64,000 nucleotides of DNA, from assembly GCA_029260035.1 (NCBI GenBank), contig JAJDEA010000252.1, positions 1,125 to 65,124 on the forward strand. Reading direction: 5' to 3'. The notes beneath the pieces are model-generated. The model saw only the letters and a list, made by a program, of their open reading frames with translations. It was not told the origin of the DNA and made no database searches. Within the stretch, counting starts at the first letter, position 1, and each line of letters begins with the position of its first letter. This document shows positions 1 through 64,000 of the stretch, piece after piece. Source of the stretch: Phycisphaerae bacterium (lineage in GTDB: Bacteria; Planctomycetota; Phycisphaerae; UBA1845). Position numbers and translations under genes: made by a program.

Positions 1-1
1 T

Positions 2-1303
2 TCCTTTTACGAAATCAGCATGAGCAAGGACGCGCTTCAGGAAAGGAATCGTCGTTTTGACAGGCTCGATCACAAATTCATGCAAACATCGCTGCATACA
101 CCGGATCGACTCATCACGCGTGGGTTGATGAACAATCACCTTGGCAATCAGTGAATCATATCGAGGAGAAATACGACACATTTCGTGCGCATAGGAATCA
201 ACTCGAACGCCGAACCCGCCGGGCGGACGATATTTCTCAATCATACCAGCGCAGGGCCTAAAGTTGTGTGCCGGATCTTCGGCATTGATTCGGCACTCCA
301 AGGCATGACCACGGGGGTCGACTTGTCTTTGCGTGATACCAAGAGGCTCGTTCGCCGCGACCCGAATCTGCGCTTTGATAAGATCGAAATCCGTCACCAT
401 CTCCGAGACGGGGTGCTCGACCTGAATTCGCGTGTTTACTTCGATAAAATAGTACTTGCCCTTTTTGTCTACAAGAAACTCGACCGTCCCCGCACTCGTA
501 TAGCCGGCAGCCTTCACAAGTCGAACGGCGGATGCGCACAATTCCTTTCGGGTTTTCGCATCGATACTCGGCGACGGTGATTCTTCCATCAACTTTTGGT
601 AGCGACGCTGCACGGTGCAATCGCGTTCGCCCAAATGCACGATGTTGTTGTTGTGGTCGGCAATGATCTGAACCTCAACGTGCCTTGGCTCCTCGATGAA
701 TTTTTCGAGATATACGTCGGAACTGCCGAACGCACCCAGTGATTCCTGCTGAGCCTGCTTGATTGCATCCAACAGTTCACCCTTCTGGCGAACAATACGC
801 ATTCCGCGTCCACCGCCTCCCGCAGACGCCTTAATCATGACAGGGAAACCGACTTTTAGCGCAAACTTGAGCGTCTCGTCATCGTTTTCAAGAATTCCTT
901 CCGTACCCGGAACAATAGGCACTTTCGCCTTCTTCGCGATCGAACGTGCCGTTGCTTTGTCGCCCAAAAGACGCATAGCCTCAGCGGTGGGGCCTATGAA
1001 TTCGATATTGGAGGCGCGACATTTTTCAGCAAACGCCGCATTCTCAGCCAGGAAACCATAACCAGGGTGTATGGCATCCGCACCGGCGATTTCAGCTGAA
1101 GCGATGATTCGCTCGCTCTTGAGATAGCTATCTTTGGGTGCGCCGGTCCCGATACAAATTGCCCGATCAGCAACATCAAGATAGGCCGCTCCGCGATCCT
1201 CATCGGAATAGATGCACACGGTTTCAATGCCGAGTTCGCGACATGCGCGAATAACCCGCAGTGCGATTTCACCTCGATTGGCTATGAGAACTCGTCGAAA
1301 CAT
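2..1303 (-). CDS. accC: Acetyl-CoA carboxylase biotin carboxylase subunit (3' end runs off the window)
   Basis: Not in the ORF track because the window holds no stop. Hand translation from ATG at 1303 gives MFRRVLIANRGEIALR, the later IHPGYGFLAENA and EVNTRIQVEHPV motifs, and ...IKTTIPFLKRVLAHADFVKG at the edge. Lies directly downstream of accB. Confidence 0.97.
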   Translation of the reverse strand, partial: MFRRVLIANRGEIALRVIRACRELGIETVCIYSDEDRGAAYLDVADRAICIGTGAPKDSYLKSERIIASAEIAGADAIHPGYGFLAENAAFAEKCRASNIEFIGPTAEAMRLLGDKATARSIAKKAKVPIVPGTEGILENDDETLKFALKVGFPVMIKASAGGGGRGMRIVRQKGELLDAIKQAQQESLGAFGSSDVYLEKFIEEPRHVEVQIIADHNNNIVHLGERDCTVQRRYQKLMEESPSPSIDAKTRKELCASAVRLVKAAGYTSAGTVEFLVDKKGKYYFIEVNTRIQVEHPVSEMVTDFDLIKAQIRVAANEPLGITQRQVDPRGHALECRINAEDPAHNFRPCAGMIEKYRPPGGFGVRVDSYAHEMCRISPRYDSLIAKVIVHQPTRDESIRCMQRCLHEFVIEPVKTTIPFLKRVLAHADFVKG

Positions 1304-1380
1304 CGATCTTTAGGCCACTCTACTTGATATATGTCGAAATAAGAATCGTTTTGACAATGATCGCTTGGATGCGTGAATCA

Positions 1381-1851
1381 TCACTGTGGATGGACCAGAA
1401 AAAGAGGCTGTCCAAACTCAACCGGCTCGCCGTCCTTTACAACTATCTGCTCAATTGTCCCGGAGATTTCCGACTTGATTTCATTGAACACTTTCATCGC
1501 TTCAAGGATGCACACAACAGTGCCCGCCTGAACTTGCTGTCCAATCTTCACAAACGTTGCGGATTCCGGGTCAGGCTTGGAATAAAATGTGCCCACCATC
1601 GGCGATGTGATTTCCTCTAGCTGCGAGTCTTTCTCAGATGTCGCATCCTGCTTGCTAACTGGAATGGGCGCCGCAGACGGAATCGGGGCGAGCGCCGCGG
1701 GTTGCGTAAGAATCTCAGGCGAGCACCCGCCTGAAGTTACGCTTGGACGCCGCAGGTTAATTTCCTCTTCGCCATCGCGCAGAGAAATCTCCACAAGGTC
1801 ATTCGCGACCATCATTTCTACAAGTTTTTGATTCTTCTTGACATCCAACAA
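1381..1851 (-). CDS. accB: Acetyl-CoA carboxylase biotin carboxyl carrier protein
   Basis: [10 protein letters not shown] and [10 protein letters not shown] biotinylation motif, Pro/Ala linker, VEFGQPLF end. Start moved from 1893 to TTG 1851, which follows a GGAG Shine-Dalgarno. Confidence 0.96.
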
Positions 1852-1899
1852 GGCAACAACTCCAACTGAAAGTGTGGCAGCCTTCGTACGCAACCGGAA

Positions 1900-3009
1900 T
1901 CAAATAACCCAGTCGTCTATCTTCTTACCAAGCCGAGATAGACTCTGGTAACCACTCTTCGTTACAAGTACGTCATCTTCGATTCGCACACCACCGACGC
2001 CCGGCAGATAGATCCCGGGTTCAACCGTGACCAGCATTCCCGCCGCTAACTTTTGCTCGGACCGCCAGCTCAACGATGGACTTTCATGCACATCCAACCC
2101 TAATCCATGACCAAGGCCATGATTGAACGCTTCTTTATACCCAGCTTCGGAGATAAAGTCTCGCGCTATCGCATCCACTTCGCACATACGCACGCCTGGA
2201 CGAATTGCCTTGATCGAGCGAACCTGAGCCTCCAACACAATCTCATAGATCTCACGAATCTTGCGCGGGATGCTACCGACGAACACTATACGGGTCAAAT
2301 CGCTGCAATAATTCTCAACGCGCGCGCCCCAATCGAAAAGAATCGCACTCCCCTTCTTCACTTTTCGACGGCCAGGGCTTGCATGAGGAAGCGCCCCATT
2401 CGCACCCTCAGCACAAATCGTCGGAAATGACGGCCCCGACGCCCCTCGCCGTTTCATTTCGTACTCGAGCCGGGCAGCCATTTCTAATTCTGTCTGACCC
2501 ACCCGAATTGTCGCGACCATTGCCTTGAACGAATCCTGAGCCACCCGAATCGCTTTTTTCATAGCGGCTAATTCATGTGCATCTTTGAACAGCCGCATAT
2601 CCGCAGTAAAAGGGGGCGCAGCCGAGAGCACGGTCCCTCGGCTGAGTTTACGAATCTCGGCATGGTCAGCCACCGTAAGTTGATTTGTTTGCACCGCCAG
2701 CGATTTGATTTTCAGTTTCTTACAAACCGTCGCAATTTCAGGATTCAACAGGCCTTTGCGCATCCATCTCGTAGCCCAGGGACATTCCTGATTGATGGTT
2801 TCGTCAAATCGACCATCACTAATGACATGCACTTTCTTGTCTTGAATAAGGACCGCAGAGTCTTCGCCGGTGAATCCCGTAAGGTAATAGTAGTCGCGGC
2901 GATTGGATACCAAATAGGCGCCAACCCCCGCCTTCCTCATGCGCCTTCGGCACTGAGACAATCGACTCTTGGTAAGTAGCGATGGTCCGCGTGTCTTCTT
3001 CTTAGCCAT
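1900..3009 (-). CDS. Xaa-Pro aminopeptidase, M24 family (PepQ/YpdF-like)
   Basis: Creatinase-like N domain (YLTGFTG, DGRF). Metal ligands in DWG, YCSDLTR, HGLGHGLGLDVHE, TVEPGIY, GVRIEDD. Confidence 0.93.
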   Translation of the reverse strand: MAKKKTRGPSLLTKSRLSQCRRRMRKAGVGAYLVSNRRDYYYLTGFTGEDSAVLIQDKKVHVISDGRFDETINQECPWATRWMRKGLLNPEIATVCKKLKIKSLAVQTNQLTVADHAEIRKLSRGTVLSAAPPFTADMRLFKDAHELAAMKKAIRVAQDSFKAMVATIRVGQTELEMAARLEYEMKRRGASGPSFPTICAEGANGALPHASPGRRKVKKGSAILFDWGARVENYCSDLTRIVFVGSIPRKIREIYEIVLEAQVRSIKAIRPGVRMCEVDAIARDFISEAGYKEAFNHGLGHGLGLDVHESPSLSWRSEQKLAAGMLVTVEPGIYLPGVGGVRIEDDVLVTKSGYQSLSRLGKKIDDWVI

Positions 3010-3248
3010 ACCAGCGTCCTATCCGTGCAACAGGTTTTCGGCTCTACCTATAAATGATGAAAGAACAAGTGAAGCGACGATCCTGATATGATGAAAGGTA
3101 TCCGCCTCGGTGTCAAAGAAGCAGGTGAGGATCAGTTCCAACGTGTTGGCCAGAAACACACAACTTGGGTATCTTGGTATTCTGAGAGACACTTGAGCAA
3201 TGTCCGGAGGAATCTCGTACCAATCGTGACGGGTCGAAGGAAACCGCT

Positions 3249-4073
3249 ATGCTGAACAAAACTGCATTGATACACGATATCAAGATCGGTCAAAATCGCC
3301 CGATCGTCTTGATCGCCGGGCCATGTGTGATCGAATCACGAGACCATACGCTCAGTCTCGCAAAATCTATCCACCAGATTTGCGAGAAGCGAAGGATTCC
3401 TCTTGTGTTTAAGGCGAGTTTCGATAAAGCCAATCGTTCCAGCATAAAAAGCTTTCGAGGTCCGGGGTTAGACGAAGGATTGTCCATTCTCGCCTTTGTC
3501 CGCAACGAACTAAACCTTCCGGTTCTTTCCGACATCCACGAAGCTGGACACGCAGCCTCTGCTGGCGAGGTGCTCGACTGCCTCCAAATTCCCGCGTTCC
3601 TTTGCAGGCAAACTGATCTGCTTTCAGCAGCTGCTCAAACTGGAAAATGCGTCAATGTGAAAAAGGGGCAGTTCATGTCAGCCGAAGAGATGGCCAACGT
3701 CGTCGCCAAGCTGACAGAGTCAAATTGCAGCAATTCTCTCCTGACGGAGCGAGGCACGTTTTTTGGCTACAACCGTCTCGTCAACGACATGACCGCCATT
3801 TCGAAGATGCAGGAATTCGCACCGGTGGTTTTCGATGCAACGCACAGCTGTCAACTTCCTGGAGCAGCTGGCACGCAAAGTGGCGGTCAACGTCAATACG
3901 TTGGCACGCTCGCAAAAGCCGCGGTAGCAGCAGGCGCGGATGCACTGTTTTTGGAAGTCCATGACGACCCCAAAAATGCAAAAAGCGACGCTGCGACGGT
4001 CTTGCCTTTGGAGCAGCTCGATCCCCTACTCGAAGAAGTTCTACGAGTCGCGGACGCGGTACGCAATTCATAG
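3249..4073 (+). CDS. kdsA: KDO-8-phosphate synthase (3-deoxy-8-phosphooctulonate synthase)
   Basis: IAGPCVIES, FKASFDKANRSS, QIPAFLCRQTDL, KKGQF, FDATHS, LEVHDDP and KSD motifs. AAGGA Shine-Dalgarno upstream. Confidence 0.97.
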   Translation: MLNKTALIHDIKIGQNRPIVLIAGPCVIESRDHTLSLAKSIHQICEKRRIPLVFKASFDKANRSSIKSFRGPGLDEGLSILAFVRNELNLPVLSDIHEAGHAASAGEVLDCLQIPAFLCRQTDLLSAAAQTGKCVNVKKGQFMSAEEMANVVAKLTESNCSNSLLTERGTFFGYNRLVNDMTAISKMQEFAPVVFDATHSCQLPGAAGTQSGGQRQYVGTLAKAAVAAGADALFLEVHDDPKNAKSDAATVLPLEQLDPLLEEVLRVADAVRNS

Positions 4074-4244
4074 CGACGGTTTGTTGCACCTTATTCGGAG
4101 CAACATGCGTAGTGCCAGGGATTGCACGGCCAAAAAAATCTCCCGAGCGGCGGGTCGAAACCCACGGCTCAGGAGATTCTCACATGACTGCTTTTCAACG
4201 AACTGCCCTATGGCCTCGCTGCAGGAACTTTTTCAATTACAAGA

Positions 4245-5564
4245 TCATGACACTTGAACCTTCTTGTCTTCAGCTTTGACCCCTCCTCCATTCGACGCAA
4301 GCCCGGCACTTTGAAGAACTTGCTCATAGGCAGAACAGATTCGGTCGGCTTTCTTGCTCCATGTGAAATGCTCCTGAATTGTCTCGACACACGATTGCGA
4401 CATGCTATCCAGCTTCGCGGGAGATTTCGCCAATTCAACCAACGCGATGCGAAGACTCGATATCATGGCATCTTTTGATCCGAGTGGTATTGGCACGCCT
4501 GTGCTTTCGTCAATGTACTCGCCGGGGCCGCCGTAGTTAATTACAACGCAAGGCAACCCACATGCCATGGCTTCGAGAACAACCGCCCCACCGAACTCCT
4601 TGATGCTGGGCAAGACAAAAATCGAAGAACGATGAAACCATTTTACAATTTCGTTTTGAGGCAACCAGCCCGGCCATTCTATCCTGTCGGCGATGCCAAG
4701 TTCTTCTGCAAGCGATTCGAGGTCTGAACGAATCGGGCCATCACCGATCAGTGCTACCATGCTATCCTTTGGGAGATCGGCATCGGCGAACGCTCGCAAC
4801 AGCATATCGATCCCCTTGAGAGGAACGAACCTTCCCACAAAAACTGCACGAAACGGCTTGACTTCGGATGGCGGTCTTCGCCCCTCCGCATTGAATCGTG
4901 CCAAATTAACGGCATTTTCCGGAAGATAAACGGTGTTGTCACGCCCGCTGGCTGGGATCGTAGACTGCGTGTACTTGGAGCCAACGAATATACATTTTGC
5001 CCGCTTGTATGTGGAACGCACATAGGGAAGGACTCGATACAGGTTGCGGAGATAGCTCAGCCATTCCATTTCCGCAAGCCGGGTTTTGGTGGTTCCCTTG
5101 GGCCACGGCAGGCCGCCGTTGATCGGCCCAAAGACAAATGGAACGTCAGTCCAACGTGCGATGGGGCTTGGGAGTGTTGGGGTCACCGGTGTAATACGAT
5201 GCACAATGTCGAACTCGCCCGCGTTGAGCGCATCACGAAATCGCCGGTAGACGAGCTTTTCAAAATACAGGTAAGGTATCCATCGGCTCGCCTGTTTCGT
5301 CGTCCACCCCAATCCCCGACCGAAAGTAAGCCAACGGCTGACTCGGTGGAATGGAGCTGCAACGCGCTCGGAGTTGATGAACTCAATGCGAAAATCCGCA
5401 GGGACGTGTCGTTGAATGGCAGCCTTGTTACGGATTTGCGTCACTAATGTGACATTCGCCTTTTCTGCCAACGCACGATAAAGATTGTAGCCTACGAGCG
5501 GGACCGATTGCCACTCAGGGTTGCATGCTTCCGCGAGAAGTAGTACTCGTGTCTTCTTGCTCAT
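4245..5564 (-). CDS. Glycosyltransferase family 4
   Basis: GT-B motifs FVGRFVPLKG and PSIKEFGGAVVLEAMACGLP (EX7E). Confidence 0.92.
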   Translation of the reverse strand: MSKKTRVLLLAEACNPEWQSVPLVGYNLYRALAEKANVTLVTQIRNKAAIQRHVPADFRIEFINSERVAAPFHRVSRWLTFGRGLGWTTKQASRWIPYLYFEKLVYRRFRDALNAGEFDIVHRITPVTPTLPSPIARWTDVPFVFGPINGGLPWPKGTTKTRLAEMEWLSYLRNLYRVLPYVRSTYKRAKCIFVGSKYTQSTIPASGRDNTVYLPENAVNLARFNAEGRRPPSEVKPFRAVFVGRFVPLKGIDMLLRAFADADLPKDSMVALIGDGPIRSDLESLAEELGIADRIEWPGWLPQNEIVKWFHRSSIFVLPSIKEFGGAVVLEAMACGLPCVVINYGGPGEYIDESTGVPIPLGSKDAMISSLRIALVELAKSPAKLDSMSQSCVETIQEHFTWSKKADRICSAYEQVLQSAGLASNGGGVKAEDKKVQVS

Positions 5565-5624
5565 GGAAAAATGTTATTTGCAAAGGTGCAGAGTGAAATG
5601 CGTGGCCCGCATGATTGAGTCGAA

Positions 5625-6497
5625 CTATTCACGAATCGCCTTAACGTAGATCGTTCTACCCAGCGCAGGGAAGGGCCAGCTCGTCAGGGGAAGTACCGCA
5701 AGTGGCGGTTGATCTTTGGTGTTGGCGCCGTCTCTTTGACGATCATCCTTGAGCGAGAACCATCTTTGCATGTCCAGCACAACGCCGTCACTACCGACGG
5801 AAACAGTCCGGAATCCTGCGTTGGCCAATAGTTCCTTGAGGAGCCGAACCGTGTACACTCGAATGTGCTGATGGCCCACGACGCCTCGATCCATAGTCAG
5901 CGGATGCAAGTCCTTACCAAGTGGAACGCGGAAGCGATTGCCAAGGTAGGCGAGATTGGGCGTCGTCACGATGATATGCCCGCCCCTTCGGCACACCTTG
6001 CCCAACCTGGTAAATGCATCTTGTGCATCCAACAGGTGTTCAATCACTTCGCCGATGAAGATCAGGTCGTATTTGTCTGGCTGTTGCGAATCAAAAGTCG
6101 CCGGCACAGGAATTTCATCTACGGTGATATCGCAAACCGCACCGTCCTTAATCAACTTCGCTTTTCGACAATGCTCAACGTACTCTCCCGCGATATCGAT
6201 TCCGTAAACCGTTTTTCCCCAACGGCCGAATTTCTCCGCCAGGTCTCCCGTGCGCACTCCGACATCCAATAGGTTTTCACCCGAATCTCGGCAAGCTTGT
6301 TTCAGCCAATGAATTTTTGGCCAGTCTTCGTCAGCATAAGTGAACAGCCTGGACCGCAACATGGGCCACAATAGAGAGCCTATTAAGCCTCGTGGTCGAA
6401 AAGAGGCGGAACGTGTTGAATCGTCTTCCTGGACGTCCAACTCTGCCCGTGCGAATTCACTCCAGAGTTTAGCTTGATCTGAATCAGGCTGATTCAC
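5625..6497 (-). CDS. Class I SAM-dependent methyltransferase
   Basis: LLDVGVRTG (atypical motif I), YGIDI, YDLIFIGEVIEHL, GGHIIVTTPN, HIRVYT...LLANAGF. GTG start. Confidence 0.88.
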   Translation of the reverse strand: MNQPDSDQAKLWSEFARAELDVQEDDSTRSASFRPRGLIGSLLWPMLRSRLFTYADEDWPKIHWLKQACRDSGENLLDVGVRTGDLAEKFGRWGKTVYGIDIAGEYVEHCRKAKLIKDGAVCDITVDEIPVPATFDSQQPDKYDLIFIGEVIEHLLDAQDAFTRLGKVCRRGGHIIVTTPNLAYLGNRFRVPLGKDLHPLTMDRGVVGHQHIRVYTVRLLKELLANAGFRTVSVGSDGVVLDMQRWFSLKDDRQRDGANTKDQPPLAVLPLTSWPFPALGRTIYVKAIRE

Positions 6498-6518
6498 AAT
6501 AGGTTGCCCCTGCGGGTC

Positions 6519-7775
6519 TCAGTTAACATGAACGTGTTGGCGAATGAGTTCAGCGCGTTTCTTATGACACGCTTCAAACGTGTTTTGCAAAGCCGTCAGC
6601 TTTCCGGCTCTTATAACTTCCTGACACAAGCGCCGGTTTGAGTCCAGTTCGCTCATCCCCTCCGCAAGTGCGGCGATGGACCCGTGTTCACACACAATCC
6701 CATTCTCACGATGCTTGAGTAACGGTTCCAGAGCGCGATTCTCATAACATATGACCGCGGTCCCCAAAGCCATGCCAAGAAGTACATTTCTGCTGATTTC
6801 ATCGGTCAAATTGCAGACGACAAGTGCGTGATGTTCGCGAATAAGCGTGAACATCGGGTCGCCGTATTCAACGACCCCCTCGAATTTAACAAACTCACCT
6901 AAACGAAGCTTCTCCACCTGTTTACGAAGTTTGTCGTTTTCCGATCCGGTCCCCACGATGGTCAATCGAACATCTGCCCCACCACCCCTGACGCGCTTAA
7001 TGGCATCGATCGCATCACCAACACCCTTCATCGGATGTAAACGGCCAGCCATGATTAACCGCAATGGAGCTCTTGAACGAATCGCGGCACACTTGGAAGC
7101 CAACTGCTCTTCCGAAACGACCATCCCATGCTCAACGAACGATCGGGAAAAGGTATGCGAACGGCGAGCAAAATTCTGAAACCGCCTCGCCGTTACGGGA
7201 TTGTGGAAGAAGACAAAATCAGCCTTCCTCGCAGCATTCATTGCAAACCGGTTGAATTGGCGGCACAGCGTATAAGTAGCCAGCTTTTTATACCATGACT
7301 TGTCCCGCCTCATTTTTTCGTAGTATCGCCCAATTGGATCCGCTCCATCCCCCAGGAAAAGAACGGTCGGCTTGGCTAATTTGCTTGCCCAATAAAAAGC
7401 GATTTGGCCGGGAGCGATTGGCCACCCCCCTGTATCAATATGAACAACCCTCGCCCTTTCTACATATTCTCGAAGGCTTCGAAACAACTGTGATCGCTTC
7501 GCAAGATAGGTCTGCGCCGAGTTGTATGACGGGATCGGAAGGAATCGAAGTTGCTCGTCGTCCGGCGAGACCCGTTCAAGCGAGAAACTGCCCGTAGACG
7601 TTGGGCTTAGGTCCTGACGCGTGGATTCCGGCGCTGCAATTGTGATTGGTCCAAGCTGCTCGGCCATCCCACGCAAGTCTTTGATCCACATATCGCCCGT
7701 CCAAACCGAGCCGTCAGCATCCCGCGCAAAAGGGATATGGATCGTTACAAGGTATTCAATAGTATCACCGGGCAT
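6519..7775 (-). CDS. Glycosyltransferase family 4 (degenerate EX7E)
   Basis: MAGRLHPMKG, LTIVGTG and MALGTAVI mark the GT-B C-terminal domain. Confidence 0.85.
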   Translation of the reverse strand: MPGDTIEYLVTIHIPFARDADGSVWTGDMWIKDLRGMAEQLGPITIAAPESTRQDLSPTSTGSFSLERVSPDDEQLRFLPIPSYNSAQTYLAKRSQLFRSLREYVERARVVHIDTGGWPIAPGQIAFYWASKLAKPTVLFLGDGADPIGRYYEKMRRDKSWYKKLATYTLCRQFNRFAMNAARKADFVFFHNPVTARRFQNFARRSHTFSRSFVEHGMVVSEEQLASKCAAIRSRAPLRLIMAGRLHPMKGVGDAIDAIKRVRGGGADVRLTIVGTGSENDKLRKQVEKLRLGEFVKFEGVVEYGDPMFTLIREHHALVVCNLTDEISRNVLLGMALGTAVICYENRALEPLLKHRENGIVCEHGSIAALAEGMSELDSNRRLCQEVIRAGKLTALQNTFEACHKKRAELIRQHVHVN

Positions 7776-7888
7776 GATAGGGCTGCAAAGTGCTAATAAG
7801 GTGTCATTTCCAGTTTATAGTGTTTCGATACGACTTACGAAGAAAACGATTAATTGGCGGCTACAAGAATAAGGAGACATCTCTGAAC

Positions 7889-9322
7889 TCAATCGATGTA
7901 ACCCAGCGCGCGAAGTCGTTCCAACACCGACTCGTCGATTTTCTCGTTCACACTACCACCATCGCCCTCTATCTGATAAGGCTTGTCATGCATATGTGCG
8001 TCAAGCCGGGCAGCAAGTTCCCGCGCGACATCCGGATGCCGATCAGCCACTGAGACGATTTCTGCGGGATCATTCCGCAAATCGAAAAGCTCCGGCTCCC
8101 CTGTTTCATAATTAACATATCGCCAATCGCGCGAACGAACGGCTGCCATATCTCCGCCCCACCGACCCGGCTCAAAATCTGGATTGATATTCTTGAACAT
8201 TTTCAGCGTCCCAGTTTGAACCGGAAACTCACTGAATGCATATTCCAAGCCATGCCAATCGGAATCCGTTGCTTGCACCAAACTGTTTGGGCAATCCTCC
8301 GGAGAACCATCGCTTATAGTCGAGACATCTAGACAGGTGTCGTGGATCGCATGTAACGGCACCAACGCCTGCGACCTCGTACCTGCTTTCCATAACTTCG
8401 GATAGCGTACAATAAGTGGCACGCGCGTCATGAAGTCACTCAAGCTGAATCCATGCCCCCAGACATCCTGTTCGCCAAAACCTTCTCCGTGGTCCGCACA
8501 GATCATTAATACGGTATCATCCAGGCGATTCGTCGAACGCAGCCAATCGACCAGAAATCCAACCCACCGATCCGCATGTTTGATTTCCGCATCATAGAGG
8601 TCATTGGCAATCTGCATTTGACTTGGCGACAGTTGTTCGCCGTTTGCCATAAGTCTTGCAAACATCTGCCGGCCATTGATTCGATTCAAGAACTCTCGGA
8701 CGTGCCGATTTTTCCCGCAAAACTCCAGCCTTTTGGGGTTATACATCGCATGTGGGTCCATCAGAATGACGAAGCCAAAAAACGGCTTGCCTGATGATTC
8801 GACAAGGTCCTTGACCGTGTGCATCGTTCGACCTGACTCGCCTTTATCGAGTGCCAGGATGCTTTTTCGATCGAACTTTCGGGCCGCGGACTCGCCGAGG
8901 TATTTGCGAACTCGGCCATACAAGCGACTGTGCCAACGAAGAAGCCAACCCTCCTGCGGGCCGACGAATGTATCGAACCCTTTGGCCCCGTTGGTTTCTT
9001 CGCTCACAAACGAATTATTCGAAACACAGAATGTCTCATAGCCTCGTTCCTTCAGTTTTTCAGGAAGTCGTCGCCAGGCATCCGGCCAAATACGAACGGT
9101 GTCGCCGTTCACGCCGTGCTGGTGCGGATGAAGATTACTAATAATCGACGCATAGGAGGCAGGGCTAAATGGCGCCGCACTAATAGCGCTATCAAAAACG
9201 CATCCCTCGCGTGCAATCCGGCTTATGTTTGGAGCCGTCTCTCGCTCGTACCCGTAACAGGGCAAGTGGTCGGCACGAGCCGAATCCACAACCACGACCA
9301 GAATGTTAGGCTGTTTTTTCAT
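7889..9322 (-). CDS. Soluble sulfatase-like (alkaline-phosphatase superfamily) hydrolase/transferase
   Basis: PNILVVVVDSARADHL, LYDAEI...D, ADHGE..GE...WGH, RVPLI, ELFDL..DPAE. Ends ERLRALGYID. No signal peptide. Confidence 0.88.
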   Translation of the reverse strand: MKKQPNILVVVVDSARADHLPCYGYERETAPNISRIAREGCVFDSAISAAPFSPASYASIISNLHPHQHGVNGDTVRIWPDAWRRLPEKLKERGYETFCVSNNSFVSEETNGAKGFDTFVGPQEGWLLRWHSRLYGRVRKYLGESAARKFDRKSILALDKGESGRTMHTVKDLVESSGKPFFGFVILMDPHAMYNPKRLEFCGKNRHVREFLNRINGRQMFARLMANGEQLSPSQMQIANDLYDAEIKHADRWVGFLVDWLRSTNRLDDTVLMICADHGEGFGEQDVWGHGFSLSDFMTRVPLIVRYPKLWKAGTRSQALVPLHAIHDTCLDVSTISDGSPEDCPNSLVQATDSDWHGLEYAFSEFPVQTGTLKMFKNINPDFEPGRWGGDMAAVRSRDWRYVNYETGEPELFDLRNDPAEIVSVADRHPDVARELAARLDAHMHDKPYQIEGDGGSVNEKIDESVLERLRALGYID

Positions 9323-9332
9323 TTTCGACGTT

Positions 9333-10979
9333 CTATAAGTCGTCGCTCAAATTTGCCGCTGCAGAGTGCTTTCGCTTCAACACGGCAAGCCCGCGAGGAC
9401 CTCGGTGTTCGTCATCGACAAAGAGCTCGTAATTTTCGGAAAACTCCGGCCAATCCGCCCATTTGGCAATACTCGCCCAATCAACAATATATTCCACATT
9501 TTGAAGCAAAACATATTCGCCAATTCGTTTCTCTTTTCGGTACGCAAACGCCTCCGGGTTCACTTTGCCATCGAGGTTCACCGTTCTGTCGTGATAGTAG
9601 CCCAACGTGCCCGTCTGAATCGCGCCTACCCACGTTGATTCCTGCACATTCTCGGCTACCCAATCGACGGTTTGGAAATGCAGATGCGTTTTGCCTTGTC
9701 GAAAGATTCGCCCGTTCAAAGCTACACAGGCAATGAGCGCAACGCCAATGACTAGAACCGGCAAACCTCGCCGGCGTTCTCCACCATCTCGTTCCAGAAA
9801 ATGAACAGATACGCTAGCCAGAATTAAGGCAGAGAGCGTCACGATCGGAAAGAGATACCTCCCCAGAAACGTAGGCATTCCGAAGAATAAGCCGTAATAA
9901 CCCCATAGAGCAATAACGAAGACCGCAAGCGCTGCAACACCCGGCGAATACGATTCAGACAACCTTTGCCGATATCTACAGGCCATTGCAACACACGCCA
10001 TAATCAATGCGCAAGCCGAAAGAATCAGAGCTGGGTGCGATTCTGCCCAACCCGGAACGCGCAGGAGCACGGTTACGTTTTCAACCAGCGCGACGATAGA
10101 CGGGATCAGATTGTGTCCGAATCCAAAGCCGAACATCTCCGCTCGTCCACTGACAGGGACAAGATGCCCGAATTCTGACACATTATACCAAAGCCAAGGC
10201 GTCGCAATGACAACACTTGTCGCGCCAATGATTAGAGACTGTGCAATTGCGGGTTTGAATCGCGATCGTAACGCACCACGAACTAAATGAACCGCCAGGA
10301 TCGCGGCGATCAAAAAACAATTGTCGATTCGAGCGAGAAACGTCACACCAAGCAACGCCCCCAATGCAATGCAATGACCAAGACACAAGGCCTGGTCAAA
10401 CCGATCGCGCCAAACATCGTAGAGCCATATGGACAAGACGATCATCAACGCACACAAACCTGTTTCAAGGCTGTTTTGACTATGCAGGATGGACGTTGGA
10501 CTAACAAACCAAAGCGTCGCGGCGAGGATTGCGACTGACTTCGCGTTCTTACCTTTACAAAACCTCGTCGCCGTCGCGCAATAAATAGCCCCCGCAGTCA
10601 TCAAGCTGATCAGCACCTGCACGCCAACCACCCAATATAAGCCGAGGTACTTGTCACCATTCCAAATGCGATAACCGGCTGCATAGAGAACCGTTGCCAA
10701 CGGCTGGGTGCCATTCGTTTTGACCGTCCCATCCATGACCGAGAAACCATGGCCCATCGCGATGTTTCGAGCGATGGTCAACATTAGATAGCCATCTTCC
10801 GTTACACACTGTCGCTGAAGTCTGGCTCCGCCGTCAATGAGTGGTGCGACGCGAACAAAGAGCGCAAATGCTATCGCAACAAGCCCGGCAGCCACGAACA
10901 CAGTGCGAACGCGCGAGGTCTCATGCACGCCAAGCCCCTTCGAGCTGGCACGAAACGGAATGGTCGATGTATCGTTCAT
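9333..10979 (-). CDS. Polytopic GT-C-type membrane glycosyltransferase
   Basis: Many TM helices; first-loop acidic motif TEDGYLMLTIARNIAMGHGFS...TNGTQPL; LET, LARID, RYLFP; C-terminal GTLGYY...VNLDGKVN. Confidence 0.75.
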   Translation of the reverse strand: MNDTSTIPFRASSKGLGVHETSRVRTVFVAAGLVAIAFALFVRVAPLIDGGARLQRQCVTEDGYLMLTIARNIAMGHGFSVMDGTVKTNGTQPLATVLYAAGYRIWNGDKYLGLYWVVGVQVLISLMTAGAIYCATATRFCKGKNAKSVAILAATLWFVSPTSILHSQNSLETGLCALMIVLSIWLYDVWRDRFDQALCLGHCIALGALLGVTFLARIDNCFLIAAILAVHLVRGALRSRFKPAIAQSLIIGATSVVIATPWLWYNVSEFGHLVPVSGRAEMFGFGFGHNLIPSIVALVENVTVLLRVPGWAESHPALILSACALIMACVAMACRYRQRLSESYSPGVAALAVFVIALWGYYGLFFGMPTFLGRYLFPIVTLSALILASVSVHFLERDGGERRRGLPVLVIGVALIACVALNGRIFRQGKTHLHFQTVDWVAENVQESTWVGAIQTGTLGYYHDRTVNLDGKVNPEAFAYRKEKRIGEYVLLQNVEYIVDWASIAKWADWPEFSENYELFVDDEHRGPRGLAVLKRKHSAAANLSDDL

Positions 10980-10995
10980 TAGGAGTCAACAACTG

Positions 10996-11850
10996 CTAAT
11001 CGAGCGTGTTCTTCCGTCGGACTACTCGCAATCGCCAAAACTCGCGCATCACAAGCCAGAAAAACACGGTGTCTTCGACAAGATATCGCTTCCACAATCG
11101 GCCGGGTTCCTGCAAAAGACGATGAAACCATTCCAGCCCAATTCGTTGCATCCAGCGCGGTGCCCGTGTTACATCACCACAAACAAAACTGAAGCTAATT
11201 CCAACCCCTATACTCAGCCCGGCACCGCAGCGCTCGCGATTGGCGACAATCCAGTTTTCCTGTTTAGGCGAGCCCAATCCTACAAACAATAAATCCGGCT
11301 TAGCATCGCGCACCGCCATGACAATGCGCTCCGATTCGTCCTCATCTTTCTCAAAGCCGAATGGGGGACAATAAGTACCGGCCACACGCAACTTCGGATG
11401 TCTTTCGCCAAGAATCTCCGAACATTTTTGAGCCGAACCAGGCGAGCCTCCCAGGAAAAAAACAGACAAACCCAGGTCCGCCGCTTTGGCACAAAGAGCG
11501 GGAAAAAGATCGGAACCGGCCACCCGTTCCGGCAATGATCGGCCGACAATTCGTGACGCCCAGACAAGTGGCAAGCCATCCGCCACGACCAAATCTGCCT
11601 CCTGGTAAAGCGAACGAACATCAGGGCGACGATGAAATCGAATGACATGGTCCACGTTCGGAGTCACGACGTAGGCACTTCGCTCGTGTCGAGCCAGCGC
11701 GATAATCAACTCCAAGGCGACATCAAATGTCACCGCATGAACAGGCATGCCCAAGAGACAAGTTCGGTACTTATCGAGATCGTCAGGCTTTAATTCCAGC
11801 TTCAAGAATCCACCCGCAGTCAAAACGGCCTCAGCCTGCTTAGCTGCCAT
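10996..11850 (-). CDS. WecB/TagA/CpsF family glycosyltransferase (GT26)
   Basis: VVTPNVDH, VADG, ERVAGSDL, FVGLGSPKQE, RAPRWMQRIGLEWFHRLLQEPGRLWKRY. Confidence 0.95.
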   Translation of the reverse strand: MAAKQAEAVLTAGGFLKLELKPDDLDKYRTCLLGMPVHAVTFDVALELIIALARHERSAYVVTPNVDHVIRFHRRPDVRSLYQEADLVVADGLPLVWASRIVGRSLPERVAGSDLFPALCAKAADLGLSVFFLGGSPGSAQKCSEILGERHPKLRVAGTYCPPFGFEKDEDESERIVMAVRDAKPDLLFVGLGSPKQENWIVANRERCGAGLSIGVGISFSFVCGDVTRAPRWMQRIGLEWFHRLLQEPGRLWKRYLVEDTVFFWLVMREFWRLRVVRRKNTLD

Positions 11851-12692
11851 TTGCGTAAGAACGAACGAAATTCCGCGTCATCATAGCGACGCATCCCCTC
11901 AGCCCACGCTGACAAATATCCCAGGAAGATACACAGCCCGCCTATGACGAACGGCCTTTCCATCATTCGATAGGCCGTAACCGCCAAGGCATAAAGTGGG
12001 TGGGTTCCCATGAAGTACTGCCCTCGTCCCCACCGCTTACGACCATGAAAAATGCTGTGGTACGAGGAACCCATCGGTCGAAGGTGAATGAATCGAAGTT
12101 TCTCATCGCGAAAACTCCGTGCGCGCCAGCCCTTCATCCGACAACGATGGCAATCGATCCCGTCCCACATCACTTCATTTACAAATCCGCCGATATCTTC
12201 AAAACATTTCGATCGATAGAGCTTGCTTTGTCCTTGAGAAAAATCATCGCTTGTCCGCTCAGGCACGAGTTTCGTACCAACGCGAAGCCAACTCTTGCCG
12301 CTCGCCGTGCCGAGTGTTTCGTCCGCGTCGAATTTTTCAAACAACAGCCGAAAATAGTCGGGGCCAAATTCAAGATCACCATCAAGTTTGCAGACAAACT
12401 CAAATTCCTCCAAGCTTACGTCGCCAAGCCCTTCATAGAACGCCTCAACAACGCCGCCACCAACTTTTCGTTTTCCACGATCTGACCGGCTGCGCACGTC
12501 AATCCAATCGTATCGACCGGCGGCTGCCATCGCGATTTCTGCCGTATTGTCCGACGACCCATCGTCCACAATAATCCATCGCGACGGGCGAACGGACTGA
12601 GACACCATCGAATCAATGGTCGTCTGCAGGTATGCAGATTCGTCGCGGACCGGCGAAACAACAACACAACTGCGCTCAGCCTGCTCAGACAT
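11820..12692 (-). CDS. Glycosyltransferase family 2
   Basis: SPVRDE, IIVDDGSSD, KLDGD, WDGID. Confidence 0.92.
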   Translation of the reverse strand: MSEQAERSCVVVSPVRDESAYLQTTIDSMVSQSVRPSRWIIVDDGSSDNTAEIAMAAAGRYDWIDVRSRSDRGKRKVGGGVVEAFYEGLGDVSLEEFEFVCKLDGDLEFGPDYFRLLFEKFDADETLGTASGKSWLRVGTKLVPERTSDDFSQGQSKLYRSKCFEDIGGFVNEVMWDGIDCHRCRMKGWRARSFRDEKLRFIHLRPMGSSYHSIFHGRKRWGRGQYFMGTHPLYALAVTAYRMMERPFVIGGLCIFLGYLSAWAEGMRRYDDAEFRSFLRKWQLSRLRPF

Positions 12693-12695
12693 GAT

Positions 12696-13970
12696 CTATA
12701 TCTCCACAGGCTTGATCGAAGAGGGGTGCGAGTTTTTCTCAGATTGCACCATTGATGGCACAACACGATCGGAAAAAATCTGCGCGAGTTGACGAGCACA
12801 TTCGACTTGCTCGAACTCTGCGCAAACTTTCGCACGACCTCTTCGCCCGTAGGCATCTCTCGCTTCTGCATCGGACGCAAGGTGAACAATCGCATCCGCC
12901 AATTGATCGGCACGACCCGGCGACACAAGCAATCCCGTATTGCGATGCTCAACAAGCTCTGGTATCCCCGCGATTTGAGTGGCAATCACAGGGAGCTCTT
13001 TAGCCATCGCTTCCATCAGGACTACGGGTAACCCCTCGGCCAAGCTCGACAGCACGAATACGTCCGCGCGATCAAAGTAGTCCTGGATTGTATCCTGGCC
13101 AATCGCTCCGGCTAACGTGACACGGTCGCGCAACTCATGGCGATCGATCTCCGCTTCAATTCGAGCGCGTTCAGGCCCTTCTCCAACAATTGTCAGATAA
13201 ACGTCCACACCTCTGTCCACAACTTGACGTAAAGCATGGATAAGGAACTCAAGTCCTTTCTCGGGACCGAGACGCGCAACATTAAGCAGTTGAACTGTTT
13301 TGGTGTCGCCATTCTTTCTCGGCTGTGCGGGCGTAAATAGTGTCGTATCCACGCCGGTATGGACGCAACAGATTTTTCCCCAATCCGCGGGCATACTTTG
13401 CATCATGGCATGCGCTCTGCCGGAATCTGACACACAGATTGTACACGACGCGCTATGAATTTTGTCCTCCAGATTCGATTTTTGCGGATCACCGAAATCA
13501 GATAGGCCGTGCAACGTCAGACTCCACGATCCTCCGCACATGCGAACCGCCAATTTAGCCACATTTGCTGCTACGTTTGCAAAATGCGCATGAACATGGT
13601 TGATTTTTCGTCGCTGAAGTTGGCGAGCAAATAGCCCCGCTTCAATGAAGTAGAAAAAATACCATATTGCGTTTCGCCACCCTGCAGGTCGCTTCGTTAG
13701 CGCCTCCAATAGCGTTTGCACATAACGCACAGGCCCGGTTACCGCCAGGAAAAGATGCGACATGATGACACATGCAGCGCCCGCGGGCAGAATCGCCGAA
13801 GTATTCGCATACTCAGCCTTGTCTACTGCTGATAGCAGTTCAGACTCAGAAACACGACGCATGCTGAACGTGCTCACATCCCAGCCTAGTTTGCGAAGCG
13901 CGCAAACTTCTCGCAAAATGAACGTATGAGACACCGCCGGATATCGGCTTACTATGTACGCAATTTTCAT
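12696..13970 (-). CDS. Glycosyltransferase family 4 (WcaL-like)
   Basis: YPAVSHTFILRE, HVHAHF, VARLGPEKG, SLAEGLPVVLMEAMA. Confidence 0.93.
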   Translation of the reverse strand: MKIAYIVSRYPAVSHTFILREVCALRKLGWDVSTFSMRRVSESELLSAVDKAEYANTSAILPAGAACVIMSHLFLAVTGPVRYVQTLLEALTKRPAGWRNAIWYFFYFIEAGLFARQLQRRKINHVHAHFANVAANVAKLAVRMCGGSWSLTLHGLSDFGDPQKSNLEDKIHSASCTICVSDSGRAHAMMQSMPADWGKICCVHTGVDTTLFTPAQPRKNGDTKTVQLLNVARLGPEKGLEFLIHALRQVVDRGVDVYLTIVGEGPERARIEAEIDRHELRDRVTLAGAIGQDTIQDYFDRADVFVLSSLAEGLPVVLMEAMAKELPVIATQIAGIPELVEHRNTGLLVSPGRADQLADAIVHLASDAEARDAYGRRGRAKVCAEFEQVECARQLAQIFSDRVVPSMVQSEKNSHPSSIKPVEI

Positions 13971-15046
13971 TTGCGATTCGTGTTCCGTGCTCGGCGTATG
14001 AAAAGTGAATCAGCCATTCCTGTCAGTTCCAATTCAAACGTGTTTTGCGAAGGCTTGCCTGACCCGCGGCAAAGACGATCCTCAGCAACAAACAGCCGAC
14101 GTAGCCGAAACGGATCACGCTGTGGTTCGTTCAATCCTGACAACGTCGTCGCGGCTAAGTGATATCCAACCTGCCGACATTTTGTCACCACAATCTCGTT
14201 AAAATCGCCGTTTGGATAAGCAATTGAGCGAACATCAGAATCAATCGTTTCACTCAGAAAATCCCGCGATTCTCTTAGCTCCCCTTCAATTTCGTCAGGA
14301 GAAAGCTGCGTCAAAATCGGGTGCGTCTTGGTATGCGACCCAATCTCATGGCCATCATTTGCCAAACTCCGCAATTGGTCCCGGCTCATAATCCGATCAG
14401 AATTGCCTTCCACAAAACCACAAGACGCTGCCGCCTCTGAGGTGCGTTGTATCAGTTTTTCTCGATCGTCAGGGCTTAGAGCTTTGACTTCATTAACGAT
14501 CGTGCCGACGTCATGACTCTTTACAATCGAGTCGGTCCCCCATTGCTGCCCGAATCTTTCACTTAGTGTCTCGTCAAGCAAACCTTGCCCTCGTCGATCT
14601 TGCGAAAGCAGATAGCTGCAAGAGCGACCTAATCGATCGTACCATGGAGAATCGTTTCTACCGACGAATGCACTGACAACAAAAAACGTTGCTCGAATGT
14701 TTCGAGATTCCAAGATCGGATTTGCAACATCAAAATTGTCGCGGTAACCATCGTCAAACGTAAAGCTCAGCAGGGGTCGCTTTGGGGCCTTGCCGCTTCG
14801 CAATTCAGTGATCGCTTCGCTTAACGGAAGACAATGATATCGCCTCGCACAAAACTCAACATGCGTGCGAAAGACCTCCGGCGTAACCACCAGATCAGGG
14901 AACGGATACCGCTCCCTATCTTCGACCGGCAAAATACGATGGTACATCAGCACTACGAGTGAACGCCGACGAATACGCCGCATCAGCCCGGAAACACCAA
15001 CAGCGTGGAACACGTCGGAAACGCAGTTACGAAAGGCTGTTTTCAT
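13967..15046 (-). CDS. Polysaccharide deacetylase (CE4/NodB)
   Basis: VLMYHRI, TFDDGY, ATFFV, HEIGSHTKTH, AYPNG. Start set at ATG 15046 to avoid the 74-nt overlap with the upstream GT2; the ORF is open to 15181. Confidence 0.9.
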   Translation of the reverse strand: MKTAFRNCVSDVFHAVGVSGLMRRIRRRSLVVLMYHRILPVEDRERYPFPDLVVTPEVFRTHVEFCARRYHCLPLSEAITELRSGKAPKRPLLSFTFDDGYRDNFDVANPILESRNIRATFFVVSAFVGRNDSPWYDRLGRSCSYLLSQDRRGQGLLDETLSERFGQQWGTDSIVKSHDVGTIVNEVKALSPDDREKLIQRTSEAAASCGFVEGNSDRIMSRDQLRSLANDGHEIGSHTKTHPILTQLSPDEIEGELRESRDFLSETIDSDVRSIAYPNGDFNEIVVTKCRQVGYHLAATTLSGLNEPQRDPFRLRRLFVAEDRLCRGSGKPSQNTFELELTGMADSLFIRRARNTNRK

Positions 15047-15107
15047 CCAAGCACTTTTTGATTGCGCAACCGCCAAATCAGCGTTATTCTCGTGGCTGGC
15101 GTATCGT

Positions 15108-16103
15108 TCAATTGCGGTATTCGACCAAAGCTCTAGGCGATCGGCGAAAGAAAGCGCGAACCCAATATCCACACATGCCAACTGTAATCGGCAACTTGCT
15201 CAGATAATGATGGAGCGAATATCGCAGCGCATCCCGCATCGTACCAACTCGGACACGAAGTCGGCATGCATTACGAAACCAAGCAACTGCTTCCAGGAAA
15301 ACCCAAGCTGAAAAAGGCCACCATGATGGCAGCACAATGGACACGACAAGTGCTACAATTCCACCAACAACGTGGATAGGATGCTTCCATCGAGCCTGTC
15401 GCCAGGAGTGCATCCCTCGATGCCTTCCGCCAACCTCAGCATAAGCGTGACCGGTGCGAGTGCATCGCGTCCAATACTGCCGAAATTTGGTCATCCCCAT
15501 GTCATGTCGAGTCATCGGCGCATCTACGCTCAGAATAACTTTGCTCTGTTCGCTACGAATTCGATAGCAAAGATCAGGCTCTTCTCCCGCAATGAGAGAT
15601 TCGTCATATCCTTCAGCTGCAAGTAGCACGTCTTTGCGGAACAGAGCGTCCCCGGCACAGCTGTCGGCCTTGCCCGGAACGACGTACCAATCGTGATGCG
15701 TCCAGAAGTTATAGATACTATGCGAAGGCGCGATTTCCTCTCGCCTGCCGAAAACGCAAGCCACATTTGAATTCTTCATCGCCTCGACTGCTTCGTGAAA
15801 CCATCGAGGGTGGATGATCGTATCGCCGTCGAAGAAATGGACCAGTCCGTGCGTCGCAACAGCTGATCCTGCGTTTCGACCAGCCGCAGCGCAGGGCCTT
15901 TTCGGATTGATCGATATCACCTTGGCACCGAGTTCCTTCGCACGATCTAGGCTGTCGTCGGTCGAATTCGTATCGACATAGATCACTTCGAGGCTCTCGC
16001 GCGGATACTCGCTTTCATTGATCGAGCGCAAACACGCAACCAGCCTATCTCCCTCATTACGGCCGATGACAACAACGCTTATAGGCGGAAGATCAGCGGT
16101 CAT
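15108..16103 (-). CDS. Glycosyltransferase family 2 with C-terminal TM segments
   Basis: SVVVIGRNEG, YVDTNSTD, RNAG, FFDGD, GEEPDLCYR. Confidence 0.92.
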   Translation of the reverse strand: MTADLPPISVVVIGRNEGDRLVACLRSINESEYPRESLEVIYVDTNSTDDSLDRAKELGAKVISINPKRPCAAAGRNAGSAVATHGLVHFFDGDTIIHPRWFHEAVEAMKNSNVACVFGRREEIAPSHSIYNFWTHHDWYVVPGKADSCAGDALFRKDVLLAAEGYDESLIAGEEPDLCYRIRSEQSKVILSVDAPMTRHDMGMTKFRQYWTRCTRTGHAYAEVGGRHRGMHSWRQARWKHPIHVVGGIVALVVSIVLPSWWPFSAWVFLEAVAWFRNACRLRVRVGTMRDALRYSLHHYLSKLPITVGMCGYWVRAFFRRSPRALVEYRN

Positions 16104-17133
16104 CAGCTAAATATGGATTGATAAACAGTGGGAAAGGAATCTGCTTGCGACTGCCAGGTAAACGTCGCGTCAAGGCGGACCATATAGCACGGGGAAGTCT
16201 CAAAGCGGTATTCCAATAAAGCTGCATGAACAATCGCCGTTCGAGTATCGCCATGCGAGACTGATTGGATCCTAACGTATTAGCCTTGATCCAAACAATA
16301 GCGGACAGAATAAGATGTACCGTCTCCACGAGTGCCGCATATATAACGCTTCGGTGTTTCGCGAAATAGCGAACCCGACTGTTGCGCTCTACCGTCATAT
16401 ACTTAATACGAGCCTTGGGGTTCGGGTTTGACTGTGGCTCGCTTTGCCGATCCAGGTGCGTAATGACAGCATCGGGCGTATACCATACTTCGTATCCCTT
16501 TTTCTTAACTCGGTGACACCAATCGACTTCATCGTAAGTCAGGAAGAAATAGGGGTCCAACCCGCCGACGCGGTCTAAAACTTCCTTTCGTGTTAAGATT
16601 ACGGCACCGCAAACCCAATCAACTTTACGAGGCGTTTCGCCATCCCAAAACGAAATATGAAATTTCCCGCAGAATCGATTGTCCGGAAATCGATAGGCCA
16701 GCCCTGAAAAGTGCATTGCATACGTCAGTGCTGACGGAAACGCACGCGCTGAAACCTGACGTGAGCCATCGCCATTGAGAAGTTTACATCCTACCGCACC
16801 AACGTGAGGCCGATCTGCAAGGAAGGCAATCATTCGCTCGATCGCGCCTTCATGGACAACCGTATCGGGGTTAAGGAGTAGAACATACCGTCCATTGGCG
16901 ATGGCGAAAGCGCGGTTGTTCGCCTCGGCAAATCCGAGATTGGCACGGTTTTCCAAAACTCGAATGCCTGGAAACTCCGTACGAATCCAATCGAGTGAGC
17001 CGTCAACGCTCCCGTTGTCGCTGACGATCACCTCTGCATCCACGCCCTTCAGGTTCTCAAAGAGCGACGGCAGACACGCCTCCAGGACTCGCCAGTTGTT
17101 GTAGTTTACAATGACAACAGAAAGGTCAATCAT
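16093..17133 (-). CDS. Glycosyltransferase family 2, WbbL/GT2_like_c type (possible rhamnosyltransferase)
   Basis: SVVIVNYN, DNGSVDG, NLGFAEANN, LLLNPD, VDWVCGA, DEVDWCHR. Adjacent to the rmlC/rmlD-like genes. Confidence 0.9.
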   Translation of the reverse strand: MIDLSVVIVNYNNWRVLEACLPSLFENLKGVDAEVIVSDNGSVDGSLDWIRTEFPGIRVLENRANLGFAEANNRAFAIANGRYVLLLNPDTVVHEGAIERMIAFLADRPHVGAVGCKLLNGDGSRQVSARAFPSALTYAMHFSGLAYRFPDNRFCGKFHISFWDGETPRKVDWVCGAVILTRKEVLDRVGGLDPYFFLTYDEVDWCHRVKKKGYEVWYTPDAVITHLDRQSEPQSNPNPKARIKYMTVERNSRVRYFAKHRSVIYAALVETVHLILSAIVWIKANTLGSNQSRMAILERRLFMQLYWNTALRLPRAIWSALTRRLPGSRKQIPFPLFINPYLADDR

Positions 17134-17160
17134 GCGACACTATCAAAACGATACTCTGGA

Positions 17161-17628
17161 CTATTTCGCAACAATTTGCCACGGATTCTCACCAATCAGT
17201 TCATCGAAATGGCTCGGCGACACGCGTACTTCGTCCGGCTTTTCCGCGTTGTATTCATGGCTGGCCGTGCTACACATCAAGGTGTCCGGCTCCAGGCTCA
17301 TCCAGCCGTGATAGACACCTGGCGGCACGACAACCAAACTCGGCGTCCTTCCGGTTCCCACCAAAATGTCAAATTTTCGATAGGTCGGGCTTGTTTCGCG
17401 ATCATCCACGAGCACAAATTTCGCCGCTCCGTGAACAATGCAGAACCAATCGTGCAGTTCTTCATGTTTATGGTAGGCGCGTGTCACATATTCGATCCGA
17501 TCGCCGACCATGTAAACCTGTCCAAACTTCGACACAAATGGATCGCTGCCGTGAAGCACTTCGTACAAATAGCCTCGATCATCCTCATGCACTTTCAAAT
17601 TGATTTGCTGTACGTCATGAATATTCAT
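17161..17628 (-). CDS. dTDP-4-dehydrorhamnose 3,5-epimerase family cupin (RmlC-like)
   Basis: EDDRGYLYE, RAYHKH, VDDRETSPTY, VPPGVYHG. Confidence 0.87.
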   Translation of the reverse strand: MNIHDVQQINLKVHEDDRGYLYEVLHGSDPFVSKFGQVYMVGDRIEYVTRAYHKHEELHDWFCIVHGAAKFVLVDDRETSPTYRKFDILVGTGRTPSLVVVPPGVYHGWMSLEPDTLMCSTASHEYNAEKPDEVRVSPSHFDELIGENPWQIVAK

Positions 17629-17687
17629 GTAATTTTTCCATTTTCATTTTTTCGAATGCCGGCACTGCCTAACCGACGAAACCAGTA

Positions 17688-18557
17688 TTAACTCGCCTTA
17701 ACGACACCTTTTTCAATCAGATATGCTTCCAATGCCTCTCGCCAGTGCCTCATTTGCGGCACGTTTTCGCCGTGCAAACGTTCACTGTCCATTCTTGAGT
17801 AAGCTGGCCTGCGTGCCTTACCGGGAAATGCAGATGAATCGACAGGTTCGATTGGGTAGTCCACGCCAGCAATCGCCAACGTCGAGGTCGCAAAATCGTA
17901 CCATGTACACCCATCACCATTGGTCAAGTGATACGTCCCAACATGTCCTGCTTCAACCAGCGAGATCACAGCCTGCACCAAATCCAGTGTATAAGTCGGT
18001 GACATAATCTGGTCATTCACAACACGCAACGGATCTCCTGATTCCGCCCGCGAGAGAATCATCTCGGGGAACGTCCATCCTTTTCGGCTCGTCACCACGC
18101 CAAACAAGCTGCTACTCCGCACGACAAGGTGATCGTCCGTAGCCAGGCGCACAAGCTGTTCGCCAGCCGACTTGCTAGCACCATAAACGTTCACAGGCCC
18201 TACGAGGTCCGATTCCAGATAAGGCGTGGATCGATCGTGTTGCTCGCCGAAAACATAATCTGAACTGAAGAAGACGACTTTGGCGCCCTGGCTCTTGGCT
18301 GCCCGGGCGACATGCAAAGCGCCCAACGCATTCACATCAAAAGCCTTCCGGCCATCTTCTTCGCAGCCGTTGACATCGTGATAAGCAGCCAAATTGACGA
18401 TCACGTCCGCTTCGACTTGAGCCAATCGGTCGCATACCGCGTCACCATTCGCGATGTCAATACCCTCATGCGTCAGCGCGATCACGCAATCCTCCGGCAG
18501 GCATTTCTGAAACTCCTGACCAACTTGCCCCGCAGCACCAATTATGGCGTATTTCAT
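17688..18557 (-). CDS. rfbD: dTDP-4-dehydrorhamnose reductase (RmlD)
   Basis: GAAGQVG, NLAAY, SSDYVF, YGASK, VVNDQIMSPTY, ARRPAYS. Confidence 0.93.
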   Translation of the reverse strand: MKYAIIGAAGQVGQEFQKCLPEDCVIALTHEGIDIANGDAVCDRLAQVEADVIVNLAAYHDVNGCEEDGRKAFDVNALGALHVARAAKSQGAKVVFFSSDYVFGEQHDRSTPYLESDLVGPVNVYGASKSAGEQLVRLATDDHLVVRSSSLFGVVTSRKGWTFPEMILSRAESGDPLRVVNDQIMSPTYTLDLVQAVISLVEAGHVGTYHLTNGDGCTWYDFATSTLAIAGVDYPIEPVDSSAFPGKARRPAYSRMDSERLHGENVPQMRHWREALEAYLIEKGVVKAS

Positions 18558-18648
18558 ATTATCTTCCCAACCAACTGTAATTCAACAAGAGAGTGGTCCT
18601 GCAGAACAGTATCCCCTTCAGGCATAGGCACCAAAGGCCAAAGAGGCT

Positions 18649-19671
18649 CTAGAATACTTTGCCGCCCATAGCCTGGAGCCGCGTTTCCATATCGCAAAGC
18701 AATTCAAGCCAACGGATGTTGTAATAAATTGGGTTCTCAATATCAACACCATGTTCAAGCTTGTCCCACATAGTGTCAACTGACTGGCCCATTTGGAATT
18801 GCGGCTCAAATCCTAAAGTCTCGTGAAACTTTGAGCCTGCTACACGATAGCTGCGTGAAACGCCAACGGGTTGCAGGTCCAGATCGAGACGGATTCCTTT
18901 GTGTCCCTCCAATGTTCGACGAACTTCCTGCGCAATCTGAACAACCTGAAAATTGTCGGTCAGCACATTGAAGACCTGGCTATGCACCTTCTTTTCAGGC
19001 GCCTCAATGGCCATTTGATACGCTGTCACGGCGTCGTCAATATGTAGCATAGGACGCCACATGCGGCCACCTGCATGCAGAGAAAGGCGTCTCTTCGCAT
19101 AGGCGTCGCGCGTAAAGGTATTGACAACTAGGTCGTACCGCATTCGTGGAGACTGTCCGAAGATCGTCCCCTTTCGCAACATCACCGGGCAGAAACTCGC
19201 ATCGGCCAGAGCTAACAGGCCAATCTCCGCCTGGCGCTTCGACCATGAATAAGGCGCTTGCGGATCGACGGGATAATCCTCCGTCCGATACTGATCATCC
19301 GGCGTAAGCGTGTAATAGATCGAACAGGAAGACGCGAATACGAATCGCTTGACGCCGTTTTCCTTGGCGAGTTCGCCCATGCGAATCGTGGCGTCCATGT
19401 TCATCGCTTTGTTAGCAGCCGGGTTGTATTCAGCCGTCGGATCGTTGGATAAGCCCGCCAGGTGGATGATCGCGTCGATGTCCTGCAATTCAGCAGCACC
19501 AATCTCGCGAATGTCCTTCCCGACGATCTCGATCCGATCATCACACTCAGCCAAACCTTCCTTGCCGAACACAAGCTTGTCGATGACACGCACATGATGG
19601 CCTGCTTCAACCAGTTTAGGCACAAGACGGCAGCCAATGTATCCGGCGCCGCCAGTAACGAGAACGTTCAT
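18649..19671 (-). CDS. NAD-dependent epimerase/dehydratase (extended SDR)
   Basis: VTGGAGYIG, IHLAGLSNDP, ASSCSIY, YSWSK, SPRMRYDLVVN. Confidence 0.92.
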   Translation of the reverse strand: MNVLVTGGAGYIGCRLVPKLVEAGHHVRVIDKLVFGKEGLAECDDRIEIVGKDIREIGAAELQDIDAIIHLAGLSNDPTAEYNPAANKAMNMDATIRMGELAKENGVKRFVFASSCSIYYTLTPDDQYRTEDYPVDPQAPYSWSKRQAEIGLLALADASFCPVMLRKGTIFGQSPRMRYDLVVNTFTRDAYAKRRLSLHAGGRMWRPMLHIDDAVTAYQMAIEAPEKKVHSQVFNVLTDNFQVVQIAQEVRRTLEGHKGIRLDLDLQPVGVSRSYRVAGSKFHETLGFEPQFQMGQSVDTMWDKLEHGVDIENPIYYNIRWLELLCDMETRLQAMGGKVF

Positions 19672-19736
19672 ACGAACCCCCTTATTGAAGGATGTCTATT
19701 GGAATTTTTGTTCATACAATGTCACAGACTTTAGAG

Positions 19737-21122
19737 TTATTTTGATTCGCCGAATAGATGTTGTACCGAACGCCGCCAGGAAGTCTGCGCAGCAGGTTCT
19801 TTCGGCATCAAGGCCATAGCCTTAACAACCGCGTCGGCAATAATGACGTTGCCTTCAGCCGTGAAGTGCGCCCCATCTCGAAAGAATGTCTCCGGTTGCA
19901 CGTCTCGATCCGCAGCGACATCGGCAAATGCAGGTTTCAAATCGAGAAATTCGATCCCTTGCTGTTCAACGAACTTCGCCAGCCTCTCCTGAGGCTCATT
20001 GGATATCTCGGATCCAATGAATTGCAGTCGGTACGGCGCAACAGCTACTACCAATCCCAGTCCATGCCGATCGCAAAGTTCTCGCAACTCCTCGATTTCT
20101 TCTTCTTGTTGCCGCCAAGCTTCTACTATTTCAGGTGATTGCGCACGATCCCAAAGTGCCCGGACTGAATAAGCCTCTCGCTTTTCGGCAGTTACGCGAG
20201 TTGGCGTCAACGCCGAAAGCAAAGAGCTATAACGGCGGTATGCTACCATCCAGTGAAAGAGTTTGCCCGCACCGCCATCTGCAACACCATGATATCCCAA
20301 CCCTGTACCTCCAAAACTCTTCAAGGCTAGATATTTCTCAGTGATATCATTGAGGCAGATAAGTAACACGACAAGATCAGGATCATACCCTTTGTCGAGA
20401 CATCGCCGAAGTATCTCAGTCTCCTGAAAGGTACAATACCCTGGCACTCCCGTATTTATGAACTCAACACGCTTGCGACTGAGCTTGGCAGCCATCATTC
20501 TTTGAGCGATTTGCGGATACGCGTCGGTCGCTTCGCAACCTTGGCCGAAAGTGATTGAATCACCAAGAGAGATTACGCGAATCGTGTTCGCATCCTTGCC
20601 TCGCGAAACGGGAGCTGACCGAAAGCCCTCCTCATTCGTTTCCAGGCGAGCCCCGCTGTAGCTGCTACTGAAATTGGCCCGCAGACGCCAACCAAGTTCG
20701 GCATCCGACTGAAAAGGAGTCATGCGCTCCGGAGCTCGACGATACCGAATGCCCGCTGCCAGTTCTGTGTAAGTTAGTCCCGTAAAGAAAAGAAACACGC
20801 CCAGGACGATTCGAGCGAACACCAAAGACCGGCGATTCAATAGAGACAATCGCAAACCGGCTAAACAGACAGCTGAAAACACAGCGTGGAAAATCGCGAT
20901 CAGTGCACTGCACCGCGAATTGTATCCGCCGTCTCCGTCCCAGCCTTTAATCACCGACAAAACTGCCGCTGCCATGGCAACAAAAAGTGACATAGACATG
21001 GCTACAACAATAACGGCTCGCATCCCTCGTCCAACCGAATCATGCTTCTCGGCATTGGTCGGCGAGTCCGGCGAAGGAATTGATCCAACAGATTCCAGGT
21101 TGGTTAAAGAATTTTCTGACAT
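19737..21122 (-). CDS. Membrane-anchored SGNH/GDSL hydrolase or acyltransferase
   Basis: Three N-terminal TM segments; LGDSITFG, NTGVPGY, LND, DGAHFTAEGN. Confidence 0.85.
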   Translation of the reverse strand: MSENSLTNLESVGSIPSPDSPTNAEKHDSVGRGMRAVIVVAMSMSLFVAMAAAVLSVIKGWDGDGGYNSRCSALIAIFHAVFSAVCLAGLRLSLLNRRSLVFARIVLGVFLFFTGLTYTELAAGIRYRRAPERMTPFQSDAELGWRLRANFSSSYSGARLETNEEGFRSAPVSRGKDANTIRVISLGDSITFGQGCEATDAYPQIAQRMMAAKLSRKRVEFINTGVPGYCTFQETEILRRCLDKGYDPDLVVLLICLNDITEKYLALKSFGGTGLGYHGVADGGAGKLFHWMVAYRRYSSLLSALTPTRVTAEKREAYSVRALWDRAQSPEIVEAWRQQEEEIEELRELCDRHGLGLVVAVAPYRLQFIGSEISNEPQERLAKFVEQQGIEFLDLKPAFADVAADRDVQPETFFRDGAHFTAEGNVIIADAVVKAMALMPKEPAAQTSWRRSVQHLFGESK

Positions 21123-21212
21123 TTGGTTTTTCGCCAGCGCAAAGCGCCGAGCAAACTGTTTTTACCTAGCTGCCTCAAGACCGAATCACAACAAGTAGCT
21201 CTTAACAATCGG

Positions 21213-22559
21213 TTAACGTATTATCGCATGACGCGGAACATATGTTTGATTACGCGTGACGCGACCGGGGTACGATTCGGACTCCATTCTGGACATAATG
21301 GCTCCAGCCAACACTGTCAAAACCGGACTGAGAAAGGCATTGAACAAGAAATTTGTAGCTTGCAACCCGACGGCAATGGTAATAGCCATCAAAGCGGCAT
21401 CGGTTTCAGTAGATCGCCCCTGCCAGAGATTTCGCACCAGTGGATAGCACCACCAAAAATAAAATGCGGCTAGCCCAACAATGCCATATGTGGTGAGATA
21501 AATAATCCACAAGCCATCCGCCGCCATGACGTCGTTCCCCGCGGCGTCCGTCACGCGATTCCTGCCCCATCCGCCTAAACCGAACCAAGGCTCTCCTTTT
21601 GAATGATCCAGCAAGATCGTCTCCGCCCTGATTCGGTATTGCAGAGAGCGTGCTCTCTCCGGAGAAACTTGCGCAATGGCGGAAGACATCCAGCTGCCAT
21701 CGCTAACGTCTGTGTAGCGTGTAACCATCCAGCTAAATGCCAAAATCGCAGGGATCACCGCGACGAATCGACGATTGGTTTTTTGCCAGACGAGTAACAT
21801 GCCAAAGCCGACTATCGCAAGCCCCCACGGACCAAATGACATCGAGGTAAGGAGTCCCAGCATGCACATGCCAACAATGACAACCGACGGCACGCCGAAG
21901 AAAGGAGGCAGAAGTTTGCTTCGATATAACCAAATCGCAACGACCGACGTCCAGGCAAAAAACGTACCCAGCGCGAGGTTGGATGGAAAAAATACCATAG
22001 GTCGGTAGAACCCCCAACGCATGGTCAGGTTCCATGAATGCTGCATGAAGCCATAAAACTTCTGGTGCAGTTGGGGGCTCATTCTCCATTCCCAAACTGC
22101 GAATACCGCATAGATCGCCGAAGCATATACGACCAGACGGCAGGCATCGAGCAATTCAGCCTTGGTTCGTATGAACACTCGACCAAAAATATACGGAACA
22201 GCGTACCAGAGAATCTGTTTGAGCATGACCGAAACGCCATCCTTGGGACCAAGGTCGTTCACCAAAGATGTAATACAGGTGACACCGGCAAACAGTATCA
22301 CCAGGATGTCAGCCATACCCAGACGAAACCCGGAAAATCGATTCGATTGAAAAAGGACGGTTCCAATCACAACGCCCGCACTGGTTGCGAAAACTTTGTC
22401 AATATCGGGCAGCCCTTGCACATGGATCGACGCCATCGGGAGTAGGAGCCAGCCGCCCAAAAACGAAATGATGCACGCGCGCACGGGTGGCAACAGCGCA
22501 AATAGCATAGCGCAAGTCGGTATCCAACCCAACAAAACCAAAACGGCTATCGAGCCCAT
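21213..22559 (-). CDS. Wzy polymerase / O-antigen ligase family membrane protein
   Basis: About 11 TM helices; MRWGFYRPMVFF; SLQYR and PWFGLGGWG in the Wzy_C-like loop. Same operon as the flippase. Confidence 0.8.
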   Translation of the reverse strand: MGSIAVLVLLGWIPTCAMLFALLPPVRACIISFLGGWLLLPMASIHVQGLPDIDKVFATSAGVVIGTVLFQSNRFSGFRLGMADILVILFAGVTCITSLVNDLGPKDGVSVMLKQILWYAVPYIFGRVFIRTKAELLDACRLVVYASAIYAVFAVWEWRMSPQLHQKFYGFMQHSWNLTMRWGFYRPMVFFPSNLALGTFFAWTSVVAIWLYRSKLLPPFFGVPSVVIVGMCMLGLLTSMSFGPWGLAIVGFGMLLVWQKTNRRFVAVIPAILAFSWMVTRYTDVSDGSWMSSAIAQVSPERARSLQYRIRAETILLDHSKGEPWFGLGGWGRNRVTDAAGNDVMAADGLWIIYLTTYGIVGLAAFYFWWCYPLVRNLWQGRSTETDAALMAITIAVGLQATNFLFNAFLSPVLTVLAGAIMSRMESESYPGRVTRNQTYVPRHAIIR

Positions 22560-23686
22560 GCATTCCCCTGTTCGGGCGCTGTCGATACGCCATCGCTCGT
22601 ACCGCGTGATTTGGCAATCGTTCTATTCATTGCGTCCAGGAATAAGTCCATCGCGTCATCCCAAGTGTAGCCGGTGGCTACCTCGTGCGCCCGGCTTGAA
22701 AGCGCTGCCCATTCCGTTTCATCCATCGCACATATCCGCTCAATCGCCTCCGCCATGTCTCGCGGATCACCTGGTTTCACAAGCAAACCGGCGCCATTGG
22801 CGAGCAGTTCTGGAGCCGCACCGGCGGGCGTCCCGATGACAGGAGTCCGACATGCCATCGCCTCAAGAATCGGCAAGCCAAAACCTTCTCGCCGACTCGC
22901 AAAAAGCCACGCGTCGCAGGAAGCGTAGATTTCACGAATCGTATCCTGCGCCGGAAAGCGAGAATACCTCGCACCTTCCGACAACGGCGGATCCGCCATG
23001 GGATCATCCGTCCCAAACGCAACCAATCGCAGGTTCGGTATGCGAGACTGTGCAATTCGATAAGCCTCTATGGCAATGTCGCATCCCTTCCACTCGATGG
23101 GCCGATAGAGCATACCCACCGTGGGTTGATCCTGTTTACCACGAGGCGGGGCGAAGAATTGTTTCTCATCCACCGCGTTTCTAACGATCGAAACATCGGT
23201 ATCGCCAAATTCATTGCACGCGATATCCGCCAGCCACTGGGATATGACAACCTTGCGTATCGGAAGCCTCCAGGTCGCCTTAACCCGATCGATCGGCTGA
23301 GTCTCGTGAACTTCGTAATGCTGAAGAAAATAAACCTTGGCGCCCTTTTCAGGGGCGAGCGAAGCTACCCATTCCGCAGTCTCCCACCATGTCGCCACAA
23401 CGACATCGGCGTCAGGAAGATCCGCATCGCACACAGGCCGCCAACGATCCAGGACACGATGGTCCAGCCCCACACCGTCAAAATGCGATGGACTCCTTCG
23501 CACCCGCCGAGGCCATCCCTCGCCGCGCAGAACGGATCGAAGTTTCCCCTGCAAGGGGATCGACCGCTGTGGCGTGGAGATCACGACCACATTGTGCCCG
23601 AGGCGCGACAGGCGTTCTGCATAAATCGCAATGACGCGCGTGCCACCTCCAAGGTTGGCATGTGGCAACACAAAGGTTATGTCCAT
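22547..23686 (-). CDS. Glycosyltransferase family 4 (WsaF-like N-terminus)
   Basis: GGTRVI, VVATWWETA, YFLQHYE, SRREGFGLPILEAMAC. Confidence 0.92.
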   Translation of the reverse strand: MDITFVLPHANLGGGTRVIAIYAERLSRLGHNVVVISTPQRSIPLQGKLRSVLRGEGWPRRVRRSPSHFDGVGLDHRVLDRWRPVCDADLPDADVVVATWWETAEWVASLAPEKGAKVYFLQHYEVHETQPIDRVKATWRLPIRKVVISQWLADIACNEFGDTDVSIVRNAVDEKQFFAPPRGKQDQPTVGMLYRPIEWKGCDIAIEAYRIAQSRIPNLRLVAFGTDDPMADPPLSEGARYSRFPAQDTIREIYASCDAWLFASRREGFGLPILEAMACRTPVIGTPAGAAPELLANGAGLLVKPGDPRDMAEAIERICAMDETEWAALSSRAHEVATGYTWDDAMDLFLDAMNRTIAKSRGTSDGVSTAPEQGNAWAR

Positions 23687-25200
23687 CCGAACATCCGTCT
23701 AACGCTGTTGGATCGCAGCAGACCCCACCCCCAACCGCCGCCAACCACAATGGCCGCTACCGCAAATGCGCCCAAATCGCTCTGCCAGCGATCGCGTACG
23801 ATCATGCTCAGCAATGCACCACCAACCGCAGCGACAAGGACAATCAGAGTCAACATGATGTCCCTCGGGAACCCGCGAAGTTCATTGCGCCAAGTCCCCC
23901 AACTTGATACGGAGTACTTCAACACCTCCGCGCCAAGAAGACCAAGGATCGCGCCCTGCAAACCGAGCAGGATATACCCAAACGGAATCAGCGCCGCCAT
24001 ACCAATCAGCTTCGACACATTCCCCCCAGCTACCCAATAAGGTTTGCCCATCGCGAGCAGCGCACTGCCGTTTGTACACTCTAGAATCTGGAACCACGCG
24101 ACACCCGTAAGAAGTTGAATCATACGGCCTGCCTCGTGATACCTTTCATCATAAAGCAAATACACAAAAGCAGGGCCACAGGCAGCCAATAGCGAAACCA
24201 ACGCAGCCCCCAAGAGAAGCAACGGATGGCGGACAGTGTGAAACGTCTTGGAAAGTGACCCGGCAGTGCGTACCAGTTTGCTATATGTCGGAAACACAAC
24301 CATCGAGCCGACTTTGAGAATCACTTGTACAGGCGTTAGTGCCAACATGAGGGCGATGCTATACACCCCTAGCATCTCGGTTGAGAACATCTTCCCGAAC
24401 GCGAGACGATCCGATTGACCCGCCAAGAACGTCGTGAGCGTGCTGATGAAGATCCATTTTCCGAAACTCAAGAGTGATCGACTCGCCTCTTTGTCCCAAT
24501 GAAACCGACAGCGCGAATTTTGTAGGATCAAGTGGGTCAACACCATCTTGGCCAGCGCCCCTGTCAATCCTCCCGCGACGAGCGCCCAAACGCTTCGATC
24601 CACAATAGCCCACACGACCATCACAACCAGTGCCAATATCTGAGCACTCAAATCCAGGAGGGCTATCTTGCCAATGGCCAATCTCCGATTCAGCGTAAAG
24701 AGCGCTGTCGAATTAAAGCCCGCGATAATCGCAACGGCACCCGATATCGGCAGTACACTGGCAAGCATTGGCATTCCGTAAAAAGATGCAACGGGATAGG
24801 CCAGTGCGCAAGCGCATACCCAAAGCGCAATGCCACGGAAAACCTGGATTGTCCAAGCCGTGTTCAAAAACCGGGGATCGTCTCCCCGCTTACTCTGAAT
24901 GATGCTGGGGCCAATCCCGACATCGGAAAACATCGTCAAGCCTTGCATGAAGACATTGACAAGGGTCATTAGCCCGAACGCTTCCGGGAAGAGCAGCCGT
25001 GTCAGCACCAGACTGCTACCCAGTCGCAATACCTGGCTGCCGCCATAGCTGACCACCGTCCAAACAGACCCTCGAATCGCCAGCGACTTAAGCGATGGGT
25101 CGGTTGGTTCCGGCCCCTGAGACTCGTCGCGAGTTGCTACTTGACCTGGAGCTTCAACGATGGAGAAAACCCTGTGAATTGTGGGGCCGCAAAATGGCAA
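23677..25200 (-). CDS. Oligosaccharide flippase (Wzx, PST family)
   Basis: LTRLLFPEAFGL, FSDVGIG, LNTAWT, FGKWIF...QSDRL, LGVYSIA; about 12 TM helices. True start is probably somewhat downstream of 25200. Confidence 0.92.
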   Translation of the reverse strand: MPFCGPTIHRVFSIVEAPGQVATRDESQGPEPTDPSLKSLAIRGSVWTVVSYGGSQVLRLGSSLVLTRLLFPEAFGLMTLVNVFMQGLTMFSDVGIGPSIIQSKRGDDPRFLNTAWTIQVFRGIALWVCACALAYPVASFYGMPMLASVLPISGAVAIIAGFNSTALFTLNRRLAIGKIALLDLSAQILALVVMVVWAIVDRSVWALVAGGLTGALAKMVLTHLILQNSRCRFHWDKEASRSLLSFGKWIFISTLTTFLAGQSDRLAFGKMFSTEMLGVYSIALMLALTPVQVILKVGSMVVFPTYSKLVRTAGSLSKTFHTVRHPLLLLGAALVSLLAACGPAFVYLLYDERYHEAGRMIQLLTGVAWFQILECTNGSALLAMGKPYWVAGGNVSKLIGMAALIPFGYILLGLQGAILGLLGAEVLKYSVSSWGTWRNELRGFPRDIMLTLIVLVAAVGGALLSMIVRDRWQSDLGAFAVAAIVVGGGWGWGLLRSNSVRRMFGWT

Positions 25201-25370
25201 CCCGAACAGATTGGACGAAGAATCGAAAGGCCGAATCGAGCAACATTCGCCTAGACTCCGTCCCCGTCACGTTCCCACACGAAACGCGATTCCCTACTCG
25301 CGACCGCCTAGAGAGATGCGTCTCGCGAATACAACTTTGAGACAACTACCTAGGGTCGAGTTCGACTGGG

Positions 25371-25393
25371 TTCGGGCGCCATCTGCGCCCGAA
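25371..25393. repeat. Perfect 9-bp inverted repeat in the divergent intergenic region
   Basis: TTCGGGCGC-catct-GCGCCCGAA; flanking GGTCGA (25354-25359) can pair with TCGACC (25395-25400). Function unknown. Confidence 0.5.
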
Positions 25394-26215
25394 ATCGACC
25401 AAACACACTCCGAACGCCCGCTATGTGTGTTGTCGGCCTGTTCATTCACACTGCTTAAGGAACGCGAGCACCGCGTTTCTTGCCTCTTGCGTTCGAATGC
25501 ATTTACTTTTTCTTCTATTCGCGAACCAATGATTCAGAAATACTTTGTATTTCCACGAAAACGGACTTTTTCGATCAAGTGGAACACCTAGAGCACGCTC
25601 TAATTGACTTACGGCTTCCGATTGTGTGTCTCTCCTCACGACTACTCAGAGGATCCAACGCCTTACCAGAACGTTCGTATCCGCAAGCCCTAAGAACAGC
25701 CGCAAGTTCTTATCCGGATTCTAGTTAAACGAAGCGTAGCAACAAGCAAACAAAGCGATTATCGCCCCCGTCTCATACCCCGTCCGTTGCAAAGAGCTCC
25801 TTTGCGTTGCCAACCTTATGATATTCAGTTCATTTCGAATTAAATGGAATATGCATCTCGGACGGCCTGATTTGCTGTAATTTCTTAAGCTAGGCGCTCG
25901 ATTCGGCATCAAACTATTTCGCCAATACCACCTGAAGCGAATTATCTGAATTCCGGCGACAAGAATTGTAGCCCTAGACCGGATGATTATTGGCCCGTTC
26001 GTACGAGCGAACAGGTTGCCATAACTGTTTTTTTGACAGTAGGTTGCGATAAGAATCGGTTTTATTGCACAGAGGTGAATTCCCTGGAAAACGGAGCTAA
26101 GTTTCGTTGACAGTTGAATGTTGCTTGATAGACTGTATATGAGGTAGAAACCAGTCGTTTTGGCGTCACGGGCATTGGCCCAACCAGCGTTCGAGACTCC
26201 CCCGAGAACGTCAAT

Positions 26216-28204
26216 TTGCGGAGGGCGAATTTGGCAAGGGATTCACAGAAAAATGTGGATGCTTCGGTTTCGCTACGTCTGTCGCGTGGATCAGATTGCG
26301 CAGACGTAGTGGTGCTTGCGGGAGGGGTGGGTCTGGACGAATCATGGACCTGTGGACAGTCGCGGTCGTTGCTGTCACTTCCTGGAAAAACCCTGCTCGA
26401 CGATGTTCTCACCAAGGTTTCAGCAGCGTTCGATGGCACGATCGCCGTGTGTTCAAATGGACATGCTGAAACGGTTGGCCAGCACGTCGTGGAAATGGCA
26501 TCGACCGACGCAAACATTCTTGTTCGCGAGGATCGCCTCCCCCGCGGCAGTGCGGGTTGCATCAAGGCATGTGAACCTGAGCTGCAAGGCGAAACGATCT
26601 TCGTTGTAGGCGCTTCCGTCTGGCTCGAAGACGATCCCCAATGGATGCTTGAAGAACACAAACGACGCGGGAACGTAGTCACGGTTTTCTGCATTCCGAA
26701 CCAGGTTGGCACAGGATCCGGATCAGAAACACGAATGCGTCCGGCTGGTATCTATTGTTGCGAACCCGAAGTGCTCGAACATATTCAACCTACTGGTTTC
26801 CAGGATCTCAAAGAACAATTGATACCTACGCTCCTTGCGCAAGGATTTCCTGTCGGTGTTGTGGCACTCAAGGGCCAAACACACCAGGTACTTGACTGGG
26901 CGACCTATTTGCACGCGATTACTCGTTCATTATCGAACGAGCAGTTCAGCGAACAAGGCTTCGAACAGCTTGCCCCAGCCATATGGTGTGGCCAAAATGT
27001 GACAATCGCTGATGACGCGCGGGTGGTCGGGCCCGCCCTTCTTGGGCATGGGTGCAACTTGGAATCCGGTTCGGTTATCATTGGACCAGCTATGCTTGGC
27101 GACAACTGTACGGTGTCCAGCAACTCAACCTTAATACGAACGGTTGTACCCGAGCTGACAACGCTCGCAGAATCCAGTTCGCTGATCGATCAGATTGTAC
27201 CAACACGATGGGTCGATAAGTCCTCAGACCGCCTTCAGTCCTCGGCCCGGTCAACCACCCAAGCAACCGGCCTCACAGATACAAGAAGGCGTGTGCCGAT
27301 TGGCGAATCAGCACGGGCCGTCGGTCAGAAACTTTCGTTGGGTTTTGGGGCGAACACGGCTTTGTTCGTGTGGGCTTTCTGGTCCAATTTTGAGGGGCTA
27401 TGGGAGGTCTGGCAGACGGATCCGAATTATGGCGCCGGTCAGCTTGTGCCTTTGGCCGCAGCTTATATGGTCGCAACGAAACGTCGCGCCCTTGAAGGTC
27501 TTTCTTTTCAGATTTCTTATGCCGGAATCGCCGTTTTCTCCGTCGGAATGGCGTTGAATCTATTCGGCTATCAATATCTATATATGTCGTTTTCCAATCT
27601 TGGGATGGTGATCTGCGCTTCGGGCGTTGTAATGACATTGACCGGGTGGGATGGCTACAAGCGCATCTGGTATCCGCTTGCCTTGCTTGGTCTTATGACT
27701 CCATTGCCTGCGAGGATACATGATGCGATTATGCTCCCGCTACAAACTTTTGGGGCGCGAGTCTCGGCCACAATTTTGGAAATCGGAGGAATTCCAGTCG
27801 AGCGTTTTGGCAATTTGCTGGAGGTAGCCGGCCAACGCATCGCCGTCGCGGAAGCCTGCAACGGTCTGCGAATGGCCATTGCATTCCTTATTGTTACAGC
27901 AGTTGTTGCGTATATTGTAGAACGACCGACTTGGCAGCGCGTCGTCATCCTGCTGTCGAGCATACCCATCGCCATGGGCTGCAATGTTGCACGGATCGTC
28001 GGCACAGCCTACTTATACAGCGCTGGCTACGATTGGCTTGCCCAGGGCGTTTTTCACGATGGCGCAGGTTTGCTCATGATGCCACTAGCCTTAATCCTGG
28101 TTCTTGTCGAACTACGCCTCTTGTCAAACCTCTCCGTCACTCTGTTTGACGACCAGCCGTCGATGGAAACCGCAGAACAAGTCGCCGCAACCCCGGTTCG
28201 ATAG
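26216..28204 (+). CDS. Fusion of a degenerate NDP-sugar pyrophosphorylase-like domain (NTase fold + LbH) with an exosortase
   Basis: Single uninterrupted ORF. N part: VVVLAGG, PRGSAG, AGIY, QDLKEQLIP, hexapeptide GPALLG/GPAMLG. C part: about 8 TM helices with exosortase triad VAEACNGLR, NVARI, FHDGAG. Start could be GTG 26255. Confidence 0.88.
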   Translation: MRRANLARDSQKNVDASVSLRLSRGSDCADVVVLAGGVGLDESWTCGQSRSLLSLPGKTLLDDVLTKVSAAFDGTIAVCSNGHAETVGQHVVEMASTDANILVREDRLPRGSAGCIKACEPELQGETIFVVGASVWLEDDPQWMLEEHKRRGNVVTVFCIPNQVGTGSGSETRMRPAGIYCCEPEVLEHIQPTGFQDLKEQLIPTLLAQGFPVGVVALKGQTHQVLDWATYLHAITRSLSNEQFSEQGFEQLAPAIWCGQNVTIADDARVVGPALLGHGCNLESGSVIIGPAMLGDNCTVSSNSTLIRTVVPELTTLAESSSLIDQIVPTRWVDKSSDRLQSSARSTTQATGLTDTRRRVPIGESARAVGQKLSLGFGANTALFVWAFWSNFEGLWEVWQTDPNYGAGQLVPLAAAYMVATKRRALEGLSFQISYAGIAVFSVGMALNLFGYQYLYMSFSNLGMVICASGVVMTLTGWDGYKRIWYPLALLGLMTPLPARIHDAIMLPLQTFGARVSATILEIGGIPVERFGNLLEVAGQRIAVAEACNGLRMAIAFLIVTAVVAYIVERPTWQRVVILLSSIPIAMGCNVARIVGTAYLYSAGYDWLAQGVFHDGAGLLMMPLALILVLVELRLLSNLSVTLFDDQPSMETAEQVAATPVR

Positions 28205-28227
28205 TCTCTCATATCGGAGCCTTGCAA

Positions 28228-28926
28228 GTGAATCAGCAACAGAAGAAATACATTTTCATAGGCATGGCACTGACCATGATCCTATGCGCCGGCCTGCTGA
28301 ATCGGTGGGTCCGCTCATCGCGTGCAAGCTCCGCATCCACATTTACCGATCTGCGGCGCCCACTATCCGAAATTCCGTTCAATATTGGCACTTTCACCTC
28401 ACGCGATGTACCCCTTAGACCTGACATCATGGAGGCATCTCGCGTCGATGCATATGTTCAACGAGAATATATGGACGGCCAAGGGAAGAGGCTTCTGGTT
28501 TATGTCGGTTATTGGGGGCTGGAGAACGTCGGAATGGGCCATGGCCCAGAGCGATGTTACCCGGCAGCCGGTTGGCAGGTCGATTCCCCTCCTAAGTCTG
28601 CCGATATTGAATTTTCATCCAAGGACCGAGGTGTCCCCACTGGAATCGGACTGCACCGATTCCTCCGAACAGAGCCGGAGGGCGTCAAACGATGCGCGGT
28701 TGGCTTTGTTGCAGTCGTCAGCGGCGTTTATCAAGAATCATCGCGAGGTGTATTTTGGCATAGGTCCGGCCAATCCAACGAACAAGGCGGCCATTTTCTT
28801 GCCCATGTCCACATAAGTACGTTTCCGGAAAGCGATAAGTGGGATGAAGCTGAATCCGATATCATAGAATTCTCAAAGCAGCTTCTTCCAAATGTGGCAT
28901 TGTGCCTTCCCGGCGGGATCGAGTAG
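28228..28926 (+). CDS. EpsI-family exosortase-associated protein
   Basis: One N-terminal TM helix; LSEIPFNIGTF, DAYVQREY, VYVGY, GHGPERCYPAAGW (H-x-P-x-x-C-Y...GW). Directly after the exosortase; GTG start 8 nt after GGAG. Confidence 0.85.
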   Translation: MNQQQKKYIFIGMALTMILCAGLLNRWVRSSRASSASTFTDLRRPLSEIPFNIGTFTSRDVPLRPDIMEASRVDAYVQREYMDGQGKRLLVYVGYWGLENVGMGHGPERCYPAAGWQVDSPPKSADIEFSSKDRGVPTGIGLHRFLRTEPEGVKRCAVGFVAVVSGVYQESSRGVFWHRSGQSNEQGGHFLAHVHISTFPESDKWDEAESDIIEFSKQLLPNVALCLPGGIE

Positions 28927-28964
28927 AATACCGTTGTGTGTTTGCGTCAATGTAGTGGCGCCAA

Positions 28965-31109
28965 GTGAACCTAATCATGACTGACCCAACCGAAATCGTC
29001 GTGGCGAGGGACCACATTCTGGACGCGCCGATGCCGATTGGAACCGCCGCAGCCTCGTCTCGATCCCTATCGGACGCAATTAAGTTTCGATGGAAGTCCG
29101 CATTCATTATTGCGGTAGTCCTTTCGGCGGCATCTGTCGGAACTATTTGGCATTTCGTAGAGCCGAAATACGTTGTCGTCAGCCAACTTGAGATCGATCC
29201 GGTCGTTCAGCCAATTCTACGACGTGACGCGTCAGCAGACATCTCTAGGCATTACAACATTTATGTAGCTACGCAACGCGGCACGATACTAAGCCCCGAC
29301 CTGATCGCCGAAGCGTTGGAATCGCCGAAAGTCAGAGAAGTCCCCCCCCTTCAAGGTAAAGGCGACCAGGTCTCGCTTGTCTTGTCTAAACTTACAGTAA
29401 GAAGGATACCTGGAACGGAGCTGCTCCGACTAGGCATGATCGGCCAGCAACCCGAGACACTGGCCGCAATCGTAAACAGCATTGCACAAGCCTATCTCCG
29501 TAGGCATGAAGACGAGAAACGAGAACTCGACGAACTCGTTCTTCAATCACTGCGTGACGAACGTGCTTCTTTGGACGCTCAACGCAAAGCAAAAGCTACC
29601 GAGATTCAGACCTTGCAGGCGGAGGGGTCGAATGGAGCGGAACCAAATTTCGACGCTGCTATCACCATATACCACGAAAACCTGATTGCCGTTCAACGAA
29701 AGCATTCAGTAGCCGAGATGAAACTAAATGTCATCAAGAGTGGCGCCGAAAAAGACGGAGCGACAGAACTCACTCTGGGCAACATTGAAGCCTACAAAGC
29801 CCAGGACCCACAACTAAACGCAATGAAAACGCAGCTTCGATCGGTGAAGATGGAGCCATTCCAAGACGAAGCGGTAGGTCGTGGCAAGAGCCATCCAGAC
29901 GTCAAGTCAAGGCCGCAACGTATCTCTGCCCTGGAAGATGGCATCGCGCAACGAGAAAAGGAGATTCGCGAGGAATATTTGCGAGACGAGATCAGCCGAC
30001 TTCAATCAGACATCCTTGAAGCCGAGATTGAGGAAGAAATGATCCAGCTTGCGCTGGCCAAAGTGTATTCAAGAAATATGGGTAGCTCACGTCAAGATCA
30101 TGTCATAGCAGATATCGGGCACGAGCGAGAATTCGTGGAAAGAGCGCTGGAGCAAGTCCGCAATAAGATATGGTCTGTCCGCGTCGAGCAGAAACGGATG
30201 AGCCGGGTTAAATTGAAATCACCCGCACGCGCACCGAGTAACCCGAATCTTGACAAACGACCGAAATTTTCCGTCGTTGCGTGCATTGCCTGCTTCTTCC
30301 TGAGCGGCGCGTTCACATTCATTCGCCACCGAGTTGATTCGCGAATCAGAACACCCGTTGAAGTCTCGCAAGGACTGGGCGTTCGCATCCTGGGCAGCGT
30401 TCATCATGTTCAGGAAGCCAACGGCAGCCCTCTTTCACTCGAACACGGATTGCGTGAACCCGTACGCGGGATTTCGACGGTGCTCCTCTCCTTATCCGAG
30501 GAAAGGAAAAGCCGAAGTCGTCTTATCACCAGCCCAACGCCAGGCAGTGGCAAATCCTCTCTCGCGGTAAACCTTGCGCGCAGCATTGGAGCGACCGGTA
30601 GAAAGGTTCTACTTGTCGATGGCGACAATCACAGGCAGGGCGTATCTCGAGTTCTGCAAATGTCGGATGGTCCGGGATTGCGTGAGTTCTTACTGGGCGA
30701 GTGCCCAGCGGATTTGGTAATTCACGCTCTCCCTTCGGAACCTTTTCGGCTTCTTGCAGCCGGATCCGCCGACGACTGTTTCAGCGATATTGTAGCTAAC
30801 CAAAATGCGCAGAAGCGTCTAAGGGACCTGTTTCTTGAGTACGATGAAATCATTGTTGATTCACCGCCGGTTCTTGCGAATAGTCACGCCGTGATTCTGG
30901 CAACACTTGTGGATGAAGTTGTATTGGTTCTCCGAGCTGGCCGGTCAAGCCGCGAAGAGGCAGAAGCATCAAAGCAGTGCCTGGCGTCAGTTGGTTGCCA
31001 TGCTGTGGGAGCGATTCTAAATGGCGTTGATCCCAAGCAAGTTAAGTACGGCTATGGATACGGTTATAGCTACGGTTATGCCGGTAGTGACCAAAACAGC
31101 CAAGGATAG
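28965..31109 (+). CDS. Wzc-like polysaccharide co-polymerase / tyrosine autokinase
   Basis: Two TM helices around a coiled-coil; Walker A ITSPTPGSGKS, A' VDGD, B IIVDSPP; C-terminal Tyr cluster KYGYGYGYSYGY. Confidence 0.93.
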   Translation: MNLIMTDPTEIVVARDHILDAPMPIGTAAASSRSLSDAIKFRWKSAFIIAVVLSAASVGTIWHFVEPKYVVVSQLEIDPVVQPILRRDASADISRHYNIYVATQRGTILSPDLIAEALESPKVREVPPLQGKGDQVSLVLSKLTVRRIPGTELLRLGMIGQQPETLAAIVNSIAQAYLRRHEDEKRELDELVLQSLRDERASLDAQRKAKATEIQTLQAEGSNGAEPNFDAAITIYHENLIAVQRKHSVAEMKLNVIKSGAEKDGATELTLGNIEAYKAQDPQLNAMKTQLRSVKMEPFQDEAVGRGKSHPDVKSRPQRISALEDGIAQREKEIREEYLRDEISRLQSDILEAEIEEEMIQLALAKVYSRNMGSSRQDHVIADIGHEREFVERALEQVRNKIWSVRVEQKRMSRVKLKSPARAPSNPNLDKRPKFSVVACIACFFLSGAFTFIRHRVDSRIRTPVEVSQGLGVRILGSVHHVQEANGSPLSLEHGLREPVRGISTVLLSLSEERKSRSRLITSPTPGSGKSSLAVNLARSIGATGRKVLLVDGDNHRQGVSRVLQMSDGPGLREFLLGECPADLVIHALPSEPFRLLAAGSADDCFSDIVANQNAQKRLRDLFLEYDEIIVDSPPVLANSHAVILATLVDEVVLVLRAGRSSREEAEASKQCLASVGCHAVGAILNGVDPKQVKYGYGYGYSYGYAGSDQNSQG

Positions 31110-31150
31110 ATCGCCCTGGATATGAGGTTGTCGATTCGGTCGCAGCCTGC

Positions 31151-31155
31151 AGGAG
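31151..31155 (+). promoter_or_regulatory. Shine-Dalgarno AGGAG ahead of an in-frame ATA for the sugar transferase
   Basis: AGGAG-aagtgcc-ATA; the ATA at 31163 is in frame with ORF 31229..32695 with no intervening stop. Confidence 0.45.
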
Positions 31156-31162
31156 AAGTGCC

Positions 31163-32695
31163 ATAATCACGACTCGCCGACAAGACGTTATCCTCGTCCA
31201 TTTTGAGGATTCCTTTGCGCAGAAGTCATTGCTCGGAACGGACGTGGGTCCAGGGAATCACAGTAGAGAACCGGCAGCGTCGAGTGCTCTTGACTGGTAT
31301 TGCGAGTGGGCATCGGATTGCATGGGGCCAGTGTTTCCTTTACTTCCCGCGCATCTTCAGCACTCCGTCGAACAAACCGGTGGCAGGCTTGCGAATGCGC
31401 GCTGCGCTTGGTATTCAAGCGACGGTGAAATCAAACTTCCTGTCTCTCTTGAGAAAACGCGCCTTTGGGTCATTAATGGACAATTGCTTCCCATTGTGAG
31501 CTGGGATGCTGCACATCAGGCTGCCGACGAGCACCAATGCGACGCGCTGTTCTTCGGTCCGCCCGGCTCCGCGTCAGCCTCTCAGTATCCGGAATCCTTC
31601 GTCGTAGATGCGGCTGGCAAAATCCTGCGTGTTGAACGCCATTATGTTGACTCACCCGTTTTTACGAACGTATATTTCGGCCCGGCATGCTTCTTGCTCG
31701 CGCAGGGCAGTCGCGCCACTTCGATCGTACACCACGTCATCCGCAAGGGTTGGTGCCTGGATAGCATTCGCACACTATCACAAAACGCGAAAATTGAATG
31801 GTGTGTGACGCCGGGGGTCTTGTCCAGTTTGGAGGGCGCTGTCTTTGCCGGTCGAATCGAAGGGCGAAAGTCGCCGTCTCAAAATGACGCGAATCAAGGT
31901 TCCGACAAGGGATCAAACGTAAGGCCGCTGGAATCAAACACAGAACAAAAGCCGCCGGGCAATTTTGTTCGAGACTTCACCAAGAGGTCGATGGACATTG
32001 TATTGTCATCGATATTTCTATTTTTCCTTAGCCCGCTGTTTGTTGCAACTGCCGTATTAATACGCTTCACTTCTCGTGGCCCTGTTTTTTTCGCAGACCG
32101 AAGACAAGGCTTGGGCGGCAAGGAATTCAGTTGTTTCAAGTTTCGGACCATGATTCCAGAGGCCGCCAGCCTCCAATCCAAGCTTCGACAAGAGAATGAG
32201 GTGGACGGGCCGCAATTCAAACTTTCAAACGATCCCAGGCTTACGAAGGTCGGAGATTTTCTTCGGAAATACAACGTTGACGAGCTACCACAACTATTTA
32301 ACGTTCTTGTAGGAGAAATGAGCCTGGTTGGACCGCGCCCATCTCCTGATCGTGAGAATCAACTGTGTCCCGGTTGGCGACGAACTCGTCTTTCGGTTCG
32401 ACCCGGAATAACGGGCTTATGGCAAGTTCTTCGGTTGCGCAATTCAAACACTTCGGATTTCCAAGAGTGGATTTATTATGATGTTGAATACGCCAAGCAC
32501 CAATCATTATGGCTTGACTGCCTCATCATTCTATACACACCGTGCACCGTCTTCGCACCGCGCCTTGTGGGTAGGCTGGCCAAGAAGATTGCCAAGCGAG
32601 GCATATGTACAGGCTCCGAGCGTGTCCATTCAGGTGACACGAAAGACCCACCTTCCATGCACAGGGCCACCGAAATCTCCAGTTGCGATATCTAA
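31163..32695 (+). CDS. Priming polyprenyl-phosphate glycosylphosphotransferase (WcaJ/WbaP catalytic domain) with an N-terminal degenerate NTase-like domain
   Basis: KRSMDI, GPVFF...RQG, FKFRTM, DPRLTKVG.FLRKYNVDELPQLFNVLVGEMSLVGPRP, RPGITGLWQV. The first canonical start is TTG 31229; I favour ATA 31163. Confidence 0.9.
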   Translation: MITTRRQDVILVHFEDSFAQKSLLGTDVGPGNHSREPAASSALDWYCEWASDCMGPVFPLLPAHLQHSVEQTGGRLANARCAWYSSDGEIKLPVSLEKTRLWVINGQLLPIVSWDAAHQAADEHQCDALFFGPPGSASASQYPESFVVDAAGKILRVERHYVDSPVFTNVYFGPACFLLAQGSRATSIVHHVIRKGWCLDSIRTLSQNAKIEWCVTPGVLSSLEGAVFAGRIEGRKSPSQNDANQGSDKGSNVRPLESNTEQKPPGNFVRDFTKRSMDIVLSSIFLFFLSPLFVATAVLIRFTSRGPVFFADRRQGLGGKEFSCFKFRTMIPEAASLQSKLRQENEVDGPQFKLSNDPRLTKVGDFLRKYNVDELPQLFNVLVGEMSLVGPRPSPDRENQLCPGWRRTRLSVRPGITGLWQVLRLRNSNTSDFQEWIYYDVEYAKHQSLWLDCLIILYTPCTVFAPRLVGRLAKKIAKRGICTGSERVHSGDTKDPPSMHRATEISSCDI

Positions 32696-32741
32696 CGGAA
32701 CCTTGTAGCCTTGCAAACTTGGCGTGGGAGAATGCTTCGAT

Positions 32742-35700
32742 ATGTCGAAGTCTCGGCACTCAAAACTAAGAAACCGGCGACGTATTTTCTTTTTGGTTGG
32801 ATTTCCGATCTGCGCGGCGGTTCTTGCCGTCGGCGCGTATGCGGCGTACAACTACCAGCGCGAGAGGAACACCGAGAAGCTACTTAAGCAGGCGCAAGGT
32901 GCATCTGAAGCCGAAGACTGGGCTCGCGCATCGAAAGCCTATCGCCAGTATCTTAACCGCAGACCTAAAGACATGTCTGCACTTCGGGCGCGCGCTGGCG
33001 TCCTGTTGGAGCAACTCAAAGAATCTCCGGAAGTTGTGGGCACTGCGATTGCCACTTTGCGCAGGCTGGTCAAAGAGGATCCAGGAAACACCGATGCAAT
33101 TGGTCAACTCGCCGAGCTTTACGTCCAACTTCGTGAGTTCGATGACGCAAAAGACTTATCTACACAATGGCTTGCCAGCGTCCCCCAATCGGAAAAAGCG
33201 ACTCGCACATTGGCTGCTGCAAATCGCGGGCTTGGAGAATTTGAGGTAGCGACGGCAGGGCTTGTCAGCGCAATCGAGACTGACCCCACCAGTGTAACTC
33301 TCTATCCTCCGTTAATCGCTCTCTATACCCTGGACCTGAAACTGTTGGACCAAGCGAAGAATGTGCTCGAGCAGGCACTGGAATTTGGATCACATTCAAC
33401 TGAAATCCAGTTGGCTGCGTTTGGATTCCATGAGGCTATACAGGAATTTGATACGGCGGAGAATTTCCTAAAAGCGGCAGTCCGGATGGAGCCGGACGAC
33501 CGACGCGTACTTTTGACCGCCGCAGCTTACTATGTTTCTCAAAGACGCTTTGAGAGCGCTCGGCCTTTCCTGGATCGCGCCGCTGAGCTGTTTCAACATG
33601 ATCCAAAACTCCTGACTCTCCTCGCGGACTCGGCCGTTGGATCACACGACGATAAAGAGTGTATCGATGTCGCGACGATACTGCGCGAAAACGCCAGCGA
33701 TCGGTATCCTCACTGGGCTGCGCGTGCCGCAGAACTGTTCATTACGGCTGGCCATTTCGATGAAGCAGACGAGTGTATCGAGTTTCTCGCAGGCATCTCG
33801 CTTGTAGACGAGAAACTTGAGTCCTGGCTTCTAGCGCTTCGAGGCTCAAGAGCACTCATGTCCGGGCAGGCTCTTGTAGCAATCCCATACTTTGAAGCCG
33901 TGCTCCGCCGTGAGCCAACGAGTGTTCCTACCCTTGAGCACTTGGCCGCAGCGTATGTGCAGTCAGATGCTCTTGAGCCAGCCATTGATGCGTATCGAAA
34001 GTTGATTGCCCTCGCGCCGGAATCGAAAAACCCTCGCTTAGCCTTAGCCCGTCTCGAAGCAGCAAAGGGTAATTGTGACAGTGCCCTTGCGACACTAAAC
34101 CCCTTGCCACGCATCGAGTTGGAGTCGAGTCGAGAGGCGGCGCTGATTTCGATCATTTGCGATTTTCGCGAACATGTTTTTTCGCGTGAAGAAGAGAGTT
34201 CCCAAAAACTCCTCAAGAGAATCCGCTCATTTGGCCAAGAGAAACTCGCTAGCATTCTTGAAGCCAAACTATTCGTTCAATGCCTGGAACTTGTCAATTT
34301 TTCGCCGGAACTGGAAGACACCATTTCCACCCGCTCGACCGACGAAGGGGCAGGACTCATAGTCGGTGCCGCGTATGGGAAACATTTGGTTCAGGCTGGC
34401 CGGTTTGATGATGCGCTCGACGTCGCCACTGAATTGGCACGCCGATTTCCAGACGCTGCTGGAGGCCATGAATTGGCGTTGCGAGTATTCGCGGCGAAGA
34501 ATCATGTCGCTGAGGCTTTTACCTATATCAATCAACTTGCCACCGAGGATCATACCAAAGGAATTTTGTTGCAGCTTCTTGGTACCTTGCTGCACTCGGC
34601 TGATCCCGAAAATGCGCTTTCGGCTTATCGCCAATGTATTGCGCTACATCCGGACTCCGTTGTCGCACGAATAGGAATTGCCGACCTGGTAACAACTCTC
34701 GATGAAGCTCTGACGCAAATCGACGCCGTTCGTCAACTTGAAGGCCAAGCGGGCGTCACATGGAAATATCACAAAAGTGCTTGTTTGCTTCGTCTTGGAA
34801 AAGGTAGCAACGACACGGTCAACGAAGCAATCGCGCTGCTGAAAAACTGTCTCGTCGATCGACCGAATTGGCTAGCCGCTCGCATCCTCTTGGCAAATGC
34901 CTACCAATCCGGGAACCAAGTACTGGAGGCTGTTGAGTCTTACCAAACGGCGTTATCGCAACACCCGGAACTTGCTACCAGTCCGGTCGGTCTTCGTTTG
35001 ATACTATTGCTCAAGCAGCTGGGAAGGCTTGTTGAAGCCGACGTCATCTTGACACAAATGGCAAATAAGGCCCCGGAATCAATCCAGGTACTGCGTCTGC
35101 AGACGGATCGCCATTACCGAAGGCGCAACCTCTCGGCAGCCGCACGGACTGCAGAGAAAGTGCTGAATTCGCAATCCGACGATGCTGAATGGGCAGCCCT
35201 TACTGCAGAAATCCACTTGAAAAACTCGAACCCATCCCGTGCAGAAGAAATCGCTCGGGCGTCGCTGGCTAAATATGCAGATTCAACCGTTCTACTCTGG
35301 GCACTCGCGTCCTCACTCAGCAATCAGGGGAAAAATGCGGAGGCTGACGAGGCCATGCAAAAAGGCGCACAGGATTTTCCGGACGTCGATCATTATTGGT
35401 TGCTCGCGCAGTATTTTGAACAATCCAACCGACATAACAAAGCCGACAACGCTATCACTCAAGCCATAGACTTGGAGCCTGACAATGTTGCCCTCTTGAT
35501 TGGCTGTGCAGAAATTGCACGGCGGCGAGGCCAAAGAAGCAGGCAAATCGATTTAGTGACTCGCGCTGTCATCGCCAAGGGAGATGCCCCGACCGGATCG
35601 CTCATACTTGCGAGAGTCCTTGCCGACGGCGGTTCCGAATCGCAGCGTGCGCAAGCCTCGGAAATCGTATCGCAAAGACTTCGAGATAATGAAAATGACG

Positions 35701-36941
35701 TACCCGCACTCGTCTTGCACGCCCAGCTTCTTGGCTCAGCACTTCCCCCTGATTTTCAGGGCGCCGAGACCGCCTTGCACAAAGCATTATCCCTCAACAC
35801 TCGATCCGTCAAAGCCCATCAACTTCTTGCGGCTGTTCAAGTCCGCCTGGGACAGTTGTCGCGAGCAGCCGAAAGCGCGACCGAAGGACTTTCTGCAGCG
35901 CCAAATAATCTCGAACTCCTGCTACTTACCGCTGAAATAGCAGGCTATCGCGGCGAATACGAACGCTCGATAACGCCGTTGCGCCAAATCCTCAACCTTC
36001 GGCCTCGACATCAGGCGGCGGTACGGATGCTCTCCTTAGCCTATCAGGAACTCGGGCAAATTGATCGAGCCATTCGCCTCGTCGAACAGCAATCGCCCGA
36101 GGATCAGCGCAGCAAGACGGAAATCAGAGCGCTCGCTCGTTTGCACGAAAAAAAGAGAGAATTCGATATCGCGCGTGTTTTCTATGAGCAATATGCTCAA
36201 GTCTCAAATAACTCTCCCGCCGCATTTCAGGCACTACTTCATTACGTCGCAAGACGCAAAAAGTTTCCCGAAGTACATCGCTTAGCCATCGAGCACAAAA
36301 ATGAAGACGCTGGAGATGTCGCCTCTCTCGCCACGGCTGCGCAGATTCTTGGCACGCAGCCGGATGACCCTGCACTTGCGAAAATCGGCCTCGCCTGGCT
36401 GGATGAAATCGCGCGTAATCAGCCGGACCATGCAACCGACGCCATTTACCGGGCCGCCCTTTGTCACTACCAGCGAGGCAGAATTTCTGAAGCAGAATCG
36501 AGATTCCTTCAGGCGCTTAAGCTGGCACCTGAAGCTTTAGCCCCGGTTAATGCTCTGGCGTGGCTATATTCGGAAGATCTTGATCGCCCAGAGGATGGAC
36601 TTGCGCTGATCGAACGTTTTCTTGCAGCGGGAGGCCGAGGTAATGCCGAAATGCTCGATACACACGGGACGATTCTTCTGAGGCTTGGCCGTATCGATGA
36701 AGCGGCTGAAAAGTTCAAGGTGTGCATCGAAATCGCAGGACAAACACAAACACTTACCGCAGCCACTTTTCATCTTGGCCTGGCCACGCGGAAAGCCAAT
36801 CGTATCGCCGACTCACAAGCTCTGTTGAGCCGATCATTGAACCTGAATGCTCGACTCGGAGGTTTGAAAGATGAGGACTTAGAAATAATCGCAGGATTGC
36901 TTTCGAGCGATTCCGGGATAGTTGATAGGAAAGACAGATGA
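32742..36941 (+). CDS. Very large membrane-anchored TPR protein (PrsT-like)
   Basis: N-terminal basic stretch plus TM helix, then about 1350 aa of TPR-like helical repeats; C-terminal NALAWLY...EMLDTHG. ORF open from GTG 32724. Confidence 0.85.
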   Translation: MSKSRHSKLRNRRRIFFLVGFPICAAVLAVGAYAAYNYQRERNTEKLLKQAQGASEAEDWARASKAYRQYLNRRPKDMSALRARAGVLLEQLKESPEVVGTAIATLRRLVKEDPGNTDAIGQLAELYVQLREFDDAKDLSTQWLASVPQSEKATRTLAAANRGLGEFEVATAGLVSAIETDPTSVTLYPPLIALYTLDLKLLDQAKNVLEQALEFGSHSTEIQLAAFGFHEAIQEFDTAENFLKAAVRMEPDDRRVLLTAAAYYVSQRRFESARPFLDRAAELFQHDPKLLTLLADSAVGSHDDKECIDVATILRENASDRYPHWAARAAELFITAGHFDEADECIEFLAGISLVDEKLESWLLALRGSRALMSGQALVAIPYFEAVLRREPTSVPTLEHLAAAYVQSDALEPAIDAYRKLIALAPESKNPRLALARLEAAKGNCDSALATLNPLPRIELESSREAALISIICDFREHVFSREEESSQKLLKRIRSFGQEKLASILEAKLFVQCLELVNFSPELEDTISTRSTDEGAGLIVGAAYGKHLVQAGRFDDALDVATELARRFPDAAGGHELALRVFAAKNHVAEAFTYINQLATEDHTKGILLQLLGTLLHSADPENALSAYRQCIALHPDSVVARIGIADLVTTLDEALTQIDAVRQLEGQAGVTWKYHKSACLLRLGKGSNDTVNEAIALLKNCLVDRPNWLAARILLANAYQSGNQVLEAVESYQTALSQHPELATSPVGLRLILLLKQLGRLVEADVILTQMANKAPESIQVLRLQTDRHYRRRNLSAAARTAEKVLNSQSDDAEWAALTAEIHLKNSNPSRAEEIARASLAKYADSTVLLWALASSLSNQGKNAEADEAMQKGAQDFPDVDHYWLLAQYFEQSNRHNKADNAITQAIDLEPDNVALLIGCAEIARRRGQRSRQIDLVTRAVIAKGDAPTGSLILARVLADGGSESQRAQASEIVSQRLRDNENDVPALVLHAQLLGSALPPDFQGAETALHKALSLNTRSVKAHQLLAAVQVRLGQLSRAAESATEGLSAAPNNLELLLLTAEIAGYRGEYERSITPLRQILNLRPRHQAAVRMLSLAYQELGQIDRAIRLVEQQSPEDQRSKTEIRALARLHEKKREFDIARVFYEQYAQVSNNSPAAFQALLHYVARRKKFPEVHRLAIEHKNEDAGDVASLATAAQILGTQPDDPALAKIGLAWLDEIARNQPDHATDAIYRAALCHYQRGRISEAESRFLQALKLAPEALAPVNALAWLYSEDLDRPEDGLALIERFLAAGGRGNAEMLDTHGTILLRLGRIDEAAEKFKVCIEIAGQTQTLTAATFHLGLATRKANRIADSQALLSRSLNLNARLGGLKDEDLEIIAGLLSSDSGIVDRKDR

Positions 36942-37074
36942 TTACAAGGCGCAACCGAGCGTTGAATCTGAAATGCACAGCTGCGTCCCGGCGCCAAGAC
37001 GCAAGTGCTTGCACGAATATCGTGCGCTAAGGTACAGTTAGTTCACCAGGAAAGACTTATGGCGGAGGACGTTT

Positions 37075-38064
37075 TTGGATACGACGGTTAACAAGACATC
37101 ACAGCATTCGGCTTCGTTGCGAGATTACATCGCATTGCTGCGCCCGCACCAGTGGGTTAAGAACATTGTAGTCTTCGCGGGCCCTGCTGCGGGCCTGACC
37201 TTGTCATCGCCCGAATCCGTTTTCCAAGCCTGCATCGCCTTTGCATCGTTTTGCTTCGCGGCCAGCGCGATCTATGCAATCAACGACGCGATTGACCACA
37301 AAGCCGACGCGTTGCATCCGACCAAACGCAATCGGCCCATTGCCAGCGGAGTTCTCAGCCCTTCGACAGCTGTCGTCATCGCAATCTTCCTTGTCGCTAT
37401 GGCCTTGATTTTGCCCACAGCATTCACAAACAAAAAAGTCACCATAATCCTTGCGATTTACTTCGTAACCATGCTGGCTTATTCCCTTGCACTTAAAGAA
37501 CGCATCATTTTAGACGTCATTCTTTTGGCATCCGGGTTCGTCATGCGAGCATTAGCAGGAGCCGCCGCCGTAAACGTCGTTGCATCTGAATGGCTCATCG
37601 CGTGCGTCTTTACGCTCTGTATGTTTTTCGGATTCGGCAAGAGGCGGTGTGAAATAGTCATGATAGGCGACGCCGAATCAGCCGGTCACCATCGCAAGAC
37701 TCTCCTCCGATACACCCCTGAGCTTCTCAACCACCTGATCACAGTTTCTGCAGCTGTCGCCATCATGACATTTCTTCTTTACACGATGGATTCGACGCAA
37801 AGCGATTCCCCATTCCGAAAGGAATATCTATTCTACACGTTGCCTATCGTAGTGTACGGAATTTTTCGTTATGCAATGCTAAGTGAGATGGGGATTTATA
37901 GTGGGCCGACCGAAATCATCCTGAAAGATAAGATGATGGTGGCTTCCATCATTATTTGGGGGGTTGTCGCGCTTGCAATCGCATATCACGATCCACTCGC
38001 GCAGTCGATGGGATTCGAGGATTGGACTTGGGGACCTGCTGCGTCGCCGGCGGAGGTTCAGTGA
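37075..38064 (+). CDS. UbiA-family polyprenyl-phosphate phosphoribosyltransferase (DPPR-synthase-like)
   Basis: LRPHQWVKN, YAINDAID...DALHPTKRNRPIASG, YSLALK, GFVMRA, GFGKRRCE, YGIFRY, GPTEIILKD. GGAGG Shine-Dalgarno before TTG. Confidence 0.88.
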   Translation: MDTTVNKTSQHSASLRDYIALLRPHQWVKNIVVFAGPAAGLTLSSPESVFQACIAFASFCFAASAIYAINDAIDHKADALHPTKRNRPIASGVLSPSTAVVIAIFLVAMALILPTAFTNKKVTIILAIYFVTMLAYSLALKERIILDVILLASGFVMRALAGAAAVNVVASEWLIACVFTLCMFFGFGKRRCEIVMIGDAESAGHHRKTLLRYTPELLNHLITVSAAVAIMTFLLYTMDSTQSDSPFRKEYLFYTLPIVVYGIFRYAMLSEMGIYSGPTEIILKDKMMVASIIIWGVVALAIAYHDPLAQSMGFEDWTWGPAASPAEVQ

Positions 38065-38079
38065 GCGTGCAATAGCAAC

Positions 38080-39498
38080 TTAATCTTCAACAACGTGGGT
38101 CGCAAATGCCTCACGACAACTTTCCCACATTTGCGCATCAAATGATCCATCACCGCGCAGACAATCGACAGCACCATACGCCATAGCCAGTGCATGATGT
38201 GTATTGTCATGCGCAAATAGACCCTGCCGACCGAATGACAGTACGTTGGGCAGATCAGTCGCCCAATGGTCCATTACGTCGAAGTGCTGTTCGTAGCCGT
38301 TTTTGTAAATGGGGTACGCGTGGGGCAGGCGTCGCACAACAGTTTTGATGACCGGACACTTGACAGGCAATCCACACCGAGAAAGGCTGTCCTTGACAAT
38401 CTCGCCAAGCGCGTCGTCTGAGGCCGACCAAACGTCGTCTGATTGATCGCAAGGCAACTCGCCACAAAGGACGGTCCATCCTTTCGGCTCGCTTCGATCA
38501 CTGTAATTCTTAGGCTCTGAAAGACGCGTCAACTGAATGTCTCTCTCCGGGAAATAGTGCGCGTCGTATGGCGAGAACTGATCCTGCCCGAGAACGAGAT
38601 AGATCAAAACCATAGCCCGCGAGTCCATGCTGGCAGCCGACTCGAGGACATGCGATGGAGGCGACGGCTCGACCAACCTCGCCAGCACCGCTAGCGGGAT
38701 CGTCGACCAGACGTAGTCCGCTTCGATCGACGCCTTCGTCCCGTCACTTTCAACCTCAATGCGTACGCGATCTCCTGTCACGATCTTGGTAACGCGCGAC
38801 CGTAGCTTGATGTCCGCTCCATCAGCCTTAGCAGCCTCGGCAATTGCCTGGCTGATCTGCCCGAAGCCTCGATTGGGATAGTAAAACCGCCCACTCCCCG
38901 GCGCTCGAAAACCCGGCACGACACCGAAAACCTTACGGATCATTCGGCCGAGCGAACCAGCCGAAACCCGACGACGCGCCTGTGTCGCAGAAAGTAACTC
39001 CGGCGCCATCCCCCACATTTTCCAGGCATAAGGGAAATAGAAATCTCGACAGATCGTTTTGCCAAGCCCTTGCTTTAGCACGCTCGCGAAAGTTTCGTCC
39101 CCGCTCTTTCGACCGATTCGAAGATTCTTGATGGTCGCGTCTCGCGCCACACCCAACCCGAACGACCAGGGCAGCCGAAGAATCAAATCGACAGGTTTCA
39201 GCGGAAAGTGAATCCACCTCCCGCGAAGACGAATGCGTCCGTGTCTAGGCCGATCGAGAAGGTCTTTGCCTAGCAGGTCACGGATGTCGTTCAAGATGGC
39301 CGGGTCGCATGATGGATGCAAGCGATGACTTCCGTAGTCAACGGGAAGTCCATCCAGGTCGAAGCTCCCGGCGTTTCCGCCGACGCTTTCGCCCTGCTCG
39401 ATCACCTCAACCGTTGCCTTGTCCGCTGCACGAAGCCGCCAGGCAGCCCCCAACCCGGCGGGACCGGCTCCCAAAATTGCAATATGTGGCTTACTCAT
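38080..39498 (-). CDS. FAD-dependent oxidoreductase (HemY/Glf-like flavoprotein of glycan clusters)
   Basis: GAGPAG, E...[36 protein letters not shown]...NTHHA. Confidence 0.85.
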
Positions 39499-39560
39499 TG
39501 TTTCGCATCAACAAAAAATTCCGACCTGCATTCCATACGCCGCAATTGGCCCGAAAGAAA

Positions 39561-40775
39561 CTATTCCGAATTCAGTGGCAAGCGTCTCATGAGAAACTCC
39601 AAAGCAGACGCGTTGTCAAATTCATGTCCCATGCGGGGCGTGACTACTTTTTCCAGCAGCATGCCAGCACCTTGCGCGGAATAGATTTGCCTGGCTGTTT
39701 CAAACTCCGTCAACGACGATTCGTTATACGCCGCACAGCGTTTCCAAGGTTCGTTGTCCAGCTCCCCCCAATGCACAAGCATCGCTCGGGGCGCGACAAG
39801 CCCCATGCAATCGCTCAATTCGAGCCACGAGGACATACCAGGAAGAACCTCGTAACTGTCATGTCGGCTCAATCGAAAATTCGCTTCGTTAGACATGACA
39901 CACCCGCTTGCGACTACTGCTCGAATGCGCAGGTCCAGGGCTGCCAGGTAAATCGCCGTCTTTCCGCCGGAACTAAAACCGACCAGGCCCAGCTTATCGA
40001 TATCGACTTCCGACCGAGTGCTCAAGTAATTAACGCCTGCTATGACATCTTCCACCGACCGGCCGAGTGCCGTCTTACCCGCGTGAAGGCTATAGGCGGC
40101 ATGTGACATAAAATCGACACCTTCAGGCGATTCACCCATCATCCCAAGATACCCGAAACCACGCACCTCCATCGTCAAGACAACATAGCCCTTCTTCGCA
40201 AATGCCCAAGCATTTCCATGCTGCGCATCCGCGACAATCCCGGCGGTTGCTACGATTCCCCGACTGTGCCCGGGGATCACGACCAACGTGGCGCGCTGAT
40301 GAGCACCTACAGGCCTTAGCAGGAACGCGGGAACTTCCTGGCCGTCGGACTGCGTAAATACCAGCGTCTCCCTAACTACGCCTTCTTCTAATTGCTCGTC
40401 GATTGATCGAACGGTCGGTATGGCGACAGGCCAATCAATTCCAAGCAATTCTTTAAGTTTCTCACTTGCTCGAAACCGCCATTCCTCCAAGGTTCCGCCG
40501 GACTCGACATGCTGACCAAACGACAAGCGCGGGGCACCAGGTTGAACCCTGTAGGCTTTGGCGATCGTAATCTCAGGAATCGGCTCGCTCATGGCATCTA
40601 CGTTGCGCCATAGCTTGCCCGGTATCCGATAGTGGCACATGCCCCAAATGATTACGATGACGCAGGCGCCAACCATCAGCATCGCCATCATGAGCCATCG
40701 TCGCTGCTTGAGCAGCGCAGACTGCAAAGGCCCGATCAAGTTCGTATTAGTATTTGAATCTGGCATGCTTGGCAT
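39561..40775 (-). CDS. Membrane-anchored alpha/beta hydrolase (esterase)
   Basis: N-terminal TM helix; VPAFLLRP, PGH, nucleophile elbow GFSSGG, GELD, GHEF. Start uncertain. Confidence 0.83.
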   Translation of the reverse strand: MPSMPDSNTNTNLIGPLQSALLKQRRWLMMAMLMVGACVIVIIWGMCHYRIPGKLWRNVDAMSEPIPEITIAKAYRVQPGAPRLSFGQHVESGGTLEEWRFRASEKLKELLGIDWPVAIPTVRSIDEQLEEGVVRETLVFTQSDGQEVPAFLLRPVGAHQRATLVVIPGHSRGIVATAGIVADAQHGNAWAFAKKGYVVLTMEVRGFGYLGMMGESPEGVDFMSHAAYSLHAGKTALGRSVEDVIAGVNYLSTRSEVDIDKLGLVGFSSGGKTAIYLAALDLRIRAVVASGCVMSNEANFRLSRHDSYEVLPGMSSWLELSDCMGLVAPRAMLVHWGELDNEPWKRCAAYNESSLTEFETARQIYSAQGAGMLLEKVVTPRMGHEFDNASALEFLMRRLPLNSE

Positions 40776-40796
40776 GAACAGCCGTCACCCGTACGA

Positions 40797-41399
40797 TCAA
40801 ACCACGAACGGGATGAAACGTTTTGTGTCGGCGCAGTATTTGTCGTAGCCATCCAGCGTCTCGGCGAGCATCTTTTCCTCTCGAACAGCTTGACTTAGAA
40901 CAATGGGCATCAACGCAACGACGCCGATCAACAGCCAGGAGTTCAGGGCCAATTCGAGACCAACCAGTAGGATGAGGTCGCCGACATAAATGGGATGACG
41001 AATGAAGCGGTAAACGCCGTGCGAAACGACCGATTGCTTCGTTAAGACCTTAGCCGTTTCAATATCAGACCAGTTGTTGCCAAGTTGCACTCGACCAAGA
41101 ATCGCAACGATTAATCCCAGCGTATAAGTCGCGACGCCAGCAAGTCGCAAGACATCGGGATTCGTAGAAATGAAGAGCTTCGGGCTAATCCATGCCACCA
41201 CCCATTCATCAGGAACAACAGTCTGCGCAACGATCCCCAGGAGAATCGAAAGTTTCACTAACTTGACGAATCGCGTGCCAAGTGACAATTCCCTTCGGGC
41301 GGGTGATGCTTCCGCGGAACCGCGACGCTTTAACACTTGCCAAAGCAGCTTATGGCCAATCAGCCCGGCCAATAGATATGTACGCATTAGGATAATCAC
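40797..41399 (-). CDS. Isoprenylcysteine carboxyl methyltransferase (ICMT/PEMT) family membrane protein
   Basis: LGNNWS, VVSHGVYRFIRHPIY, EEKML, YC..TKRFIP. Confidence 0.88.
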   Translation of the reverse strand: MIILMRTYLLAGLIGHKLLWQVLKRRGSAEASPARRELSLGTRFVKLVKLSILLGIVAQTVVPDEWVVAWISPKLFISTNPDVLRLAGVATYTLGLIVAILGRVQLGNNWSDIETAKVLTKQSVVSHGVYRFIRHPIYVGDLILLVGLELALNSWLLIGVVALMPIVLSQAVREEKMLAETLDGYDKYCADTKRFIPFVV

Positions 41400-41418
41400 G
41401 TCTGCCTAGCCTCCGACA

Positions 41419-42363
41419 CTAACTATTTTTTGATTCTTCGGCGACACTCGATAGTTCAACATATTCCTTGGGCCTCACGCCAGCAACAGCGTCGGGGCTA
41501 AATCGCCCCATTCGCGTCGCGATTGCGTCACCGAGCATACCGATTAACAAAACCAACAGAGCACCTAAGAATGCAAGTATGGCCGTCGCCGAAATGTTGC
41601 GGTCTCCGACAATAGCCAAGTCTACAATCGTCTTAAGAGTGCCGTAACCTAAGCACAATAATACGATAGGCACAAAAATGCGCAAGGGGCGAAACAGCAT
41701 GGCTGTTCTTAAGATGAGAACCGCAAAACTACCTGCGTCCCATGGTACAATTTTCGACTTGCCGGTTCTCTGGCGATAGTCAATTGGCAAATAAGTCACT
41801 GCGTAGCTGTCGCAGTGCATCGCCAACGTAATGGTAGTCGTAAAACTGAACTGACTCGGCAATATCGGAAAATACTGCATCGCGACATCGCGCCGAAACA
41901 CGCGCAAGCCGCTATTCAAATCCGGAATCTTCGAGGCTGTCAGATAATTAGCCATTCGATTCAGCACCCACTTGGCGGGCTTGCGAATTAGCGGAATGTG
42001 AACGTTAGCGCCCGTTCGTGCCCCAACCACCATATCCGCCTGATCCAGACGTTCCAACATTTCGGGAATAAAGCTCGCAGGATAGGTGCCGTCCGCGTCC
42101 GTGATAGCGATGATATCGTGGGTGGCCGCCGCGATACCCGTCTTGAGTGACGCACCGTATCCTCGATTGCTACGATGTTGAAGGACTCGAACGCCAGCTT
42201 TCCTGGCTTCCGCGCCGGTATTGTCAGCGGAACCATCATCGACAACGATAATTTCCGCATCGATCGCGTTATCTTCTAAAATTTTTCGCAACTCCTCAAG
42301 CACGGGTCGCACAGCCGACCCTTCATTGTAGGCAGGAATCACAACGCTAAGTTTTCTCGACAT
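41419..42363 (-). CDS. GT2, DPM1/GtrB-like polyprenol-phosphate glycosyltransferase
   Basis: SVVIPAYNE, VVDDGS, NRGYG, TDADGTY, DMVVGAR, DLNSGLR, RTGKSK; two C-terminal TM helices. Confidence 0.9.
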   Translation of the reverse strand: MSRKLSVVIPAYNEGSAVRPVLEELRKILEDNAIDAEIIVVDDGSADNTGAEARKAGVRVLQHRSNRGYGASLKTGIAAATHDIIAITDADGTYPASFIPEMLERLDQADMVVGARTGANVHIPLIRKPAKWVLNRMANYLTASKIPDLNSGLRVFRRDVAMQYFPILPSQFSFTTTITLAMHCDSYAVTYLPIDYRQRTGKSKIVPWDAGSFAVLILRTAMLFRPLRIFVPIVLLCLGYGTLKTIVDLAIVGDRNISATAILAFLGALLVLLIGMLGDAIATRMGRFSPDAVAGVRPKEYVELSSVAEESKNS

Positions 42364-42377
42364 TATGGCATTCTCAT

Positions 42378-44174
42378 CTATTGTGTGTCATTGCGATCGC
42401 CAACTTGAGCTGGCACTGCATCCGCCGCACGAAGTCTACAAACATAAACGTGACCATCTCCGAGCGAACCATAGAAGGTTTCGACGATCTCGAAATCGTT
42501 CTGGATATCTTCCCACATTTTTGGATACCAGTTCTTGGCCTGCGTTGGCAATGTGTACACAAGCCATAGCGCCTCGTACCTGGCTCGAACCTCATCAAGC
42601 TCCTGTTGCGAATAAGCCATCGACCAATGCGGCGCAAAATATCGTTGATATGCGTCAGCGGCCAACCCAATCGCAACAACCCCATCAGTCGCTTTGCGTT
42701 GCGACTCCACAAAATCACGAGCACCCGTGTAATCCTGCTTCGGCAAAGCGTAGCACCGCCCCACGGTAATGGAAGAGGCAACTATAACCAGTATCGTCAA
42801 AGCAGTTCCCACGCGATAAGCCAGCACGTTTCGCCGATCCCCCTTCATGACAAGTCGAAGCGTCAGGTCCGACACCACGGTCGCACCCCGCACCGCCATG
42901 AGAATCACGAAGCCCATGCAAAAGAAGAAGAAGCGAGGCCAAAGGTTATGCCCAAGAACAACCATCGTACCCCCGCCCAACAGGGCGGGCAGCAGCATCA
43001 GAGGACCAAGTCGCCAATCTCTTCGCGAGACGCTGATAACACCACATACCACCACGAACATGCCAACAAGAACAACGAAACCAGCCATGCCGGCATCTTG
43101 CAGTCTTGCGAGACTTTCTCTTACAACCCAGAAAGGATCGGTCCATTCAGACTCTTTCGACTCCTCATGCAAAGCGCTTCCCAGAAACTCTGGCAGTGAG
43201 AGTGCATGCAGTTGCAAAGTAAGCGTCCCGCCGAAAGCCCACGCCAACAGCGTTTTCCACGAATAGCCCGGATCGATGGCCATAGCTCGCGCACCTTTTC
43301 GAGCAAAGAAACGCCTCCCCAGCAAGCCCAAGAACACCACGCCATGCGCTCCAACGACGAAGAGCATGGTCATGTGGGTCCACGTTCCCAGCGAAATCGC
43401 CACGCCATAACCTACCCAGGAAGCAAAGCCGCCTCGATCAAGTGACTCCAAAAAGAGCCAGGTGCTGAGAATACTGAAAAACAGCAAGCCGGTGTAACCG
43501 CGTGCATTCTGGGAAAACCACACATGGTGGTAGGAAACCGCCATCAATGCGCAAGCGAGAAGTGCTTCGCGTACGCCAAGCGTACGCTTTCCTAAAAGGA
43601 AGAGCGCCCAAATGCTGAGCACGCCGAACATCACGGCGGGCACTCTCGCCGAAGCAGCCCCCTCGCCAAACAACACAAAAGAAGCCCTACCAAGAACGGA
43701 ATACAACATGTGTTGATTCTGTGACGGGAAAATGGCGACAATCTCACGCAAGGGTCGTTGAAGGAAATCAACAACTGTCATCAATTCGTCATACCAAAGA
43801 CAGCTGTCGAGCTTCCAAAGCCTTAAGGCAAGCGCCGCTGCGCAAATTGCAACCAGAAAAAACCAGGCTCCGATGCTAACTTGTTCTCGATCAGCTTGGC
43901 CTGTGTTTGTCACAGGCAAGGCTGAATTGCAATGGATACGAGAACATCGGGTGCATAGCCAGGCAGCCAGAATCAAAGCGAACCCATGAAACAAAAGCAT
44001 TCCACGGAAGAGAGCAGGCCCCCATGCGAGTTGCCCGCGCGATTCCCCAAGCAATGCTTGCTCAATCGACGCACCGGATGCCAGAATAGCCAACAGCCCC
44101 ATCCCGACGCCGACCAACGACGCCATCCACGCCCACAAACTCGAACGTCGCTTTGAATGATCCAATGTTTTCAT
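42378..44174 (-). CDS. GT-C membrane glycosyltransferase (PMT/ArnT-like)
   Basis: ALRLWKL...LWYDE, FGEG..SARVPA.MFG, HVWFSQNARGY, TH; many TM helices. Confidence 0.87.
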   Translation of the reverse strand: MKTLDHSKRRSSLWAWMASLVGVGMGLLAILASGASIEQALLGESRGQLAWGPALFRGMLLFHGFALILAAWLCTRCSRIHCNSALPVTNTGQADREQVSIGAWFFLVAICAAALALRLWKLDSCLWYDELMTVVDFLQRPLREIVAIFPSQNQHMLYSVLGRASFVLFGEGAASARVPAVMFGVLSIWALFLLGKRTLGVREALLACALMAVSYHHVWFSQNARGYTGLLFFSILSTWLFLESLDRGGFASWVGYGVAISLGTWTHMTMLFVVGAHGVVFLGLLGRRFFARKGARAMAIDPGYSWKTLLAWAFGGTLTLQLHALSLPEFLGSALHEESKESEWTDPFWVVRESLARLQDAGMAGFVVLVGMFVVVCGVISVSRRDWRLGPLMLLPALLGGGTMVVLGHNLWPRFFFFCMGFVILMAVRGATVVSDLTLRLVMKGDRRNVLAYRVGTALTILVIVASSITVGRCYALPKQDYTGARDFVESQRKATDGVVAIGLAADAYQRYFAPHWSMAYSQQELDEVRARYEALWLVYTLPTQAKNWYPKMWEDIQNDFEIVETFYGSLGDGHVYVCRLRAADAVPAQVGDRNDTQ

Positions 44175-44206
44175 GTTGGTTTCGTTTTTGACGAGACAGG
44201 GACGTG

Positions 44207-46309
44207 CTACTTGTCGCCCGCATACCCCAACGAACGAAGCTTCTCAAGCGTTTCTTTGTCCAGGGCGTCGCTGTGTGCTTCCTCACTCGGCTCATAGTGA
44301 AGCTGATCGGCCCACCATTCATCCAACTTGCGACCGAGTTCCGCCGCCTTTTCCGTTTTGCTTGCAATGAGGTTGTACTGCTCGGCTTTGTCGTCAAGAA
44401 TGTTAAAGAGCCTGTGCCGGCCACGAGATGACCACACAAACTTATAAGTTCCGTCACGAATCGTACGCAATGAAGCTGTGAATTCGGTTGTATCACGTTG
44501 AAATCCAGTGACTTCAGCCAATCGCTCGAAATGGCCATAGTATGGGTGCACTTGAGAATAAGTGTACTGCCGAGGCTCAAATTTATCCGCCAGGAGTGTT
44601 CGCCCAGGCAACGCCTCGATCGGAACTGGTTTTTGCAACACATCAAATACGGTCGGAATAACGTCAATAAGCTGACACTGACCATCGACCTCTTGTCCCG
44701 GTGTGAACTTGGATGGATAACGAACAATAAAGGGAACATGAATCAACACATCATTGACTGCAAACACATGGCCCCAACGATTGGCTTCACCCAGGTTTTC
44801 GCCGTGATCCGCCGTCACAATAATCATCGTATTATCGAGATCGACGTGCGATTCGAGAGTATCAAACATCCTACCTAGTTGATAATCCTGGTACGCAATG
44901 CTGCCTGCATACAATTGTCTGATTGTGCCAGCCTCATCCTCGCTTTGAGCTTGACCGGCGTTCCACTTAGGACCATAGAATTTTGCAGCTCGCCTGGTCG
45001 CTTCAAGATAGCCAGTACCATCTTCAAGACATTGTGAGCGCCATCGCATTGGCGGGTTTAGCGGATAATGCGCTTCCATCAAATTGACAAAGACAAAGAA
45101 AGGCTTGGACTGATCGCGACGAGCAAGCCATTGGTCCAATGCTTCCACCGCCTCGGCGACGCCGTGGTCACCCCATTTGGCTGGCAACCCAATCTTGTTA
45201 GCCCAGTAATAGAGTTTTGTCTTCTTGATAGCCGTCCAAAGCTGTAACGATTCATCAAACCCTTGCAGCTGATTTGTTACGGAAAGATACCCATTCGCAA
45301 CTAAAGCCGCTGTCTGATACCCCATTTCGGACAGCATTTCTGCAAGCGTCGTAAACTCGTCATCAAGCCAGCGGTGATGTTCATAGCTGCAGCCATGAGT
45401 GACCGGATACAGACCAGTGAAAAGCGACGCGTGCGACGGAACCGTCCAGGATGATGGAGCGATCATCTGCGTATACATCGTTCCCTCCGCAGCAATCTTA
45501 TCCACTACAGGTGTAAGGCCGCCATCGTGCCCGTAACACCCAAGGTGGTCGCGCCGCGTAGTATCCATCACAACCAGAACGATATTTGGTGGTGTATCAC
45601 TTTGTGCATCTTCGAGAGTTGTAGAATCACCGACGACCGATTGCCTGTCCCACGGATACTGTTGCTGACCCAACGCAGCTAAGCCGCCTGCTAATGCGAA
45701 CAGTGAAACCAGGACCAGCGTCGGCTTTTCGGCACACATTCTTTGAACCAAATACGCAACAGTCACCACGACCGCACACAGCAGTGTTGCCATGATTCTT
45801 CCCATCGATCCCGCGTCGATAGCCAAGAGAACTGGCGTAACAACAACGGCCAGGCCTACCATTGAAAAACTTCGCGCGAGCAACCGAACTGCGCCTCTTT
45901 CTTCAAGGCACCTGAACATGCAAACTGCCAAAATCCAGGGAAGAGGGAGCGTGATAATAGCAAGACGCCCCCTCAGCGTTTCGAACAGAACAAGCTGGCA
46001 CGCAAGGCCGGCTAAGACAGACAACACCAGTGATGCTTTAGGTGGCGAGGTACGAAACCTGTAAACAAGAGCAATGGCCAAAGCCACGGGCAACGCAATG
46101 CATGCGGCAATGCAAACCAACCACGCAACCATTTGCATCATTTCCCATGTCGGCCATGCAATTCTCGCTCGAACGAGATCAAATACGCTGAACATCGCGC
46201 CAGCGGATAGGCCAATTCCCATCGTCCACGCAAACATTTGCAAAGACGTTGGGCGAATTCCATCCATTTGACCAGTTGTTCGATCCTCAACCCTGTCCGT
46301 TGCCATCAT
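44207..46309 (-). CDS. Membrane-bound sulfatase-like (LtaS-architecture) protein
   Basis: About 6 N-terminal TM helices; PNIVLVVMDTTRRDHL, SWTVPSHASLFTGLYP, EAH, TADHGE..GE...WGH. Ends EKLRSLGY. Confidence 0.87.
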   Translation of the reverse strand: MMATDRVEDRTTGQMDGIRPTSLQMFAWTMGIGLSAGAMFSVFDLVRARIAWPTWEMMQMVAWLVCIAACIALPVALAIALVYRFRTSPPKASLVLSVLAGLACQLVLFETLRGRLAIITLPLPWILAVCMFRCLEERGAVRLLARSFSMVGLAVVVTPVLLAIDAGSMGRIMATLLCAVVVTVAYLVQRMCAEKPTLVLVSLFALAGGLAALGQQQYPWDRQSVVGDSTTLEDAQSDTPPNIVLVVMDTTRRDHLGCYGHDGGLTPVVDKIAAEGTMYTQMIAPSSWTVPSHASLFTGLYPVTHGCSYEHHRWLDDEFTTLAEMLSEMGYQTAALVANGYLSVTNQLQGFDESLQLWTAIKKTKLYYWANKIGLPAKWGDHGVAEAVEALDQWLARRDQSKPFFVFVNLMEAHYPLNPPMRWRSQCLEDGTGYLEATRRAAKFYGPKWNAGQAQSEDEAGTIRQLYAGSIAYQDYQLGRMFDTLESHVDLDNTMIIVTADHGENLGEANRWGHVFAVNDVLIHVPFIVRYPSKFTPGQEVDGQCQLIDVIPTVFDVLQKPVPIEALPGRTLLADKFEPRQYTYSQVHPYYGHFERLAEVTGFQRDTTEFTASLRTIRDGTYKFVWSSRGRHRLFNILDDKAEQYNLIASKTEKAAELGRKLDEWWADQLHYEPSEEAHSDALDKETLEKLRSLGYAGDK

Positions 46310-47955
46310 GGCTTCCTCTGGTAAAACGTGAAATACTGAAACAAACCTGTGTCAGCCAGGCGCACTGTTTTTCGTTCGTAATTCGAGCGAAACTCGGGGA
46401 GTTCCCAAATCTCATGCTCAGACCGCTGACACAACACACTGGCAATTTGAGAATCATCCATCGGTTCGCGACCGACGGCGATATTGCCAAGAAGGATGTA
46501 ATCCGGCTTCCGTGAGAGCACATAGGCTCCATCGCCCCGCTCGTGTCCTGCTCTCCCCTGTCCTATCCCTTGGACTGGCTGCCTCGCGATGTGTTTATCG
46601 GTAAGCCCGAGCATATCGATGACTGTCCGCTCGCTGTAAAACGCAATCGCGCCAGCGGGAGTCGAAGCGACGACCGCATTCGGCTTACTATTGTCAGCCA
46701 GCCAAAGGCCAGCTTCCTTGCACCGATCGACGAAGTAGTTATCAAAATTCTTGTACGGTGCAATGTCCGGCTTCTTGTGACGCAATATCACGTTCGTCTG
46801 TTGCGCACCAAGAACCGCCAACAGCGCAACAAGTGAGACCCCCGCCAAACGTAATCGCCATAAGAATGGCCGAGGATTAAGCGACCCAAACCACTCACCC
46901 ATCGAAAGGATACCCTGCTGAGCAAGCAGGTAAATCAACGGCGCTATACATCCAAAGAATCGGAAATACGCAAGTCCGTCCCCGCCGACCTTAACGATAT
47001 AGGCAACCCAGCCCCCCACAACCCATAGCGCACAACGCACCCAGGTTTCTTTACATGGAAAGACAAACGGCACCGCCATGATTGGAATCAGGATAACTCC
47101 GCCGTAGTTTTCCAAAAACCCTTTCAAGTGCCGGGCGCCACGAAGGTATTGATCGATACCACCTCCCACTTTGGCATAGTAGGTATTGGGAAGCGGATCT
47201 CCGTAATACCAAAATCGCCAGGCGACGTAAGGCGCGATCACCGCAACGAATGTTGCAAACCAAACAAAGGTTTTTTTGGACCAAACCGACTCTCGCCGCC
47301 TGAAATGCTCATGACACCTGGCACAAGACAATATGGCAAACACAACGAAACCGTCGGCGCGCACCAAACTTGCGATAGCAACGACAAGGGCGGTTCGGAA
47401 AGTGCCTCCGCCGCGATCAAACTCTCTCGAATGGAAATAAACGCTTGCGAGAATAAGAAAAGTAAACATGGTCGTGGCAAGCCCGCCCATCGACCAGGCA
47501 CAAAACGACGTGTTGCACGCTAACATAAACGCCGCAGCCGAGTTCTTCCATGTGCTACCACCCGAAGAGTTCCAAGGCCAACGCACCATCAGTAATATAG
47601 TGAATGTGCCAATCGCAATAGCCGACACGCGCGCTATCACCAACAGGTCCGCCTCCGGCCAGACTTTGGCAAACAGACCCAATGCTAGTACCCAGAGGAA
47701 ATTCGTGTAACCTTCAACTCGTTCGCCGACGTTGTATACAAACCCGTTTCCCATCGCAAAATTCTTTGCGTATTGAAACGAAATATATGCGTCATCAACA
47801 ACATAGCCAACAGCTATCGCATGGACCCAATACAGAACGATTGCTGCAAGCGTTGCGATAAGCAGGCCCGTGCCAAATCCTCGTCGTCGGCGCGAGAGCG
47901 CATCTTCCTCCAGATATGAAGGTGAACAGACCATCTTATTGAGTCGCGTGTTCAT
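46306..47955 (-). CDS. GT-C membrane glycosyltransferase with an AftB-like first loop
   Basis: DDAYISFQYAKNFAMGNGFVYNVGERVEGYTNFLW; RFWYYGDPLPNTYYAK; VGGD..AYFRF; GAIAFYS...IDMLGLTD..IA. Confidence 0.82.
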   Translation of the reverse strand: MNTRLNKMVCSPSYLEEDALSRRRRGFGTGLLIATLAAIVLYWVHAIAVGYVVDDAYISFQYAKNFAMGNGFVYNVGERVEGYTNFLWVLALGLFAKVWPEADLLVIARVSAIAIGTFTILLMVRWPWNSSGGSTWKNSAAAFMLACNTSFCAWSMGGLATTMFTFLILASVYFHSREFDRGGGTFRTALVVAIASLVRADGFVVFAILSCARCHEHFRRRESVWSKKTFVWFATFVAVIAPYVAWRFWYYGDPLPNTYYAKVGGGIDQYLRGARHLKGFLENYGGVILIPIMAVPFVFPCKETWVRCALWVVGGWVAYIVKVGGDGLAYFRFFGCIAPLIYLLAQQGILSMGEWFGSLNPRPFLWRLRLAGVSLVALLAVLGAQQTNVILRHKKPDIAPYKNFDNYFVDRCKEAGLWLADNSKPNAVVASTPAGAIAFYSERTVIDMLGLTDKHIARQPVQGIGQGRAGHERGDGAYVLSRKPDYILLGNIAVGREPMDDSQIASVLCQRSEHEIWELPEFRSNYERKTVRLADTGLFQYFTFYQRKP

Positions 47956-48026
47956 TCAGTCACAACCAATGCGGCATCTCGCATAACCCTGAGCAGGGAT
48001 CGCCGTTTCCAGAAAAAGCCGCATCA

Positions 48027-49415
48027 TCACATCCATCCGAGTTTCTCGATTCGCGTACGGATTTCCTCTGCGCCAATACGATGCCCGTTTCCGTTCCAAT
48101 GACCATCATCAAGAAAGAAAATAAGCTCGCCTTTCGCTGCGGATTCGCGTAGTGCCGGAGTCAAATCGAGAAACTCGATTTCGTTCGCCTGCGCCCATCG
48201 CCCAATTCGATCAATAAGATCATTCGGCTTCCAACCGGCCAGTGTTGAATCGATACCATTCTCGCACAAGTCATGGTACATGCGGTACTTAATGGGTACG
48301 CTTACTAACAGGAAATTGATCTTTTCCTTTTCGCAAATCCCCCGCCCCTTTCGTATGAACTCCAGCGCCGCATTGGCATTCGTCAAGTCAGAGTCAGACA
48401 GAGGACTGCCGCCAAATGCGAAGAACATGCGCTCGCCCCGATATTCTCCAGGGATATTCAATACACACGACTTTGAGAGATCCTCTTCTTTTTTCGAATC
48501 CGAAGGCGACGTTTTTCTCACAATCAGTTGCAAAAGGTTTCGACTGAAGCTGCGTTTGCGGAAGCCGTGACTTTGTGCAATGTACTCATCCCATCTCTTG
48601 ATGCTTTCGCGATACCGAATGAAATCGTGAGTTAAGTCATTTCCTTCGTACAAGACCCAAACGACAACTCTTGGCTTTGCAGGCAACGCAAAGCGCTTCA
48701 ATACCGCCAGCTCCTGCTGAGGGCCATATCCAATCTGCCCCAGGTTGATGACCTGCTCGCCCAGAAATTCAGATAGATGTGCCGAAATAATGTCATCATA
48801 ATCAACGATCGGCCCTTCGACGAAGGAATCGCCAATCAACACGATGTCAGCCTGTTTGATGTCATCGGCGTTGCGAAAACCCTGATAGTCGTAGCGCACA
48901 TCAACTTCGTATCGTCGATCCGTTTGAATATTGTACGAAACGACCAGATCGCCAGGAACCGTGCCTGCGAACTCATCGTAGGGGGTGTGAAGATGAATCA
49001 ATTCGTCATCGAGACGATTTCGCGGATTTTCCCAGGCCTTGCGAAATGGGGTCCCAAAGACGACACGGTAATCTATCAGTCTTATCGCAGCAGGCAGTTC
49101 CAAACAAACCAGTACAATCGCACCACATAACGTCGTCGCCAAAACTGCGAAGATCTTTCGACGCAACACGCCACCCGAAGCAATCACCCACGCGGCTGCT
49201 AATAGTACATAAGTCGCCAAGCAGTTGGTCGCGAACAGCCGAATCGAGTATCGCCCCAATATTAAATCGCGTTCGCCGGAACCTCCCGACTGAAACCACA
49301 GCGCAATCGCTACGCCAACCAGTATGATGGTACAAACGATCGATCGCGCGGAACGTCGCACCATTGGCCCAGCATCGGGTTCATTTTCTTCTCTAAAGGT
49401 GGATTCCACAGTCAA
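48027..49415 (-). CDS. Membrane-anchored SGNH protein (AlgX/AlgJ-like)
   Basis: Three TM helices; IGDSFVEG, NLG..GYGP, EGND, DDGHWNGNGH. Confidence 0.82.
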   Translation of the reverse strand: MTVESTFREENEPDAGPMVRRSARSIVCTIILVGVAIALWFQSGGSGERDLILGRYSIRLFATNCLATYVLLAAAWVIASGGVLRRKIFAVLATTLCGAIVLVCLELPAAIRLIDYRVVFGTPFRKAWENPRNRLDDELIHLHTPYDEFAGTVPGDLVVSYNIQTDRRYEVDVRYDYQGFRNADDIKQADIVLIGDSFVEGPIVDYDDIISAHLSEFLGEQVINLGQIGYGPQQELAVLKRFALPAKPRVVVWVLYEGNDLTHDFIRYRESIKRWDEYIAQSHGFRKRSFSRNLLQLIVRKTSPSDSKKEEDLSKSCVLNIPGEYRGERMFFAFGGSPLSDSDLTNANAALEFIRKGRGICEKEKINFLLVSVPIKYRMYHDLCENGIDSTLAGWKPNDLIDRIGRWAQANEIEFLDLTPALRESAAKGELIFFLDDGHWNGNGHRIGAEEIRTRIEKLGWM

Positions 49416-51244
49416 TCAGATTTCGCGACGATCGTATCTCTCGACGGATCCCACAATCGCCAAGTCAACAGTACCAGAATAAAGAGTGCTGAAAACATGA
49501 CATTCGATCCACGCTGCACAAACTGCCAATTCGGAGCAAGAATCCAATAGACGTTAAAGAATGGGGATAGCAATGCGAGCGGAACAACAACGCGAACCAA
49601 AGGCTCAGACCGAACAAGGGCAGCGACGGCCAATAGCCAGAGCACAAACCAAGGCCACACATGTCCGATTGAAGTAAAGAGAATCGATGCGAGAAGCGCT
49701 AGGGATACTCCAGCCAAATGCAACATGGAACGCTCTCTCGCAAACTTCACAAGACACGTCAACGACACCGCCCCCATTCCTAATCGAACAATTCCTTGAC
49801 TGGCGAATGCCTCCAATCCGGGCCAGCGATCGTCCAACAGATGGCCAACCGTTCCGATCAGCGCAAGCCAACCAACCATGCAACATCCAAATAGCGCCAT
49901 CCAGTAAGTCCGCATTCTGCCAATCATGCGCGATGGAAACAAATGTATTACATAGGCCGTGACCAGGATGCATAGTGCCGCAACTAAGACACAAAATCCG
50001 GCCGAGGTGCCAATCCACGCACCCACGCGAGAAGCCAATCCCGTAATCGCATGCTCGGGCAGGAAGAAATGCCAGTTTCGCATATCCCGCGTTCCAGAAA
50101 AGAACTGCACGTCACGAAAGAAGGGAGAAAATATCGCGATGCTTAGACCGGTGCAAGCGAACAGCGACAGCACATATGGCCATCGCTGGCCTTTGGTCGC
50201 CGACCATCCGCGCCAAATCTCGATCAATATCAACGGCGCAGTCACATACTTGAAGAGAATGGACAACATAAGCGCAAGAGGTGCCAAACAGTGCCTCTTT
50301 CGACCAACAAGAAACAGCCACAGCAGAATACATGCTACCATGGAGATGTCATTATGCCCTTCCCCGACCGAAAAATGCACCGACATGGGCAGCCAACCAA
50401 AAGCACAAATGGCGATCGCCTGCGTCTTCAACGACATCGACTCCGTCGTTTTTCGAATCAGCCACAAAGAGAGGAGCCAAAACACGAGGAGTATTCCCTT
50501 GAACAGCAGGAATTCGACAAGGACCTGTCGATTGCTGACAAAGGAAACAGCCGCTGCCGTGATCGCCCAAAGCGGGCCATACGTCATCGTTTCTTCAAAA
50601 TGTGACAAAGGAATATCACTTAGGCTGCTCGTCGTGAACAATTCATAATAAGGATTATTCCCATCGGTAATCATGCGCGACCATGCCACGGAGCACCAAA
50701 AATCCTGTGTGAATATTGGATACGCAGCCACACATGCGAACGCTAACACAACGGCAGTTCGCCCAAGACTATGGACTATTGATGCATTGATAGGCTCGCG
50801 GTGTCGCACCAACCGAAAAAAAACAAGACCCGCCGCGAGCGATGCCAGCAACATAGGCAAAACATAAGCAATCACACCAAACCATTTACTGGACATCGCC
50901 GTATCACCAGACAACGTTCTTTTCAAGAACATCGCCACTGATTCCGGCAAAAAAGGAATCGCGTTCACCAGTCGATGGAACATCTCCACCTCCTTGGGCT
51001 GAACCATGCCGAAAGGAGATAGCGGAGCAATCAGATACGACGACGGAACCAGTAAGAGAAATGATGCAACCAATATAAAGCCGCATCGGCGCACCAACAC
51101 CGCCAGTTGCTCGTTCTCTCGGTCATGCACAGCAACGCGCAAGTCTTGATTCTTACTCATGGCTGATGATGTCGTACTTGGCGTCACGATTGCGTTGCTT
51201 TGAAAACCGGAATAGCCGAACGGACGGTCCTGAAAATCAACCAT
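49412..51244 (-). CDS. GT-C membrane glycosyltransferase, MptA/MptB (GT87-like) type
   Basis: PIFTQDF...GNNPY, MTYGPLW, GEGHND, SILFKY, VWPWF. Start taken at ATG 51244 (ATGGTTGA overlap with the upstream stop); 51160 is also possible. Confidence 0.72.
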   Translation of the reverse strand: MVDFQDRPFGYSGFQSNAIVTPSTTSSAMSKNQDLRVAVHDRENEQLAVLVRRCGFILVASFLLLVPSSYLIAPLSPFGMVQPKEVEMFHRLVNAIPFLPESVAMFLKRTLSGDTAMSSKWFGVIAYVLPMLLASLAAGLVFFRLVRHREPINASIVHSLGRTAVVLAFACVAAYPIFTQDFWCSVAWSRMITDGNNPYYELFTTSSLSDIPLSHFEETMTYGPLWAITAAAVSFVSNRQVLVEFLLFKGILLVFWLLSLWLIRKTTESMSLKTQAIAICAFGWLPMSVHFSVGEGHNDISMVACILLWLFLVGRKRHCLAPLALMLSILFKYVTAPLILIEIWRGWSATKGQRWPYVLSLFACTGLSIAIFSPFFRDVQFFSGTRDMRNWHFFLPEHAITGLASRVGAWIGTSAGFCVLVAALCILVTAYVIHLFPSRMIGRMRTYWMALFGCCMVGWLALIGTVGHLLDDRWPGLEAFASQGIVRLGMGAVSLTCLVKFARERSMLHLAGVSLALLASILFTSIGHVWPWFVLWLLAVAALVRSEPLVRVVVPLALLSPFFNVYWILAPNWQFVQRGSNVMFSALFILVLLTWRLWDPSRDTIVAKSD

Positions 51245-51920
51245 CACCGGCTGTACGTTCGAAGAGATGGACGACATGTGGATACGGGAGCCAATCGGAA
51301 ATCGGATAGGTCTCCATCGCGAAAGCATCGTCCACGGCTTCTCGAAACTGCTGTGGATTCCAGTACCACATGTCGAAGCCGCGTGTCATCACAACGTCCA
51401 GCGCCCAAGTGAAAAACAACTTCCAGGCAGGCTTACGAAGCACATCCTTGATGATAATGGCCCCATCCGGCGCCAAATGCTCGCCAATCGTCTCCAAAAC
51501 ATGTTTCTTTCCTTCGAGCGGAAGATGGTGCATAAGATCTATCATCACCACCGCGTCATATTGGTCAGCCAGCTCCAAAGTACGCGCGTCTCGACATTCG
51601 AATCGCGCATTCTTCAACTGCAATCTTTCCGCAGCCTTCTGCGCAGACTGAATGCGCCCCGCATTGAGGTCCAATCCGTGGTATTGAAGATCGGGATAAC
51701 GCGAGGCGAAGTAACAGCCGAAAAGCCCAAACCCGCACCCGACGTCGAGAATTCGCTTCCGCCCACGCATGCACAACCCAAGCATGTGCAGGATATTGAT
51801 GTTGATAATAAGAAAACGCGCAACGCTATACGCACGAACGATTCGCGAATCGTACGCACCGATGATCTTCTGCAATTGCTTTCGATGCGCAAGCTGGTCA
51901 AACATGGGAGTCGATGCCAC
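51237..51920 (-). CDS. Class I SAM-dependent methyltransferase
   Basis: ILDVGCGFG, GLDLN, YDAVVMIDLMHH, LAPDG. Confidence 0.92.
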   Translation of the reverse strand: MASTPMFDQLAHRKQLQKIIGAYDSRIVRAYSVARFLIININILHMLGLCMRGRKRILDVGCGFGLFGCYFASRYPDLQYHGLDLNAGRIQSAQKAAERLQLKNARFECRDARTLELADQYDAVVMIDLMHHLPLEGKKHVLETIGEHLAPDGAIIIKDVLRKPAWKLFFTWALDVVMTRGFDMWYWNPQQFREAVDDAFAMETYPISDWLPYPHVVHLFERTAGDG

Positions 51921-52028
51921 TAGATTGTCTCCTCAATTGAACGGTCACGATCGGACGCCATCATGGTGCCAGACGCACACTGGCTTCGCAGACCTCGATA
52001 CACGACCCACCGCATCACCATGATCTCC

Positions 52029-53819
52029 CTATGAAGGTTGCCATCGATAAACGCTACACACGCCCTCGGCAAAAAGGGCCGGGCCGTAGAGTAACTGCAA
52101 TTGAACTGTTTCTTTTTCTTCTACCTGATACTTCACGACATACACAACATCTCGCAAAGCTGAAAGGTAGGCTTCCTCAGACGAAACCAAAGCCTGCCCG
52201 CCAACCAGCTTGATCGCAATAGCTCGTCGCCGTTCTGCGTCCGGGTACGGATCCGTCATGTACCCGGCTGCCCCTACAAAAAGCACGCGATTCGTCATGG
52301 CTGGCAGCTCTGGGACATTGCCCTGGACGGCGACCCGTTCCCGTGGGTCTGTAACAATCATGGCGTCCGGCTCTGTCGATTTCTCGATCCATCGATAAAG
52401 TTGAGAAATTTCACTATCCACAGGGAGGCGTCGAAGATGAACGCCTTCCGTCATCAGCTGTGCAGGCGCTCGTCCGGAGTAAGCAAGTACAATGAGAATT
52501 GCGGTCGGAGCGAAACAACCGGGAACCAGAAAATATTTCCATGTACGATGGCTGGAAGACGCCGATTTCATCTCACGACGACAAAGCTTGCCGGATGCAG
52601 GAATCGCAAGCAGAACGATCGCGCTGTGGAAAAGATTGCAGGAATTTTCCACGGGCAAGTACACCGCTACGGAAGCGAGCAGCAAGAATGCAGCCGCCAA
52701 CATGAGTACCTTCAAGAACGCCGCATCGATACCGCACAACCTCTTATGGCCATACCAGGCAAACACTGCTATAGGCCCGGCACCGACCACCACCGCGACA
52801 ATATGCTTCACCCCTTTGTAGGAAGTGAGCATAAACTCCATACCGCCTTGAGAATTGCTCAACATTTGACTAAAGGTTGGTACTGCCAAAACCATGCCGG
52901 CGACGATCCCAATGATACCAGTCCACCAAGCCCCGCTCGAAGGAACATCAGATTCATCAATGCCGAGTCGCTTCGGCCTCAGCGACATAATCCACATTGT
53001 GCCAAGCGAGGCACACAACACACCACCGACCGCAAGACCAATAACCGGACTGATTGCAGTGCAGAGCATCACGGCTAATGCGACACCAACCCCCGACCGA
53101 ATCGTGCGCCTGCGCATGGCCCCACAAAGCGCCAAACCGATTGGCAAGATCAGAGCAAGGGCAACAGGTCGCGACGTGATGTTAAAAAAATAGGGCAAAT
53201 TTGGGCCATATAGCCTTGCACCAATCTGGCTCTGGTAGATATATGGGCCGAATGTGTCTGTCAGGTTGTCCCTGAATGCCGCCCCATTGTCAAAGATGCC
53301 ATGCGCAATCCAGATAAATGGGCCGAACGGATTGGCGCCCACCAACGCCAGAAAACCGATGCATACGCCAGCGACCAAACTCTGATACAACCTTCTTCCA
53401 ATCGCCAAGCTGGCAAAGACAAGGACAATTAAGCTTGAGCCGATGACCCATTCCAACGCATGTAGCGGATCGACCAACGCCACACGGCTCACAATCGCCC
53501 CAAGCAGATGAAAAAACCAATAATAGCAGATCGATTCGCCAGCAAAAAATGGATTTTCGGGAGGCAGTGAAAACGCCTGCAAACGTTGGACAATAGCTGC
53601 GTGCAGGAAACCATGCATCGATGCAAGCGTGCGCGGACTATTCGCATGGACGGCTAAGACCAGTGCCACACATAAGACAGATAAAATCGCTCCCACAATT
53701 ACGAATGCCCATGGCCACCGCGAGGGTACACTTTGACAGTCTTGCCCGTCGGCAACCCCGATGGAGGCTTGCTCAGTCGTTATCGAGCCAGATTGCATGC
53801 TATCTCTTTGAATGCTCAA
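52029..53819 (-). CDS. Polytopic membrane protein, probable GT-C glycosyltransferase
   Basis: About 11 TM helices; PPENPFFAG...YYWFFH loop; small C-terminal soluble domain (WIEKSTEPDA...PAMTNRVLF). Family assignment is inferred. Confidence 0.6.
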   Translation of the reverse strand: MSIQRDSMQSGSITTEQASIGVADGQDCQSVPSRWPWAFVIVGAILSVLCVALVLAVHANSPRTLASMHGFLHAAIVQRLQAFSLPPENPFFAGESICYYWFFHLLGAIVSRVALVDPLHALEWVIGSSLIVLVFASLAIGRRLYQSLVAGVCIGFLALVGANPFGPFIWIAHGIFDNGAAFRDNLTDTFGPYIYQSQIGARLYGPNLPYFFNITSRPVALALILPIGLALCGAMRRRTIRSGVGVALAVMLCTAISPVIGLAVGGVLCASLGTMWIMSLRPKRLGIDESDVPSSGAWWTGIIGIVAGMVLAVPTFSQMLSNSQGGMEFMLTSYKGVKHIVAVVVGAGPIAVFAWYGHKRLCGIDAAFLKVLMLAAAFLLLASVAVYLPVENSCNLFHSAIVLLAIPASGKLCRREMKSASSSHRTWKYFLVPGCFAPTAILIVLAYSGRAPAQLMTEGVHLRRLPVDSEISQLYRWIEKSTEPDAMIVTDPRERVAVQGNVPELPAMTNRVLFVGAAGYMTDPYPDAERRRAIAIKLVGGQALVSSEEAYLSALRDVVYVVKYQVEEKETVQLQLLYGPALFAEGVCSVYRWQPS

Positions 53820-53835
53820 TCAAAGCTGCCCTGCG

Positions 53836-55383
53836 TCACAACGACATGCCGTCAGAATGTTCTTTTTTCTCAGAAACAGTCCACAGACAATAAATCATCG
53901 CAAACGAAACCGCGAGAATCGCTATAGCCGAACCGCCAGTCCGAAACGCCTCGGGGAAGAAGGAACCCATTCGTTCTAGTGTGCGAAGCCAGGGGAGTTC
54001 GAACCCGCCAAGCGAGACATTCGCAACACAGTCAGCGATGCCAAGTTGGCCGACTTCAACATCCCTGTACATAGCCAGGCACCACGACCAATAGGTACAA
54101 ACGACACCAAACAACACAGCGAAAGGACGAGGCATACGCAGCAGCACTCCCACCGCCAGCAGGAACACAAATGGGGTGATCGGAACGATATGCCGAACAC
54201 CCGTGTTGAACTGCATTCTGCCGTATTGATTGGCGCCGCAAAAAATGAAGAAGACGACGCAAAATGCCAAAATACAAATCAGCTCACGTCGCCCGACGAG
54301 AGAAAAGCCTTTGCGCCAATAAGGAAAAGCAAACACAGCCAACAAAATTGGCGCCGATGTAAACAAGCCAAAACGAATGGAAAAGGCCGTATCAAAGAGT
54401 AGGTCGAGCTGCGGCCAATCGAAACCAACATAGCCTCGCTCAGTGAAGTTAGCCGCTGGCATATAATGTTGCGCGGGCCAAAGCGGATTCCCAAAACTCG
54501 ACCACTGATACGCCAACAGGACGGCACCACCCATTAACACACCGGACGCGAAACGAAGACTATCGAAACGATCTTTTGCCGACTCGGGAAGCGATGAGCG
54601 TCGAACCAAGCCATAAAACCCGAGCACAACCGGCACGATCAAGCCACTATAATCACACACAACTGCCCAACCGGACAATAACCCCGCTATGAAATACGCA
54701 GGCTTCCTGGGGACATCTTTTAAGTCCCATGGCCTCCAGAGCAGGGCAAAAGCGAACAGCGCACAGTGACACACAATCAAATTCTGATTCAACTGCGCGG
54801 TGCGATAGAAGACGGGCGTCGCAAACGCATACAACACGGCAAGCCAAACGCTCGCCCTCGCCGAACCGGTCACCCCGAGCAATAGATAGAACATCACTAC
54901 CGCAGACAGCGCAGAAAGCGGCGCCATCAAACCCGCCTGCATGACCCCGGCGGCCAAACCGAATTTGAGGTCATAGCCTTTTGCGAAAGACTTGCGAAAA
55001 AATTCGCGTGCCATGGGCCAGGGGGAATCGTACTCGGGAGGCTGCGCACCACTCTCTTGCCGAGCTGTCCTTGCTCGATCGACCACTCGATCGATGATCG
55101 GCCTTGTGAGCAAGTACGGGATTGCTCCCATGATCGACGCCCCCGGGTTGTTGTTGCTGAACCATCGACCGTCCGGCATCTCAAACAAGTCAGGGTGTAA
55201 GCCCGCATACTCGGCTACGTCAAAACTCAGATGGTCACCCAAGGACAGCGCCGGATAAATCTCACGAACTGTGTTTGTCGCAAAGTGCAACACATACACC
55301 AACCAACAGGTCAGGAACAATCGCACCGCGGTCGATCGATTCGAGAAACGCCAACTATCCGTATTATTCTGCAAATTCAACAA
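53836..55383 (-). CDS. Polytopic membrane protein, probable GT-C glycosyltransferase
   Basis: Many TM helices; D...DGRWFSNNNPG loop, YQWSSFGNP, GLFTSAP, GVRHIVP. Start uncertain. Confidence 0.6.
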   Translation of the reverse strand: MLNLQNNTDSWRFSNRSTAVRLFLTCWLVYVLHFATNTVREIYPALSLGDHLSFDVAEYAGLHPDLFEMPDGRWFSNNNPGASIMGAIPYLLTRPIIDRVVDRARTARQESGAQPPEYDSPWPMAREFFRKSFAKGYDLKFGLAAGVMQAGLMAPLSALSAVVMFYLLLGVTGSARASVWLAVLYAFATPVFYRTAQLNQNLIVCHCALFAFALLWRPWDLKDVPRKPAYFIAGLLSGWAVVCDYSGLIVPVVLGFYGLVRRSSLPESAKDRFDSLRFASGVLMGGAVLLAYQWSSFGNPLWPAQHYMPAANFTERGYVGFDWPQLDLLFDTAFSIRFGLFTSAPILLAVFAFPYWRKGFSLVGRRELICILAFCVVFFIFCGANQYGRMQFNTGVRHIVPITPFVFLLAVGVLLRMPRPFAVLFGVVCTYWSWCLAMYRDVEVGQLGIADCVANVSLGGFELPWLRTLERMGSFFPEAFRTGGSAIAILAVSFAMIYCLWTVSEKKEHSDGMSL

Positions 55384-55415
55384 CTGGATTTCTACCGAAC
55401 GCCTCTCATATCGAA

Positions 55416-56831
55416 TCAGGAAGCCTTCTTGCCTCCGAGCACCGCAACCAAACCCAAAGCACGCTCACGAACAGCCTCGTCAATTGCCAACGAAGCGACA
55501 CCCATAACAACAACGACAACGATCACTTCAATAGGTAGCGTTGCTTCGGGTATTATAGCCAGAGTCAACACGACCAGCGTGACAGCTATCAAAGGTCTAA
55601 TCAAAGAACGCAGGTGTCCGACTACGCCCAGTTTGTCGTGAGCGAAATGCCAGGACGAACACCACACTACGATCTCTCCCACCACCAATGCTATCGCAGC
55701 ACCTTGCGTACCCCAAGCGCCATAGGCGAACGGAATGAGTCCGAGCGTAACAGCAGCCCCAAGAGCTGCTGTTACCATTTCCGCCTTTTGGTGACCCGTC
55801 GCAATAAGGCCGAAACGAAAATGACCGTTCACCGCTGCCAGCACGCAAACCGCACTGAGCCATTGCAATGTTGTCGTTGCTTCGACAAATTCCGGCCCGG
55901 ACGCTACACGAATCGCAACGCCCGAAACAACCACCCAAATCGCACCACATGCCAGCGCAATCCACCCTACCATCCGCATGGATCGCCCAACAAGCGCATG
56001 AAACTCCTCACGATTTCCATGCCAGTCTCTTGACATCGATGGCAACAGATTAAAATAATACAACCAAACAAAAGCATGGAGCGCGATGAGAATTTTCATG
56101 CACACACCGAAATATCCAAGGTCTTCTTGGGTCGCAACAAGACCGACAAGCAGTGTGGCTCCGAACATGCGTACAGACCAGAACATCTGACTCAGACCTA
56201 TCGTCACGCCGTCTCGTATCAACGATCGCGATACGCGAAACCTAAGTCGCAGCCGAGCACCCAACTTTCGACGATACATCGCGTAAAAGAAAACCGCAGC
56301 AGCCGTCACGCCGGCAAGTTCCGCTGCCCCCACCACCCACAAACCCTGCAAATCCCGAACGAAAACCACAACGATCAAAGCGAAGATACCCTGTCGAACG
56401 ACCTGCGCGATCGCAACAATATGCATCATCTCGTGCCCTTGAAACACCCACCGTAAGAGCATCGGCAGCACAAACAAACTCGAACAATAGACGAGAATCA
56501 GCTGTTCCTGCTGATCTGACCGATCCATCACGAACACCGCGACCAAAACAATCGCAAAAGAAGCGATGGCAATCAAAAACCGAACGAACACAATCTCCGA
56601 AACTAATTCCGCAGTGCGCGCTGGCTTCTTGGCAATTTCGCGAGCACCGTATGCATCGAATCCCTGGTCAACGAGAAGCCCCATGATAAGAAACAGGCTC
56701 GCGGCAAATTCAACCATTCCCGCACCAACAGGCCCCGCAATGCGCCAAACATAGGCAAACGCTGCAAACGTCGCCGCTTTGCTAATCACTTCCGCCCATG
56801 CGAGTGACATGAAATTGAACGCAAGTTTCAT
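55416..56831 (-). CDS. Second oligosaccharide flippase (Wzx/RfbX type)
   Basis: NFMSL..AEVISK, DQG..AYGAREIA, WVFQG.E, LGYF, LLPSMSR; about 12-14 TM helices. Confidence 0.9.
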   Translation of the reverse strand: MKLAFNFMSLAWAEVISKAATFAAFAYVWRIAGPVGAGMVEFAASLFLIMGLLVDQGFDAYGAREIAKKPARTAELVSEIVFVRFLIAIASFAIVLVAVFVMDRSDQQEQLILVYCSSLFVLPMLLRWVFQGHEMMHIVAIAQVVRQGIFALIVVVFVRDLQGLWVVGAAELAGVTAAAVFFYAMYRRKLGARLRLRFRVSRSLIRDGVTIGLSQMFWSVRMFGATLLVGLVATQEDLGYFGVCMKILIALHAFVWLYYFNLLPSMSRDWHGNREEFHALVGRSMRMVGWIALACGAIWVVVSGVAIRVASGPEFVEATTTLQWLSAVCVLAAVNGHFRFGLIATGHQKAEMVTAALGAAVTLGLIPFAYGAWGTQGAAIALVVGEIVVWCSSWHFAHDKLGVVGHLRSLIRPLIAVTLVVLTLAIIPEATLPIEVIVVVVVMGVASLAIDEAVRERALGLVAVLGGKKAS

Positions 56832-56864
56832 GCTGGTCGTTCTCTTACCAAAGCCGTACCCACG

Positions 56865-57623
56865 TCACTTTTCACGAAAAACCGCACGCACGCTACGCCC
56901 CCACCGCCGAATCGCGAGGTATCGATCGAGCTTCCCCATCACCGCGCGTCGGAAGTCGTCGGGCTGTTGAAGGTAGTAAGTATCAAGCCGGGGTAGTGCT
57001 TCCAGAGATTCGTAACTCGCCCGCCGCAACTCAGTCGTACACGCCGCATCAAACGCCTCACCGACAATACGTCTCGCATACTCAGTGTGCCAACCAAAGG
57101 GGTAGGCAAAAGTTGATATTCTGTGCTGCAACTTGTCTTCGAGCGATTGCCTGGAATCCGCTATCTCGCGTTTAACAGCCTGTTCGTCCAGCCGTCGCAG
57201 GTCGGGATGCGTCACCGTATGGGCACCGATTTCCAACCCAGCCTTAACGAGATCATCGATTTGCGACCACGTCATCAAAGGCTGCAAGCCAAGCCTTTCA
57301 AGTGGCGGCGCCCAGTCGTTTGCTAGGCCGACATGCCCAGTAACGACGAATACCGTCGCCGAGAATTCAAACTCCCGCAACGCAGGCAACGCATGTTCAT
57401 GAACATTCGCATAGCCGTCATCAAAGGTCATAACAACAACATTCTTCGGCCACGCGCCCTCACGTTTTCGATACCGAACGGCTTCGGCCAAAGAAATACC
57501 GCGCAGACCAAGCTCTGCGAGCACAGCCATTTGCTTAACAAAAAGCGCAGGCGAGGTCGAGACAACAGACCCGCTATCATCAACCGAGTGGTACGTCAGT
57601 ATGGCAAGACGATCGGTTGCCAC
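56865..57623 (-). CDS. Polysaccharide deacetylase (CE4)
   Basis: ILTYHSV, TFDDGY, ATVFV, EIGAHTVTH, FAYPFG. Confidence 0.93.
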   Translation of the reverse strand: MATDRLAILTYHSVDDSGSVVSTSPALFVKQMAVLAELGLRGISLAEAVRYRKREGAWPKNVVVMTFDDGYANVHEHALPALREFEFSATVFVVTGHVGLANDWAPPLERLGLQPLMTWSQIDDLVKAGLEIGAHTVTHPDLRRLDEQAVKREIADSRQSLEDKLQHRISTFAYPFGWHTEYARRIVGEAFDAACTTELRRASYESLEALPRLDTYYLQQPDDFRRAVMGKLDRYLAIRRWGRSVRAVFREK

Positions 57624-57666
57624 GTTTGCGTCAGTGTAGTGAAATCATCTCGTTTGTTTCGAACGA

Positions 57667-58653
57667 TCAGCCGGTCGTAGTGTCTTGCTGTCCGCCTTGG
57701 ACACCAGACAGACGATGTTCATCGACAGGCTGACACACATACCCCACGAACTCCCCGCACGACCAGGCAGATAGAAGTGCCGCGATCAAAGGAAACGCAC
57801 GGAATATTTGCCCGATCGTTCGCCCTTGACGAATCATGTGTCTAAATGCTCGCCAGGAAAGCAACATCGGAAGCACAGGGGCCCCCAGCAGAAACGTGAG
57901 CCGACGCAAGCTCGAACACTCACGAACGCGCGTTTCCGCAAAAATCCGCCCCCACTCCAACCGCTCTCGCAAGGCGCTACCAAATGATTGTTGCGGTCGA
58001 TGCTGGAAGACGACAATACTCGGATCAATAAACAGCACTTCGCCGCGAGCCTGCAAGGCCCAGTGGACATTTGTTTCGTGATACGCGACACACCAAGTGT
58101 CACGAACAGCCTCCAACGCAGTTCGTTTATAAGAAATATTCACGTCCGAAACGTAGTCTCTTGGGCCTGCCTCGATGGGAGAGCCATACCGACCAAAATC
58201 GCAGTAATACCATGCCCAGTTAAGAGGCTTATCAATCTCATTATCGATAGGCCCGCCGATCACCGCATAGGGCTGTTTGTGAGCCTCCAGAATTCGCGCG
58301 CACCAGTCCTCAGCCGGAACTGCGTGATCCTCGGTCATCGCGACGATTCGACCACGCACGCGAGACAAACCGCAAGCGCGTCGGCGATCAAACAGACGGT
58401 GTTTATGTGCCGGAATATCGGCACAAGATGCAACACCCAGGTCATCGATCCAGTGGAACTGCACAGTCGGGTATCGCGCTTCCATCGATTTCACATCAGC
58501 GCAAAACTCATCAATGGGAACGATGATCTCACCGTTCGCTGCTTGAACCTGAGGGATCAACGCCTGAAGACACCGATCGAGCGAATCAACTCCACTCACA
58601 ACGGTAAGCAAGACGCTTAAGTTCAAAGGCGATTCGGCTGCGTTCTCTGCCAT
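57667..58653 (-). CDS. GT2-like glycosyltransferase with an EDH motif
   Basis: IVAMTEDH, IGGPIDN, NISYKR, C-terminal TM helices ending GEFVGY. Paralog of 60266..61174. Confidence 0.8.
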   Translation of the reverse strand: MAENAAESPLNLSVLLTVVSGVDSLDRCLQALIPQVQAANGEIIVPIDEFCADVKSMEARYPTVQFHWIDDLGVASCADIPAHKHRLFDRRRACGLSRVRGRIVAMTEDHAVPAEDWCARILEAHKQPYAVIGGPIDNEIDKPLNWAWYYCDFGRYGSPIEAGPRDYVSDVNISYKRTALEAVRDTWCVAYHETNVHWALQARGEVLFIDPSIVVFQHRPQQSFGSALRERLEWGRIFAETRVRECSSLRRLTFLLGAPVLPMLLSWRAFRHMIRQGRTIGQIFRAFPLIAALLSAWSCGEFVGYVCQPVDEHRLSGVQGGQQDTTTG

Positions 58654-58851
58654 AATTTTTCAGTTAGCTGGAAAAACACGGTAAGAGGCAAATCCTGCGC
58701 AGACTCCGTCCCCGTCAACTTCCCACAATCCTCAAAAAACAAGGCTGAAAAGTATCGCACGACTCTGCAACTCGCACCAACCGAAACGAAATCGGCAAGG
58801 CGAGGCCTTCTTTGACTTTCCTGCTCCATACAGCCAAGAGCTTCGGCAGCT

Positions 58852-58859
58852 CTACCGCC
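58852..58859 (-). promoter_or_regulatory. ops-like octamer GGCGGTAG upstream of the long minus-strand operon
   Basis: Minus strand reads GGGCGGTAGAGCTG. The core matches; the downstream TG is shifted by 1 nt from GGCGGTAGnnTG. Confidence 0.25.
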
Positions 58860-59024
58860 CAAGCCCTCAATCGCTGCTGACGTTATTGTTATCGGCCAGT
58901 TCGGGTGATGACCGTCAAAGGGGGGAACAACTCTTTAAACTCACGGCTCGCAGCAGTGTTATCCCGACAGGAGATTTCGATAGTCCCCGCAATCGCATTG
59001 CCCGCAAGTCTCCAGCTGCTTCCC

Positions 59025-60131
59025 CTATTTTGACTGGCGGGAAGCCACTTCCATGGCGGAATCGCATTTGTCTGACGATTCGGCATCGCTCCGACTGCCT
59101 AGCACCAAGGGCTGATCGGTTCGGGATGATTCATACAAAGCGTTCGCAATTTCTACTGCCCGAAGGCCTGACCACCCATCCGCCAACGCAACGCATTCAC
59201 CAGCAATCATCTTGCCGAATTCGGCGATCTCAGTCTCGAAAGAGCATAACGTCGTCGTCTGCCACCCCTTGAGTTTCTCCCGAATGATGATTCCCGGATA
59301 CCGCTTCTTGATCTTCTTGCGTGGCCCGCCAGGCTTGTCTTGCGTAACGAGGAGATTGAACATCGGAGCATATGCACCGCGAACCATGCCGTTGTCGCCA
59401 TACGCCTCTATTACGACTTGATACCCAATCCACTCGCTCCACGTTGATTGAAAGATAATCGGAACGCCCGATTCACTCTTCATAATCGCAACCGCATTGT
59501 CCTCCGAGCCCGGCACATTCCAGACCCGATTACTCGCGACCCCAAAAACTTCCTTCACCTCTCCCGCAACAAAGCGGGCCAGGTCCGTCATATGAATCCC
59601 AACATCCATCATCGCCCCGCCACCAGACAGCTCCGATTTATAATTCCAATCAGCTCGGAAATTCGCCAGGCCATCATGGCCACCGAAAACACGAAGATGG
59701 TCGAGCCGCCCAATCGTTCCCGCTTCAACGACATCTTTTACGAATTTCATTGCGGGATAGAACCTATGGTTAAATCCCACTGCCAACGTCTTGCCCGTAC
59801 GTTCGGCTGTTGCGAGGATTCGCTTGCACGACTCAACCGAGTTGGACAGTGGTTTCTCGCAAAGAACATGTTTACCCCCCTCAAAGGCCGCAATACACAT
59901 CTCTTCATGCAAATGAACGGGCGTCGAAACAATCAGCGCATCGATTTGATCGTCACTGACAAGATCACGATAATCTGATATCGCCTTGGCCGACGTTCCG
60001 GAAACCGCTCGTTGTGCGGCAGCCAAATCAGGGTCAGCGACCGCTGCAAGAGACGCGACTCGATCGCTCTCAACAGATTTCGCCCGTAACAGCCCGATCT
60101 CACCCGCCCCGATGACTCCAATTCGCATCAT
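59025..60131 (-). CDS. Gfo/Idh/MocA family oxidoreductase (probable NDP-sugar dehydrogenase)
   Basis: IGVIGAG.IG, STPVHLH, KHVLCEKP, GFNHRF, GGGAMMDVGIH. Start trimmed to MMRIG. Confidence 0.92.
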   Translation of the reverse strand: MMRIGVIGAGEIGLLRAKSVESDRVASLAAVADPDLAAAQRAVSGTSAKAISDYRDLVSDDQIDALIVSTPVHLHEEMCIAAFEGGKHVLCEKPLSNSVESCKRILATAERTGKTLAVGFNHRFYPAMKFVKDVVEAGTIGRLDHLRVFGGHDGLANFRADWNYKSELSGGGAMMDVGIHMTDLARFVAGEVKEVFGVASNRVWNVPGSEDNAVAIMKSESGVPIIFQSTWSEWIGYQVVIEAYGDNGMVRGAYAPMFNLLVTQDKPGGPRKKIKKRYPGIIIREKLKGWQTTTLCSFETEIAEFGKMIAGECVALADGWSGLRAVEIANALYESSRTDQPLVLGSRSDAESSDKCDSAMEVASRQSK

Positions 60132-60265
60132 AACCGCCACCTTTTTGTCTTTTTTGGCTTGCCGCGACCAGCTTTTTCTAACGTACACCGATCAACAACC
60201 CGACGCAGTAGAATAACTGGATACCAGTGCAAATTCCATTTACCGGACGTTATAATACCAATCCA

Positions 60266-61174
60266 ATGACAAGCGAATCTCAAACATCTAAAATGTCCGT
60301 AGTCGTACCATCGGTCAATGGCTTGGGCGATCTTATCGGTTGCCTGCAAGCTCTTGAAAACGAACGAAAAACGACTGAACTTGAGGTTCTCGTCGTGGAC
60401 CGCTGTGGTCAGCAGGTACGCGAAAAAGTCCGCCAGAACTTCCCGGATGCCATCATTATCGAAGTCGAGCGAAGTGTCACCATTCCTCAGATGCGCGCTC
60501 GCGCCTTTCAAGTGGCCAAAGGAAGCGCCGTCGCAGTAATCGAAGACCATGTAATCGTCCCGCCGGGCTGGGCAAAGGCTATGCTAAGTGCTCTTTCCGA
60601 GACGACACCAATTGTTGGAGGATCGGTAGAAAACGCTGCGACACAGCGGTGGGTGGATTGGGCAGCGTTCCTGTGTGAATACAGTCATTGCATCTTGCCC
60701 ATTCCCGAAGGCAGTGTCGAATGGCTAACAGGAAACAATGTTATCTACCGCCGCGAACTGCTGGACCGCTTCCGTGAAGCGATTGAAGCGGGCAAGTGGG
60801 AAAATCATCTACACGAGGCCATTCGCAAAGCGGGGATTCCATTAACCTGCAGGCCGGAAATTTGCGTCGGGCACAAGAAACATTATACTTTCGCCGAATA
60901 TCTCTCGCAGCGATATCTGTATGCACGTTCGTATGCTGGTGCGCGCATGGCGGGCGAGTCGTTTGCTAAGCGGATCGCAGTTGGGTGCGCGGCTTTCGCG
61001 CTACCACCAATCTTGTTCTACCGAACTGTTTCGAGGATTCTTCAAAGGAAACGACACCGCAAGGAGTTGTTTATTTCCTTGCCGGCTATTGGCCTCTTTG
61101 TTTGCGCATGGGCACTCGGCGAGATTGCTGGGTATTGGATGGGTCCGGGTGATTCTCTGAGCAAAGTGTGCTAG
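60266..61174 (+). CDS. GT2-like glycosyltransferase with an EDH motif
   Basis: SVVVPS, VLVVD, VAVIEDH, VGGSVEN, NVIYRR, GEIAGY. ORF open from GTG 60227. Confidence 0.82.
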   Translation: MTSESQTSKMSVVVPSVNGLGDLIGCLQALENERKTTELEVLVVDRCGQQVREKVRQNFPDAIIIEVERSVTIPQMRARAFQVAKGSAVAVIEDHVIVPPGWAKAMLSALSETTPIVGGSVENAATQRWVDWAAFLCEYSHCILPIPEGSVEWLTGNNVIYRRELLDRFREAIEAGKWENHLHEAIRKAGIPLTCRPEICVGHKKHYTFAEYLSQRYLYARSYAGARMAGESFAKRIAVGCAAFALPPILFYRTVSRILQRKRHRKELFISLPAIGLFVCAWALGEIAGYWMGPGDSLSKVC

Positions 61175-61208
61175 ATTCCATTCCGAGCTTTACAGAAATC
61201 GAAAAAAC

Positions 61209-62027
61209 ATGGGATTTCTCAGCGGCAAAGTGAACCGGGCGCGTGAAGCGGCTCATGTGATCCAAACCTACGCAGCCGACATGAAGACCAGGCTCCGTCT
61301 AGCGTCATGCTATGCGAGCATTTTACGGTCATCAACAAACAGCCAAACGGTCAATCTCCTCCTGGAGCTGGCCGGTCGTCGTTTTCCCTTTCAAATGCGA
61401 AAGTGTGACATATTTACACTTGCAGAGGTCTTGCACGAAGAACAATACGCTCTGCAATCTAAACTCCCGGCCAATCCGACGATCATTGATGCTGGCGCTA
61501 ATGTCGGCGCGACCAGCATTTGGTTTATTGCAAATTTCCCGGATTCCAGCTTGCATTGCTTTGAGCCAGATGCAACGAATTTCGGTTACCTGTCAACAAA
61601 TCTCGGCCTCTTTGAGCATGTAAAACTGAATCGCGCTGCAGTTGGTAAGGAAGCTGGACGAATCCAATTGTATCTCGCAGACCATGGCGCGGAGCATTCA
61701 GTCGTCGCCACCGGAAAGGCCACAGAGGTGCAAGAAGTAGATTGCCTTGCTCTCGGCGATTACCTTTTCCAGAATGGAATCAAAGAGGTCGACTTGCTCA
61801 AGCTGGACGTGGAAGGAAGCGAGTTGGATGCACTAAAGGGACTTGGAACAGCTATCGAACGTGTAAGGGTCATTGTCGGCGAAATGCACGAAAAGTTGGT
61901 TGATCCATCTGATTTCTATGCGTTTATCAAGAAGCACGGCTTTCAGGTTCTTCAAAAGAACTATTTCGGCTCGGGCGAGGAAGACGGGGTACATATGTTC
62001 GAAGTATCGCGACCCAACAGTCACTGA
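61209..62027 (+). CDS. FkbM family methyltransferase
   Basis: IIDAGANVG, CFEPD, VDLLKLDVEGSE, GEMH. Confidence 0.93.
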   Translation: MGFLSGKVNRAREAAHVIQTYAADMKTRLRLASCYASILRSSTNSQTVNLLLELAGRRFPFQMRKCDIFTLAEVLHEEQYALQSKLPANPTIIDAGANVGATSIWFIANFPDSSLHCFEPDATNFGYLSTNLGLFEHVKLNRAAVGKEAGRIQLYLADHGAEHSVVATGKATEVQEVDCLALGDYLFQNGIKEVDLLKLDVEGSELDALKGLGTAIERVRVIVGEMHEKLVDPSDFYAFIKKHGFQVLQKNYFGSGEEDGVHMFEVSRPNSH

Positions 62028-62123
62028 AAAAATCGCCCGGCTGTTCCTCAGAAAACGAGGGTAATGGCAGTTCAAGAGAAGACTGAATAATACGGCTCTT
62101 TACCGTTATACGCTGAGGCCTTA

Positions 62124-63155
62124 CTACGACGGAGATGCAGGTGTAAGGCCTCGGCCCCAATCCTGCTCGCGGACGGCTTCGGTGATGCGCTCCGCCATTT
62201 CTACTGCAGCGTATCCATCTTCAGCGCTCACCGCCGCAGCTGAACCCGTCTTCACCGATTCAAGAAAAGACTCAATCTCAGCCCGCAACGGCTCCACATC
62301 ATCAACCTCGATCGGCTCGACATTGACCATGGCACCAAAATCAAGATTCTGCATCTCTGACAGGTCTTCGAAATCGCGCTCCTTAGCCATGCGAATCAGG
62401 TCCAGATTATCATCGAGCTTAATCGCCACACCCGATTTTTTCTGGTAATCCATGGACAGATACCCGGTTGGCGCGAAAACACGAATTCTGCGTTCTGTTT
62501 TTAGTGCCAATCGTGAAGCGGTCAGGTTCACCGCAGCATGTTCGCCGAACCGAATCCGCGCGTTAGCAACATCCTCACACACGCCCAACACGCTCACACC
62601 AACCGCATCCACAACATACTCCCGCTGCTGAACGAGGTGCAGCACAATGTCAATATCGTGGATCATCATGTCGAATACCACGCCAATGTCCGCACTTCTA
62701 AACGTAAACGGGCTAATACGTTGAGTTTCGATGAACCGAGGCGTAACACCCATCCGAAGCATCGCTTGCACCACAGGGTTGAATCGCTCGGAATGGCCAA
62801 CCTGAAGCAGGCAATTGTGCTTGCGCGATGCGTCCAGGAGCTGCTTTGCCGAAGTCGTATCCGGAGCCAACGGCTTTTCGACCAACACCGGAACACCTGC
62901 CTCCAAGAGGGGAATCACAACTTCCGCGTGATAGACTGTTGGCACGGCAACGGTAGCCGCGTCGATGTCACCTGGGACGTCGGCCATACTTTGATACGCC
63001 TTACCCCCATGCTCCGACGCCATCTTCCGTGCCCGGTCGATGTCTTTATCAACGACAGCTACCAGTTCACAGCTATCCAACTCGCCGTAGATGCGCGCGT
63101 GGTGTCGGCCCATGTGTCCGACACCAACCACGGCAGTGCGTAGAGGAGATTTCAT
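62124..63155 (-). CDS. Gfo/Idh/MocA oxidoreductase, GnnA-like (candidate UDP-GlcNAc 3-dehydrogenase)
   Basis: VVGVGHMGRHHAR, VLVEKP, VGHSERFNP, R.SPF..RS.DIGVV.DMMIHDID, ANARI.F, LTASR. Immediately downstream of lpxA. Confidence 0.85.
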   Translation of the reverse strand: MKSPLRTAVVGVGHMGRHHARIYGELDSCELVAVVDKDIDRARKMASEHGGKAYQSMADVPGDIDAATVAVPTVYHAEVVIPLLEAGVPVLVEKPLAPDTTSAKQLLDASRKHNCLLQVGHSERFNPVVQAMLRMGVTPRFIETQRISPFTFRSADIGVVFDMMIHDIDIVLHLVQQREYVVDAVGVSVLGVCEDVANARIRFGEHAAVNLTASRLALKTERRIRVFAPTGYLSMDYQKKSGVAIKLDDNLDLIRMAKERDFEDLSEMQNLDFGAMVNVEPIEVDDVEPLRAEIESFLESVKTGSAAAVSAEDGYAAVEMAERITEAVREQDWGRGLTPASPS

Positions 63156-63169
63156 AGTTGGCTGCCCTT

Positions 63170-64000
63170 TTAGGTTTTCGTTGATTGAAGTGTGAACGTT
63201 GCCGTCACTTGCTTGGCCTGATCGAGTACGATGTCGACGGGATTAGCCTTACTATCCAAGCTGCCGTTCCATCCGGCAAACGCCCAACCTACGTCAGCCT
63301 TGGCTGTCAACTTAACGACTTTTGGCGATTGTTCATTGTTTTTATGCCACTCATCTGCCACAATCCCGTTACCAATCACTTTGATCTTCAGCTGTTGATC
63401 TTCGTCGGGCTTCCAGGTATTTCGGTGAACGGGGTCGGAGCGGAGAGATTCCAGATATCGACCATGTCGGCCATGCGCAAACGAACGCATCAAACTTTCG
63501 CATAGATACAAGACGTGGGGATTGATTGCCGGCTTGTCCATAATGGCCTGAACGCGTTCACTAATAGCGGTTCCGGATTGTCGCGCCTTGCGAGAAAACA
63601 ATTTCATAAACGCCGTCTTCAACGCGCCGATATCTTCATTGGAATATCCGTTTCGCTGCAATCCAACACCATTGACCATCCGCACTTCAGATCGAGTCCC
63701 CCTGGCCGCAACAACGAGCAGGAATGGAGGAACATCCGCAGCAATCCGCGTCATCCCTCCAATAAATGCATGTCTACCTATTGTCACAAAATGATGAACG
63801 GCGCTATGCCCTCCCATATTCACATGATCTTCAACCTTAACATGGCCCGCAAACTGCACATAATTGGCAAAAATACATTGGCTCCCAATTTGACAATCAT
63901 GGGCCACATGCACGCCGATAAGGAAGAGATTGTTGTCGCCGATTCGTGTCACGCCCCCACCGTTACCTGTACCCGGATGAGCCGTCACCATTTCTCGAAA
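63170..64000 (-). CDS. lpxA: UDP-N-acetylglucosamine O-acyltransferase with a C-terminal extra domain (5' end outside the window)
   Basis: FREMVTAHPGT, HVAHDC, AGHV, GGHSAVHHF, DVPPF, NGVGLQRNGY. The reading frame is open to the window edge. Confidence 0.93.
   Translation of the reverse strand, partial: FREMVTAHPGTGNGGGVTRIGDNNLFLIGVHVAHDCQIGSQCIFANYVQFAGHVKVEDHVNMGGHSAVHHFVTIGRHAFIGGMTRIAADVPPFLLVVAARGTRSEVRMVNGVGLQRNGYSNEDIGALKTAFMKLFSRKARQSGTAISERVQAIMDKPAINPHVLYLCESLMRSFAHGRHGRYLESLRSDPVHRNTWKPDEDQQLKIKVIGNGIVADEWHKNNEQSPKVVKLTAKADVGWAFAGWNGSLDSKANPVDIVLDQAKQVTATFTLQSTKT

Follow-up and report, generated by a model that had tools for sequence, protein, structure and literature searches.

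The window analyzed here, a 64-kb stretch of a Phycisphaerae genome, contains six co-oriented genes on the + strand, and ORF calling placed them at the same coordinates as the original prediction, which had described them as one operon. The first gene (26231..28204; 657 aa from a TTG at 26231, with the longest ORF starting at 26216) encodes an exosortase fused to an N-terminal domain, here called XN (26291..27205), which has a GMPP/CugP-type nucleotidyltransferase fold followed by a left-handed beta-helix and is predicted to be cytoplasmic. The exosortase domain (27311..28129) has intact Cys-x-Gly, Asn-x-x-Arg, and His-x-x-x-Gly motifs. Downstream lie genes for an EpsI-like protein (28222..28926), which scores above the PF11984 cut-off and below that of TIGR02914 (28.9 against 42.8), and for a Wzc-like co-polymerase/tyrosine kinase (28965..31109) with a Walker A motif and a C-terminal Tyr cluster. 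The fourth gene (31163..32695) encodes a monotopic priming phosphoglycosyl transferase (PGT; PF02397, Asp-Glu dyad) preceded by a domain called PN (31163..31846), for which predicted-structure matches point to a strongly degenerate nucleotidyltransferase fold. A TPR protein of 1405 aa (32724..36941), whose single hydrophobic segment is N-terminal, is PrsT-like and falls below the TIGR02917 (PrsT) cut-off (230.7 against 312.2), and a UbiA-family protein of the decaprenyl-phosphate phosphoribosyltransferase type (37075..38064) exceeds the cut-offs of NF008977 (252.6 against 234) and NF008978 (236.3 against 207). The EpsI-like, Wzc, TPR, and UbiA identities proposed originally were thus confirmed. 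Divergent from the operon, on the - strand, are genes for a flippase, a GT4 glycosyltransferase, and a polytopic membrane protein (21213..25200), which we read as the start of the glycan cluster that the PGT would prime; the polytopic protein, which has no family match, is read as Wzy-like. Counts of promoters and terminators were no higher than chance level.

The XN domain and its fusion to an exosortase

The presence of a nucleotidyltransferase-type domain on the exosortase, as originally proposed, was borne out by profile and structure. The Pfam NTP_transferase model matched fusion residues 32-164 (E 2e-7), Hexapep also matched, and the XN fold in the model of the fusion (mean pLDDT 82) aligned by Foldseek with PDB 8x7s, GMPPA/B, and VTC1 at E values of 1e-17 to 1e-15. 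The closest solved structure in both sequence and fold is 8x7s (E 1e-16; 21% identity), a cyanobacterial CugP-type UTP-glucose-1-phosphate uridylyltransferase named as active by its depositors. XN differs from this enzyme in lacking the catalytic motifs and in being fused or linked to membrane proteins.

Motif columns were read in 96 XN domains from loci and 120 stand-alone database copies against two intact controls (C75 of genome G000 and an RmlA-like ORF in locus L076). Absent from XN are the Arg/Lys of the pyrophosphorylase G-x-G-T-R...P-K loop, the Asp of GD, the Glu-Lys-Pro hairpin, and the Asp of W-x-D. G-x-G-[TS]-R is left in 1/96 locus and 0/120 stand-alone copies, the Lys of PK in 4/96 and 2/120, and the W-x-D Asp in 0/96 locus copies, and the EKP hairpin is gapped in 96/96 and 119/120 copies, respectively. 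The original prediction had called the domains dead; on these lost motifs, XN is predicted to be catalytically inactive. Retained are an acidic residue at the base position (92/96 locus, 120/120 stand-alone), the base-pocket Gly (96/96, 120/120), and a D-x-K-E motif (90/96, 119/120). We take the two base-pocket columns to be Asp80 and Gly85 in VTC1 numbering; XN has the same acid-x4-Gly arrangement, and guanine would therefore be the likeliest base, with uracil possible. The kept pocket suggests that XN likely binds a nucleotide.

Stand-alone XN numbers 194 proteins at E ≤ 1e-20, with fused forms in addition, and its ESM Atlas clusters are mostly from Planctomycetota, the others being from Acidobacteriota, Bacillota, Myxococcota, Verrucomicrobiota, and archaea. 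XN is apparently an undescribed family of pseudo-enzymes, annotated in databases as active NDP-sugar synthases.

The fused exosortase (Exosortase_EpsH at residues 382-635, E 1e-55; PF09721, 189.1 against a cut-off of 25.7) also exceeds the TIGR02602 cut-off (134.5 against 105.55), and it reaches none of the subfamily cut-offs for XrtA, B, C, D, V, and W (XrtA, 135 against 208; XrtD, 142.6 against 400). C543, N585/R588, and H609/G613 are invariant in 44 rows; Cys-x-Gly, Asn-x-x-Arg, and His-x-x-x-Gly are kept in 74, 76, and 76, respectively, of 76 fused exosortase domains; and dN/dS of the exosortase is 0.06-0.18. Because most of the 51 homologues of the fusion are 600-700 aa long with both parts, the fusion represents a family rather than a chance join. 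An assembly or ORF-calling artefact was ruled out by the 76 distinct fused exosortase domains.

Exosortase/PEP-CTERM exopolysaccharide (EPS) loci with EpsH, EpsI, and PrsT, as presented in the available part of PMC1569441, resemble the window in exosortase motifs and in EpsI-like, chain-length, sugar-transferase, and TPR genes, and like the host genome they come with PEP-CTERM proteins. The window's exosortase differs from those in its N-terminal dead nucleotidyltransferase and beta-helix; the exosortase fusions named in that part of the paper are with EpsI and CAAX-protease, and the string "nucleotidyl" occurs 0 times in the paper as a whole. Our literature search found no account of the arrangement, and surveys of the monotopic-PGT network and of exosortase classification may list such fusions.

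The PN domain of the priming transferase

No profile detects PN, making it a PGT accessory domain without a Pfam model that finds it. No Pfam match was found in 17 members, XN and PN share no BLAST similarity, their profile-profile comparison (hhalign) gave a probability of 0.7, equivalent to none, and the PN profile yielded only a chance match to ribosomal L31 among PDB sequences. The pseudo-nucleotidyltransferase that the original prediction placed on the priming transferase is instead upheld by structure. The PN model (pLDDT 85.5) matched nucleotidyltransferases in Foldseek (E 7e-6) and by VIA (Z 10.3, rmsd 4.3, 185 aligned), where almost every one of the first 33 rows was of nucleotidyltransferase type, and nucleotidyltransferase-like leads for PN came from the ESM Atlas (0.92-0.93). 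GlgD and eIF2B gamma/epsilon, which are inactive paralogue subunits of this kind, are among the structural matches of the XN and PN models. PN has no Gly-rich loop, carries conserved Glu/Arg/Tyr/Asp residues on the former sugar-binding hairpin, and reads Arg at the sugar-binding Glu position in a manual alignment; the catalytic loop pattern occurs in 2/81 PGT N-terminal stretches. On the model, PN is a degenerate nucleotidyltransferase domain, predicted to be inactive.

A beta-helix follows PN in 53/54 PGTs outside the window's clade, those of L068, L075, and L085 among them, and is absent in 27/27 PGTs within it. GMPPA-type dimers are joined through the beta-helix, according to the available part of PMC9168903, and the lack of this element in the window's PN counts against docking of XN on PN.

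The PGT core (PF02397, 205.6 against a cut-off of 27) retains the Asp-Glu dyad in 77/82 PGTs, and the dyad was invariant in another comparison. The window's PGT has a single re-entrant hydrophobic segment (279-297), matches neither PF13727 nor the four-helix membrane bundle among large-PGT (WbaP/WcaJ-type) features, and scores below the TIGR03025 cut-off (257.4 against 295.55). Its frame is open for 22 codons 5' of the TTG; these codons include the conserved first strand, which makes ATA at 31163 the likely start. Large WbaP-type PGTs (PF13727) likewise join a priming PGT to a non-catalytic N-terminal domain, which, in the available part of PMC10942596, binds uridine nucleotides, forms the interface between the dimer subunits, and has a proposed regulatory role. 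PN-PGT differs from WbaP as described there in its nucleotidyltransferase fold, its one hydrophobic segment, and the absence of a four-helix bundle. It differs further in that a separately encoded second dead paralogue, XN, travels with it.

Conservation of the XN-PGT core

The module occurs across Phycisphaerae and in a few other Planctomycetota. Genome contigs were surveyed with an alignment query that covered 17/64 database parts and did yield matches, whereas a single-protein query gave zero. A PGT gene lies 3' of XN in 82/83 evaluable loci, in 70/71 once loci selected through PN are removed, and in 18/18 independent metagenome loci that extend 5 kb or more downstream, where the query was biased toward unfused XN forms; a PN profile match was found in 15/18 of these and a PGT without one in 3/18. 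Exceptions are L081, where XN has no PGT within 6 kb downstream, and L112 and L128, whose PGT ORFs are without the long N-terminal region. The genes for XN and PGT flank Wzc in 72/83 loci, and Wzc is present in 17/18 metagenome loci, usually directly after XN. In the 11/83 loci from which Wzc is absent, XN and PGT are mostly still together, and eight loci (L023, L024, L030, L038, L051, L052, L083, and L084) consist of XN and PN-PGT with neither Wzc nor an exosortase. The constant core is XN plus PGT, usually with Wzc, and the exosortase is optional. Phycisphaerae bacterium RAS1 (P0158), a cultured organism, is among those with an unfused XN. Among the 24 fused loci that have 12 kb or more of downstream sequence, UbiA, EpsI, and TPR genes occur in 4, 11, and 20, respectively, and were rejected as core parts; UbiA is an accessory to the module.

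Both domains are under purifying selection. dN/dS is 0.05-0.16 for XN (5/10 pairs computable) and 0.06-0.41 for PN (8/10 pairs computable). The co-occurrence of the two domains, together with dN/dS values below 1, therefore speaks against both a lack of co-occurrence and neutral evolution, the outcomes that the original prediction had named as fatal to it.

Candidate roles of XN and PN

We propose that XN and PN form a control unit on the priming transferase. Neither domain would make NDP-sugars, for which the host genome has other routes: three other PF00483 proteins and one PF01704 protein. XN would keep its nucleobase pocket (acid-x4-Gly) and dock on PN as a heterodimer, like the paralogues in GMPPA/GMPPB and KJC/VTC1, and the pair would gate the use of UDP-sugar and polyprenyl phosphate, tuning the first polysaccharide step. 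Exosortase fusion would tether XN at the inner membrane by the PGT and fix co-expression, and would be dispensable. We give about an even chance that a dead XN, likely nucleotide-binding, likely docks on PN and would tune glycan initiation. The gating role is modelled on that proposed for WbaP, whose accessory domain binds nucleotides, and priming transferases are called gatekeepers of the scarce lipid carrier, both in the available part of PMC10942596. The heterodimer is likely by analogy with GMPPA/GMPPB and KJC/VTC1, which, as described in the available part of PMC9168903, share an inactive nucleotidyltransferase plus beta-helix subunit in a paralogue heterodimer. In GMPPA/GlgD-type systems, however, the dead subunit works with either an active pyrophosphorylase or a eukaryotic complex, whereas XN and PN are both predicted to be dead, XN lacks the whole sugar-binding hairpin, and the pair would presumably act on a membrane PGT. 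Co-evolution, analyzed at low power (68 loci, Neff 62), counts against the pair in that it gave no XN-PN signal, with mutual-information peaks no higher than those of control pairs. The known dead/live pairs all include one active nucleotidyltransferase, and we know of no dead/dead precedent. If true, a pair of dead paralogues with a membrane transferase as output would extend the GMPPA/GlgD theme, and XN and PN bear both on the regulation of priming transferases and on why exosortases sit in EPS loci.

The original prediction made exosortase coupling the heart of the system: XN and PN would hold exosortase and priming transferase together, and coupling of PEP-CTERM processing to glycan initiation would be its purpose. 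We now consider this improbable. XN is indeed fused to an intact exosortase in 62/83 evaluable loci, in several families and outside the class, and 5 of the 21 loci with unfused XN have an independent exosortase gene downstream. The fused exosortases form two groups with unfused ones between, which would fit two fusion events, although the one-clade p-AU of 0.088 does not reject a single origin. As had also been anticipated, the host genome encodes PEP-CTERM-like tails (5 TIGR02595 matches above cut-off; 14 PEP-type tails by pattern). However, no exosortase was found within 9 kb downstream in 16 of the 21 unfused loci, or downstream in 14/18 metagenome loci (found with a query that favours unfused forms), and the host genome, with three exosortases, has a second, unfused one besides the fusion. 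In G007, the orthologous exosortase is nested in the fused clade, yet it stands unfused beside TPR and Wzc, and the XN plus PN-PGT cassette occurs twice, away from it; after this fission, XN stayed with the PGT. Moreover, the exosortase triad is predicted to be on the periplasmic face (PMC1569441, available part) and XN in the cytoplasm. A dead/dead XN-PN heterodimer sensing pools of nucleotide or NDP-sugar and, in the fused lineages, locking the exosortase to the PGT across the inner membrane is improbable. Such a lock would bring PEP-CTERM processing to the place and moment of lipid-linked glycan synthesis, give the long-noted association of exosortases with EPS its first physical basis, and offer a handle on the acceptor of exosortase transpeptidation.

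Since its gene sits between those for XN and PGT in most loci, Wzc is a rival partner for XN. XN might act on Wzc or be a ligand-free scaffold for Wzc, PGT, and TPR, with PN as an independent accessory or dimerization domain of the PGT. Partial tree-distance correlations in the same 68 loci (0.47 for XN-Wzc against 0.35 for XN-PN, at low power) point this way, as does the loss of the beta-helix from PN in the window's clade while XN kept its own. Against it, XN and PGT mostly remain together where Wzc is missing, and near-invariance of the base-pocket residues and D-x-K-E exceeds the needs of a bare scaffold. We regard this reading as unlikely.

We think it far less probable that XN serves, in the manner of GMPPA or GlgD, as the regulatory subunit of an active pyrophosphorylase that is encoded at an unlinked site and supplies the pathway. 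Dead paralogues of this fold do so elsewhere (PMC9168903, available part), and XN keeps fold and beta-helix. However, the host genome, which is 94.6% complete, yielded no active paralogue of GMPP/CugP type carrying a full beta-helix: its PF00483 matches were assigned to a ManC-type protein, GlmU, and a short enzyme. Moreover, XN is linked to the PGT rather than to an active enzyme.

Equally remote is an active atypical enzyme, formed by XN alone or with PN, that would use family-specific invariant residues (D-x-K-E in XN; Glu/Arg/Tyr/Asp in PN). Conservation of these is strong, and the losses look complementary, with the base pocket kept by XN and the hairpin by PN. Yet Arg, Lys, and the metal-binding Asp are absent from both domains, and Arg replaces the sugar-binding Glu in the manual alignment of PN. 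The database names of XN, "NDP-sugar synthase" and "mannose-1-phosphate guanylyltransferase", are automatic, and every NCBIfam score is far below cut-off.

That both domains are functionless relics carried in the operon has next to no likelihood. In its favour, divergence of PN is rapid, with a mean tree distance of 4.3 compared with 1.1 for the PGT core, and in one clade the beta-helix has gone from PN. Against it, the dN/dS values well under 1 largely refute neutrality, and both domains have invariant residues and are kept across the class and through rearrangements.

Domain composition of the XN-exosortase and PN-PGT proteins

All six ORFs of the originally predicted co-oriented operon were found in the same orientation, and each of the parts is a member of a known family or is similar to one. 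The ORF at 26216-28204 encodes NTP_transferase, hexapeptide, and exosortase domains, as expected for the proposed fusion of a degenerate nucleotidyltransferase plus beta-helix domain (XN) to an exosortase. Its first 316 residues used as a query recovered 51 proteins, mostly full fusions, of which the named ones were from Phycisphaerales/Planctomycetota. In a structure search, the XN model matched GMPPA/B, VTC1, and 8x7s, which carries the name UTP-glucose-1-phosphate uridylyltransferase. Of the 76 fused exosortase domains, 74-76 retain each of the triad motifs.

The N-terminal domain (PN) of the priming phosphoglycosyl transferase (PGT) gave no match by Pfam, BLAST, or hhalign. Its predicted nucleotidyltransferase character was instead borne out by the PN model (pLDDT 85.5), which matched KdsB/RmlA in Foldseek (E 7e-6) and IspD, GlmU, 8x7s, eIF2B, and GMPP by VIA (Z 10.3-8.7). 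Moreover, a beta-helix follows PN in 53 of 54 distant PGT homologues outside the window's clade and in 0 of 27 inside it. Together with the model matches, this distribution indicates that PN descends from a nucleotidyltransferase plus beta-helix protein of the same kind as XN. The PGT dyad is intact in 77 of 82 proteins. Upstream of the TTG, the PGT frame stays open for another 22 codons, and this stretch (window 31150-31229) contains the conserved first strand; therefore, the start is probably ATA 31163, with GGAG ahead of it. The database protein P0052, which has a much later start, is missing this strand of PN. PN-PGT is apparently split at three loci (L055:8948-10121, L112, and L128), and UbiA occupies two ORFs at another (L026:13915-14903).

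Catalytic residues were compared in 96 XNs from loci (99 unique, with three short ones left out) and in 120 stand-alone database XNs (those listed out of 194), alongside two intact enzymes as controls. Among locus XNs and listed database XNs, respectively, the G-x-G-[TS]-R loop occurs in 1/96 and 0/120, and the Lys of PK in 4/96 and 2/120, often with Arg instead. The Asp of GD is not among the seven commonest residues, which cover 94 of the 96 loci, and occurs in 0/120 of the listed database XNs; the Glu-Lys-Pro hairpin is gapped in 96/96 and 119/120, and the W-x-D Asp is found in 0/96 loci. XN keeps an acid (92/96; 120/120 of the database XNs listed) five residues ahead of an invariant Gly (96/96; 120/120). 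By our own mapping, this pair would correspond to VTC1 Asp80 and Gly85, which are reported to bind guanine (PMC9168903). A D-x-K-E motif is specific to the XN family (90/96 loci; 119/120 database XNs listed). The catalytic loop is also absent from PN, where the sugar-binding Gly and Glu of active enzymes (hairpin at window 31592-31640, manual alignment) are replaced by Glu (81/81 rows) and Arg (75/81), with Tyr in 69 and Asp in 63; these Glu and Arg residues might pair in a salt bridge or create a new ligand site. Thus, the loss of catalytic motifs claimed for both domains was found, and their inactivity remains a prediction from sequence.

Conservation of the XN-PGT neighbourhood

A narrow PN profile matched in 31 of the 101 genomes of the window's family. 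Fused XN-exosortases occur also in four other families of the class, under record titles that include Sedimentisphaerales, Anaerohalosphaeraceae, and, for many others, Pirellulales. In a phylum-wide sample of 301 genomes, a single XN query matched 11, including 5 that do not belong to the class. Loci L021-L166 contained 107 XN ORFs (99 unique), of which 83 were evaluable, either through 5.5 kb of downstream sequence or through a PGT that had already been seen, where the second criterion favours positives. A PGT lies downstream of XN in 82 of these 83 loci, and in 70 of 71 once PN-picked loci are removed. The 62 fused XNs are accompanied by PGT in 62 and by Wzc, the co-polymerase/tyrosine kinase, in 60 cases; the 21 stand-alone XNs are accompanied by PGT in 20, Wzc in 12, and a separate exosortase in 5. 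In an independent scan of metagenomes, 80 of 265 loci were kept (73 unique), and 18 had at least 5 kb downstream; among these 18, PGT was present in 18, a PN match in 15, Wzc in 17, and an exosortase in 4 (2 fused, 2 separate), the last count being biased by a query made from unfused XNs. The loci are related to one another and are not independent draws. The predicted co-occurrence of the two domains was thereby confirmed, and we conclude that the XN/PN arrangement is real and conserved. The literature searched contained no description of the XN-exosortase fusion, the PN domain, or the XN-PN pairing.

Rearranged loci are the most telling cases for the partner of XN. Six unfused XNs (L023, L024, L030, L038, L051, and L052) nest within the window's fused clade and lie immediately before PN-PGT, without Wzc. 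Likewise, genome G007 has two XN plus PN-PGT cassettes without Wzc, and the orthologous exosortase of this genome (L086), itself unfused, lies with the TPR protein and Wzc. These layouts imply that XN goes with the PGT when the fusion breaks. None of the basal XNs in the tree is fused; the fused exosortases fall into two groups, for which a single origin is not rejected (p-AU 0.088; 42 of 116 rows used).

Several other arrangements were observed. XN and exosortase are separate adjacent ORFs at L131:1363-2376 and L159:7209-8576, by either fission or frameshift, and these exosortases nest in the fused clade. In a locus from outside the class (L076:941-14568), the genes for XN, PN-PGT, exosortase, EpsI, Wzc, and TPR are reordered, and an intact RmlA-like enzyme is encoded after them. 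One XN-exosortase locus is recorded twice, with a Pelotomaculum title (L154) and with a Pirellulales title (L155), probably from a mis-binned contig.

Proposed role of XN and alternatives

The core of the system is a pair of predicted pseudo-enzymes at the priming step, to which the sortase link is facultative. In the interpretation that we favour, at roughly even confidence, XN would bind nucleotide without catalysis, dock on PN, and regulate the PGT that initiates a Wzx/Wzy-type glycan, with the exosortase fusion as a membrane tether for XN. The accessory domain of WbaP, which is reported to bind uridine nucleotides and has been proposed to limit lipid-carrier use (PMC10942596), follows similar logic, and GMPPA/B offers an analogous paralogue pair. 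However, GMPP dimers are joined through the beta-helix, which the window's PN lacks, and this difference counts against the favoured reading. So does an extra XN paralogue (L081:6926-8116) with no PGT within 6 kb downstream, in a genome with a full XN-Wzc-PGT locus (L082).

The original prediction placed coupling of glycan initiation to C-terminal processing at the centre. The predominance of fusions is consistent with such coupling, but the stand-alone XNs and the XN that stays with the PGT in G007 argue against it as the core, and we regard it as unlikely. Equally unlikely is that XN acts on Wzc or is a scaffold: Wzc accompanies XN almost as regularly as the PGT does, which counts against the XN-PN reading, and co-evolution gave nothing specific to XN-PN (partial correlation 0.35 vs 0.47 for XN-Wzc), yet the rearranged cassettes lack Wzc. 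The window's genome (G000) encodes three further PF00483 proteins and one PF01704 protein, so it need not depend on XN for NDP-sugars; that XN regulates an unlinked active enzyme seems improbable beside its constant PGT neighbour, and that XN is itself an atypical active enzyme, its retained acid and Gly notwithstanding, is just as improbable given the lost motifs. A relic is very improbable: instead of the neutral evolution named beforehand as counting against the prediction, pairwise dN/dS was 0.05-0.16 in XN (5 of 10 pairs), 0.06-0.41 in PN (8 of 10), and 0.06-0.18 in the exosortase, values that are rough because dS was 1.1-3.0.

Sorting genes and the surrounding glycan cluster

G000 has three exosortase-family genes: the XN-fused one (window 26216-28204), another, unfused, next to a second Wzc (contig C5, 4447-9402), and a short one (contig C243, 1131-2394). 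A pattern scan for the expected PEP-CTERM-like tails found 14 PEP-type, 5 PVP-type, and 25 IPTL-like C-terminal tails.

Around the operon, the window carries a large gene cluster that encodes glycosyltransferases, flippases, sulfatases, and polyprenyl-sugar-dependent transferases. RmlC-like, RmlD, and epimerase/dehydratase proteins are encoded at 17161-19671, and no RmlA-type enzyme is among the PF00483 matches of G000. At 37075-55383, a DPPR-synthase-type UbiA faces a convergent run that encodes a flavoprotein similar to PRK07208, a GT2 resembling polyprenyl-phosphate-sugar synthases, and several membrane proteins of GT-C-like type, one of which gave a weak match to arabinofuranosyltransferase; UbiA and this run possibly form a lipid-linked pentose decoration pathway.
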